Shown here: piece after piece, positions 1 through 64,000 of the stretch
Layout: the number at the start of each line of letters is the position of its first letter
Numbering within the stretch: the stretch's first letter is position 1
Assembly: GCA_002269645.1 (NCBI GenBank)
Contig: NIVC01001798.1
Location: forward strand, 62,001 to 126,000
Length of the DNA stretch: 64,000 nucleotides
Source of the DNA: Macrostomum lignano
Lineage: Eukaryota
Reading direction: 5' to 3'
Notes under the pieces: model-generated
Told to the model about the DNA's origin: nothing
Database searches by the model: none
What the model saw: only the letters and a program-made list of their open reading frames with translations
Program-made: the position numbers and the translations under genes

Positions 1-2634
1 ATCTTCTTTGTGAACGTCAATCCCTATCAGCTAGTCTAGATAATCTCCCAATCCGTCCGTTCTACGCGGGCTGTCACACCTGTACCAATTATGTTGCAAA
101 TGTGCTTATTTTGCTTGAGCAAAGACACAATTTGGTAGCATCCGAATCCCAATGGGCTACCGGGACGAGGGGGTCCGAGTGGTTCGGGTCTCTTAAAATG
201 CCGTGAAAGTCCTTTCTCAAGTGCAAATCGCGTGTTATAAGTAGTGCGCGCTGTGTAAAAGAACAGATGAGAAAATCAAGCAAAGAAATATGAGCAAGCA
301 AGAAATAGTAGATGGCAAATGGGCCGGCGTAACAGAGCTCGTTTAGAAAAAGGAGAAAGAGAGACTAGCATAATTATTTATTCATTAGCTAGGCAGGGGT
401 TCCGCGTCACGTAAGGAGAATTGAGTGAAGGAGAGAGGAGACCGAGCGACCGAAAGGGGAGGATGGGGAGACAGGAGCTGTATTAGAGGAAACGGGATCT
501 GAGGAGAACCACCAGAGTCGTTGTTTCGCCCCCCCGCTTCCACTCGCAAACAAACTCAAATATTTCCCTTCCCCTTCCCCGCCTCCCTATCCGTGGCCCG
601 GAGCTGCTACTGCAGTCACTGCGCTGCTAGGTCTTAGCGGAAAGCTATATAAGCCATGAGGAGGCTGCTCAGTGTAAGAGCTCACTCACACTCTGCATCG
701 TGGCATCTCAATGCTGAGTATATACTCGTATAGGTGCACCGTCGTCAGTAGAGATTTACAAGAACCCTGAGCCGGTATTGAGCGCACTGCTCAGGTTGCA
801 AGCGATCACTATTAAGATTAGCTTAGCATAGTGTGCGGTGTCGAAGAGGGAAGGAATTATAGTTGAGCCAACTGGGGGCAAACACGGAGGGACTGTCGAG
901 AAGAGAGCTTGCGTTAACAGTTTCCTGTTGATATAAGTTCCTAACTTGAATTGGAGGTTTTTTGTCTCATCTCAACTCTCTTGATCTCTCATCGCATATT
1001 TTATCTCTCATTTCTTCTGCCATAAATACCATCCATAACATTTTTTATGTTGATAGAGAGGGATAGAATGAGAGATTGAGGTGAGTAAAGAAGGAGATCG
1101 AAAATGAAGTTTAGGTTCCATATTTTTAATCAAAACCTAAAAATATTTCAAGCAGCAATTATTGTTCTGTGTAGTGGACTGTCAGAAAAAACGTTAGTAA
1201 AAGACGGATTTTAGTCAACAAATCTATGAATAAAAGAGACATGGTTAGCCGAAGAAATTCCCCTTAAAGACGAAGTTACCCTCGTATACACATAATTGTT
1301 TTTGACACGAGGTAAATTTTTCTATTTCCGTTTTTTTCTATTTCATCCTTGTTGTAAATAAGTACGCCTCGATCTAAATATGAAACGGACATGGACTTTT
1401 TCTCTGCCTTTGAAAGTAACTACTAACATATAGATGCATAGTTGTAATTATTAACTTACACCAAATGTTGCTTGATGAAACTTCGTCCTCTGTTGTGTAG
1501 ACAGAATCTGAAGTGTCACGAGGATTTGGGATCTTTATTAACTTTTTGTTTCCTTGTCATCTTTAATTCCCCACAATCGATCATGTGTTTGTTATCTAAG
1601 TTGAATCATATTGCGAGGGTGTTTAGTCATTAAGTACATTGAGCACGTGATTCGATTCGGTGCTGTCTACCAGTTTTTCTTCACCATGCGTACATCGATC
1701 GATCACGTGACGAACATGGTTTGGGGCGTCTTCCCGTGTACACTGATCACGTGACTTAAATTTGGGGAGCCTGTCGCGCTTGTACATTGATGACGTGATA
1801 TTGTTTGTCGCGTCATCAATCTCCTAAATAAGACTGATCATGTAATCGGACCACAAACACCTAATGCAACTCAATAGCTTAGTTTTAAGCTGGCTGGCTG
1901 GCTGCCAAGATTTTTGCTAAAGATTCTTCGATCTCAGTAATCACCCTTTCACTTTGAGTTGTAAAATTAGCAATATATTTAACATGGAGCAATTTCTTAG
2001 CCAAGATGCATGTACCGTCCCAGGAAAATTTCTGATCGAACAGTGCAAGTTCGAAGAAAATCGGTCCAGCCATTTTTTCTCTAATCGATTGCGTACAAAC
2101 AAACAACTCATTTTTAGTATATAGGATTAAAATTTCGTCTTTTATTGACCGTCTTCGAGCTATTTATAAAACTCGATTTAATTTCATAACTTATTAATAG
2201 AGCTAGCCTGAAGAAGTTAGAAAACCAGTTCGCTTTTAGATTTTATCGTCTCCAAGTTTAATCAAGGAGAGAGACTTCAAGGAAAAAAAGTTCTATATCT
2301 CACTCACTTGATCAACTGCTGGTCACAGTGCATTGCGTACTTTAACAAGTTAACCTCGTTGACAAAGGATCTGTCTAGATAGAAACGTGCTTCTCAAACT
2401 GTTAGCCTAATTTCTCTTTATCCCAAAGCCTAAACTGTTTTAGGACTTTCTTTGAATAAAAAAGTTGCTCTTTTTCCTAGGACAAGGATTCGGCGACTTC
2501 AATTTGTATGAATTATTGAAGAGCTCTTAAGATTTAGACAGAAGGTCAAGAATCGCTTTGAGAATCATTAAAGAAGCGCTCACTTACACTGTACTTTTGT
2601 TTTACTGATGTTAAAAAGGGAGTAAACGATGTCT

Positions 2635-3345
2635 CTATTTCAAATAGCGTTTAATCCTCCTAGTGCCAATGTCAGACCATGGGGTAAAATTATTAGACCT
2701 CAGAGCAAGCCGCAGACCTCTACTAGACTCGGCGTCTTTCGACGATTCCGTTGTTGCTAGTCTTCTGGACATTGTCGGCGTTAGAAGGCCCGGTGTTCTT
2801 GGCGCCCGGTCGAAGGACACGGCCCCGGCCAGGACCGAGTAGCCCTCCTCGAATCCTGTGTCCAGCTGGTGCAGCACGCCCCATGCGGACGAGCGTCGAC
2901 TGTCGCAGTCGACCAGCGAAGCCGACGCAGCCAGCTGCTGAAGTCGATCCTCCGATCCGACCGACGGCGAAGGTCGCCTCGACGCTGGCGAGAAGGTGTC
3001 CAATGGTTCGGACACCTCCGGACTCGCCCTGGGAGCTCGAGGCTGGTGCTGCAGCCACTGGCGGCCTGACCGAGGGTCGCCCGTTCTGCCAGCCGCTCGA
3101 CTCTGCCGCCTGGCCTCCATCCAGTCGCTGAATCGGCGCTGGCCCCGACGGCAGTGGTGCAGCAGCAGGCGCACGAGCTGGCCGTAGCAGGAGGCCGGCT
3201 CCGGAGACGCTCCGCTGTCCAGGCTGGATCGGGAGAGCCTCCGGCGCCGTTCCTGCAGCATTTTCTCCACTTCACGCTTCTTGGTCTCCGAGAATTGGGT
3301 TGCTATGACAACTAAGCACAGGTTGATCATGAAAAATGAGCCGAT
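2635..3345 (-). CDS. Cav3: Cav3 exon 6 (IS6, gating-brake region, I-II linker); 3' end uncertain, given to the first stop
   Basis: Acceptor TTCCTTCTCCAG|, then IGSFFMINLCLVVIATQFSETKKRE...SCYGQLVRLL. The frame is open to TAG at 2637-2635, and I saw no strong GTRAG donor. Confidence 0.85.
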   Translation of the reverse strand: MGSFFMINLCLVVIATQFSETKKREVEKMLQERRRRLSRSSLDSGASPEPASCYGQLVRLLLHHCRRGQRRFSDWMEARRQSRAAGRTGDPRSGRQWLQHQPRAPRASPEVSEPLDTFSPASRRPSPSVGSEDRLQQLAASASLVDCDSRRSSAWGVLHQLDTGFEEGYSVLAGAVSFDRAPRTPGLLTPTMSRRLATTESSKDAESSRGLRLALRSNNFTPWSDIGTRRIKRYLK

Positions 3346-3634
3346 CTGGAGAAGGAAAATATGAGAAAAGCTGTTGGTAAAACAACAGTGAAAAATTATT
3401 TCGGTTCAGGGTCACAATTCCAGGAGTAATCCCAGTCTGGCTGAATTAGTATACAACTGGATCGTTTGGGTCGCAGAGATTGAATTCTAAAGATTGAAAA
3501 TTTCAGTTATGCGTTTCAGTTGATTAACTCAGTAACTCTACTTACACGAGCTAGTTATGCACGATAAAGTGTGATAAATACCTACGGGGATAATTACTTA
3601 TAAGGATAGGAATACCGTGTGATGTTAATCTACA

Positions 3635-3926
3635 GGGGGTTGTAGCCTAGTTTTCAGTGTCTAAAAGGTCCGGGGTTCGATTCCGGATTCCACTGGAATA
3701 ATTTGTGTCCTTGAGCCAGACGCTTAACTCTGCATTGCTTCAGTTCACCCAGTTGCAAAATGGGTGCCAGCATTAGCTGGGGTAATTGAGGGTGTGTGTG
3801 GCGACCCCCCAGTCCTTGGACTGAACAGCCGTACGCAGCCTTCAGATGCGCCACGCAATAGCTGCGGCTGAGCTGTCGGTGGCACATCTGGCCCAATTGG
3901 GACAGGTGTAATCAATTATTATTATT
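3635..3926 (+). mobile_element. tRNA-derived SINE with CORE/Meta-like central domain (most complete copy, ATT tail)
   Basis: B box GGTTCGATTCC, central TTTGTGTCCTTGAGC...TTCACCCAG...AAAATGGGT, (ATT)n tail. Clearly homologous to the copies at 15763 and 30996. Confidence 0.8.
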
Positions 3927-3974
3927 GTTTATCTACAGGTATATAATCTATAGAGAAAAACCTATGGGGATATT

Positions 3975-4200
3975 AATCTATGGGGATATTAAACTCTGAA
4001 GATAACAATATATAGTACATACCAACCAATCCATGGGGATATTAAACTCTGAAGATAACAATATATAGTACATACCAACCAATCTATGGGGATATTAAAC
4101 TCTGAAGATAACAATATATAGTACATACCAACCAATCCATGGGGATATTAAACTCTGAAGATAACAATATATAGTACATACCAACCAATCCATGGGGATA
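3975..4200. repeat. 53-bp tandem repeat, about 4 copies
   Basis: GGGGATATTAAACTCTGAAGATAACAATATATAGTACATACCAACCAATCCAT repeated. Confidence 0.9.
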
Positions 4201-5509
4201 ATAATCCATTGAAATGGGGATATAAAACTCAACTTTAATCAACTTTAACAGCTCAATGCTATTTCAAGGTGAAAATTAAAGATATTCCCCATCCGATCTC
4301 ACACCTATAGGCCATAGCAGTTCGCCATATCGACCGAAGACTGGAGCTGAGCTACTATTTATCCGCTTCCTACACTGATAGGGGATTTGCAATGACACTC
4401 ACTAGGGGGGGAATCAGGGATATCCTCCTAGTACTGGGGTGAGGATGATGAAGAATAAACCATGCAGAGAAGCGCCCCCAGCCTCCATCAAACCCAAGGC
4501 TGGGAGAAAACTTAATCCCTTCGGCCTCCCAATATACGCTCCATGTCCCACGGCGCAATCCCAGCTCAAACACAGTTGCATTGATTTGAATACCTGCACG
4601 CCTTCCTTGAATAATATGGGGGGAGGGGAATATAAAAAATTGAGAAATCGGAGCTTTCATCATCCCACGCTAGACGGCATGGTCCATTGTCTCCTGGCTA
4701 CGCATCGCCCCTATACGCGTATTTCTTTGCCAAAGCTCAACTCTTCCCCTTTTCTCCCACAGCTCTGACAGTCGCGGATGCAGCAGGCCGGGATAAAAAG
4801 TCTCCAATCCAGCTCAGCAGGGCGAGCTAATCGATCATTTCTGTCAACTTTCACACTCGCACTTTTATTAACCCCACCCGAATCATTGCAACAGACTCTT
4901 TCAGCTCGTGCATGCAGTTCTTCGTGTTTAAGCACCGCGATTGCTTAGTCCTTCAACCATAACCCAAAGAACTTTATTTGGAAATTCATTCATTGCTTTC
5001 ATTGCATCCTTCCGTCCCATCTCTTCATCCCATCCATTCATCCCTTTCCTTCATCGTATCTCTTCATCACATCCCTTCATCACATCCTTTCCTCCAGCCT
5101 ATCCCTTCATCCCATCCCCTCATCGTATTCCTTCACAGCATCCCTTCACAGCATCCCTTAGTTGCCTCCCATTCACGTAAATTTCAGTCCGAATCTCGTA
5201 CTAGACTAATTCCTTCTGCAGACCGTCGCTCGCCTGTCTCCATTCTCCAGATGGCTTCATTTTTTGACTCCTCAAATTTTTCTTCCTCATTCCGTGTTTT
5301 CTTTGATCCTCTTAATGGTGAAACGCACCGGAGCGTTCTGCCTGTTTTGGTTACGCCATCATAAAAAGTCGTTTGATCGCGACAGCAAGAAAGTGTAGTT
5401 TAAGGTTTTCGATAAGGTCAGACTGGGACCAAATGGTCGATAAAATTGTCGCTAGAAATCACGTGACGCTTTCTGCGTAATTGAGATTTGAATACTATAA
5501 ACGATACTT

Positions 5510-5800
5510 TGAATCAGATCACTCCAAGAATCAGATCATTCCAAGAATCAAACCATTCCAAGAATCAGATCATTCCAAGAATCAGATCATTCCAAGAATC
5601 AGATCATTCCAAGAATCAGATTATTCCAAGAATCAGATCATTCCAAGAATCAGATCATTCCAAGAATCAGATTATTCCAAGAATCAGATCATTCCAAGAA
5701 TCAGATCATTCCAAGAATCAGATCATTCCAAGAATCAGATCATTCCAAGAATCAGATCATTCCAAGAATCAGATCATTCCAAGAATCAGATCATTCCAAA
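5510..5800. repeat. 17-bp minisatellite (CCAAGAATCAGATCATT)n
   Basis: Direct reading; Cav3 intron 5. Confidence 0.95.
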
Positions 5801-5864
5801 AATCCAGAATGTGTAAAAATCCTTAAGGCGTAAACTGTACAAAAGCAATACAAAATTAACTTAC

Positions 5865-5957
5865 CACAATTAGCAGAACAAAGTAGATCCAGTCCCAGAA
5901 AGAATGCGCGTCTTGTACATAGTACATGATGTCCACCCAGCTCTCTAGACTGATCAC
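5865..5957 (-). CDS. Cav3: Cav3 exon 5 (domain I selectivity filter, start of IS6)
   Basis: [31 protein letters not shown] with the filter Glu. Acceptor TTTAG|, donor GTG|GTAAGT; 93 nt; phase 0-0. Not in the ORF track. Confidence 0.95.
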
Positions 5958-6744
5958 CTAAATGTGGTTATGGTCAATTAATGGTGCCTTTTAATGTCTT
6001 ACTCGTATTTTGTCCTTCCATCACAAATCTTCGTTGGACCCATTCATCCCAATCCCTTCATCCCGATCCCTTCATCTCAATTCCTTCATCCCTTCATACC
6101 AATCCCTTCATCCAAATCCCTTCATCCCTTCATCCCAATCCCTTCATCCAAATCCCTTCATCTCGATCCATTCATCTCAATCCCTTCATCCCAATCTGTT
6201 CGTCCGATTTCAATTTATTCACCCGAAATGCCTCTAAGCATTTATACTTTACAATTGAGACACTTCAACCTAAAACATACTGCAGCAATATTTTGAATTG
6301 GTTCTCAAAGAGCTTTGTTTTCGGGGGCAGGGGAGTTCATGTTAACGAATCAGTAACAGTTTTTTCCCAAACTTCTCAACCATTCTCTTAGTTCTCTTAG
6401 TCGGTAGTGGCACACAGACTTCACTGCCTCCTGCACTTGAGGCCTCTCACGCCAGCAAAGTTAGATTGCTAGGGCTCAATACCTGTGACCTATATTCCAC
6501 TATGTTTTTATAGGCTGCACTGGGCCTGAGTTGTTTATGAGTAACTTTCAGACCCTTGCTTATGTGTGCAGGGGTGCACGCTTCAGCGGAATTCCATTTG
6601 ATACCAGTGCAATCATGCTCTCCTTCTTCTACCTGTTCATCTTATACCTTTATAATCACTACTACGAGTATATTCCTTTATTTTAATCTCCTCTTCATTT
6701 TACTTCTTCATTCCTTTCTATGAACCATTTCTTCATACCGCCCC

Positions 6745-6950
6745 TTCCTCCCCATCCCTTCATCCCGATCCCTTCATCTTAATCCCTTCATCCCATCCCT
6801 TCATCCCAGCCTTTCAACTCATTCCTTCATCCCATCCCTTCATCCCATTCATTCATCCCAGCCTTTCAACTCATCCCTTCATCCCATCCCTTCATCCCAG
6901 CCTTTCAACTCATTCCTTCATCCCATCCCTTCATCCCATTCATTCATCCC
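6745..6950. repeat. TTCATCCC low-complexity repeat (related tracts at about 5015-5160 and 6040-6200)
   Basis: Direct reading. Confidence 0.85.
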
Positions 6951-6976
6951 AGCCAGCCAACCAAGCCGGAACCCAC

Positions 6977-7295
6977 CTGAAAGATGGCCACCCAGGCAAA
7001 ACCGATGTTGTCAAAGTTGATGGCACCCCTGTGCGGATTTTCCACACCGCTCTGGCACCTGGTGTAGTACTGGTTCCAGTTCACGCAGCTTGTGTTGGTT
7101 GGCAGATTGTCGCTAAACGGTTGCGCGGACTCGTTACAGGTGATGTAAGAGCCCCCGTCCAGCCACAGCACTGTGGGGTTGATATTTGAGCACGTCTGGA
7201 TGCCATTAGAGCTCTCCGAGGCGCATATGAAGTCTTTGGCAGCCACTGGGTTATCCACGCTGATGTTTAGCCGGTAGAAATCCGTGAGGTTGATG
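6977..7295 (-). CDS. Cav3: Cav3 exon 4 (domain I extracellular turret and P1 helix)
   Basis: INLTDFYRLNISVDNPVAAKDFIC...CVNWNQYYTRCQSGVENPHRGAINFDNIGFAWVAIFQ. Acceptor TTGCAG|C, donor CAG|GTGGGT. Confidence 0.95.
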
Positions 7296-7786
7296 CTGCA
7301 ACAGTTTGGGGAACATCAGGAAAAGACATCCTTGACATGACACTTTACTGACTGACAACCCTGACACTTTACTGACTGACAACCCTGACATTTAGTGTCT
7401 GACAACCCTGAAACTTTACTGTTTGAAAACCCTGACTCGTGACTTTTTATAAACCCTTAACACACCATATCTGACAACGCATATAGCCCAAAATTGTTTA
7501 GAAACTAATGTGTTGTTTATAGGTTATATACGCCCGTAGTTATGACCTATTTGTACAAGTACTTCTTTTGAAACACTCTATACAGGTAAATCTTATGAGT
7601 CCTGTCTGACTCTGCACATTTTTCTGTGTCTCAATAATACACCTGTAGGGCTGCACAGAGGGTCTGTCTGACACAAACCGACAGAAATACACCGCAGACC
7701 CTGGAACGGTTTCTCAGAAATCAACACAGGAGGATATGAGTGTCTGGTTGATCTGTGCCAGATCTGGTTGATGAGCCGTGCAAAAA

Positions 7787-8681
7787 GATAGAGACTGAGA
7801 TAGAGACTGGGATAGAGACTGAGATAGAGACTGGGATAGAGACTGAGATAGAGACTGGGATAGAGACTAAGATAGAGACTGAGATACAGACTGAGATAGA
7901 GAGTGAGATAGAGACTGAGATAGAGACTGGGATAGAGACTGAGATAGAGACTGGGATAGAGACTGAGATAGAGACTGGGATAGAGACTGAGATAGAGACT
8001 GGGATAGAGACTGAGATAGAGACTGGGATAGAGACTGAGATAGAGACTGGGATAGAGACTGAGATAGAGACTGGGATAGAGACTGAGATAGAGACTGGGA
8101 TAGAGACTGAGATAGAGACTGGGATAGAGACTAAGATAGAGACTGAGATACAGACTGAGATAGAGAGTGAGATAGAGACTGAGATAGAGACTGGGATAGA
8201 GACTGAGATAGAGACTGGGATAGAGACTGAGATAGAGACTGGGATAGAGACTGAGATAGAGACTGGGATAGAGACTGAGATAGAGACTGGGATAGAGACT
8301 GAGATAGAGACTGGGATAGAGACTGAGATAGAGACTGGGATAGAGACTGAGATAGAGACTGGGATAGAGACTGAGATAGAGACTGGGATAGAGACTGAGA
8401 TAGAGACTGGGATAGAGACTGAGATAGAGACTGAAATAGAGACTGAGATAGAGACTAAGATAGAGACTGAGATACAGACTGAGATAGAGACTAAGATAGA
8501 GACTGAGATACAGACTGAGATAGAGAGTGAGATACAGACTGAGATAGAGACTCGGATGGAGACTAAGATAGAGATTGGGATGGAGACTAAGATAGAGACT
8601 GGGATAGAGACTGAGATAGAGACTGAGATACAGACTGAGATACAGACTGAGATACAGACTGAGATACAGACTGAGATAGAG
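7787..8681 (+). repeat. 12-bp minisatellite (GATAGAGACTGA)n, left arm of an inverted pair
   Basis: Direct reading; source of the TEIE ORF. Confidence 0.95.
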
Positions 8682-9270
8682 GCAGTTACAGCAACTGACT
8701 CAGGCAGGTACAGGACACTCGCTACTTTGCTGCGAGGTGCAAGGCTGATCCCTGAGCTCGTCGCTGTTGGACTGAGGCGGCGGCATGAATGCCATGCTTA
8801 GGCAGGGATTAATCTGTCGGATAAATGAACTGCGCGTGGGAATTAAGACAAGGTGTGCCCGCGTTGGGAGGCTGCCTCTCTCACTCGGAGGATTAGGAGG
8901 AATTTAATGCCGCCGCTAAACACGGCAGGGGCTGGTTGGGTGTTGAGTGCGCGGGTGTCGGGCTGATGGGGTGGTCATTGATGTTGCGGGTGAGAGAGGA
9001 GTCCTTGTGGAAATCTGAGTGCCCGAGCTAGGCTGGGAGCAGCGCCCGAATGATGGATAGAGAGTTTGACAGCGCCGCGGAAACAGAGAATAACGGAGTA
9101 AGGAGGGAACTCTGCTTTCAACAAGACAGACGGGTATCTGGCAGTTTGCTTCGCTGAGACAGATCCCAATGAAATCGATATAACCCAGCGGGTGCGAGGC
9201 AGTGAACTGCGGTCACTCTGTGTGCATCTGCTGCCGCCTGCAGTGTCCTGCAGCTCCTACACTTCTCTAA

Positions 9271-10190
9271 CTGTATTTCTCAGTCTCAATCTCAGTCTGT
9301 ATCTCAGTTTGTATCTCAGTCTGTATCTCAGTCTGTATCTCAGTCTCTATCTCAGTCTGTATCTCAATCTGTATCTCAGTCTGTATCTCAATCTGTATCT
9401 CAGTTTGTATCTCAGTCTGTATCTCAGTCTGTATCTCAGTCTCGATCTCAGTCTCTATCTCAGTTTGTATCTCAGTCTGTATCTCAGTCTGTATCTCAGT
9501 CTCGATCTCAGTCTCTATCTCAGTTTGTATCTCAGTCTGTATCTCAGCCTGTATCTCAGTTTGTTTCTCAGTTTGTATCTCGGTCTGTATCTCAGTTTGT
9601 ATCTCAGTTTGTATCTCAGTTTGTATCTCAGTCTCTATTTCAGTCTCCATCTCAGTCTCTATCTCAGTTTGTATCTCAGTCTGTATCTCAGCCTGTATCT
9701 CAGTTTGTATCTCAGTTTGTATCTCAGTTTGTATCTCGGTCTGTATCTCAGTTTGTATCTCAGTCTCTATCTCAGTCTCTATCTCAGTCTCTATCTCAGT
9801 CTCTATCTCAGTCTCTATCTCAGTCTCTATCTCAGTCTCTATCTCAGTCTCTATCTCAGTCTCTATCTCAGTCTCTATCTCAGTCTCTATCTCAGTCTCT
9901 ATCTCAGTCTCTATCTCAGTCTCTATCTCAGTCTCTATCTCAGTCTCTATCTCAGTCTCTATCTCAGTCTCTATCTCAGTCTCTATCTCAGTCTCTATCT
10001 CAGTCTCTATCTCAGTCTCTATCTCAGTCTCTATCTCAGTCTCTATCTCAGTCTCTATCTCAGTCTCTATCTCAGTCTCTATCTCAGTCTCTATCTCAGT
10101 CTCTATCTCAGTCTCTATCTCAGTGCCTATATCTCAGTGTCTATATCCCAGTGCCTATATCCCAGTGCCTATATCCCAGTGCCTATATCC
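9271..10190 (-). repeat. 12-bp minisatellite (TCAGTCTCTATC)n, right arm, reverse complement of 7787-8681
   Basis: Direct reading; source of the LSLY ORF. Confidence 0.95.
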
Positions 10191-10449
10191 TACTAAAAGG
10201 ACACTGACCTGTTCAATAAACCTACTAAAGGCTTACAATTGAACTTTTATTTAGACATATAAAATGGAGAAAAAAGATGCGAGCACAGAGAGGGAATTAA
10301 CGGATGAGTACGCAAATAGATTAGCGGTAGATAGAGATAAGCCAGATGGCTAGGAAGCCTTCAAAAGATTTCTTTAGAGTAAGTAGAGCGCCCAACCGGA
10401 TGCAACCGTTCTGAGTGGCCGCCAGATAGATGGCCCAAAAACTATGCAG

Positions 10450-10620
10450 GATAAGGTTGAAATATAGCCTCTTGAAAACTGTGGGAGGGCTTGCGTAGAT
10501 TCCACTCGCTTCAATGCTAGCGTATCCAGGACCTTCTCTATGCGGACTGCCACTTCACTGACCTGCTAATTGGGAAATTGGCCTCTCAGTGGAGATCGGT
10601 AAGATGAGCCCCACAATTTA
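10450..10620 (+). mobile_element. Possible degenerate non-LTR (RTE-like) reverse transcriptase fragment
   Basis: RIQDLLYADC at 10521-10550 resembles the RT motif IRELLFADDC; surrounding frames are broken. Confidence 0.3.
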
Positions 10621-10834
10621 CCATGATAACGCTGAGGGGCTGAGGAGCTGAGGGGATTCCGTCCCAACCTCCCTACCCCGGTTGGAGACTGAATTTCTCT
10701 GTGGAAAATTGTTTCTGGGCCCGCCTAGGGAATCGGCTGAAATTGCCCAGTAATGGGATTTTGCTAATTGGCGAGATTCGCATGCATGCGGCTTCTCGAA
10801 GCATTGTTTGCTGTCTTGCCCGGCTGGCCATGCA

Positions 10835-11090
<256 letters not shown>

Positions 11091-11141
11091 AGGTATGCCT
11101 AGACAATGCGGACGTAGAAAACAGACTATGCCCCAGCTCAC

Positions 11142-11414
11142 CCGGGATGCGACAGGTGAGTGCTGTTCATGGCCAGGTAGCACCGCTGCCTCAATAGTCC
11201 CTTCCACAGCTGCACGCCCACAATGCCGAAGATGAAGAACACGAAGAAGCAGAGCAGCAGCACATTGCCCAGCATCGGCAGCGTGTCCAGGAGCAGCATC
11301 ACTAGGATGCGCATGCTGGGTATCCGATTGATTGCTCGTAGCGGGCGCAGAACTCGAACGGTTCGAATGGCTGTTAAGCTGAGGTCCTTCGTCTGGGGCA
11401 GGAAGTCCACCGTG
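11142..11414 (-). CDS. Cav3: Cav3 exon 3 (IS3b, IS4 voltage sensor, IS5)
   Basis: [78 protein letters not shown]. Acceptor TCAAG|C, donor GG|GTGAGC; 273 nt; phase 2-2. Confidence 0.95.
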
Positions 11415-11489
11415 CTTGAGTGGGGAAATTTCAGGGTGGGAGAGCTGGGCATTAGCGGAACTATTGAGCACTAATCAAATAGAAGGATG

Positions 11490-12300
11490 AGATGGGGTGA
11501 GATGGAGACGTGAGATGGAATTAGATGGGATGAGATGGGATTAGATGGTTTAGATGGGATGAGTTGAAGATGTGAGATGGGATGAGATGGGATGACATGG
11601 AGATGTGAGATGAGGATTTGAGATGAAATGAGATGAGAAAGCGAGATGGGATGAGATAAGGGTGTGAGATGGGATGAGATAAGGATGTGAGATGAAATTA
11701 GATGAGGATGTGAGATAAGATGAGATGAGGATGTGAGGTGGGATGAGATAAGGATGTGAGATAGGATGAGATGAGGATATGAGGTGGGATGAGATTAGGA
11801 TGTGAGATAGGATGAGATGAGGATGTGAGATGGGATGAGATGATGATGTGAGATGAGATGAGATGAGGATGTGAGATAGGATGAGATGAGGATGTGAGGT
11901 GGGATGAGATGAGGATGTGAGATGAAATTAGATGAGGATGTGAGATAAGATGAGATGAGGATGTGAGGTGGGATGAGATAAGGATGTGAGATAGGATGAG
12001 ATGAGGATATGAGGTGGGATGAGATTAGGATGTGAGATAGGATGAGATGAGGATGTGAGATGAGATGAGATGATGATGTGAGATGAGATGAGATGAGGAT
12101 GTGAGATAGGATGAGATGAGGATGTGAGGTGGGATGAGATGAGGATGTGAGATAAGATGAGATGAGGATGTGAGATAGGATGAGATGAGGATGTGAGATG
12201 GGATGAGATGAGGATGTGAGATGGGATGAGATGAGGATGTAAGATGAAATGATATGAGCATGTGAGATGAGATGAGATGAGGATGTGAGATAGGATTAGT
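11490..12300. repeat. GAGAT/GGAT-based compound repeat
   Basis: GATGAGATGAGGATGTGA-type units. Confidence 0.9.
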
Positions 12301-12834
12301 TATGTTATTGATTATATGAGATGAAATTCGAATAGATCAGGTCGGATAAGATGGAATACGATGCAATGAATTTAGATGAGTTGAGATACAGTGAGCCGAT
12401 GCTTTCCTAAATTTGACTACATTAAAAAGTTTTTAAAAATCAGCCTAAATGAGATACGATGACAGAACAAAAAAGTATTGTGAGAATAGATTAAAGCTAA
12501 TCCTTTGGGTTCATCTTGAGTTTGTAGACGAGAAGTGCGGGTTTCCACGAAAAATACAGCAAAGTCAAGGTAGGAATTTGCTCATTGACTGGATGGAATA
12601 AGTGAATCCTTATAACCTGTCCTGTATACCTATATCAGTATAAATGGATACTCATACGCTGTTTTCTTAATAATAGAACTGCATAGAGCTTCATTTGAAT
12701 GGCTATGTATAAAAATAAGTACTGCTTATTACTCGTACGCATGGTGCATTCGAACGTGTGCTTAGAGCTATTTGTCTTCATTTCCACCCGCCTGCCAGCG
12801 CTGCCCCGTATGTGCGTGTCTTGTGCCTGTCTAT

Positions 12835-14494
<1,660 letters not shown>

Positions 14495-14844
14495 ATGTGT
14501 GTAGTTGTCGTAGTTGTTGGAAAGATGCATTTAGCTCGTTTGGGGGAAGATAGAAGAGATAGACAGAGAAAGTCTCAAGCAGCAAATTAAATTTTCTGTT
14601 CTGCAATAATTCTTTCTTGGCTTAGTGCAGTTCTCTACCCTACTTTACCGTCGGTGTAGTTGCGGATTACAGATATCCAGTGGGGCAGCTAATGCAGCTG
14701 AGGGTGACTGTTGGCCCTGAAGGCACTGAACGAATTACTTGATAGAATCATTTTCGCTTGGACTTGTTTTGTACTCGTAAGCATTTACGCTGGTGTCTGG
14801 CGTGTGCAGTAGCTGCATTGGTGTTTGTTAACGATCAGCTTCAG

Positions 14845-15300
14845 GATGTGTCAGGATCTGTGTCAGGATCTGTGTCAGGATCTGTGTCAGGATCTGTGTC
14901 AGGATTTGTGTCAGGATCTGTGTCAGGATCTGTGACAGGATCTGTGACAATATCTGTGTCAGGATCTGCGACAGGATCTGCGACAGGATCTGTGACAATA
15001 TCTGTGTCAGGATCTGCGACAGGATCTGTGACAGGATCTGTGTCAGGATCTGTGTCAGGATCTGTGTCAGGATTTGTGTCAGGATCTGTGTCAGGATCTG
15101 TGACAGGATCTGTGTCAGGATCTGTGTCAGGATCTATGCGATCAGGATCTGTGACAGGATCTGTGCGATCAGGATCTGTTACAGGATCTGTGCGATCAGG
15201 ATCTGTACCAGCATCTGTGTCAGCATCTGTGTCAGCATCTGTGTCAGCATCTGTGTCAGCATCTGTGACAGGATCTGCGCCAGGGTCTGTGAAGATCTGT
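14845..15300. repeat. 12-bp minisatellite (GGATCTGTGTCA)n
   Basis: Direct reading. Confidence 0.95.
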
Positions 15301-15371
15301 CAGAATCTGGGCTACGGTGTGTCATGTGAGAAGGTGACAGAAACTCGCCAGCAGTTGAGCAATGGACTCAC

Positions 15372-15617
15372 CCGGCAATGACAATGAAGCAGTCGAGTCG
15401 GTTCCAGGAATCACCAATGTAGCCGAGTCGGCCCCAGAATCCCATAGCCATCACTTTGACGCACATCTCCCAGGCGAAGAATGCGAACACCGCGTGGTCG
15501 AAGCCAGCCAGCATCTGGCAGCGAGCTTGAGTGCACTGCTCATCGTGGCAGGGCTGGTACATGCCCAGGGTGACGCAGTTCAGCAAGATCACCAGCATGC
15601 TTATGCGCTCGAACCAC
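15372..15617 (-). CDS. Cav3: Cav3 exon 2 (IS1-IS3)
   Basis: [23 protein letters not shown]...[44 protein letters not shown]. Donor GG|GTGAGT; phase 2-2; 246 nt. Confidence 0.95.
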
Positions 15618-15762
15618 GTGCAGCACCGAATGGTTTGAAAGGTTTGATTTGGTTAAGGAAAACTCAAAAGTTGAAATTCAAATTGTGTACGCCCACACAG
15701 CGGCTCTGACTTTCTAATCGTCAGGAATGTACTCTTTGAGCTGTAGTACCCCAGCGCTACAA

Positions 15763-16007
15763 GGGGGTTGTAGGTTGCAGCCTAGTGGTTTGGTTAAAGC
15801 GTCGGACTCGCGGCTGAAAGGTCGGGGGTTCGATTCTCGACACACTCGGAACAATTTGTGTCCATGAGCAAGACACAACTCTGGCATTGCTTCAGTTCAC
15901 CCAGCTGTAAAATGGGTAACCAGCATTAGCTGGGGTAATTGAGGGTGTGTGTGGCGACCTCCCCCCCCAGTCCTTGGACTGAACAGCCGTACGCAGCCTT
16001 CAGATGC
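15763..16007 (+). mobile_element. Same SINE family, 3'-truncated copy
   Basis: A box (TAGTGGTTTGG), B box (GGTTCGATTCTC), body aligns with the 3635 copy. Confidence 0.8.
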
Positions 16008-17423
16008 TCTTCCAGGACTAACGACTACAGACTGCAAGCTCAACAGTGAGCAGAGAGAGAGAGAGAGAGAGAGAGAGTTGTGTCACAGTGCAAACACAAG
16101 TTTAACTGGTTCTGGCACACAATTCATCTTCTCCCCAATACCCGCCTCGCCATGGTCCCCCCCCAACTGCCGTATTGAATTTGAGCAAGCAAGCAACTCC
16201 TCCGTTTCCTGCATGCGGCCTACGGCTGAAAAGTTCTGTTCGAGTCTGAAATCTAATCGACGACTGATGCAGAGCCAGAGAAGGAGAAAAAAATCGGAGT
16301 GAGTCTGTGTGGTGTGTGGTGTCTGTGTGTGTCTAAAACGGAAGAGCATTTTTGCGCGTGTGTGTCGGAGAGGAGAGAGTAGTGCATTACACTGAATGCG
16401 TGCACTGCAGCCCAGGCGGATGTGGGCAATGCCTTCGGCTTCCTATTTCATATGAGCTTGGCTAATGCAATTGAGGGGGCGATGGGATACCGTGTTGGCA
16501 CGATATTTTAATGCTTTGAATCGCCCTATCGCTGTATAAAGGAAAGGGGAAGTCAGCGAATTCTTATTAATGAAACGGGAATGACTGACTGACTGGCTAC
16601 CGCAATAGTGTACTGTGCTGTCCTAAAAACAGGTTAACTATTGATTTGCGCTCCTACCGAGCAGAAAAACGAAATAACATACACTATTCTTAGCTCAACA
16701 AGCCACCTAACACATGGCTCTTTTATACGCTACAGTGTTCCAGTGAGAGAGGAGTTAGAGAACTCATTTAGATTTATGGCGTTCTTCAGGACAAGATGAT
16801 CTTTTTTCAGTTGTTAAAAATATTGCGTGTCAAAATTCTCTGACAATTGGGAGTCTTGCCGAAAATTATGCTCATGGCCAAGATTAAATGAATGCCCAGG
16901 AGAGAAGATTTCTGCATGTTGTTGTTCGCTTCTGGTTATTCTGGGGCGGAGATTCTGATTTAATTTCTTTAGTTTTTTTGTCTGCAACACCGAGATACCG
17001 TTAGCTGGCGTGGAATGTAGTTATGCTAATTTTCCTTGCATCCCGCCTCCTGCCTGTTCCCTGAGCAGCCAGTCATGCGGAGAGACCCTACCCAGCTGGC
17101 GAAAGGGCTGCCCCGAAGCATTAATTCAATTCTGCGCCAGCTGAAGCTGATACACTCGTAATAAAAAGTGTTTTTAAGATTCCCGATTTTGATTTTGAAT
17201 ATTCTGTCGCGAATAAGTTTCGTGAATATTTATTTACTCATAATATTAACATGACATTTTTCGTTGTAAAAGTTTGAAAATTTAATCAGTTTAACATTCA
17301 ATGCTAAGGTCTATGAGTAATGGATTCTTTGTTTGGGGCCAGGAAACCCCGGGAGTTAAGACCATAGACTGTAGCTTCAGCTGCGCTCAAGCATTAGCAG
17401 CAGCATGTGAGCGCCTGTGGCCC

Positions 17424-17595
17424 TTAGGTTGGCGATAACACACTAACAAATGCTGGACTGACACATCTATGTAATATAGAATCTCTTAGGTTGGCGATAA
17501 CACACTAACAAATGCTGGACTGACACATCTATGTAATATAGAATCTCTTAGGTTGGCGATAACACACTAACAAATGCTGGACTGACACATCTATA
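17424..17595. repeat. ~61-bp tandem repeat, about 3 copies
   Basis: CTTAGGTTGGCGATAACACACTAACAAATGCTGGACTGACACATCTAT... repeated. Confidence 0.9.
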
Positions 17596-18834
17596 GAATA
17601 TGTGGTTTGAGAAGTCATTTAGCATGAACGTGGCCAGAATCCTCTACATGTATACGTGTATATAGACTAATTTGACGTCCCTAAGGGCGATGAAAATTAC
17701 ATTTATCCCCCTCCCCTTTTTTATCTTCCCTTGGCTTTCCTTCTCTCTCTCCACTCAGCTCCATCAACTCTTAGGCCAGTCAATTAAAACTGAGCCCCGC
17801 GGGGGGTCACGATTAGCGTCTCTGCTCCGCTCTATTTCGTTTAACTACTCACTACCCTCTCACTACTCTCTTAGGTCCTGGGCCAGTAAAAGTTAATTTG
17901 GCAGATTTTTGAGGCCTTTTTTTCTCGCGAATAAGTCTTATGTACTACGATCGTACTTAGGGCAGAGAGAAGCAATGCTAAAGGAGTGCCCCCCCCCCAA
18001 CGACCTCCCGCTCAATTCCTTTTTCGAGTCGTTTTAGAGCGAGTTCTTTATTCGTCTCGCATTAGTGTGTGTGTGCTCAGTGCTATTCTTGTAGTGCGGC
18101 TCCTCTGAGAACGCTAATACATCAATGCTTTCAGATATTTAGGCCTAGTTAAGCGCTTTATGTCTTAATGGCCTTCCTAATGAACTTCGAATGTTGCTTT
18201 AAAGTTTAAAATGAATGAATATAACATTTTTAGTTCCATTAAAAGAAGCCGAGCCTTCAATTTGAGATACGGGGCCAACCATATTCAACTCAAGCTTCGA
18301 AGATTCGCACTGTGTCTTAAATTCGATGCTCTGTCTGCTGTGCCATAGACTATAGACGGTGTTTTGACCATAGACGAAAGTGGAAACATTGTTTGACTAT
18401 GATTATCAGTGTTTTAAATATTCTTAAAATTCTTAAATAAAATGGTAAATGGAATTCGAAGTTGAAAAGATATAAATCTATCATGGTTTATCGTGGTTTA
18501 GTGAGTTCATCATGGTCCAATTCACAAAACCATAGGCGCAATCTATGATTGATTCATTAGTCTAACTCAAGTACTTTAGTCGTTATCTGTGGTATGGTCT
18601 ATGGCCAAAAGACCTTTGATTCATTGTAAAATCAGCGGGAGGGCACAAACCCCGAGACGACTGTCTATGGTAAATCCTCACTGCTGTGCTAACTACAAAA
18701 CTAAAACAGAGATAAGTTTCTCTGACACGGACAATACTGCTGGATCCAGTCCAGCCTACAGAGCTCAGTGGTCCATGAATCGGTGCTGATATAGACAATT
18801 CTAGAATGCATACCGGAATTAGAAAAAAGGATAT

Positions 18835-18968
18835 GGCCAAGTGACGGCTCTCAGGCACCAGTTCCTGACCGGATGACGCTGATGAAAGTAGCGCAACGCG
18901 ATAGGATAGAATCCCGGATAAGGGATCTCCTCTTCGGCTTGCACTTCCACTTCAATTTCGCTAGACAT
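18835..18968 (-). CDS. Cav3: T-type (Cav3) calcium channel alpha-1, exon 1 (N-terminus)
   Basis: Manual translation from ATG 18968: MSSEIEVEVQAEEEIPYPGFYPIALRYFHQRHPVRNWCLRAVTW-CC. This matches the Cav3 pre-IS1 motif (PYPxxxPxxxxYxxQxxxxRxWCLxxVxxPWFE). There is an in-frame stop upstream, and the exon ends at an ATATCCTTT U12 donor. Absent from the ORF track. Confidence 0.9.
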
Positions 18969-21214
18969 TATTCTGTTGGCGTGGCCGCAACCAACCGAGG
19001 GTTGATAGATTTGTTGCCAGTGACACTGAAGCTGTTTGCTTTCGCTATCCGGCAGGCAAGCATCATTTGGATGCCAGCAGCGGAGGCTCTGGCATCACCG
19101 CGAGTTTTAGTTATGGCTAACTTTTTCTTAAAGAAAAAATAGTAGTTGTCTGTAGCTAAATCTCGGTTTGGACGATGCAACTCCCTCTAATCAGGTCAGG
19201 ACGGTAGTGCTAGGACGAAGCTTGGGCCTCTAGCTACCAATGGATTCTTAGATAAGACGGTCTAAGCAGCCACCCCTTCAGAAGCTCAGGGGATCCATTG
19301 CAGTGAAGTAGGAGAATGGACAGAGGAAGACTCTAGAGATCCAATCACCGGGCAGCACTTCATCGCGGCTGCACTTACTCCTAATCCGTCTCGGCGATAT
19401 ACGTTGCGTGTAAAATAGTTAAAATACTAATAGAAGCACCCGTGCCGCACTACTGTTAGTAGCACTTGTCACCTTCATTTCTGTTTCTAAGAAACTTTCT
19501 TCAGTTTTACAGATGGGCGCTGCAGCAGACCAGGGCGCGTGTCCAGTATGTCAAGTATGGATTTACCATAGACAGTCGTCTCGAAGTTTCGTGCCCATCC
19601 CGCTGATTTTACACTGAATCAATAGTCTTGTGGCCATAGACATACTGGCCATAGGCCACGGTTACTACCTTCTTTGGACGCGTCAACCGCTTCAGAGGAG
19701 CGGTTCCGCCTAAAGATCATATATGCAAAAGATGGATATCACTCATTAACCACTTATGTGGCCATAGAAGCCAATGTAAAATAGTTTGCGTTTCGTGACA
19801 GTGCGAAATAAACTACTGAACTTAGTAGTCTCTGCAGTGCTTGTGATGGGTTCGGCCTTTTAAGCCTGTAGCTTAAAAGCCTGTAGTGAGAGAACTCTGG
19901 CCTCTCACTCCTGTCAGATGGTCAGCCCCGTGGTAGCTAGATTGTGGGCGAGCAGCTAGGTCCTATAGCTAAGAGAAGACAGCGAGAGACAAGCAGGGGG
20001 AATTTGAAAGGTAGAAATTAGCTAATCCGCAGACTAACTAACCCGCTGCCACCAGTGCGTGCGCCCCGGCTCACCAAACCGGAGCTGTCGAAATCGGACT
20101 TCCGACTAGAGGGGTACTGCACTTACCTGCCATCTAGTGTCTTTTAGCTGTCTATCCGAAGTAATAGCCGAATAGAAGGACACTGCTGGGACTCAGATCG
20201 CATTGGTCATGCAGGGACAGAGAGGACTTCTGCAGGGGTTCTTGCGCTGGCGAGCTTTCAAGCACCGCCCAATGTACTACCAAATTCCCAGAAGTTTACA
20301 TGTACAAGTACACGTAACTGCACGCTTTTGGCACTAAATGTGTTAGCAGGTCGACAGATAGCGATGATGTAGATGCATTGCCGCCTTTGGAGATCTTTAG
20401 ACTAACATTTATCTCGTTTTAGCCGCTTAGCTGCCTGAGACTGCACGAAAGTACCAGCCTGGCCCTTAGTTTGCATGTTTATATTGATTGCTTAGATCGA
20501 CTGATTGACTGGGAACTGTGCCGCTTCCGGTCCACTGTGACCTCTGCCCCTAGATCTAGCCGCTTATCTCAGCAGGCATTGTGAAAAAGAAAGAAAGCGC
20601 CAAGTCTTTAACTTCCAGATTTAACTTTCTCACTTAATCCGCAATCCTAAACACCTTAGATCGAGTCAGAGCAAATGGCTACTTTTAGTATTATACGGAA
20701 CTTCTGCCTCGATTTTGGCACACGAAAACAAATAAGCAAAAGTGCAAATCCTATCAGACTACCTAGGAAGGGGCCAGACAAGGGGCGCACCCAGTTAAGC
20801 AGGTCAAGAAAGTCTCTCACCCTACCAATCAGAGGACCTAACCGCCGGTTGCCAAGGATTCCACAGAGACCGAAGCGCTCGGATGGGATGCTGCTGCTGA
20901 TCTTAGTTGATGAGCACCGCAGTTGTTCTCCACTGGCCGGTTGCTGTCGCTGCTCTTAGATTACGACCGGGAAGTCACGGGCGATGCTGTTCAGGGGGAC
21001 TTAACTGGTGAAGCGGAAGCTGATGGGTGACGATGACCCAAGCTTGGGGGACGGAACGTCAGGAAGTTGACCAGGCAGGGGGCGAAGGCCGGTGGAGGAA
21101 GGATCACGAGTGACCTCGGCCGAAGGTAGGAGGAACGAGGCCGAAGGTCCGGAAACCCTTTCGAGGCGCAGGGGGGAAGAGCACGGCCTTTTCGAGCGCG
21201 AGCCGACGTGCCGC

Positions 21215-21347
21215 CTTTTATAGATCTCACGCGGCCGATTTGTTATAGCGAGCGCCGAATTTTCCTATTGGCTGTGGGCCTTTGTTAAAATCGGCGCCGA
21301 ATTTTCTGATTGGTCGAGCCGGGGGCGGTCAGGTCGACTCTGATTGG
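21215..21347 (-). promoter_or_regulatory. Pol II promoter-like cluster: 3 CCAAT boxes, GC box, TATA (CTATAAAAG)
   Basis: ATTGG on + at 21267, 21309 and 21343; GGGGGCGG at 21321; CTTTTATAG at 21215-21223. A CpG-rich segment lies immediately downstream on the minus strand. Confidence 0.5.
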
Positions 21348-22472
21348 CTAAGATCAAGACCCCAAAACTCACCCCACCAGGTGGGCTCCAGAACTCAGGG
21401 AAGTTGACAGGTGAGGTCATAAATCAAAACAAAAACCGAATAAAAGTCACTTGTCTAGACATCCTGGCGCCGGAAGTGACTGCAAAAAGCCCATAACTCA
21501 AAGGAGAAGGTAACAGAGCGAGTGGGAAGGAAACTGGAAAGACCTCTTCGACAGGCTGGAGCCAAAAGTGACAGCTAGACCGCAATGAATCACTAAAAAT
21601 AGTGAAAAAATCACAAATCTGGGGGTCAGAATGAGATAAAACATTCCTCCCAGACTTTGTGTCGCCTGTCTAGACTGTTAGAGGTCAATCCGCCTCAGAC
21701 CCAGACAGGCTGACCTTCCTTCAAGCGTAAACAACTCAAAAATAGAATCCTAGGGGAAGTACATTAAGTCCTTAACATAATTAATGGTAATGTCATATAA
21801 TAGTTTAGGACTCAGCCTAGATGAGAGAATAGAGAGAAATTCCTAAGCTAGCCTACTGACAGTAGGGTAAAAAGCGCATCGAAGCTAAATGTGCGGTTTT
21901 AAGATTGAAAAAAGGTGCATCCTTATCACATGCACCATTCTTAGCTTGATAAAGTAGCTTCAATTATTTAATTCATGAAAAGTTCTATCAAATTCTAAAA
22001 AAATAGCGTCTATGTCCCTAAGCTACTGAACTCAAAATTTAAGCAACCCATGTGACGAAAAGCGACGAATAACTGAGGTCGCGCTTTTCCTATTGCCGTA
22101 AAACAAAGTGGCCTATCTAGGGAATATACGCTCGTAAGACTCATGGTTCCGCCCCTCTGAATTTTCGTATTCTGTAGATGTAGGGACATCTACAATTTAC
22201 GCGTTTGTAGATGTAGGGACATCTACACGTATCTGCATAACGTTGTGCTTTTTTTAATATACTCAGCTTAAAATTGGAGTTTCTAATCTGCAAACAGGAG
22301 AACAATGCTGCCATAAAAGTGGAATCTGTTCATATGCTATGCTGGCTTCATGCGGATGTTAACCTTTTTTCCTAGAAAGCCGTGGATTGGCTGGGCAAAA
22401 CGCATAAATGTGCACGGAGTGTGTCAGAGTCAGTGAGACAAATCCATACAGAATTTCTCTGTAGCAGCAAGC

Positions 22473-22851
22473 ATGAGCTCATCCTGGATACTGCCCTGTC
22501 TGTTTCTGAATCTGTTAACACTGGCATCACCGGTAGCTCAGGCTTTGCAGCTGGCGCACTACCAGCTGTCGGCAATACTGAATGCGTTGCTGCCAACGCT
22601 GAACTCCACACAGCTACGGGAGTTGATGCAACTGGGCAGAAACTTTTCCAATTGTCAGTTACACTATTACAACGCTGATGCCGTCCATGGTGAATTGCTG
22701 AGCAACACGTCCGGTTGGACGTTAATGATTCGGTTTCGTCCTCGAGTGAAGCTTTCTGGTTGTCATAGTAACGATTCAAATCAGAATGTTAATTTAATTG
22801 ACGGGCTAGCGACATTCACCTTTAATAAAAATGATACAAGTAGCGAGCCTG
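22473..22851 (+). CDS. Orphan single-pass membrane glycoprotein, exon 1 (signal peptide and ectodomain)
   Basis: MSSSWILPCLFLNLLTLASPVAQA looks like a signal peptide, followed by N-glycosylation sequons (NST, NFS, NTS, NDS, NDT). Donor CTG|GTGAGT at 22852. Phase does not match the next exon (see findings). Confidence 0.55.
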
Positions 22852-22916
22852 GTGAGTTTTATATTTGATTAATGACGCTCTTTCAGTACAAGTTTAATGC
22901 TGTTATTTATGCACAG

Positions 22917-23048
22917 ATACGTGTTAAACATAACCGTCTGTAAAGGTGGCTTCATCGTACCGATAACACTGAAGCAGTCCATTGTGTTCACCGTGTGCGG
23001 AATCATAATTGCCGGGTTCTTCTGCGTTGCCGCAGGCTTGAGACTTAG
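22917..23048 (+). CDS. Orphan membrane protein, exon 2 (TM helix)
   Basis: Acceptor GCACAG|, frame YVLNITVCKGGFIVPITLKQSIVFTVCGIIIAGFFCVAAGLRL (hydrophobic TM segment), donor AG|GTGAGA in phase 2. Confidence 0.6.
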
Positions 23049-23084
23049 GTGAGATTAAATGCTTGCTGTTTTGTATTGCTCCAA

Positions 23085-24015
23085 ACCCAGACGCCCCACA
23101 GCCCAGCACCCACAGCCCCAACACCCCACAGCCCAAACACCCCACAGCCCAAACACCCCACAGCCCCACAGCCCCAACACACCACAGCCCCACATCCCCA
23201 ACACCCCACAGCCCTAACACCCCACAGCCCCACAGCCCCACAGCCCCAACACGCCACAGCCCCACATCCCCAACACTCCACAGCCCCAACACCCCCACAG
23301 TCCTAACACCCCACAGCCCTAACACCCCACAGCCCCAACACCCCCCACAGCCCCACATCCCGAACACTCCACAGCCCCAACACCCCCACAGTCCTAACAC
23401 CCCACAGCCCTAACACCCCACAGCCCCACAGCCCAACACCCCCCACAGCCCCACAGCCCCAACACCCCACAGCCCCAACACCCCACAGCCCTAACACCCC
23501 ACAGCCCACAGCCCCAACACCCACAGCCCCAACACCCCACAGCCCACAGCCCCAACACCCCACAGCCCCAACACCCCACTGCCCTAACACCCCACTGCTC
23601 TAACACTCCACAGCCCCACCAACTCATAGCCCCAACACCCCACAGCCCCAACACCCCACAGCCCCAACACCCACAGCCCCACAGCCCCAACACCCCACAG
23701 CCCCACAGCCCAACACCCCACAGCCTTAACACCTTACAGCCCTAATACCACACAGCCCAATACCCCACAAATCCAACACCCCACAGCCCCAACACCTAAC
23801 AGCCCCAGCACCTCACAGCCACAACCCCAACACTCCACAGCCCCAACACCCCACAAATCCAACACCCCACAGCCCCAAGACCTAACAGCCCCAGAACCTC
23901 ACAGCCCCAACACCTCACAGCCCCAACACGTCACAGCCCCAACACCTCACAGGCCCAACACCTCACACCCCAAACACCCACAGCCCCTACACCCCAGCTA
24001 CCCAACACCACAACA
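23085..24015. repeat. CCCCACAG/CCCCAACA 8-mer compound repeat (G-rich on minus strand)
   Basis: Direct reading; intron 2 of the orphan membrane gene. Confidence 0.95.
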
Positions 24016-24029
24016 CCTTACACTGGCAG

Positions 24030-24276
24030 AAATCGCCTCAGAAAGCAGCTTCGAAAGCGCAAAACGGTAGTCAGAGAGGCCACTAAAACGAAGTCGCGAC
24101 AGGCACCATCGCATCTGGCGCAGCATCATTTGGTGCCGCTAAGCCGTCAGTCAAGTGGCGCGGCGGCAGCGGCCGCGGAGGCGGCGACGCCACCAGTGTT
24201 CTCATTTAGTTTTTCCAGCTCAAGGCAACAGCAAAGATCAGTGGACTTTGCAGATTCGACTGATTATATTACGGTG
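24030..24276 (+). CDS. Orphan membrane protein, exon 3 (basic stop-transfer segment, cytoplasmic tail)
   Basis: Acceptor GGCAG|A is phase 2 and joins exon 2 in frame: RNRLRKQLRKRKTVVREATKTKSRQ...AAAAAAEAATPP...DYITV. Donor GTG|GTCAGT. Confidence 0.6.
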
Positions 24277-24389
24277 GTCAGTTTTTAAAGCTTTTTTTAC
24301 GAATATTGTTTTGGATGATTTCCTTTAGGATTAAGACTGCGTTGTTGTGGCTGTGGCATCGCATAAGATGGCGCCTCATAGAAGTATGA

Positions 24390-24710
24390 AATGACGTATC
24401 ACAGACGCGTGAACTGGCGATTCACAGAATCGTGAACTGAAGCCTCACATAATCGTGAAACGGCGCCTCACAGAATCGTGAAATGACGCCTCACAAGATC
24501 GTGAATTTGTGCTTCACATAATCGTGAACTGGCGCCTCACAGAATAGTGAAATGGCGCCACAGTTACATAATGAACTGGCACCTCACAGTTACATAATGA
24601 ACTGGCACCTCACAGTTACATAATGAACTGGCGCCTCACAGAATCGTGAACTGGCGCCTTACAGAATCGTGAACCGGCGTCTCATAGAATCGTGAATTGG
24701 CGCCTCACAG
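24390..24710. repeat. Degenerate ~23-bp repeat (TCACAGAATCGTGAACTGGCGCC)
   Basis: Direct reading. Confidence 0.85.
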
Positions 24711-25269
24711 TTGCACCCAAACACACTGGCACCCCTATACGATTGAAACAGAACTCGAGTGCTTAAAATTCAACATTTTAAGCTTGCAGCGAATCGTAAA
24801 ACCTGACAATAAATGTACGGGTTTGTATCTGATGCAGTTCAATCCCGAAGGATCACAGAGAAGTTTATGACTCAAACAAACAGACTAGAAGCGCATCGTT
24901 GCAGCCATATCTAGCTATAGCTATTGCATTTTTTAAATACCCAGTCTGCCAGAGATTCACTTTTCTGTGTTTTTATGAATCGCTCCTGCATTTTGGCGCT
25001 CAGATTTGTGCAGGTTCACAAAGCAAAAAAACTGGCATCCTTCCTCGCTATTGAAAAAGCAGTTATTTTTTGTTGAGAGCTCTCCATTCCTGAGCAAATA
25101 TTTCCTACAAAACAGCCGGTAGATACGGGCTGCGACGAAACCTGCTTTTCTGACTGACTGCTTCAAGCTGCAATGCAGATTGGAAATTATACAGATGAGA
25201 GAGAAGCCGCCACACTGCGGGGCTTCGGAATAAACTGTAGATAGATGAGGCAGGTAGAAGCTGGGGCAG

Positions 25270-26285
25270 TCAAATTGGTGAAAAGGCAGACAAATCGGTG
25301 ATAGGGTAGCCAAATCGGTGATAGGGTAGCCAAATTGGTGATAGGGTACCCAAATTGGTGATAGGGTACCCAAATTGGTGATAGGGTAGCCAAATTGGTG
25401 ATAGGGTAGCCAAATCGGTGATAGGGTACCCAAATTGGTGATAGGGTAGCCAAATTGGTGATAGGGTAGCCAAATCGGTGATAGGGTACCCAAATTGGTG
25501 ATAGGGTAGCCAAATTGGTGATAGGGTAGCCAAATCGGTGATAGGGTGGCCAAATTGGTGATAGGGTAGCCAAATTGGTGATAGGGTAGCCAAATTGGTG
25601 ATAGGTCAGCCAAATTGGTGATAGGTCAGCCAAATTGGTGATAGGTCAGCCAAATTGGTGATAGGGTACCCAAATTGGTGATAGGGTAGCCAAATCGGTG
25701 ATAGGGTACCCAAATTGGTGATAGGGTAGCCAAATTGGTGATAGGGTGGCCAAATTGGTGATAGGGTAGCCAAATTGGTGATAGGGTAGCCAAATTGGTG
25801 ATAGGGTAGCCAAATTGGTGATAGGGTAGCCAAATTGGTGATAGGGTGGCCAAATTGGTGATAGGGTAGCCAAATTGGTGATAGGGTAGCCAAATTGGTG
25901 ATAGGTCAGCCAAATTGGTGATAGGTCAGCCAAATTGGTGATAGGTCAGCCAAATTGGTGATAGGGTACCCAAATTGGTGATAGGGTAGCCAAATCGGTG
26001 ATAGGGTACCCAAATTGGTGATAGGGTAGCCAAATTGGTGATAGGGTGGCCAAATTGGTGATAGGGTAGCCAAATTGGTGATAGGGTAGCCAAATTGGTG
26101 ATAGGGTAGCCAAATTGGTGATAGGGTAGCCAAATTGGTGATAGGGTACCCAAATTGGTGATAGGGCAACCAAATTGGTGATAGGGTAGCCAAATTGGTG
26201 ATAGGGTAGCCAAATTGGTGATAGGACAACCAAATTCGTGATAGGGTAGCCAAATTGGTGATAGGGTAGCCAAATTGGTAATAGA
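25270..26285. repeat. 20-bp minisatellite (CCAAATTGGTGATAGGGTAG)n
   Basis: Direct reading; about 50 copies. Confidence 0.95.
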
Positions 26286-26789
26286 ACAATTAATTGGTCG
26301 TTCTGGCACAAAACAGAGCAATGAAACCTTAAGAAGCACTAATGAGTAATGTAATCTCTTTAATGGCAGAAGATTAACAATAGCTGTTCCAACCGCTGCA
26401 GCGCAAGTGCCACCCAATTTGATGTTTAGTATAAAGCACTTTCATTTCTAACGACACAAAGAAAGACTTTTTAAACGCTTCCCCCTACTGGCACAACAAT
26501 TCTGATAGGGAATCAGAAAAATGAATTAAATTCAAGAGAGATCCTTTATTGCAGTGCTCACTTTAGGTGAAGTTGCTGGCTTGAGTAAAGCATTTGAATG
26601 CATTTGAAAATGATTTCACTAGCTGTTCATTACAATACCGGGGTATGGGGATTGTGACTCATCTGACATTACAGTCAAAATTGAGTCAGGAATTTGAGCT
26701 TGTAGAAGCGCACTTGACAACTGTAAGGATTGGAATGGAGTGGTATGCTCGTAGACCAAATGATGGTTTGAGAGAGACTTCACAGGTAG

Positions 26790-27575
26790 GAGGAGAGGGT
26801 TGAGAGGGAGAGGGGAGAGAGGGAGAGAGGTTGAGAGGGAGAGGGGAGAAGAGGGTTGAGAGGGAGAGGGAGAAGAGGGTTGAGAGGGAGAGGGGAGAAG
26901 AGGGTTGAGAGGGAGAGGGGAGAAGAGGGTTGAGAGGGAGAGGGGAGAAGAGGGTTGAGAGGGAGAGGGGAGAAGAGGGTTGAGAGGGAGAGGGGAGAAG
27001 AGGGTTGAGAGGGAGAGGGTTGAGAGAGGGGGAGAGAAGAGGGTTGAGAGGGAGAGGGGAGAAGAGGGTTGAGAGGGAGAGGGGAGAAGAGGGTTGAGAG
27101 GGAGAGGGGAGAAGAGGGTTGAGAGGGAGAGGGGAGAAGAGGGTTGAGAGGGAGAGGGGAGAAGAGGGTTGAGAGGGAGAGGGAGAAGAGGGTTGAGAGG
27201 AAGAAGAGGGTTGAGAGGGAGAGGGGGAGAAAAGGGTTGAGAGGGAGAGGGGAGAAGAGGGTTGAGAGGGAGAAGAGGGTTGGGAGGGAGAAGAGGGTTG
27301 AGAGGGAGAGGGGAGAAGAGGGTTGAGGGGGAGAGGGAGGAGAGGGTTGAGGGGGAGAGGGGAGAAGAGGGTTGAGGGGGAGAGGGGAGAAGAGGGTTGA
27401 GGGGGAGAGGGGAGAAGAGGGTTGAGGGGGAGAGGGAGGAGAGGGTTGAGGGGGAGAGGGGAGAAGAGGGTTGAGGGGGAGAGGGAGAAGAGGGTTGAGG
27501 GGGAGAGGGGAGAAGAGGGTTGAGGGGGAGAGGGGAGAAGAGGGTTGAGGGGAGAAGAGGGTTGAGGGGAGAGAG
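26790..27575. repeat. Purine-rich 25-bp minisatellite (GAGGGTTGAGAGGGAGAGGGGAGAA)n
   Basis: Direct reading. Confidence 0.95.
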
Positions 27576-28135
27576 TTGGAGGAAGGCAGGCGTGGAAAGA
27601 GAGGAACAGAGGTGTCACGAAGGTCAGATTGAAGCGCGCGATCCTGCCCAGTCCAGCCAAGCAGATCGCTCCGCAAAGATGGCAACAGGCGAAGGAGAAA
27701 ATTTGCCAGTCCAACACAGCCCTGCCAAGTATTCACAGCTTGGTCCCCATGCAGCTGCTTTCCGACAAAAAGTTTGTTGCTGACAAAAATGACTGCCCGA
27801 ATTAAATGTTATTTTCTGCACAAGCAATGCAGTCAGTTCACCAGGACAGGTCGAGTGCCAGGACAGACCAGCCCCAGCCCCTGTGAATGTTCCTTGTAGA
27901 GCTTTTGACATTTTCAAAATCCAAGTAAAAAAATTCAGTCCGTAGATGGCAGGGAACGAAAAAAGATGGAATAAAGTGCTTTTCGGCGGTGAACGTCTTT
28001 TACAACCATATCAGGAGATATTGGAGAACTAACCGACAGCTAGCGATGCTTTTATGCAGCATCCAAAACCATAAATTATTCAAATTTTTCTGTCCGAAAT
28101 CTTCCTTTTCTTCTACTCTGGCGTAATTGATAGAT

Positions 28136-28172
<37 letters not shown>

Positions 28173-28226
28173 TAGATAGCGAGAAAGAGCGAGCGAAGCG
28201 AGCTCTTTCGAGCTTGCTTGCCGCAG

Positions 28227-28297
28227 CCAATCACGCTGAAAGCACGCACACAAGATCACCGGAAACGATTAAGGCAGCTGGAAAGCCAATGGGTGCG
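28227..28297 (+). CDS. Orphan membrane protein, putative exon 4
   Basis: Acceptor CTTGCCGCAG| in phase 0, PITLKARTQDHRKRLRQLESQWV-R (helical), donor CG|GTAAGC. Confidence 0.45.
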
Positions 28298-28464
28298 GTA
28301 AGCGCTTTTATCCAGAGGAACTACCTGCTGGAACCAGCCATGCCGAACGAAAATCAGACTACTCAAGTAGTGCAAAAAGAGTGCGAGCAACTACCGAGAA
28401 ATCTAATTTTCGTAACCGCTCCGGTGCAGGTCCTGGCAATAGATGGTAGATAGCGAGAAAGAGC

Positions 28465-28795
<331 letters not shown>

Positions 28796-28870
28796 AGACA
28801 TCCACCATCCCGCAGGAGTCGCCGCACCCCAGCAACAGCCTCAGCAGCCGCCGACTCCACCCCAAGCCAG

Positions 28871-29192
28871 ACGCCACTGGCAGCTTCTTGAAGAGGCCAG
28901 CGACCTCAGTCGGCACTACCAATGCCTGACGGCCCACAATGCGGACCTGCACCGCCTGCCGCTCAGGCGGGCCATCTCCTCGGCGTCGGCGGCATCGTCG
29001 TCTACTTGTCGAACCATCTGGCGGCCTCCACTGACGCGGCAGCGTCGAATTCGCGGCTGGCAACGCCGACAGGCCAGCAGCTACAGCGGTGGTCGTAACG
29101 ACGCTGGCAGCGGCGAGGCTTCTATGTACGCTTCGGAGGACGACTTTGATGATTCTGAAACGGCCGGCTCCGGAGTTGGCCGTTTTGGTTGA
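28871..29192 (+). CDS. Orphan membrane protein, putative terminal exon
   Basis: GC-rich open frame RHWQLLEEASDLSRHYQCLTAHNADLHRLPLRRAISS...EDDFDDSETAGSGVGRFG*. The phase-2 acceptor CCAAGCCAG|A fits exon 4; an alternative acceptor at 28797 gives a shorter C-terminus. Confidence 0.4.
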
Positions 29193-29299
29193 CTTGGCTG
29201 TCGTTGCAACGTTTTAGACACTGTACTGGTCTGATCAGGCTTTGATCGCCTTTCTTTTTTGAGTTTTTCTTTCCCTCAATAGCAGCTCCAAATAAACCG

Positions 29300-29670
29300 A
29301 CGCCCTGAAATTTGATTGGAGCCAGTTTTCATTTTAATTGCCTTTGGTCTCAGAGTTTTATAAAATCAGCCACCGCCCCTTTTAAAGGCTGCCCCACCCC
29401 ACGCCCTGAAATCGGATTGGCTGGTGTCAATAGTCACTTTAATTGGCCTTGGGCGCAGAGTTTTCTAACCTGAACCCCCGTTATGTGGCTGTCCAGCCCA
29501 CGCCCTGAAATCGGATTGGCTGGTGTCAATAGTCACTTTATTGGCCTTGGGTGCAGAGTTTTCTAACCTCAACCCCCTTTATAAATAGCTGCCCCACCCC
29601 ACGCCTTGAAATCCGATTGGCTGGAGCCAAAATCTCATTTCAATTGGCTTTAAGCAGAGCCTTCTAACCG
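29300..29670. repeat. Diverged ~100-bp tandem repeat, 4 copies
   Basis: CGCC(C/T)TGAAATxxGATTGG at about 29301, 29403, 29502 and 29603. Confidence 0.75.
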
Positions 29671-30995
29671 TCTCTCTCTGGAAGTATGTACATTTTGTTT
29701 TACTTTTCATTTTATTTCCCCTGTTGTAGTTTTTTCTTAATCTATCCAATAGCTAGTTAAATTTACTGACAAAAATTATGAAATTATAACAGTGATCGGA
29801 AAGCTATTTCTAAGCTGAAATGGCTTAAGGGTTGATTTTTTGTAGAAATTAACATATGCTGTGCATTCCATTGACGAACGCCCAGGTAGAATAGTGGTTA
29901 TATATAGTTGCATGTACATATATCAAACTCAACACTTTTTATCCTAATTCTAAACGCTTGTAAATACTTCCTATTTCAACTGATTCATTCGAATAGAATG
30001 GATTTGAAATCGTTGAACTGCTGCGTGCGTGTTTCGCAAATCAAACTTGCTACTACATAAGTAGTGCATCAAAGATGTTGATTCAATAAAAGCAACTTGG
30101 CATACCTGGAAATTTTAATTCTAAATGAATTCGTGGAAAAGTTATTGTGTAGAAAATTATCAATTTATTAAGAGGCGCGCAGGCCTACAAAGTTGACCTA
30201 AAAAAATTAACTGAACCAGATATCTGACCACGAGTCTGCAGTTTCCAAACTACTTTTTCCGATACGTTTTAAAAGCGTAATTTTTTTTCTGGGTACACAA
30301 CAGTTATTGTAGCAAAGAGAGATAAATTACTCTTCAAATTTTGTTGTTCGATACAAATTTTAATCTGCCTTTAATAACCAGAGCTTTCCAGCTGAATCCA
30401 CTTTCTACCAATGATGAGACTTAGCGTCAAGTTCGAGCTGTTTCAAGTACAGCCGAACCTCGAGCAGAACCCATTTCACAGTTTCAAGTCGCAGGCTAAA
30501 AATAGTGTTGTTCACACCCTACCCGCCTCACTTCCCGCTGCCGGTGGGATCGGTGAATGTTCACCAGAGTGAAATAACGAATTGCACGAAACCGTGCAAC
30601 CGCGAGTCGCCTATACGGCCCTAAATAGTTGCTGATTCCATTGGGACTTGAGAGGGTAAGCAATTAAAATGCAGGTGCAAGTGCGAGTAAGTACATGTCC
30701 ACGTATAGTCGACCAATTTGTGTTAGCAGAGTGCCTGTAGATAAAGCTCGTAGTCATCAGACAACTTACGCGAGCATAGAACAAGTAAGTAGATAGACTA
30801 TAGATAGAGACTCTATATTGCCTATAGATCCTAGATAGCCTATAGATTCGAGTTTTCCTATAGATGTTCCAGCTTTTTCCAAATTCCAGCTTTTTACACC
30901 ATCCTGCTCTCCTTAATTATATTGATTATATTGCTCTTATAAGAAAATATTTTGCAAACTAAAAGGTATTAAGGTTAATTAGGGAAAGGAAGCAA

Positions 30996-31190
30996 CTGGG
31001 GGGGGGGGGTCGCCACACAACCTCAATTACCCCAGCTAATGCTGGCACCCAGTTTACAGCTGGGTGAACTCGAGCAATGCAGAGTTGTGTCTTGCTCAAG
31101 GACACAAATTGTTCCAGTGGGATCGGGAATCGAACTCCCGACGTAGTCAAGTCGTGAGTCCGACGCTCTGACCACCAGGCTGCGACCCCT
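30996..31190 (-). mobile_element. Same SINE family, minus-strand copy
   Basis: Reverse complement GGGGTCGCAGCCTGGTGGTCAGAGCGTCGGACTC...GGAGTTCGATTCCC...TTTGTGTCCTTGAGCAAGACAC; the most tRNA-like head of the three. Confidence 0.8.
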
Positions 31191-31399
31191 CCTAGACTAC
31201 AACATCAATTTTGCTATTTTGTAAGAACTGAAAGGATAGTGGGTGACAAAATTAAAAAGAGGCAAGTAAAGTGGTATCATCAACAAAAGAATGAATTTCT
31301 GATGTTTTAATTTCAAGAAGGTCATTTATTATACAAGTATAGGAATAGGGTAGTAAAGATAGGAATAAGACAGATCCTTGGGGAATAGAGGAAATCCGA

Positions 31400-31583
31400 T
31401 TGCCTATAGATGCTAGATTGCCTTTAGATCCGGGTCACTAGATTGCCTTTAGATCCGGGTCACTAGATTGCCTATAGATCCGGGTCACTAGATTGCCTAT
31501 AGATCCGGGTCACTAGATTGCCTATAGATCCGGGTCACTAGATTGCCTATAGATCCGGGTCACTAGATTGCCTATAGATCCGA
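31400..31583. repeat. 25-bp minisatellite (TAGATCCGGGTCACTAGATTGCCTA)n
   Basis: Direct reading. Confidence 0.95.
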
Positions 31584-32099
31584 GTCCAGTTTCCCTCAGA
31601 AAAATGTGTTTTTGCGCATTTTTTCAGAACCCTAATTTTCTCCGACAGACTTGAAGCGTCATGGACCGCTGTCGGTGACCGGCCAGTAGCGATGCAGTTC
31701 CGAGGTGCGTTCGGCAGGCGTGACGGCGCAACTCCCAAATTCCCTTACAGATTTTTTCGGCGCCTTGAGCGACACAAAAGCTATTTATCATTTTGTTTCT
31801 CATGTTTTCGAGACGAGTTTTTGAAGTTGCCGACAACAGAAAAGTAGCCACTAGGGCCGAATACTCAACAAGTTCTTTTGTAAAGGTTATCCGCCTGAAA
31901 AGGGGGATTTAAAAAAAGTTGTTTACAAGACTTTTTCCCTCAAAACCAGTCGCGGGACCTTCTCGCGCCCATTTTGCTTAATCAGCTTATCATGGGATCT
32001 CATCATTTTTTTAATCCCCACTTCCGAACGGTTTCAGTCTCGGGTTGATAGTCTTAAATCGGATACACAATTACTCGATTGTCACTGGCTCACTTAGTC

Positions 32100-32560
32100 A
32101 CCACTCATGAACTCACTAACGAACTCACTCACGAACTCACTCATGAACTCACTCACGAACTCACTCATGAACTCACTCACGAACTCACTCATGAACTCAC
32201 TCATGAACTCACTCACGAACTCACTCATGAACTCACTCATGAACTCACTCATGAACTCACTCACGAACTCACTCATGAACTCACTCACGAACTCACTCAT
32301 GAACTCACTCACGAACTCACTCATGAACTCACTCACGAACTCACTCATGAACTCACTCATGAACTCACTCACGAACTCACTCATGAACTCACTCATGAAC
32401 TCACTCATGAACTCACTCATGAACTCACTCGTGAATACATTCACGACCTTACTGATGAACTCACTTATGAACTCACTACTCATGAACTCACTCACGAACT
32501 CACTCATGACCTCAATCATGAACTCACTCACGAACTCATTCATGAACTCACTCATTCGCT
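32100..32560. repeat. 12-bp minisatellite (ACTCATGAACTC/ACTCACGAACTC)n
   Basis: Direct reading. Confidence 0.95.
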
Positions 32561-33264
32561 CATATGATATATAAACTTATTGACTATTTAATGAAGTCAG
32601 CGAACCACTTGGTCCTAATTTTTCAAGACAAAAGAGATTGACAAGGACGCAAATGTCTGCTGAGATGAGAAGCATATATTTATCGCAAAGCATTTCTTTA
32701 ACTAAAATTTTCTTTGTTTATCCAGTGGCAGAAAATCGATCAAACAAAAAATCGAAGGCGGCCTTTACATTCTTAATAGCTACTGCAAGTAGTTAGCAGT
32801 TTAAGTACTTATTAGTAAAATAATTCGGTGGATTAACTCAGTCTTGATCAACCCTATTTAAAATGTGATAATAAAACAAGCTGATTGGGCCTTTTGTGAA
32901 GCAGTTTAAGCCTTATTTATTCATTTTGACTAAGATGGAAGCATAATTAGCGTTTTGCTCGAATTTTTAAAGACAGTGAAAAGCAAAAAAATGTAAAAAA
33001 TATATTTTCTGGATCCTAAGACTGCTAATATAGATCTAACAGCAAAAACCACCTTGTATGAATAAGGGTTAACAAAACTATCGAAAAACAGCATTCTTCA
33101 ATTAAGTCCAAGAAAAACTATTGTATAAAAAGACGAGTATCAAGACGAATAAGAGGGATACAATTTCTGCAAATTTTACTGCTTTAGTAAATATTTACAA
33201 TGAAAATGATGGACATGCGCTTTGACATGCGCCTTGCCGTAAGACTGGCTGACAGAAAACAGAC

Positions 33265-33600
<336 letters not shown>

Positions 33601-33688
33601 TCTAAACACTTCAATGTGCTTCAGTTCTGTCCAACTTCGGCCACTCGGACACTCTGTACAAGTAAGTGTCCGGTCTACTAGCTCGCCA

Positions 33689-34179
33689 TCAGCCCAGCAG
33701 CCGGTGCCGCAGTCGCTGCAAAGTGGACATCTCCTGGCCGTCGCCTCCTCTATCGACGACGCCCACGGCGGCTTCGGCCCGACCGCTCAGCCGCAGCAGG
33801 CGGGCTACGGCGCGTCGAAAATCTTCGTTGAAAACGGTGTAGATGATGGGGTTCAGCGCCGAGTTCAGGTAGCCCAGCCACACGGCCGCATCGAATGCAG
33901 ATTTCTGCTTGACGCCCCAGGCGCCGGCCAGGTAGAAGATGAAGAAGGGCAGCCAGCAGAGCATGAAGACGCCCATGACGATGCCGAGGGTGCGCAGAGC
34001 TCGACGCTCGCGCATCAGAGAAATTTTCTGCCGAGCGCGGGCCTTGCCGGCCAGCAGTTGGTGCTGGTAGGCCGCCGCCGCCGCCGCCGCCGCCGCCGCT
34101 GCCGTGGCGATCGACTCTGAAGCATCCTGGATGCCGCCACCGTTGATGCTGCTGTTGTTGCTGTTAGCTGTGACAGCTT

Positions 34180-34220
<41 letters not shown>

Positions 34221-34285
34221 GCAGCATTTGCTGATGTTGTCGTCGGGTTGGCGACGGCTCCGCAAGCGCTGCTTCGGTCGTCCTG
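33689..34285 (-). CDS. Aminergic GPCR, exon 3 (ICL3, TM6-TM7, C-tail); spliced product about 417 aa
   Basis: Acceptor TTCAG|CAG in phase 0; 597 nt to the stop. [34 protein letters not shown]...[24 protein letters not shown] closely resembles tyramine/oct-tyr receptor TM6-7. Confidence 0.92.
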
Positions 34286-34434
34286 CTGAACGGAGATTTC
34301 ACATTTTAAATTCTAGCATTTGAACCGCAGTTTGGCGTAGCAAATTTGGCATAAAATTTCTCTTTATTTGTTATTACCCATTTGAACTAATGTCGGTTTT
34401 TCATTCGCACTCAGTTCCATAGCTGTATCTGTAT

Positions 34435-34800
<366 letters not shown>

Positions 34801-35419
34801 AACTGTCAGTTTTTGAAACACTTGGATCAGAAGACAAGGTTTGAAAAAGAGCCGCATTATACTATTAACGCACAGAACAAAGGAAATAATTTAAAAAAGC
34901 TGCCCTGTGTATTTGGTGGTGAGTCTGAACGTGATCAAACAATCGATTGCTAATCCGAGGGAGGTCACGTGAATTCATTGAGTTTTCGAGAAAAATATCG
35001 ATTCTAAAGAAATAGAACTGCGAAAAAGGCGATTTTCTGTGGGAGAAATATAGGCCTTACCTTACTTAGCTAGGTTTGCAAGCCAGGTCGCACTAAATTT
35101 TGAGTTGACACTGCTTACACTAAATGCACTGCGGCCCCATGCCTCAGTTTCTCGTGTCCGTTGAAATTATTCTCTTCCCCTGCAGTTATTTCTGTGCCCT
35201 CACCGGAGTGACCGATTTCAATTTCTACAAGGGAATCATTTTTAAAGAGCTTTCCTAGCACTAATTTATTGCTATTTCAATTCACTTCGGTCATTTAAGA
35301 CAACCTGGATAATTTTTATGTGAAACTCCACGCCGCTAAGATTTAGCGGCGTGTTTAGCTAAGACACCGGGTAGCAACACCGAATCTGCTAAGGCTGCAT
35401 CTATATTGCACTTACACAT

Positions 35420-36112
<693 letters not shown>

Positions 36113-36124
36113 CAGGAAACTCAC

Positions 36125-36473
36125 CGAGCCCTGCCGCACGCTGGTGGCCTGTGAGAACCTATTCACGGCCGATTCTTGGGCCCGACGTCGCAGCCTCCTC
36201 CTCAGGGTGATGTAAATCTTCACGTACAGGCTGATGATGAGCCCAGCCGGGATGTAGAAGCTGCCCATAGCGCTGAAGATGATATAGCCTGGCAGCTCAG
36301 GCAGGGTGCAGTTGAAGGACTGGCTGGCATCGGAGCTGTTGCCCCGCTGAAAGCCCAGCACCGGGCCGATGCTGATGAGGCCGCTCAGGCCGAAGGCGGC
36401 AGCGATCATGGCCAGCACCGTGGCGAGGGTGCGTCTGGTGGCGTACTGAATCGGGTACCTGATGGCCGCGTAC
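36125..36473 (-). CDS. Aminergic GPCR, exon 2 (TM4-TM5)
   Basis: Acceptor TACAG|G completes [13 protein letters not shown]...[14 protein letters not shown]...LYVKIY; donor TCG|GTGAGT. Confidence 0.92.
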
Positions 36474-36609
36474 CTGTACACAACGGGCGTGTGTGCAGAA
36501 AGTCAGGGCTGCTGTGTGCATGAGTGTCGGGCCTTCGTACAGTATTGGCGCCCTTGTATGTGACAATGTCTCTGAATCGGCCGCCTGTAGATAATACTAA
36601 TAATATTAC

Positions 36610-36917
36610 CTGTCCACAGCGATCGCGGCAAGATTCAAGATGCTGGCGGTGCAGCAGAAGATGTCGAGCGTGGTGAACAGGGTGCAGACAACGCGTGGCA
36701 GTCGCGTGGGATCCACGTACACGAGAATCTGGAGCGGCATGACCAGGATGCCGACTGCCAGGTCTGCAGAGGCCAGACTGACCAGCAGGAAGTTCTGCAC
36801 CTGGCGAAGTGTTCTGTTGGTGAACACGGCCACTATGACGAGAATATTGCCAGAGATTGTCATTGCATCTAGGAGGCACATGAATGGCACGGCGGCCCAT
36901 TGAGTGCCGGATAACAT
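36610..36917 (-). CDS. Aminergic (tyramine/octopamine-like) class A GPCR, exon 1 (TM1-TM3)
   Basis: GN in TM1, LASADL in TM2, and LDIFCCTASILNLAAIAVDR in TM3 with the amine-binding Asp3.32. The intron splits DRY (AG|GTAATA). Confidence 0.92.
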
Positions 36918-37179
36918 GTTTTGGCAATTGGTTGAATGTTTTCCTCACTTTCTTAAGTTGCAGGATTTTAAAATCGAGAAGCTTTTCTGAAGAAAGAAAA
37001 CGATTGCTTTTTTATGTTTGCTAGCTGGGAAAGACTGGGTTGCTATTGGTTGTAGTGGACAACGGGGCAGCCTTATTGGTCCTGAAGATTGATGAGCAAC
37101 CAACGGTGGACTGACGCGATTAGGCGAAAAAATGCTGGATTAAAGTTTTTTAGAGTGCCCTGAGTTTTGTTGATTCGCG

Positions 37180-37690
37180 CCATTAAGGATTTAATAATTG
37201 ACGCCACAAGGATTTGATAATTGACGCCACAAGGATTTAATAATTGACGCCACAAAGGATTTAATAATTGGCGCCACAAGGATTCGATAATTGGCGCCAC
37301 AAGGATTTAATAGTTGACGCCACAAGGATTTGATAATTGGCGCCACAAGGATTTGATAATTGGCGCCACAAGGATTTGATAATTGGCGCCACAAGGATTT
37401 AATGATTGACGCCACAAGGATATAATAATTGGCGCCACAAGGATTTGATAATTGGCGCCACAAGGATTTGATAATTGGCGCCACAAGGATTTGATAATTG
37501 GCGCCACAAGGATTTGATGATTGGCGCCATTTAGATTTGATGGTTGGCGCCCTTAAGATTTGATGATTGGCGCCATGAAAATTTGATTATTAGCGCCATT
37601 AAAATTTGAAGATTGGCGCCAATAAGATGTGATGATTAGCGCCACAAGGATTTGATAATTGGCGCCACAAGGATTTGATAATTGGTGGCA
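37180..37690. repeat. ~22-bp minisatellite (GGCGCCACAAGGATTTGATAATT)n upstream of the GPCR ATG
   Basis: Direct reading. Confidence 0.9.
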
Positions 37691-38432
37691 TGTCAAATTT
37701 GTCGTATACCATGATAAATCGTATAAAGAATCCAATTTCACAATTTTCTATATTCTCTACTAACCAAACGCAGTGAAAGTAATACTTAACGACTTTTTTT
37801 CCTTTCAAAGTACCAAGCAATGCAAATTGGAAGCACGAGATTTTATTACATACATGCGCAACTTTGGGAATCACCCGGCCGTTTCTATTGGCAACACATA
37901 CATGTAAGTCGCTATTGGCTGAGAGCAGTCACGTGACTACTATTCCGTCCAATAGCGACTTACGTGTGTGTGTGTGTGTGTTGCCGAGTGAATCCCAAGG
38001 TTGCGCCCAAGCATGCGAGAACTGCACTGCCAACCAGAGAGGGGGGGGCAGCTACAGAGGGGGTTTCAATATTCTTCCTAAACAAACAGCCCAGTCTACA
38101 AATTATTGCATGAAATTCTTGTAGCCATTAAAAAAATTCCTTCAATTAACCATTTACTGTGTCACCCGCTCATGACATTTACCCTCCCCTTATTACAACC
38201 TCTTAAGACATTTACCCTCCACTGATTACAACCTCCCATGAAACTGGCGGCAGAATATATCTATCTCTATCTAGCAGCCAAGCGCACACTGCAAAGCAGA
38301 AAAAGCCAGACTCTCATTTGATGATGAGGAATTGCTAAAAGTTACCCAATTTCTTTTTCGTTTTTGGTCTGTCTTTAATGACTTCAATTCGAAAGTCTGC
38401 AGCAATAATTGAGCAATCCGAATGCTCCGAAT

Positions 38433-40022
38433 GCTGGCGCCCCCTCTGTAGCTGGCGCCCCCTCTGCGTAGCTGGCGCCCCCTCTGTAGCTGGCGCTTCT
38501 TCTGTAGCTGGCGCCCCCTCTGTAGCTGGCGCTTCTTCTGTAGCTGGCGCTTCTTCTATAGCTGGCGCTTCTTCTGTAGCTGGCGCCCCCTCTGTAGCTG
38601 GCGCTTCTTCTGTAGCTGGCGCTTCTTCTATAGCTGGTGCTTCTTCTATAGCTGGTGCCCCCTCTGTAGCTGGCGCCCCCTCTGTAGCTGGCTCCCCCTC
38701 TGTAGCTGGCGTCCCCTCTGTAGCTGGCGCCCCCTCTGTAGTTGGCGCTTCTTCTGTAGCTGGCGCCCCTCTGTAGCTGGTGCCCCCTCTGTAGCTGGCG
38801 CCCCCTCTGTAGTTGGCGCTTCTTCTGTAGCTGGTGCCCCCTCTGTAGCTGGCGCCCCCTCTGTAGCTGGCGCCCCCTCTGTAGATGGCGTCCCCTCTGT
38901 AGCTGGCGCCCCCTCTGTAGCTGGCGCCCCCTCTGTAGCTGGCTCCCCCTCTGTAGCTGGCGCCCCCTCTGTAGCTGGCTCCCCCTCTGTAGCTGGCGCC
39001 CCCTCTGTAGCTGGCTCCCCCTCTGTAGCTGGCGCCCCCTCTGTAGCTGGCGCCCCCCTGTAGCTGGCGCCCCCTCTGTAGCTGGCTCCCCCTCTGTAGC
39101 TGGCGCCCCCTCTGAAGCTGGCTCCCCCTCTGTAGCTGGCGCCCCCTCTGTAGCTGGCTCCCCCTCTGTAGCTGGCGCCCCCTCTGTAGCTGGCTCCCCC
39201 TCTGTAGCTGGCGCCCCCTCTGTAGCTGGCTCCCCCTCTGTAGCTGGCGCTTCTTCTGTAGCTGGCGCTCCCTCTGTAGCTGGCGCCCCCTCTGTAGCTG
39301 GCTCCCCCTCTGTAGCTGGCGCCCCCTCTGTAGCTGGCTCCCCCTCTGTAGCTGGCGCCCCCTCTGAAGCTGGCTCCCCCTCTGTAGCTGGCGCCCCCTC
39401 TGTAGCTGGCTCCCCCTCTGTAGCTGGCGCCCCCTCTGTAGCTGGCTCCCCCTCTGTAGCTGGCGCTTCTTCTGTAGCTGGCGCTCCCTCTGTAGCTGGC
39501 GCTTCTTCTGTAGCTGGCGCCCCCTCTGTAGCTGGCGCTTCTTCTGTAGCTGGCGCTTCTTCTATAGCTGGCGCTTCTTCTATAGCTGGTGCCCCCTCTG
39601 TAGCTGGCGCCCCCTCTGTAGCTGGCGCCCCCTATGTAGCTGGCTCCCCCTCTGTAGCTGGCGCCCCCTCTGTAGCTGGCTCCCCCTCTGTAGCTGGCGC
39701 CCCCTCTGTAGTTGGCGCTTCTTCTGTAGCTGGTGCCCCCTCTGTAGCTGGCGCCCCCTCTGTAGCTGGCGCCCCCTCTGTAGCTGGCGCTTCTTCTGTA
39801 GCTGGCGCTTCTTCTATAGCTGGCGCTTCTTCTATAGCTGGTGCCCCCTCTGTAGCTGGCGCCCCCTCTGTAGCTGGCGCCCCCTCTGTAGCTGGCGCCC
39901 CCTCTGTAGCTGGCGCCCCCTATGTAGCTGGCTCCCCCTCTGTAGCTGGCGCCCCCTCTGTAGTTGGCGCTTCTTCTGTAGCTGGTGCCCCCTCTGTAGC
40001 TGGCGCCCCCTCTGTAGCTGGC
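38433..40022. repeat. 18-bp minisatellite (TGTAGCTGGCGCCCCCTC)n
   Basis: Direct reading; CCCCC/TTCTT variants. Confidence 0.95.
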
Positions 40023-40407
40023 TTCTAGAAACTAAGAAGTTTCTAATTGCTTCTAGCAGTGACAGCATCAACAAGCGATTCTTCAACCCGCGTGCCGGTA
40101 GGAACCGCTTTCTAACCTCGTCGGTGCTAGCATTTCAACACTGGCGCCGACCCGTGTCGAGGGAGAACGGACAGACGTGGAGGGCTGGAAGCCTTTTCAG
40201 ATATGGATGATGAGACAGCCTTTCGGTAGCATTTCATAAAAAGATAAATGTAGCTCGAGAATTTGGAAGGCCATGCAGAAGGTGGAATATTCCGAATTCA
40301 CTGTTGAAAAACTGAACTTTCTATTAACTCGCTAAGAGGCGCCGTAGCCCAGTGGTCTAGTGCGGCGCTCTGATGTGCCAGCGGCCCAGGCTCGATTCCA
40401 AGTGCAG

Positions 40408-40616
40408 GGTTGCTTTCACAAAGGCGAAACTTCACAACCGCTAAAAAGACTGTTGTATATGAAAGTAAGTGCAAAAATTTTAGCGGTTGTGAAGTTTCGC
40501 GTTTATGAAACTTAGCGCTTATGAAAGTAGGTGATTTAGCGGTTGTGAAGTTTCGCGTTTATGAAAGCAGGTGCTTTTTGCGGTTGTGAAACTTCGCGTT
40601 TGTGAAACCCACCCCA
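40408..40616. mobile_element. MITE with imperfect ~40-bp TIRs inserted in a tRNA-like SINE head
   Basis: GGTTGCTTTCACAAAGGCGAAACTTCACAACCGC ... GCGGTTGTGAAACTTCGCGTTTGTGAAACCCACC, flanked by the 9-bp direct repeat CAAGTGCAG (40399-40407 and 40617-40625). Confidence 0.6.
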
Positions 40617-41552
40617 CAAGTGCAGTCACATTAGTTTGGGGCTAAATTGGATTCTCGGCTTGGCTCTGCTCGTGCAATTAACGTCATTGAGGCCCAACCC
40701 CCAAGGCACAGTGAAGTGTACATTCCTGACGATAAATAAAGTTAGGGCCGCTGTACACTCCTGTGTGAGTGTGTGCCTGCGCGTATGACTGCGTACGTAT
40801 CCGCGCGCTTGTGTGCCTGCTCAGGGGAGTCGGCGGAACGGGCAGCAATGCCTCTCGCCGGTTGTGTGACTTTAATAAAAAATATCTCTATTAAATTTTG
40901 CAACACTGCGAGATGAACAAGTGTCTTTTCAAGTAAGACAATTAACGATTGTACATGTACAAAGTCAGGCAACATCTCCGTCGCTCTCCGCTTGTGTGGT
41001 GCTGCCGTGCCGGGCCTGTCCGTCACTCTCCACCTTTTGTGATAGTCTTTTGTAGCAGTTGCTGCAAAGTTTCTTTGTTCTTCCATGTAGACGACTTGCA
41101 CAGCTGTGCGAACGAGCTTAGTTTTCAGCTTTTCTTCCTTCGGTTTTGACAAGCAGGCGACGATGTAAAACGTAGATGAAATGCCGCTTGTAGAATGTGT
41201 TCGGAATTATAATTAGTTCAAGGCCAACAGGATATGATAATAACGTACTCTATAGGAAAACTCGTTGGCAGGCACTTAATGACGAAAATGAATCGAAAAC
41301 TAATGATATTTCCATTTGTTTTTTCAATAGTTAACGAATGGGCAATATGTCGGCGTTACATATTATGATCAACGTATTTTCTCTATAAAGTACATATTGT
41401 TTTTATTGTCAGGCAAAGCGAACAAATCAAGTGACAAGCTTTTTGTGTCAAAACGCATGAAAGTACAAACGTGAGGTTTGATTTCTAATTATTCACCTCG
41501 TTATGCTTAGTACTTTCCTTCAGAAGTCCTTAGTTGCACTACTGAATCGAGG

Positions 41553-41891
41553 TCAAGGTATGGTCACCTGAACCCGTTTAACAGACATTCGCCTATTGGA
41601 AACTGTTGTGCTGTTATGAGATCCGACAGTTTGGCTGGCAGCAGTGCCAGCGTCGACAACTCTGAAGCCGGATCGCTTCGCCGACTCGAGCTCTTGGTCG
41701 CGATGCCGCAGAACAGTCAGCAGGTCGTCGCTTAGATGACAGCCGGCCAGCTCCCCAGCCGATGGAAGGCCAAGAGGCAGGTTGAGAGTCACCAGCGAGT
41801 AGGCCCGACTGCCCAGGGTGCACAACAGGCCGGCGGCCAGCTGCAGCACCCGACTGTGACAGGTCAGCGGGGGCAGACGGGCACCGGCGAG
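41553..41891 (-). CDS. Cys-rich protein, exon 4 (terminal, or spliced at 41568 to a further exon 41137-40742)
   Basis: Acceptor CACGCAG|CTC in phase 0, LAGARLPPLTCHSRVLQLAAG...RVQVTIP*. An internal donor CAG|GTGACC (41567) is phase-compatible with acceptor CGAAG|GAA at 41137. Confidence 0.65.
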   Translation of the reverse strand, partial: LAGARLPPLTCHSRVLQLAAGLLCTLGSRAYSLVTLNLPLGLPSAGELAGCHLSDDLLTVLRHRDQELESAKRSGFRVVDAGTAASQTVGSHNSTTVSNRRMSVKRVQVTIP

Positions 41892-41959
41892 CTGCGTGGG
41901 TGAAGGCCGACAATCAAGTTGAGAATGCGATTGTGCAACTGTCAGTCAATTATCACTTA

Positions 41960-42660
41960 AGCACTCACTCACTAACTCAGTTACTCATTCACTCACTCAC
42001 TCACTCATTCACTCACTCACTCACTCATTCACTCACTCACTCACTCATTCACTCCCTCATTCATTCACTCACTCACTCACTCACTCACTCCCTCATTCAT
42101 TCACTCCCTCATTCATTCACTCACTCACTCACTCATTCACTCCCTCATTCATTCACTCATTCATTCAATCCCTCATTCATTCACTCACTCACTCATTCAC
42201 TCCCTCATTCATTCAATCCCTCATTCATTCACTCAATCATTCACTCCCTCATATATTCAATCCCTCATTAATTCACTCACTCACTCATTCACTCCCTCAT
42301 TCATTCAATCCCTCATTAATTCACTCATTCATTCAATCCCTCATTCATTCACTCATTCATTCAATCCCTCATTCATTCACTCACTCACTCACTCACTCAT
42401 TCACTCACTCATTCACTCCCTCATTCATTCAATCCCTCATTCATTCATTCACTCACTCACTCACTCATTCATTCAATCCCTCATTCATTCACTCACTCAC
42501 TCACTCATTCACTCACTCATTCACTCCCTCATTCATTCAATCCCTCATTCATTCACTCACTCACTCACTCATTCACTCCCTCATTCATTCAATCCCTCAT
42601 TCATTCACTCACTCATTCACTCCCTCATTCGTCATTCACTCACTCACTCACTCATTCACT
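41960..42660. repeat. (CACT/CATT)n compound microsatellite
   Basis: Direct reading; intron 3 of the Cys-rich gene. Confidence 0.95.
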
Positions 42661-42663
42661 CAC

Positions 42664-43542
42664 CTGAGCGCCCTGTCGCGCAACCAGAGCGGCCTTGAGC
42701 GAGTGTCCCAGCAGCAGGCAGAGATCGGAGCCGGGCTCCAGGGCTGAGCAGCGGCCGCACAAATCCACCAGGCATCGAAGACGCCGCAGTGAAGGCTCGA
42801 CTGGCGGCTCTAGGAACGGCGCCGACGAACAGCTTGGCGCGGCAGCATCCTTCGTAGCCGTTGTCGAATCTGCCGTCGTCAGGACCTGCCGCTGCTGCAC
42901 TGCTAGCCGGCGACAAGCCAAGCAGCAGGCGGCATCGCGGTCAAGCATCAGCACCTGGCAGCGACGCGAGTGCCGACGCCTGCCGCCGCTGCCACTGACA
43001 CCGCCGCACAGGGAAAGGTCGGGCAGCTCGCCGAGCAGGCATCGCAGATAAACGCAGGCAATCTCGGCGACGGCTGCCGGCAGCGGCACCGTCAGGGAGG
43101 CGCCGGAGCCAGAATCGGCCGACAGTCGCAACTCGACATAGTCGGCCACGCTCCCGCCGAGGTGCAGCCGGACAACCGGACAGCGCTCGGACAGTCTCGG
43201 CCGAAGCTCGACAACAGATCCGTCTAGGGCGACCAGTGGACTTTGGAAATCGGCGGAGACCAGCCGATCCGGGAACAGGCGGCAGCCGGGGCCGAAAGCC
43301 AAACCCGACGTTGACGTCGCTGAGCAGTCGGTCGAGTGCCGATCCCAGACGTTGTCGGGCAAGTCAAGTAGCCGGTCGGCGAGGCGGCGTTCCAAATCGG
43401 TTCGAGAGGCGGCATGCAGACCGGCTGAGAAGCTCCGCGCCAACTGGATGCGTCGACGGCGCCGCTGCTCAGACAGAACTGAAGCTTCGAGCGAGTCAGC
43501 TGACAGCGAAACTGGCGGCTGGGGCGGCGGCGGCGCTGGCAC
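42664..43542 (-). CDS. Cys-rich protein, exon 3
   Basis: Acceptor GCCGCAG|GTG, donor CAG|GTGAGT; 879 nt open; GC-rich; motifs RHSTDC, RHSRRCQVLMLDRDAACCLACRRL, CLVDLCGRC. Confidence 0.75.
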
Positions 43543-43734
43543 CTGCGGCAATTTGAACAGAGGTTCGCATGTACTTTTAAATTAATTGCTGCCTGAGCAA
43601 ATAGCCGACACTTGAGGTTCGATTGATCCTATTGTGCCAGGCCTGTCTGTCACTCGATTGTCTCCTCGTCACGCTGTTGCATCTCAATTGTCACTCCATT
43701 GCATCTTTACTGTCACTCTATTATCTCCCCGTCA

Positions 43735-44465
43735 CCCCAATGTGTCTTCATCGTCACTCCGTTGTGTCTCTATCGTCACTCCGTTGTGTCTCTATTGTCA
43801 CTCCATTGTGTCTCTATTGTCACTCCATTGTGTCTCTATAATCACTCCATTGTGTCTCTATAATCACTCCATTGTGTCTCTATTATCACTCCATTGTCTC
43901 TATTATCACTCCATTGTCTCTATTATCACTCCATTGTCTCTATTATCACTCCATTGTGTCTCTATTGTCACTCCATTGTGTCTATTGTCACTCCATTGTG
44001 TCTCTATTGTCACTCCATTGTGTCTCTATCGTCACTCCGTTGTGTCTCTATTGTCACTCCGTTGTGTCTCTATTGTCACTCCATTGTGTCTCTATTGTCA
44101 CTCCATTGTGTCTCTATAATCACTCCATTGTGTCTCTATAATCACTCCATTGTGTCTCTATTATCACTCCATTGTCTCTATTATCACTCCATTGTCTCTA
44201 TTATCACTCCATTGTCTCTATTATCACTCCATTGTGTCTCTATTGTCACTCCATTGTGTCTATTGTCACTCCATTGTGTCTCTATTGTCACTCCATTGTG
44301 TCTCTATCGTCACTCCGTTGTGTCTCTATTGTCACTCCATTGTGTCTCTATTAATCACTCCATTGTGTCTCTATTAATCACTCCATTGTGTCTCTATAAT
44401 CACTCCATTGTGTCTCTATTATCACTCCATTGTGTCTCTATTGTAACTCCATCTCCATTGTAACT
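43735..44465. repeat. ~20-22-bp minisatellite (CACTCCATTGTGTCTCTATTGT)n
   Basis: Direct reading. Confidence 0.95.
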
Positions 44466-44487
44466 CAATTTAACCCATACGACTCAC

Positions 44488-45018
44488 CCCGCTGGACGGC
44501 AATTCGGCAAAATAGCCACCAACTTCATCGTCATCAACATCCAATTTACTACTAATAAGTAGGCTATTATCTTTCTCGTTAGCGTCTTTAGCTTCGCCAG
44601 CCAGCTGTTGCTCGATGGCCAAGCTGCCGCCGCCAATCAGATTTGAGTGACAGCGCCGACAAGCAAAGTGAAAGACTGTAGCGCTGGTTGCACTGCCGGA
44701 TTCCGATTCGATAGCGTCGACATGAGCGCAACTGGAGCACAGGCGGACTGAGCCGCCGGCGCCACTGCAGTCGTTTAGAAACAGGCCGCTAGGCACCGGC
44801 ACGCTGTGCCTGATGCAGGCCACACCGTAGGTTAAGCAGCTGCACTTGCACAGCAGGCAGACGCGGGCCTCTGGGGCGGGCGCGGGGCCCGGCCCGTGCG
44901 AGGCGGCCAGCTCGCAACCCACAGCTGCGGCGGCTGCGTGCCCGGTGCAAACGGAGTCCAGGGCGCCGCTGCCCGGCCGGAGCTCGTACAGGCCGCAACG
45001 GAGCTTGCAGAGAGGCAC
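44488..45018 (-). CDS. Cys-rich protein, exon 2
   Basis: Acceptor CCGCAG|GTG, donor GGG|GTGAGT; 531 nt; phase 0-0; motifs VCTGH, CLLCKCSC, LCSSC, CRRCH. Confidence 0.75.
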
Positions 45019-45047
45019 CTGCGGTTATCGGGACAGATTGTTAACCA

Positions 45048-45270
45048 TTCCAAGGATCTGGGAGGCGGGTGGCCCAGCAACTCAGGATCTGGGAGACTGG
45101 TGGCCCAGCAACTGAGGATCTGGGACGCTGGCCCAGCAACTGGGGATCTGGGAGGCTGGCCCAGCAACTGGGGATCTGGGAGGCTGGCCCAGCAACTGAG
45201 GATCTAGGAGGCTGCTGGCCCAACAACTGAGGATCTGGGAGGCTGGCACAGCAACTGAGGATCTGGGATT
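45048..45270. repeat. ~28-bp minisatellite (GGCCCAGCAACTGAGGATCTGGGAGGCT)n
   Basis: Direct reading. Confidence 0.9.
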
Positions 45271-45387
45271 CTGGGATAGTACACAGTACTAAGATAGCAG
45301 CTTAGCCTCTAGACGAGCAATTCGACAAAACAAACAATAACAGCTTTAGCAAATCACGCATCTTTGATCACTTTTCACCCCTCACAC

Positions 45388-45684
45388 CTTCGCAGGCCCG
45401 CTCAGCTCAAGTGTGCAGCCGGCAATGCAGCAGTTCTGCTTCCTGTCCAGCTCAGACTCCAGCCGGAAGCCGCCCAAGCACTGCCCCAGCTGAACTGGCC
45501 ACTCAGCGGCCACAACTTCTTGACAGTCTTCCTCGTCGCTAGAGTCTTCGCTGCTGTTTCGGCCAGACGGGCCAGCCAAAGGCAGTCCAAAAACTTCAAG
45601 CCGCGGTCGCTTCATTGGGCCCTTGGGTCGGCCGCGACACAGGAGTCGCCTTTTCTTAGCTTTTCTCTTGGCAATTGGAGGCAT
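45388..45684 (-). CDS. Uncharacterised Cys-rich putative nuclear protein, exon 1
   Basis: MPPIAKRKAKKRR...MKRPR (NLS-like), acidic SSEDSSDEED, NCCIAGC; donor AAG|GTGTGA in phase 0. Confidence 0.7.
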
Positions 45685-48599
45685 CCCGTTCTTATGAGCA
45701 CTGAAGGAGGCAGGCAACACTTTATAAGCACAATCTCTGAAATTACACTAGCCTTGCAACTTACCACCAATTTCTTTGTGCAACTTGATTTGGTTTCTTA
45801 ATTTTGATTTAAATTTTGCTTACCTGTGCCACTTTCTTAGTATTCAATTTTGAAACTTATCCTTACAAATTATCATCTTATTTACTTACTCTTATTATCA
45901 TATATCAACTTAGACTAAATCTCTTCTAAGTCTATCTATCTGTATAGGATGCTTCACAGACTGAAAGCCTCAACAAATCTTTATTGCATTTTCACCAAAA
46001 AAATCAAATCTTTCAAGGATTATATAGTGAAAAGTTTGTTTCTATGTTTCAATGCAAATAAAATACTAATTGTTATTGAATTAGAATAAGAATCTAAATC
46101 CCAATATAAAAATCCTGACTATCCTAGTAAAATTTGTACTTCTACACCTGTTTGACACCAAAAATCAATACTATATACCCCTATTACTTTTTATCATTTA
46201 AAAAATTCTTTAGACTAATGCAGGCTAGATTGAATTATGGTTACATAAAATTCAAATAAAAATCTTTTTACCTTATAGAGCAAAATTCAAAACAACTGAT
46301 AGAAAATAGGGATATAATAGCCAAATATTTAGAAAACATCAAATATATAACCTTGAAGCAAACAAGTAATTTAATTTATTTATTTTAAAGTTACCCTTAT
46401 ATAGTAACTTAAATTATATTAACTCCCTTGGGTGTCTCATAATGTATCTAATTTAGAGATGCGACAAAATATTTTTGAACCAATTTGATTCAATTTGAAA
46501 ATCTAATAGAACTGCTGATTTTAATAACAATATAAATATTTCAGCCTAGCCCCCCCTATCTTACTACTTATCAATCTCTTGCCAATAGCACTAATTGATA
46601 GTTAAAATGAATTCATTCTACACAAATTGCTATCAAAGTGATTAAATATGGACTGACTTTCATTTTCTGTTTATAAGTAGAATATATTTAAAGTAAAGGA
46701 ATAGGCCTAGTGATAAAAAATTTATTCATAAAGATAGAAAGTTCAACATTTTTTGCATGTTGCTTTGTTGTTTCCATTTTCTTAAAAACTGCTACATAAG
46801 GGAGCACTTTGATAAAGCCATGAATTGCAATGATTAAACCTGTGTGGAAATTAGAAACTGGTCCAATGCAGCTAACTGATAAGACCCAACTAAGGTAAAT
46901 TACCAAAATAGCAAATGCCCATCTTAAAATATAGACAAATGTACTAATTAGATAACTAATATAAATAAATAAATATATAAATCAATAATAAATAAGACAT
47001 TTATAGTTACTCTTGCTGTTTATCCTAAATTGCATTAATTTTTTTCTTTATGGTTTTTTCATGACATAGGCCTAGGTAGGCCTAAGTAGATTTTTTGGTA
47101 GAAAAGTAATGTCATATAGCTAGTGTAAATAACAGGTAGAAGGTAGAAAAAATTTATAAAATCAATCATATAAAACAAACATTTCACTTTAGCCAAAAGT
47201 TTTGGTATATATTAGATGATATATAATGCCTAATATTTTAATAACATTCACCAATTAGAATCCATACCATATTGGCTTAACAACATACATACATGCGCAA
47301 TCCCCTGATTTACACTAGTGTTATTTATGACAGACTAGGGCACAGTCCTATTACATGTAAATATAGTAGGCTGAGCTTGCTGAAGTTGCCAAGGCCTCAT
47401 CAACCGATGAGATCTCATCAACCGAACATGAAAGTGTCATTTTTCGACATTCTCTCATAGATAGCAAAAAAAGTTTAATGTGTAATAAAATGAAACTACT
47501 CCGAAGTTGTTTAAAACATTTTTTTCTTTCAAATGAATGTTCGCTTTACTTTATTGCACAAGTAGAAAAAAAGTTATTGATGATTTTATCTCAAAACCGA
47601 ACGATGATTCTAGGGTATCTTCAAACCGAACAGGGTATCTGACGTTCGGTTTTTGTGTTTGAACACTAATAACTTTTTTATTTCTCGTTCGTTTTTTCTA
47701 AAATATATATCATTGTAAAGATTAATTCATACTCTTTCTAAAAAGTATAACTTTCGCTTAGATAAATGTAGAAAAATATTGTTTATCTGCATTTGAATAG
47801 AGTACCCCCATTGAATAGAAAAATCGTGAATTTTTACCTTTTTGCCATTTCTTTAAACTCTTTCATGCTAAATTGATAAAAAGCCATATTTTTCTACTTA
47901 TTTTAGACAGTCAAATCGGAAAAGCATTAAAGAATTTTTAAAAAACACAAGTTCTTTAAAGCAGAGCTGATACTTTGCCCATTTCGGAGTTCTTCTGAAG
48001 GACCTACTAATGTTTCAGCTTTCAACATAAGCATTTATTTTGGCATTATTACCTTGTTTTTGAAAGAAAAAAGTACCTCTAGTATACTTTTAACCTTTTT
48101 TTATCATATAGTTAATATTTTTCAAAACTTAAGGAAGAAGAATAAAGTAAAAGTAAAAAATTGTAAAAAAACGATTTTTTTGCAAACAAGTTCTTGTAAT
48201 TTTATATTTTATTTTTTCTCATCATACTCGTAAATTTTTACTTCAAGTAGTCGCATGCAAGATGTGAAGAAAAAATGCTGTGGATTCTTAAAATTTTCCA
48301 GAAAACCATCACCTCGTTCTCAGACTGCAATCACTGCAACAAGGTGGACCGCCAAAACCATAGGCTCATTGGCTTCATCTGTTTACCCCAGCCTTGTATA
48401 CATGTAGATTTTTTGCAAAGACAAGAAAGAAAAAGCTCGCAATAAATATTCAAAATCTACTTATCTACGCTCGTATATATAAAGTAAAAATTATACATGT
48501 ATACGTACATGCAGATAGCCATCTGATAATAAACAGCATGAAGTCGACAGACAGGTGGCTGATAGAGAATATATAGGCAGGCCGTTGATAAAGACATAG

Positions 48600-51500
48600 A
48601 TGGGCGGCTGATAGAGATAGAGATAGAGCTGATAGAGATAAGAAAGCTGATAAAGAGGAGAAAGGCAGGCGACTGATAGAGACGAGACAGAAAGGCGGCT
48701 GATAGACAGGAGATAGACAGGCCGCTGATAGAGAGGAGACAGACAGGCCGCTGATAGAGAGGAGACAGACAGGCGACTGATAGAGACGAGACAGAAAGGC
48801 GGCTGATAGAGAGGAGACAGACAGGCGACTGATAGAGACGAGACAGAAAGGCGGCTGATAGAGAGGAGACAGACAGGCCGCTGATAGAGAGGAGACAGAC
48901 AGGCCGCTGATAGAGAGGAGACAGACAGGCCGCTGATAGAGAGGAGACAGACAGGCCGCTGATAGAGAGGAGACAGACAGGCGACTGATAGAGACGAGAC
49001 AGAAAGGCGGCTGATAGAGAGGAGACAGACAGGCGACTGATAGAGACGAGACAGAAAGGCGGCTGATAGAGAGGAGATAGACAGGCCGCTGATAGAGAGG
49101 AGACAGACAGGCCGCTGATAGAGAGGAGACAGACAGGCCGCTGATAGAGAGGAGACAGACAGGCCGCTGATAGAGAGGAGATAGACAGGCCGCTGATAGA
49201 GAGGAGACAGACAGGCAGCTGATAGAGAGGAGACAGACAGGCATGGTTGATGGAGAGGAGACAGACAGGCCGCTGATAGAGAGGAGACAGACAGGCATGG
49301 TTGATGGAGAGGAGACAGACAGGCCGCTGATAGAGAGGAGACAGACAGGCATGGTTGATGGAGAGGAGATAGACAGGCAGCTGATAGAGAGGAGATAGAC
49401 AGGCAGCTGATAGAGAGGAGATAGACAGGCCGCTGATAGAGAGGAGACAGACAGGCAGCTGATAGAGAGGAGATAGACAGGCAGCTGATAGAGAGGAGAC
49501 AGGCAGGCGGCTGATAGAGAGGAGACGGGCGGGTGATAGAGAGGAGACGGGCGGCTGATAGAGAGGAGACGGGCGGCTGATAGAGAGGAGACGGGTGGCT
49601 GATAGAGGGGAGACGGGCGGCTGATAGAGTGGAGATAGACAGAAAGCTGATAAAGAGGAGACAGGCAGGCGGCTGATAGAGAGGAGACAAGCCGCTGATA
49701 GAGAGGAGATAGACAAGCGGCTGATAGAGAGGAGACGGGCGGCTGATAGAGAGGAGACAGGCCGCTGATAGAGAGGAGACAGACAGGCCGCTGATAGAGA
49801 GGAGACAGACAGGCCGCTGATAGAGAGGAGACAGACAGGCCGCTGATAGAGAGGAGACAGACAGGCGACTGATAGAGACGAGACAGAAAGGCGGCTGATA
49901 GAGAGGAGACAGACAGGCGACTGATAGAGACGAGACAGAAAGGCGGCTGATAGAGAGGAGATAGACAGGCCGCTGATAGAGAGGAGACAGGCAGGCCGCT
50001 GATAGAGAGGAGACAGACAGGCCGCTGATAGAGAGGAGACAGACAGGCCGCTGATAGAGAGGAGATAGACAGGCCGCTGATAGAGAGGAGACAGACAGGC
50101 AGCTGATAGAGAGGAGATAGACAGGCCGCTGATAGAGAGGAGACAGACAGGCAGCTGATAGAGAGGAGATAGACAGGCAGCTGATAGAAAGGAGATAGAC
50201 AAGCGGCTGATAGAGAGGAGACGGGCGGCTGATAGAGAGGAGACGGGTGGCTGATAGAGAGGAGACGGGCGGCTGATAGAGAGGAGACGGGTGGCTGATA
50301 GAGAGGAGACGGGCGGCTGATAGAATGGAGATAGACAGAAAGCTGATAAAGAGGAGACAGGCAGGCGGCTGATAGAGAAGAGACAAGCCGCTGATAGAGA
50401 GGAGATAGACAGGCCGCTGATAGAGAGGAGACAGACAGGCAGCTGATAGAGAGGAGACAGACAGGCCGCTGATAGAGAGGAGATAGACAGGCCGCTGATA
50501 GAGAGGAGATAGACAGGCGGCTGATAGAGAGGAGACAGACAGGCCGCTGATAGAGAGGAGATAGACAAGCGGCTGATAGAGAGGAGACGGGCGGCTGATA
50601 GAGAGGAGACAGACAGGCGGCTGATAGAGAGGAGACAGACAGGCGGCTGATAGAGAGGAGATAGACAAGCGGCTGATAGAGAGGAGACGGGCGGCTGATA
50701 GAGAGGAGACAGGCCGCTGATAGAGAGGAGATAGACAGGCATGGTTGATGGAGAGGAGACAGGCAGGCCGCTGATAGAGAGGAGACAGACAGGCATGGTT
50801 GATGGAGAGGAGATAGACAGGCAGCTGATAGAGAGGAGATAGACAGGCAGCTGATAGAGAGGAGATAGACAGGCCGCTGATAGAGAGGAGACAGACAGGC
50901 AGCTAATAGAGAGGAGATAGACAGGCAGCTGATAGAGAGGAGATAGACAGGCAGCTGATAGAGAGGAGATAGACAGGCATGGTTGATGGAGAGGAGACAG
51001 ACAGGCCGCTGATAGAGAGGAGACAGACAGGCATGGTTGATGGAGAGGAGATAGACAGGCAGCTGATAGAGAGGAGATAGACAGGCAGCTGATAGAGAGG
51101 AGATAGACAGGCAGCTGATAGAGAGGAGATAGACAGGCAGCTGATAGAGAGGAGACAGACAGGCAGCTGATAGAGTGGAGATAGACAGAAAGCTGATAAA
51201 GAGGAGACAGGCAGGCGGCTGATAGAGAGGAGACAAGCCGCTGATAGAGAGGAGATAGACAAGCGGCTGATAGAGAGGAGACGGGCGGCTGATAGAGAGG
51301 AGACAGGCCGCTGATAGAGAGGAGACAGACAGGCCGCTGATAGAGAGGAGACAGACAGGCCGCTGATAGAGAGGAGATAGACAGGCCGCTGATAGAGAGG
51401 AGACAGACAGGCGACTGATAGAGACGAGACAGAAAGGCGGCTGATAGAGAGGAGACAGACAGGCGACTGATAGAGACGAGACAGAAAGGCGGCTGATAGA

Positions 51501-54310
51501 GAGGAGATAGACAGGCCGCTGATAGAGAGGAGACAGGCAGGCCGCTGATAGAGAGGAGACAGACAGGCCGCTGATAGAGAGGAGACAGACAGGCCGCTGA
51601 TAGAGAGGAGATAGACAGGCCGCTGATAGAGAGGAGACAGACAGGCAGCTGATAGAGAGGAGATAGACAGGCCGCTGATAGAGAGGAGACAGACAGGCAG
51701 CTGATAGAGAGGAGATAGACAGGCAGCTGATAGAAAGGAGATAGACAAGCGGCTGATAGAGAGGAGACGGGCGGCTGATAGAGAGGAGACGGGTGGCTGA
51801 TAGAGAGGAGACGGGCGGCTGATAGAGAGGAGACGGGTGGCTGATAGAGAGGAGACGGGCGGCTGATAGAATGGAGATAGACAGAAAGCTGATAAAGAGG
51901 AGACAGGCAGGCGGCTGATAGAGAAGAGACAAGCCGCTGATAGAGAGGAGATAGACAGGCCGCTGATAGAGAGGAGACAGACAGGCAGCTGATAGAGAGG
52001 AGACAGACAGGCCGCTGATAGAGAGGAGATAGACAGGCCGCTGATAGAGAGGAGATAGACAGGCGGCTGATAGAGAGGAGACAGACAGGCCGCTGATAGA
52101 GAGGAGATAGACAAGCGGCTGATAGAGAGGAGACGGGCGGCTGATAGAGAGGAGACAGACAGGCGGCTGATAGAGAGGAGACAGACAGGCGGCTGATAGA
52201 GAGGAGATAGACAAGCGGCTGATAGAGAGGAGACGGGCGGCTGATAGAGAGGAGACAGGCCGCTGATAGAGAGGAGATAGACAGGCATGGTTGATGGAGA
52301 GGAGACAGGCAGGCCGCTGATAGAGAGGAGACAGACAGGCATGGTTGATGGAGAGGAGATAGACAGGCAGCTGATAGAGAGGAGATAGACAGGCAGCTGA
52401 TAGAGAGGAGATAGACAGGCCGCTGATAGAGAGGAGACAGACAGGCAGCTAATAGAGAGGAGATAGACAGGCAGCTGATAGAGAGGAGATAGACAGGCAG
52501 CTGATAGAGAGGAGACAGGCAGGCGGCTGATAGAGAAGAGACAAGCCGCTGATAGAGAGGAGATAGACAGGCCGCTGATAGAGAGGAGACAGACAGGCAG
52601 CTGATAGAGAGGAGACAGACAAGCCGCTGATAGAGAGGAGATAGACAGGCCGCTGATAGAGAGGAGACAGACAGGCAGCTGATAGAGAGGAGACAGACAG
52701 GCCGCTGATAGAGAGGAGATAGACAAGCGGCTGATAGAGAGGAGACGGGCGGCTGATAGAGAGGAGACAGACAGGCGGCTGATAGAGAGGAGACAGACAG
52801 GCGGCTGATAGAGAGGAGATAGACAAGCGGCTGATAGAGAGGAGACGGGCGGCTGATAGAGAGGAGACAGGCCGCTGATAGAGAGGAGATAGACAGGCAT
52901 GGTTGATGGAGAGGAGACAGACAGGCCGCTGATAGAGAGGAGACAGACAGGCATGGTTGATGGAGAGGAGATAGACAGGCAGCTGATAGAGAGGAGATAG
53001 ACAGGCAGCTGATAGAGAGGAGATAGACAGGCAGCTGATAGAGAGGAGATAGACAGGCAGCTGATAGAGAGGAGACAGACAGGCAGCTGATAGAGAGGAG
53101 ATAGACAGGCAGCTGATAGAGAGGAGATAGACAGGCAGCTGATAGAGAGGAGACAGACAGGCAGCTGATAGAGAGGAGACAGACAGGCCGCTGATAGAGA
53201 GGAGATAGACAGGCCGCTGATAGAGAGGAGATAGACAGGCGGCTGATAGAGAGGAGACAGACAGGCCGCTGATAGAGAGGAGATAGACAAGCGGCTGATA
53301 GAGAGGAGACGGGCGGCTGATAGAGAGGAGACAGACAGGCGGCTGATAGAGAGGAGACAGACAGGCGGCTGATAGAGAGGAGATAGACAAGCGGCTGATA
53401 GAGAGGAGACGGGCGGCTGATAGAGAGGAGACAGGCCGCTGATAGAGAGGAGATAGACAGGCATGGTTGATGGAGAGGAGACAGACAGGCCGCTGATAGA
53501 GAGGAGACAGACAGGCATGGTTGATGGAGAGGAGATAGACAGGCAGCTGATAGAGAGGAGATAGACAGGCAGCTGATAGAGAGGAGATAGACAGGCAGCT
53601 GATAGAGAGGAGATAGACAGGCAGCTGATAGAGAGGAGACAGACAGGCAGCTGATAGAGAGGAGACAGGCAGGCGGCTGATAGAGAGGAGACGGGCGGGT
53701 GATAGAGAGGAGACGGGCGGCTGATAGAGAGGAGACGGGCGGCTGATAGAGAGGAGACGGGTGGCTGATAGAGGGGAGACGGGCGGCTGATAGAGTGGAG
53801 ATAGACAGAAAGCTGATAAAGAGGAGACAGGCAGGCGGCTGATAGAGAGGAGACAAGCCGCTGATAGAGAGGAGATAGACAAGCGGCTGATAGAGAGGAG
53901 ACGGGCGGCTGATAGAGAGGAGACAGAAAGCTGATAGAGAGGAGACAGACAGGCCGCTGATAGAGAGGAGATAGACAAGCGGCTGATAGAGAGGAGACGG
54001 GCGGCTGATAGAGAGGAGACGGGCGGCTGATAGAGAGGAGACAGACAGGCAGCTTATAGAGAGGAGATAGACAAGCGGCTGATAGAGAGGAGACGGGCGG
54101 CTGATAGAGAGGAGACGGGCGGCTGATAGAGAGGAGACAGGCAGCTTATAGAGAGGAGATAGACAAGCGGCTGATAGAGAGGAGACGGGCGGCTGATAGA
54201 GAGGAGACAGGCAGCTGATAGAGAGGAGACGGGCGGCTGATAGAGAGGAGACGGGCGGCTGATAGAGAGGAGACGGGCGGCTGATAGAGAGTAGACGGGC
54301 GGCTGATGGA
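48600..54310. repeat. ~22-26-bp satellite (GCTGATAGAGAGGAGACAGACAGGCC)n, 5.7 kb, with higher-order duplication
   Basis: Direct reading; diagnostic variants recur 1546 bp apart. Confidence 0.95.
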
Positions 54311-54874
54311 GAGATAGAGAGGCCGTTAACGTAGACTATGAATAAAAAGTCAATAATTAGAAGCAAAATTTTTAAGCGTTTCGCGAAGGCAGCAGTAATC
54401 CGGATGTCCGATCTCGAAACGATGTTGCAGATGTCAGTTGATATTGATGAGCCTTGAAAATCAAATGTCTAACGTAGCTAGGGCCAATTGGTTTTTAACC
54501 TGATTCAAATATTTTAAACGCATGAATGGACGTTGGAAAGTTGATTGGTGCCGCAGGAAAGCAAACAGAAACAGCCAATCCTCATGACTGCGCAAGGAAT
54601 TCGGCTAACCAATGACAGCACGAGGAAAACTGGTCATGTCTGCGTAGCTCGTAGGCCAAATTTTCTCCTCGTCGTTCAGTTTTTGAAATCTGGATGCAAG
54701 AACTTTAGATGGGAATTATCCATCTCTCACTCTGGCCACATCTATATGTAGCGCTTTTTTATTTACAGTTGGAATCCCAAATTCTGGATCAGCCAAAGGA
54801 TTTTTTATGCTTAAATCTGCTGACACTGGGACTAGAATAAGCCAGCGGATCCTTTCTCCCTATCCACTCCTTTT

Positions 54875-56070
54875 CCATCCGCCCCTTCCTCTGCATCCGC
54901 CCTTCCTCTGCATCTGCCCTTCCTCTGCATCCGCCCTTCCTCTGCATCTGCCCTTCCTCTGCATCCGCCCTTCCTCTACACCCGCCCTTCCTCTGCATCT
55001 GCCCTTCCTCTGATTCCATCCCTTCCTCTGCATCTGCCCTTCCTCTGCATGCATCCCTTCCTCTGCATCCGCCCTTCCTCTGCATGCATCCCTTCCTCTG
55101 CATCCGCCCCTTCCTCTACACCCGCCCTTCCTCTGCATCCGCCCTTCCTCTGCATCCGCCCTTCCTCTGCATCCGCCCTTCCTCTGCATCCGCCCCTTCC
55201 TCTGCATCCGCCCCTTCCTCTACACCCGCCCTTCCTCTGCATCTGCCCTTCCTCTGATTCCATCCCTTCCTCTGCATCCGCCCTTCCTCTGCATGCATCC
55301 CTTCCTCTGCATCTGCCCCTTCCTCTGCATCCGCCCTTCCTCTGCATCCGCCCTTCCTCTGCATGCATCCCTTCCTCTGCATCTGCCCCTTCCTCTACAC
55401 CCGCCCTTCCTCTGCATCTGCCCTTCCTCTGATTCCATCCCTTCCTCTGCATCTGCCCTTCCTCTGCATGCATCCCTTCCTCTGCATCCGCCCTTCCTCT
55501 GCATGCATCCCTTCCTCTGCATCCGCCCCTTCCTCTGCATCCGCCCCTTCCTCTGCATCCGCCCCTTCCTCTGCATCCGCCCCTTCCTCTGCATCCGCCC
55601 TTCCTCTGATTCCATCCCTTCCTCTGATTCCATCCCTTCCTCTGCATCCGCCCCTTCCTCTGCATCCGCCCTTCCTCTGATTCCATCCCTTCCTCTGATT
55701 CCATCCCTTCCTCTTCATCCATCCCTTCCTCTGCATCCGCCCCTTCCTCTGCATCCGCCCTTCCTCTGCATCCGCCCCTTCCTCTGCATCCGCCCTTCCT
55801 CTGCATCTGCCCCTTCCTCTACACCCGCCCTTCCTCTGCATCCGCCCTTCCTCTGCATCCGCCCCTTCCTCTGCATCCGCCCTTCCTCTGCATCTGCCCC
55901 TTCCTCTACACCCGCCCTTCCTCTGCATCCGCCCTTCCTCTGCATCCGCCCCTTCCTCTGCATCTGCCCTTCCTCTGATTCCATCCCTTCCTCTTCATCC
56001 ATCCCTTCCTCTGCATCTGCCCCTTCCTCTGCATCCGCCCTTCCTCTGCATCCGCCTCTTCCTCTCCATC
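54875..56070. repeat. ~17-18-bp minisatellite (CCCTTCCTCTGCATCCG)n
   Basis: Direct reading. Confidence 0.95.
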
Positions 56071-56850
56071 TGCTTTTTTCTTTCCATCTGCTCCTTCTAA
56101 AAATAAATATCAAAATTGAGCAACAGGAGTATGAACGGGATGCTGCATGCAAAGCATGGATTTATCTCTCTCGCTTCATTGCGGTCGCTATTTAGGCCAT
56201 ATCATTTATTTACTTCGTGGAAAGGGCGTGAAGTTATGACATAATGCTTCTGGCGCTTCGTTAGGCCCATCATGTCTAAAATGTGCGCGAATTGGTTCCA
56301 GGCTCACCACGAAGTGCGAAAACAAACCGAATTTTGCAAAACAGTCGATAGTCAGAGATAAGGATAGGTGGATCATGCCGCCTATTGCCTCAGAAAAGGC
56401 CCAGGGTCTGGGATTCTAGACAATAGACCAATACTTGACTATTGGGTGCGAAAAATCGTGCTTAGAATTTGAGCCTAATCCTACGGACTTAAAATGTGCG
56501 AATTTAAATTCGGTTCCCAGTAAAAATGAATTAATAGACACAGCCCTTATCGCAAACCGTCTGTCACCCAATTTTTCGCACCTACGAGTAAAAAGTAACT
56601 CGAAAATCGGCTCAATTCGCACACGTTGTCTATGTTTTGGCACGGGTGTGAAGATGGAATTGCCCAAGGCAGCTTCGGCCACTCATCAATTCGTAAAAGG
56701 ACTGAAAGATTTCATACTTTTTGTTTGCGTAAAAGTTTGCCTACTTTTTGTGGGGCCCTCTTAGGTAAGATTTTAGATAAGCTAAGGTCAAAGTGATTAG
56801 ATTGGACCCAAAAGCACCTTTGAGTATATAAAAGCTATAGCTAGCTAGTC

Positions 56851-59786
56851 TCTTCATCAAACCGGCTGATTCCTTCTCTAACTGTCTCTGTGTATCCCAG
56901 CACCTGAGTCTATCATGAATTCAGAATGAGCTGAGTTTGGCCTAGCTCAGCATTTTCACTCAAACACAGAGGACTTGAGAGCCGCTATAATCTTCATCAA
57001 ACCGGCTGATTCCTTCTCTAACTGTCTCTGTGTATCCCAGCACCTGAGTCTATCATGAATTCAGAATGAGCTGAGTTTGGCCTAGCTCAGCATTTTCACT
57101 CAAACACAGAGAGGACTTGAGAGCCGCTATAATCTTCATCAAACCGGCTGATTCCTTCTCTAACTGTCTCTGTGTATCCCAGCACCTGAGTCTATCATGA
57201 ATTCAGAATGAGCTGAGTTTGGCCTAGCTCAGCATTTTCACTCAAACACAGAGAGGACTTGAGAGCCGCTATAATCTTCATCAAACCGGCTGATTCCTTC
57301 TCTAACTGTCTCTGTGTATCCCAGCACCTGAGTCTATCATGAATTCAGAATGAGCTGAGTTTGGCCTAGCTCAGCATTTTCACTCAAACACAGAGAGGAC
57401 TTGAGAGCCGCTATAATCTTCATCAAACCGGCTGATTCCTTCTCTAACTGTCTCTGTGTATCCCAGCACCTGAGTCTATCATGAATTCAGAATGAGCTGA
57501 GTTTGGCCTAGCTCAGCATTTTCACTCAAACACACAGAGGACTTGAGAGCCGCTATAATCTTCATCAAACCGGCTGATTCCTTCTCTAACTGTCTCTGTG
57601 TATCCCAGCACCTGAGTCTATCATGAATTCAGAATGAGCTGAGTTTGGCCTAGCTCAGCATTTTCACTCAAACACACAGAGGACTTGAGAGCCGCTATAA
57701 TCTTCATCAAACCGGCTGATTCCTTCTCTAACTGTCTCTGTGTGTCCCAGCACCTGAGTCTATCATGAATTCAGAATGAGCTGAGTTTGGCCTAGCTCAG
57801 CATTTTCACTCAAACACAGAGGACTTGAGAGCCGCTATAATCTTCATCAAACCGGCTGATTCCTTCTCTAACTGTCTCTGTGTATCCCAGCACCTGAGTC
57901 TATCATGAATTCAGAATGAGCTGAGTTTGGCCTAGCTCAGCATTTTCACTCAAACACAGAGAGGACTTGAGAGCCGCTATAATCTTCATCAAACCGGCTG
58001 ATTCCTTCTCTAACTGTCTCTGTGTATCCCAGCACCTGAGTCTATCATGAATTCAGAATGAGCTGAGTTTGGCCTAGCTCAGCATTTTCACTCAAACACA
58101 GAGGACTTGAGAGCCGCTATAATCTTCATCAAACCGGCTGATTCCTTCTCTAACTGTCTCTGTGTGTCCCAGCACCTGAGTCTATCATGAATTCAGAATG
58201 AGCTGAGTTTGGCCTAGCTCAGCATTTTCACTCAAACACAGAGAGGACTTGAGAGCCGCTATAATCTTCATCAAACCGGCTGATTCCTTCTCTAACTGTC
58301 TCTGTGTGTCCCAGCACCTGAGTCTATCATGAATTCAGAATGAGCTGAGTTTGGCCTAGCTCAGCATTTTCACTCAAACACAGAGAGGACTTGAGAGCCG
58401 CTATAATCTTCATCAAACCGGCTGATTCCTTCTCTAACTGTCTCTGTGTGTCCCAGCACCTGAGTCTATCATGAATTCAGAATGAGCTGAGTTTGGCCTA
58501 GCTCAGCATTTTCACTCAAACACAGAGAGGACTTGAGAGCCGCTATAATCTTCATCAAACCGGCTGATTCCTTCTCTAACTGTCTCTGTGTATCCCAGCA
58601 CCTGAGTCTATCATGAATTCAGAATGAGCTGAGTTTGGCCTAGCTCAGCATTTTCACTCAAACACAGAGAGGACTTGAGAGCCGCTATAATCTTCATCAA
58701 ACCGGCTGATTCCTTCTCTAACTGTCTCTGTGTATCCCAGCACCTGAGTCTATCATGAATTCAGAATGAGCTGAGTTTGGCCTAGCTCAGCATTTTCACT
58801 CAAACACAGAGAGGACTTGAGAGCCGCTATAATCTTCATCAAACCGGCTGATTCCTTCTCTAACTGTCTCTGTGTATCCCAGCACCTGAGTCTATCATGA
58901 ATTCAGAATGAGCTGAGTTTGGCCTAGCTCAGCATTTTCACTCAAACACAGAGAGGACTTGAGAGCCGCTATAATCTTCATCAAACCGGCTGATTCCTTC
59001 TCTAACTGTCTCTGTGTATCCCAGCACCTGAGTCTATCATGAATTCAGAATGAGCTGAGTTTGGCCTAGCTCAGCATTTTCACTCAAACACAGAGAGGAC
59101 TTGAGAGCCGCTATAATCTTCATCAAACCGGCTGATTCCTTCTCTAACTGTCTCTGTGTATCCCAGCACCTGAGTCTATCATGAATTCAGAATGAGCTGA
59201 GTTTGGCCTAGCTCAGCATTTTCACTCAAACACAGAGGACTTGAGAGCCGCTATAATCTTCATCAAACCGGCTGATTCCTTCTCTAACTGTCTCTGTGTA
59301 TCCCAGCACCTGAGTCTATCATGAATTCAGAATGAGCTGAGTTTGGCCTAGCTCAGCATTTTCACTCAAACACAGAGAGGACTTGAGAGCCGCTATAATC
59401 TTCATCAAACCGGCTGATTCCTTCTCTAACTGTCTCTGTGTATCCCAGCACCTGAGTCTATCATGAATTCAGAATGAGCTGAGTTTGGCCTAGCTCAGCA
59501 TTTTCACTCAAACACAGAGAGGACTTGAGAGCCGCTATAATCTTCATCAAACCGGCTGATTCCTTCTCTAACTGTCTCTGTGTATCCCAGCACCTGAGTC
59601 TATCATGAATTCAGAATGAGCTGAGTTTGGCCTAGCTCAGCATTTTCACTCAAACACAGAGGACTTGAGAGCCGCTATAATCTTCATCAAACCGGCTGAT
59701 TCCTTCTCTAACTGTCTCTGTGTATCCCAGCACCTGAGTCTATCATGAATTCAGAATGAGCTGAGTTTGGCCTAGCTCAGCATTTT
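56851..59786. repeat. 140/142-bp highly homogeneous satellite, about 21 copies
   Basis: Units start TCTTCATCAAACCGG at 56851, 56991, 57133 and onward; they differ mainly by a CA/GA dinucleotide and GTA/GTG. Confidence 0.97.
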
Positions 59787-60109
59787 AACTTTAAAATACA
59801 GAAACCATTTCGCTCTTTCGCTCTTTCGCGTAATTGACCAGAACAACCAATTAGGGCTAATTACGGTAGTTAGTAATTGATAGCCATAAATCTAGGATGA
59901 GTTCTCGGAGAAAATTAGGAGTTTAGGTACAAATTAGAGTTTATTAAGTTATGTAGATATGTATCTTCAATTACTAATCTTTAAACAAGGTGTTTTAGGC
60001 CTATACGAGTACTATAGGCCTACGTTTTGCTTTAGGCCCTAGTGACTGAAATTTCCGATAGGCCAAATGTATATTTTCTTTCGATATGCCCATTAATGTT
60101 GGTTCTATT

Positions 60110-60385
60110 TAGTGGCGGTGCAGCCTTGGCGGTGCGCAGTGGCGGCGATGCTGATTAAGGTAAATTCTGTGGATTAAGGGGGGAGGGGCGGTGGTTGGGT
60201 TTTCAAACCCCTCCCTCAGCGAATTTTTAAAATTAGAGTATACGCTATAATCTCACAAAAACGCATACAACGAGCGCTAAAAAACTAATGGTGGGTCACC
60301 CCACGGAAGGATGGTAGGGTGGTCTTAGGAGGGTGGTCACCCGGGGGCAGCAGCCCTCTCTGCCCCCAACTTGGCGCCGCCACTG
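60110..60385. mobile_element. hAT-like MITE
   Basis: TIRs TAGTGGCGGTGC / GCGCCGCCACTG; 8-bp flanks GTTCTATT / GTTGTATT (7/8 match) consistent with a TSD. Confidence 0.65.
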
Positions 60386-60830
60386 GTTGTATTGATGAGG
60401 CCTAGGCCGACGTACGCGCAATGGTCCTAGTTCTGCGCAAAAATAAGGATATGGAGCCTGGCTGTGGCATGTGAATGTGAGAATTCGCGTTAGTCATCCA
60501 AGAGTAAAAATTCGCGGTCTGGTTCCTATTGGCTGGTTTGAAATCCCACAGCTCAAGTAGGCTGACTCTTACATTGGTAGGCCTAGTATTTCCTCACTAC
60601 AGGCCAGCTTTAAAACTAGGCATAGGCTAGCTCTAAGAAGGCTAGGCCCTGAGTATTTATCCAAGTCTTGTTATCATTTAGGCCATTTTGGAAATATATC
60701 TAGCTGTAGTAAAGCTCTTGAGTAACGCCTATCAATTGACAACCAGCTTTTAAGGTAAAGTACATTAAACTTTTACAATAATATCAAACCTATTTTCCAT
60801 TCAATTTTCAAAAAACAGGCTTACAGGGAG

Positions 60831-63800
60831 TCTGTCTATCAATCTACTTGGATCAAGGGTGCCTCTCTAACTGCTTCTGTCTATCAATCTACTTGGATCA
60901 AGGGCGCCTCTCTAACTGCTTCTGTCTATCAATCTACTTGGATCAAGGGTGCCTCTCTAACTGCTTCTGTCTATCAATCTACTTGGATCAAGGGTGCCTC
61001 TCTAACTGCTTCTGTCTATCAATCTACTTGGATCAAGGGCGCCTCTCTAACTGCTTCTGTCTATCAATCTACTTGGATCAAGGGTGCCTCTCTAACTGCT
61101 TCTGTCTATCAATCTACTTGGATCAAGGGCGCCTCTCTAACTGCTTCTGTCTATCAATCTACTTGGATCAAGGGCGCCTCTCTAACTGCTTCTGTCCATC
61201 AATCTACATGTATGAAGGGCGCCTCTCTAACTGCATCTGTCCATCAATCTACATGTATGAAGGGCGCCTCTCTAACTGCTTCTGTCTATCAATCTACTTG
61301 GATCAAGGGCGCCTCTCTAACTGCTTCTGTCTATCAATCTACTTGGATCAAGGGCGCCTCTCTAACTGCTTCTGTCTATCAATCTACTTGGATCAAGGGC
61401 GCCTCTCTAACTGCTTCTGTCCATCAATCTACATGTATGAAGGGCGCCTCTCTAACTGCGAATTCTGTCCATCAATCTACTTGTATGAAGGGCGCCTCTC
61501 TAACTGCTTCTGTCTATCAATCTACTTGGATCAAGGGCGCCTCTCTAACTGCTTCTGTCTATCAATCTACTTGGATCAAGGGCGCCTCTCTAACTGCTTC
61601 TGTCCATCAATCTACATGTATGAATGGCGCCTCTCTAACTGCTTCTGTCTATCAATCTACTTGGATCAAGGGCGCCTCTCTAACTGCTTCTGTCCTGCAT
61701 CAATCTACATGTATGAAGGGCGCCTCTCTAACTGCTTCTGTCCATCAATCTACATGTATGAAGGGCGCCTCTCTAACTGCGAATTCTGTCCATCAATCTA
61801 CTTGTATGAAGGGCGCCTCTCTAACTGCTTCTGTCTATCAATCTACTTGGATCAAGGGCGCCTCTCTAACTGCTTCTGTCTATCAATCTACTTGGATCAC
61901 GGGCGCCTCTCTAACTGCTTCTGTCTATCAATCTACTTGGATCAAGGGCGCCTCTCTAACTGCTTCTGTCTATCAATCTACTTGGATCAAGGGCGCCTCT
62001 CTAACTGCTTCTGTCCATCAATCTACATGTATGAAGGGCGCCTCTCTAACTGCGAATTCTGTCCATCAATCTACTTGTATGAAGGGCGCCTCTCTAACTG
62101 CTTCTGTCTATCAATCTACTTGGATCAAGGGCGCCTCTCTAACTGCTTCTGTCTATCAATCTACTTGGATCAAGGGCGCCTCTCTAACTGCTTCTGTCCA
62201 TCAATCTACATGTATGAAAGGCGCCTCTCTAACTGCTTCTGTCCATCAATCTACATGTATGAAGGGCGCCTCTCTAACTGCTTCTGTCCATCAATCTACA
62301 TGTATGAAGGGCGCCTCTCTAACTGCTTCTGTCCATCAATCTACATGTATGAAGGGCGCCTCTCTAACTGCTTCTGTCTATCAATCTACTTGGATCAAGG
62401 GCGCCTCTCTAACTGCTTCTGTCTATCAATCTACTTGGATCAAGGGCGCCTCTCTAACTGCTTCTGTCCATCAATCTACATGTATGAAGGGCGCCTCTCT
62501 AACTGCGAATTCTGTCCATCAATCTACTTGTATGAAGGGCGCCTCTCTAACTGCTTCTGTCTATCAATCTACTTGGATCAAGGGCGCCTCTCTAACTGCT
62601 TCTGTCTATCAATCTACTTGGATCAAGGGCGCCTCTCTAACTGCTTCTGTCTATCAATCTACATGTATGAAGGGCGCCTCTCTAACTGCTTCTGTCCATC
62701 AATCTACATGTATGAAGGGCGCCTCTCTAACTGCTTCTGTCCATCAATCTACATGTATGAAGGGCGCCTCTCTAGCTGCTTCTGTCCATCAATCTACATG
62801 TATGAAAGGCGCCTCTCTAACTGCTTCTGTCCATCAATCTACATGTATGAAGGGCGCCTCTCTAACTGCTTCTGTCCATCAATCTACATGTATGAAGGGC
62901 GCCTCTCTAACTGCTTCTGTCCATCAATCTACATGTATGAAGGGCGCCTCTCTAACTGCTTCTGTCTATCAATCTACTTGGATCAAGGGCGCCTCTCTAA
63001 CTGCTTCTGTCTATCAATCTACTTGGATCAAGGGCGCCTCTCTAACTGCTTCTGTCTATCAATCTACTTGGATCAAGGGCGCCTCTCTAACTGCTTCTGT
63101 CCATCAATCTACATGTATGAAGGGCGCCTCTCTAACTGCGAATTCTGTCCATCAATCTACTTGTATGAAGGGCGCCTCTCTAACTGCTTCTGTCTATCAA
63201 TCTACATGTATGAATGGCGCCTCTCTAACTGCTTCTGTCTATCAATCTACTTGGATCAAGGGCGCTCTCTAACTGCTTCTGTCCATCAATCTACATGTAT
63301 GAAGGGCGCCTCTCTATCTGCTTCTGTCTATCAATCTACTTGGATCAAGGGCGCCTCTCTAACTGCTTCTGTCTATCAATCTACTTGGATCAAGGGCGCC
63401 TCTCTAACTGCTTCTGTCCATCAATCTACATGTATGAAGGGCGCCTCTCTAACTGCTTCTGTCTATCAATCTACATGTATGAAGGGCGCCTCTCTAACTG
63501 CGAATTCTGTCCATCAATCTACATGTATGAAGGGCGCCTCTCTAACTGCTTCTGTCTATCAATCTACATGTATGAAGGGCGCCTCTCTAACTGCTTCTGT
63601 CCATCAATCTACATGTATGAAGGGCGCCTCTCTAACTGCTTCTGTCTATCAATCTACTTGGATCAAGGGCGCCTCTCTAACTGCTTCCGTCCATCAATCT
63701 ACATGTATGAAGGGCGCCTCTCTAACTGCTTCCGTCCATCAATCTACATGTATGAAGGGCGCCTCTCTAACTGCTTCTGTCCATCAATCTACTTGTATGA

Positions 63801-64000
63801 AGGGCGCCTCTCTAACTGCTTCTGTCCTGCATCAATCTACATGTATGAAGGGCGCCTCTCTAACTGCTTCTGTCCATCAATCTACATGTATGAAGGGCGC
63901 CTCTCTAACTGCGAATTCTGTCCATCAATCTACATGTATGAATGGCGCCTCTCTAACTGCGAATTCTGTCCATCAATCTACTTGTATGAAGGGCGCCTCT
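60831..64000 (+). repeat. 45-bp minisatellite, about 70 units, two main variant types; possibly a coding repeat exon
   Basis: AAGGGCGCCTCTCTAACTGCTTCTGTC(T/C)ATCAATCTAC(TTGGATC/ATGTATG); runs off the window end. Confidence 0.95.

What the first reader, a model, noticed from the sequence alone, without database searches (positions are those of the whole stretch)
15618..18834. Intact U12-type AT-AC minor intron in an invertebrate T-type Ca2+ channel gene
Seen in sequence: Cav3 exons 1 and 2 can only be joined to give the conserved ...CLRAVTWP|WFER by removing an intron that begins ATATCCTTT, has a perfect TTCCTTAAC branch site and ends CAC. Established: voltage-gated Ca/Na channel genes are classic carriers of ancient minor introns, and standard GT-AG gene predictors mis-model such junctions. 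Inference: this genome retains a working minor spliceosome. That is notable if the animal is a flatworm or belongs to another lineage with reported U12 loss. The intron could be a rate-limiting control point for channel expression.
Basis: partly seen in the sequence, partly recalled or inferred. Interest (0 to 1): 0.75.

Follow-up and report, generated by a model that had tools for sequence, protein, structure and literature searches.

The report
Minor-class intron in flatworm calcium channel
The window holds the start of a T-type calcium-channel gene of the flatworm Macrostomum lignano, whose first coding intron is the ancient AT-AC "minor-class" intron shared by nearly all animal sodium and calcium channel genes: real and missed by every public gene model, but expected, not surprising.

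Summary
On the minus strand, a coding exon (18968..18835) ends ...TGG CC| and is followed by ATATCCTTTTTT. A perfect TTCCTTAAC lies at 15660..15652. CAC|G at 15618 joins to exon 2 and gives ...NWCLRAVTWP|WFERISM. More than 100 orthologues show this sequence with no gap. No GT/GC-AG pair can keep WFER.

The locus is Macrostomum lignano, 100% identical to UniProt A0A1I8G4E0 and A0A1I8G6H8. All three public models fail at this junction. One forces a GT-AG splice that deletes 15 conserved residues, and two start inside exon 2.

The intron sits at the same codon position and phase as AT-AC/AT-AA introns in annelid, scorpion and mite orthologues. It matches the published "D1S1" U12 intron of Cav/Nav channels.

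Flatworms are already documented to keep the minor spliceosome (Schistosoma, Schmidtea). The "notable if flatworm" clause therefore adds little.

One real oddity is that the branch site lies 35 nt from the conserved acceptor, against an optimum of 11-13. Two in-frame AAC acceptors lie at 11 and 20 nt and would add 8 or 5 residues. Which acceptor is used could not be settled without RNA data.

Verdict: a new, unannotated member of a well-known kind, of low to moderate interest.

The parts
20821..20952 (-). 5' UTR exon of the Cav3 transcript, followed by the donor GTGAGA at 20820
   Evidence: The N-terminal 44 residues of public model P0362 map here at 100% identity. The homeologous copy has stop codons in this stretch, so it is untranslated. 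The donor was read.
18969..19088 (-). 5' UTR part of the first coding exon, with acceptor CAG| ending at 19089
   Evidence: P0362 mapping. The sequence was read.
18835..18968 (-).
   Evidence: Translation. Aligns to Cav3 N-termini.
18827..18834 (-). U12-type 5' splice site ATATCCTT (extended form ATATCCTTTTTT)
   Evidence: The same CC|ATATCCTTT is found in the homeologous copy L002 and in Centruroides, Oppia and Capitella.
15618..18834 (-).
17423..17601 (.). 62-bp tandem repeat inside the intron, 2.9 copies here and about 50 copies in the homeologous copy
15652..15660 (-). U12 branch-point sequence TTCCTTAAC, with the branch A at 15653 or 15654
   Evidence: Conserved in L002.
15642..15644 (-). 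Alternative acceptor AAC|, 11 nt from the branch A. It would add 24 nt (FQTIRCCT) in frame.
15633..15635 (-). Alternative acceptor AAC|, 20 nt from the branch A. It would add 15 nt (IRCCT) in frame. It lies in the second copy of an imperfect 9-nt duplication, TCAAACCTT/TCAAACCAT.
15618..15620 (-). Acceptor CAC| that restores the conserved ...TWP|WFER. It is 35 nt from the branch A.
15372..15617 (-). Exon 2 (domain I S1-S2), ending GG|GTGAGT
   Evidence: It is 100% identical to P0241.
11142..11414 (-). Exon 3 (IS3-IS5). The flanking introns are GT-AG.
6977..7295 (-). Exon 4 (domain I pore turret). The flanking introns are GT-AG.
5865..5957 (-). Exon 5 (domain I selectivity filter, ISLESW). The flanking introns are GT-AG.
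2718..3345 (-). Exon 6 (IS6 and I-II linker)

Best explanation
This is the Macrostomum lignano copy of the ancient 'D1S1' minor-class (U12-type, AT-AC) intron that interrupts the codon just before the WFER motif at the start of domain I segment 1 in nearly all animal four-domain Ca2+ and Na+ channel genes.

Shown:
- The gene is a Cav3 (T-type) channel.
- The donor is CC|ATATCCTTTTTT.
- The position and phase are identical to AT-AC/AT-AA introns in other phyla.
- No GT-AG solution preserves the conserved protein.

Inferred:
- U11 pairs with the donor and U12 with TTCCTTAAC, and the minor spliceosome removes the intron.
- The productive acceptor is most likely CAC|G at 15618, which gives ...TWPWFER... 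I put about 0.55-0.6 on this.
- The unusually long 35-nt branch-to-acceptor spacing means that the proximal in-frame AAC sites at 15642 and 15633 may be used instead or as well.
- Any regulatory, rate-limiting role is a general property proposed for minor introns. It is untested here.
For: - **Sequence anatomy:**
- **Gene identity:** the window's exons 2-6 are 100% identical over 497 aa to M. lignano UniProt A0A1I8G4E0. Hits carry PF00520 and are named T-type channels.
- **Junction:** the join matches orthologues without an indel. These comprise 19 sequences and more than 100 full-length Cav3 proteins that all read ...P/T/S-WFER.
- **No alternative:** no in-frame GT/GC-AG pair keeps WFER.
- **Orthologous introns at the same codon and phase:** Centruroides has CC|ATATCCTTT...TCCTTAAC-12 nt-AA|. 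Capitella has CC|ATATCCTTT...TTCCTTGAC-11 nt-CAC|GTGGTTCGAGCGC, and Oppia has CC|ATATCCTTT...TCCTTAAC-28 nt-CAC|.
- **Within-species conservation:** the donor, branch site and CAC are all conserved in the 94-97% identical homeologous copy L002.
- **Literature:**
  - The D1S1 U12 AT-AC site is conserved in Nav1, Nav2, Cav1, Cav2 and Cav3 (PMC6259924).
  - Drosophila Ca-alpha1T intron 1 is AT-AC U12, with a U12 orthologue in human (PMC2831892).
  - Flatworms have minor snRNAs and minor introns.
- **Acceptor context:** the distal acceptor CAC fits the published YAS acceptor consensus. The two proximal sites are AAC.
Against: - No transcript evidence could be obtained. The only public model that spans the junction (P0362) uses GT-AG sites instead.
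- The branch A lies 35 nt from the conserved acceptor. Reviews give an optimum of 11-13 nt and describe rigid distance constraints and error-prone 3' site choice (PMC3584512). From my own recollection, not retrieved here, Dietrich et al. 2001 reported that spacings above 20 nt activate nearer sites and that the U12 spliceosome does not scan distally.
- No second branch-like sequence lies closer to 15618, and no RNA structure shortens the gap (z-score 0.43).
- No minor snRNA gene lies in the window. A 64-kb window would not be expected to hold one.
Confidence: 0.85

Rival explanations
1. Same U12 donor and branch site, but the acceptor in use is the proximal AAC at 15642 (11 nt from the branch A) or the AAC at 15633 (20 nt). 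The channel would then carry a lineage-specific 8-residue (FQTIRCCT) or 5-residue (IRCCT) insertion between ...TWP and WFER, possibly as alternative isoforms alongside the canonical one.
For: Both sites are in frame and free of stop codons. They sit at the optimal and the upper-normal branch-to-acceptor distances (optimum 11-13 nt in PMC3584512). The arrangement TTCCTTAAC + 10 nt + AC copies the Capitella layout exactly, and the extra 24 nt is a multiple of three. The one substitution within the 24 nt between the two M. lignano copies (CGG>CGA) is synonymous in this frame. U12 3' site choice is described as error-prone, with alternative 3' sites observed.
Against: None of more than 100 orthologues from arthropods, molluscs, annelids, amphioxus, rotifers and nematodes has any residue inserted between the Pro/Thr/Ser and WFER. 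The upstream WCLR.VTWP motif is itself conserved in this gene, which suggests fixed spacing to S1. The proximal sites are AAC, whereas the consensus is YAC. The mite Oppia also has a long spacing (28 nt) to the conserved junction in the NCBI model. Being in frame and stop-free has roughly a 1 in 4 chance expectation, and one synonymous change carries no weight.
Confidence: 0.35
2. The intron is removed by the major spliceosome through the GT-AG pair used in public model A0A1I8G6H8, with donor CCG|GTCAGG at 18869 and acceptor TTCGAG|CGC at 15607. The U12-like motifs would then be vestigial.
For: The pair is in frame and is what one deposited model uses.
Against: It deletes 15 residues (VRNWCLRAVTWPWFE), including positions that are invariant or nearly invariant across Cav3. 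The donor has C at +3, and the acceptor has no pyrimidine tract and lies inside the GAG codon of WFER. Sister models simply begin at the same AG (P0241, P0242) or at the next Met (P0361), which is the signature of a predictor restricted to GT-AG. The U12 donor and branch site are perfect and are conserved in the homeolog and in other phyla.
Confidence: 0.05
3. The locus is a pseudogene or the match is chance, and the two exons are not joined in any functional mRNA.
For: The homeologous copy L002 has a 1-nt deletion in the first coding exon. The bare motifs occur at chance frequency in the window.
Against: The window copy has an intact open frame through six exons with canonical GT-AG introns elsewhere. 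It encodes a protein about 60% identical to Cav3 channels across phyla. The motif placement and phase are identical to orthologues. The L002 deletion lies in a CCC run of a long-read assembly and may be an assembly error.
Confidence: 0.03

Closest known systems
The conserved 'D1S1' U12-type AT-AC intron of four-domain voltage-gated Ca2+/Na+ channel genes (Spafford et al. 1999; Fux et al. 2018, PMC6259924)
   Same: Same place in the protein, just before WFER at the start of domain I S1. Same AT-AC subtype, same ATATCCTTT donor and same TTCCTTRAC branch site. In the three orthologous Cav3 loci examined here the intron is in the same phase, after the second base of the codon.
   Different: The branch site lies 35 nt from the conserved acceptor, against 11 nt in Capitella and 12 nt in Centruroides. 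A 9-nt imperfect duplication in the spacer creates two extra in-frame AAC sites.
Drosophila melanogaster Ca-alpha1T intron 1 (AT-AC, U12-type; Lin et al. 2010, PMC2831892)
   Same: A U12 AT-AC intron in the first intron of an invertebrate T-type channel gene, with a U12 orthologue in human.
   Different: The Drosophila locus itself was not examined here. Its equivalence of position is taken from the literature.
Orthologous intron in the mite Oppia nitens (locus L003)
   Same: CC|ATATCCTTTT donor, TCCTTAAC branch site, CAC acceptor and a long branch-to-acceptor spacing of 28 nt.
   Different: A different phylum. The spacer sequence is unrelated, and the NCBI model there already uses the AT-AC junction.
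U2-dependent AT-AC introns (Wu & Krainer 1997, cited in PMC2831892 and PMC1557818)
   Same: AT...AC termini, and they also occur in ion-channel genes.
   Different: Those have a U2-like donor, and the U2-type donor consensus is GTRAGT; only the terminal dinucleotides differ. Here the donor is the U12 consensus ATATCCTT and a perfect U12 branch sequence is present, so the intron does not belong to that class.

Membership tests
U12-type (minor-class) intron, AT-AC subtype | Extended 5' splice site /ATATCCTT | tested here: met
   ATATCCTTTTTT at 18834..18823, directly after the last conserved coding base.
U12-type (minor-class) intron, AT-AC subtype | Branch-point sequence TCCTTRAY near the 3' end | tested here: met
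   TTCCTTAAC at 15660..15652. It is one of two TCCTTAAC matches in the window, and the only one on this strand.
U12-type (minor-class) intron, AT-AC subtype | Branch site 10-20 nt (optimum 11-13) from the 3' splice site | tested here: inconclusive
It is 11 nt and 20 nt to the in-frame AAC| sites at 15642 and 15633. Classifiers accept 8-38 nt (PMC1557818) or -55..-5 (PMC7367187), so the intron would still be called U12-type.
U12-type (minor-class) intron, AT-AC subtype | 3' terminal AC (YAC), with no marked polypyrimidine tract | tested here: met
   CAC at 15620..15618. The spacer is 56% pyrimidine, with no tract.
U12-type (minor-class) intron, AT-AC subtype | Excision by the U11/U12/U4atac/U6atac spliceosome, with the junction present in mRNA | not testable with these tools
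   No RNA data are available. There are no minor snRNAs in the 64-kb window. A junction pattern scan of metagenome contigs found nothing. Presence of the machinery in flatworms is known from the literature only.
Conserved D1S1 minor intron of Cav/Nav genes | Same position and phase as in orthologues | tested here: met
   Phase 2, inside the codon before WFER, in Centruroides, Oppia and Capitella as well as both M. lignano copies. Literature.
Cav3 (T-type) voltage-gated calcium channel | Sequence membership, shown by best hits and the Ion_trans domain | tested here: met
   About 60% identity to named T-type alpha-1G/H/I proteins over 436 aa. [quoted passage not shown] PF00520 is recorded on the hits.
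Cav3 (T-type) voltage-gated calcium channel | Four-domain architecture with an EEDD selectivity filter | not tested
   Only domain I and the I-II linker lie in the window. The domain I filter glutamate is present, within ISLESW. The other domains were seen only in the public protein P0362 and their filter residues were not examined.
U2-dependent AT-AC intron | U2-like donor (the GTRAGT consensus, with only the terminal dinucleotides changed to AT-AC) and no U12 branch sequence | tested here: not met
   The donor is ATATCCTT and a U12 branch sequence is present. The class is defined in PMC1557818 and the U2 donor consensus is quoted.

The most novel reading that the evidence does not exclude
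In Macrostomum the minor spliceosome may handle this intron in an unusual way. One possibility is that it reaches an acceptor 35 nt from the branch point, which would mean a relaxed distance rule. The mite orthologue's 28 nt hints at the same thing. The other possibility is that it picks among three in-frame A-C acceptors at 11, 20 and 35 nt. That would produce Cav3 isoforms that differ by 0, 5 or 8 residues just before S1, a rare case of protein diversity generated by alternative U12 3' splice-site choice.
Probability: 0.35. Interest if true: 0.45.

Novelty: new member of a known kind. Interest (0 to 1): 0.27.

Why it matters
**Practical value.** Every public M. lignano model of this Cav3 gene is wrong at its N-terminus because of this junction, and apparently so are the models of its paralogues. 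Many models in other phyla are wrong in the same way. Allowing AT-AC splicing restores the true start codon and 48 residues (relative to the model that begins at RISM), including the conserved WCL...PWFE segment.

**Biological value.** It adds a basal free-living flatworm (Macrostomorpha) to the lineages that keep the ancient channel-gene minor intron. This agrees with existing evidence that flatworms retain the minor spliceosome. It does not open a new question.

**The unexpected element.** The only unexpected feature is the long branch-to-acceptor spacing with in-frame proximal acceptors. A simple RT-PCR would resolve it. The result would say something about how strict the distance rule of the U12 spliceosome is outside vertebrates.

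Tried and rejected
- **Rfam on the window.** At gathering thresholds there were no hits, so no minor snRNA lies nearby. A permissive scan of 15300..21100 gave only a sub-threshold sR60 match (23.8 bits against 50) and a lncRNA fragment, both treated as chance. ARAGORN found no tRNA.
- **Homology searches.** The first two returned only proteins up to about 1.75 times the query length, so the organism stayed hidden. A four-fold concatenated query got round this and identified M. lignano.
- **Fetching orthologous loci.** This failed for Patella and Elysia (gene range too long) and for Daphnia and Branchiostoma (isoform not on record). It also failed for the M. lignano entries P0241 and P0366, which exist in UniProt only.
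- **Metagenome scan.** A pattern covering all three spliced AT-AC junction variants found nothing, as expected.
- **RNA folding.** Folding the branch-site-to-acceptor region looked for a structure that could shorten the 35 nt. Nothing exceeded shuffled sequences (z-score 0.43).
- **A second, closer branch site.** None was seen by eye. The nearest candidate, CCTTTCAAAC, matches the consensus poorly.
- **A second U12 intron in the gene.** Introns 2-5 in the window have ordinary GT-AG ends. The only other RTATCCTT sites are at window 37416 (inside a tandem repeat) and 60445 (non-coding), and at L002 37925 (not next to coding sequence).
- **Representative-library search.** It found a paralogue, P0366 (M. 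lignano A0A1I8J4J1). Its model reads ...PYPGFYPISLTPSATKKTVGRQMPVT|WFER. I could not decide whether that stretch is read-through, frameshift or real, so I drew no conclusion from it.
- **Comparison with the homeolog.** Two substitutions in the 35-nt spacer are too few to separate coding from intronic constraint.
Full report
**What is in the sequence.** I read the minus strand.
- An ATG at 18968 opens a 134-nt coding stretch, MSSEIEVEVQAEEEIPYPGFYPIALRYFHQRHPVRNWCLRAVTW plus CC. It ends at 18835 and is followed at once by ATATCCTTTTTT.
- Read-through reaches a TAA six codons later, at 18821..18819.
- About 3.2 kb downstream lies TTCCTTAAC (15660..15652).
- After 34 more bases ending in CAC (15620..15618) comes GTGGTTCGAGCGCATAAGC.... 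This opens a 246-nt exon that ends GG|GTGAGT at 15372.
- Joining 18835 to 15617 gives ...NWCLRAVTWP|[23 protein letters not shown]....
- The reading frame of the second exon is closed upstream by the TAA inside the branch motif (15655..15653). No AG lies between that stop and 15617.
- I enumerated every in-frame GT/GC-AG pair around the two exons. All of them lose at least the WFE residues.

The bare 8-mers occur at chance frequency in the window: 3 against 2.2 expected, and 2 against 1.6 expected. What is far beyond chance is their placement. One abuts the end of conserved coding sequence in the right phase. The other lies within 45 nt of the next conserved exon.

**What gene and what organism.** The joined peptide hits T-type calcium-channel N-termini. 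A 436-residue domain I protein, assembled from six exons with ordinary GT-AG introns elsewhere, is about 60% identical to named alpha-1G/H/I proteins of molluscs, arthropods and vertebrates.

The homology tool lists only proteins up to about 1.75 times the query length, so I repeated the search with a four-fold concatenated query. The top hit, UniProt A0A1I8G4E0 of Macrostomum lignano, is 100% identical over 497 residues to the window's exons 2-6. Its cluster mates are also M. lignano. The window therefore comes from this free-living flatworm. The very high load of simple and tandem repeats is a general feature of the window.

**How the public models treat the junction.** All three fail here.
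- A0A1I8G4E0 (P0241) begins at RISM, directly after the AG inside the GAG codon of WFER.
- A0A1I8G6H8 (P0362) maps at 100% identity to a 5'UTR exon (20952..20821) and to 19091..18870. It then jumps to 15607. It uses CCG|GTCAGG and TTCGAG|CGC and so deletes VRNWCLRAVTWPWFE.
- The NCBI protein PAA89963.1 (P0361), from a homeologous copy, begins at the first Met of exon 2.

Truncated or read-through models at this point are common in other phyla:
- Capitella reads 'TWPYPF|RISM'.
- Ciona savignyi reads into the intron.
- Diaphorina, Anneissia, Magallana and Tachypleus models start at M..ILLNC.

**Is it the known channel-gene minor intron?** Yes.
- Fux et al. 2018 describe a rare U12-type AT-AC site in domain I S1. 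It is conserved in Nav1, Nav2, Cav1, Cav2 and Cav3 from choanoflagellate to human. Its consensus is ATATCCTTT / TTCCTTRACYCY / YAS.
- Lin et al. 2010 list intron 1 of Drosophila Ca-alpha1T as AT-AC U12 with a U12 orthologue in human.
- I checked three orthologous loci directly. The scorpion Centruroides has ...AAT CC|ATATCCTTTTT ... TCCTTAAC, and 12 nt beyond the branch A the intron ends AA|. The annelid Capitella has ...TGG CC|ATATCCTTTTG ... TTCCTTGAC TCACGATCAC|GTGGTTCGAGCGC, a spacing of 11 nt. The mite Oppia has ...AAT CC|ATATCCTTTT ... TCCTTAAC ... CAC|A, a spacing of 28 nt.
- Position and phase are identical to the window in all three.
- The donor is the U12 consensus, not a U2-like one, so this is not one of the U2-dependent AT-AC introns.

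**The flatworm question.** It is a flatworm, but the literature I could reach does not describe flatworms as lacking minor splicing.
[quoted passage not shown] 2009).
- Schmidtea has U11, U12, U4atac and U6atac, and homologues from Clonorchis, Echinostoma and Echinococcus are aligned in the same paper (Schmidt et al. 2018).
- The pan-eukaryotic survey of Larue and Roy 2023 lists Schistosoma among the groups it now clearly finds to have minor introns and minor snRNAs, revising an earlier analysis.

I found no statement about Macrostomum itself. The case here is new for that genus, but it is what one would predict.

**The one unexpected feature.** The branch A (15653) is 35 nt from the conserved acceptor.
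- Reviews give an optimum of 11-13 nt. They describe rigid distance constraints and error-prone 3' site choice (Turunen et al. 2013).
- Classifiers accept up to 30-38 nt or search -55..-5. The intron would therefore still be called U12-type, but it is an outlier.
- Exactly 11 nt from the branch A there is an AAC| (15642), in the same layout as Capitella. Nine bases further on there is a second AAC| (15633). The second is the product of an imperfect 9-nt duplication, TCAAACCTT/TCAAACCAT.
- Both are in frame and free of stops. They would insert FQTIRCCT or IRCCT before WFER.

*For the distal site:*
- More than 100 orthologues have no inserted residue here.
- The upstream WCLR.VTWP motif is itself conserved.
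- CAC fits the YAC consensus while the proximal sites are AAC.
- Oppia shows that a 28-nt spacing exists at this very intron, at least in the NCBI model.

*For the proximal sites:*
- The distance rule favours them.
- The extra 24 nt is an exact multiple of three.

The homeologous copy is 94-97% identical and collinear. It keeps the donor, the branch site, both AACs and the CAC. It differs at two spacer positions, one of which is synonymous in the extended frame. That is too little to decide. No RNA structure bridges the gap. I put about 0.55-0.6 on the conserved acceptor being the main productive site. I put about 0.35 on proximal sites being used substantially.

**Mechanism and what is not shown.**
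- Shown: the signals, their placement and their conservation.
- Inferred from established knowledge of minor splicing: U11 binds ATATCCTT and U12 pairs with TTCCTTAAC. The strong U2-type donor GTGAGT downstream of exon 2 could help exon definition.
- Not shown: any transcript, any minor snRNA or minor-specific protein of M. lignano, and any regulatory effect.

The 'rate-limiting control point' idea is a general hypothesis for minor introns. It has experimental support for Scn5a and Cacna1c in cardiomyocytes (PMC8767276). Nothing here speaks to it.

**Verdict.** This is a real, intact-looking U12-type AT-AC intron. It is orthologous to a textbook example, sits in a lineage already known to keep the machinery, and is mis-annotated in all public models. 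It is a new member of a known kind. Its practical value is for annotation, and it poses a small open question about acceptor choice.

Noticed in passing
window 17423-17601; L002 about 5086-8184: A 62-bp tandem repeat inside the minor intron has 2.9 copies in the window but about 50 copies in the homeologous M. lignano copy. The intron is 3,217 nt in one copy and 6,173 nt in the other.
   Followed up: partly
L002 about 3720 (equivalent to window 18922-18924): The homeologous copy (GCA_002269645.1, NIVC01000130.1) has CC where the window has CCC in the first coding exon. This is a frameshift, which is either an assembly error in a homopolymer or decay of that copy.
   Followed up: no
window 15632-15646: An imperfect 9-nt tandem duplication (TCAAACCTT TCAAACCAT) lies between the branch site and the acceptor. 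It creates the two AAC sites, 9 nt apart.
   Followed up: partly
L003 2745 and about 38800-38830 (Oppia nitens): The orthologous AT-AC intron of a mite has a 28-nt branch-to-acceptor spacing. It also has an in-frame A-A site at 10 nt. Long spacing at this intron is therefore not unique to Macrostomum.
   Followed up: partly
proteins P0366 (A0A1I8J4J1) and P0242: M. lignano has at least one further Cav3 paralogue (P0366, 71% identity in this region). The P0242 model starts at the same AG inside WFE|R. The P0366 model reads ...ISLTPSATKKTVGRQMPVT|WFER and lacks the conserved PR.WCL motif, so both are probably mis-modelled at the same intron.
   Followed up: partly
window about 35336-37100, minus strand: A neighbouring aminergic-type G-protein-coupled receptor gene. 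It contains TM1-TM3 ending ...AIAVDR, then an intron, then [10 protein letters not shown].... A long (GTCT)n microsatellite runs on in the same open frame, within ORF 35336..36481.
   Followed up: no
window 48457-54366, 61212-63272, 7755-10196, 24957-27736 and many (GTCT)n tracts: Very large tandem and simple-repeat arrays produce long artefactual ORFs, one of them 1,969 aa. Several sit inside Cav3 introns.
   Followed up: no
window 5865-5957: The domain I pore motif reads ISLESW, where my recollection of the usual Cav3 motif is ITLEGW. The filter glutamate is kept.
   Followed up: no
proteins P0006, P0014, P0023, P0037, P0039, P0013, P0017: In Rotaria (P0023), the nematodes Ostertagia and Aphelenchoides (P0013, P0017) and unnamed relatives (P0006, P0014, P0037, P0039), the sequence ...PWFERISM/PWFDR... 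lies within short called products. For the unnamed metagenome and read-assembly sequences these appear to be single open reading frames, which would suggest that the intron is absent there. That would fit loss of minor introns in nematodes.
   Followed up: no
window 16540-16594 (+): A weak, sub-threshold Rfam match to the archaeal C/D-box family sR60 (23.8 bits against a gathering score of 50, E = 0.025) lies inside the intron. It is most likely chance.
   Followed up: no
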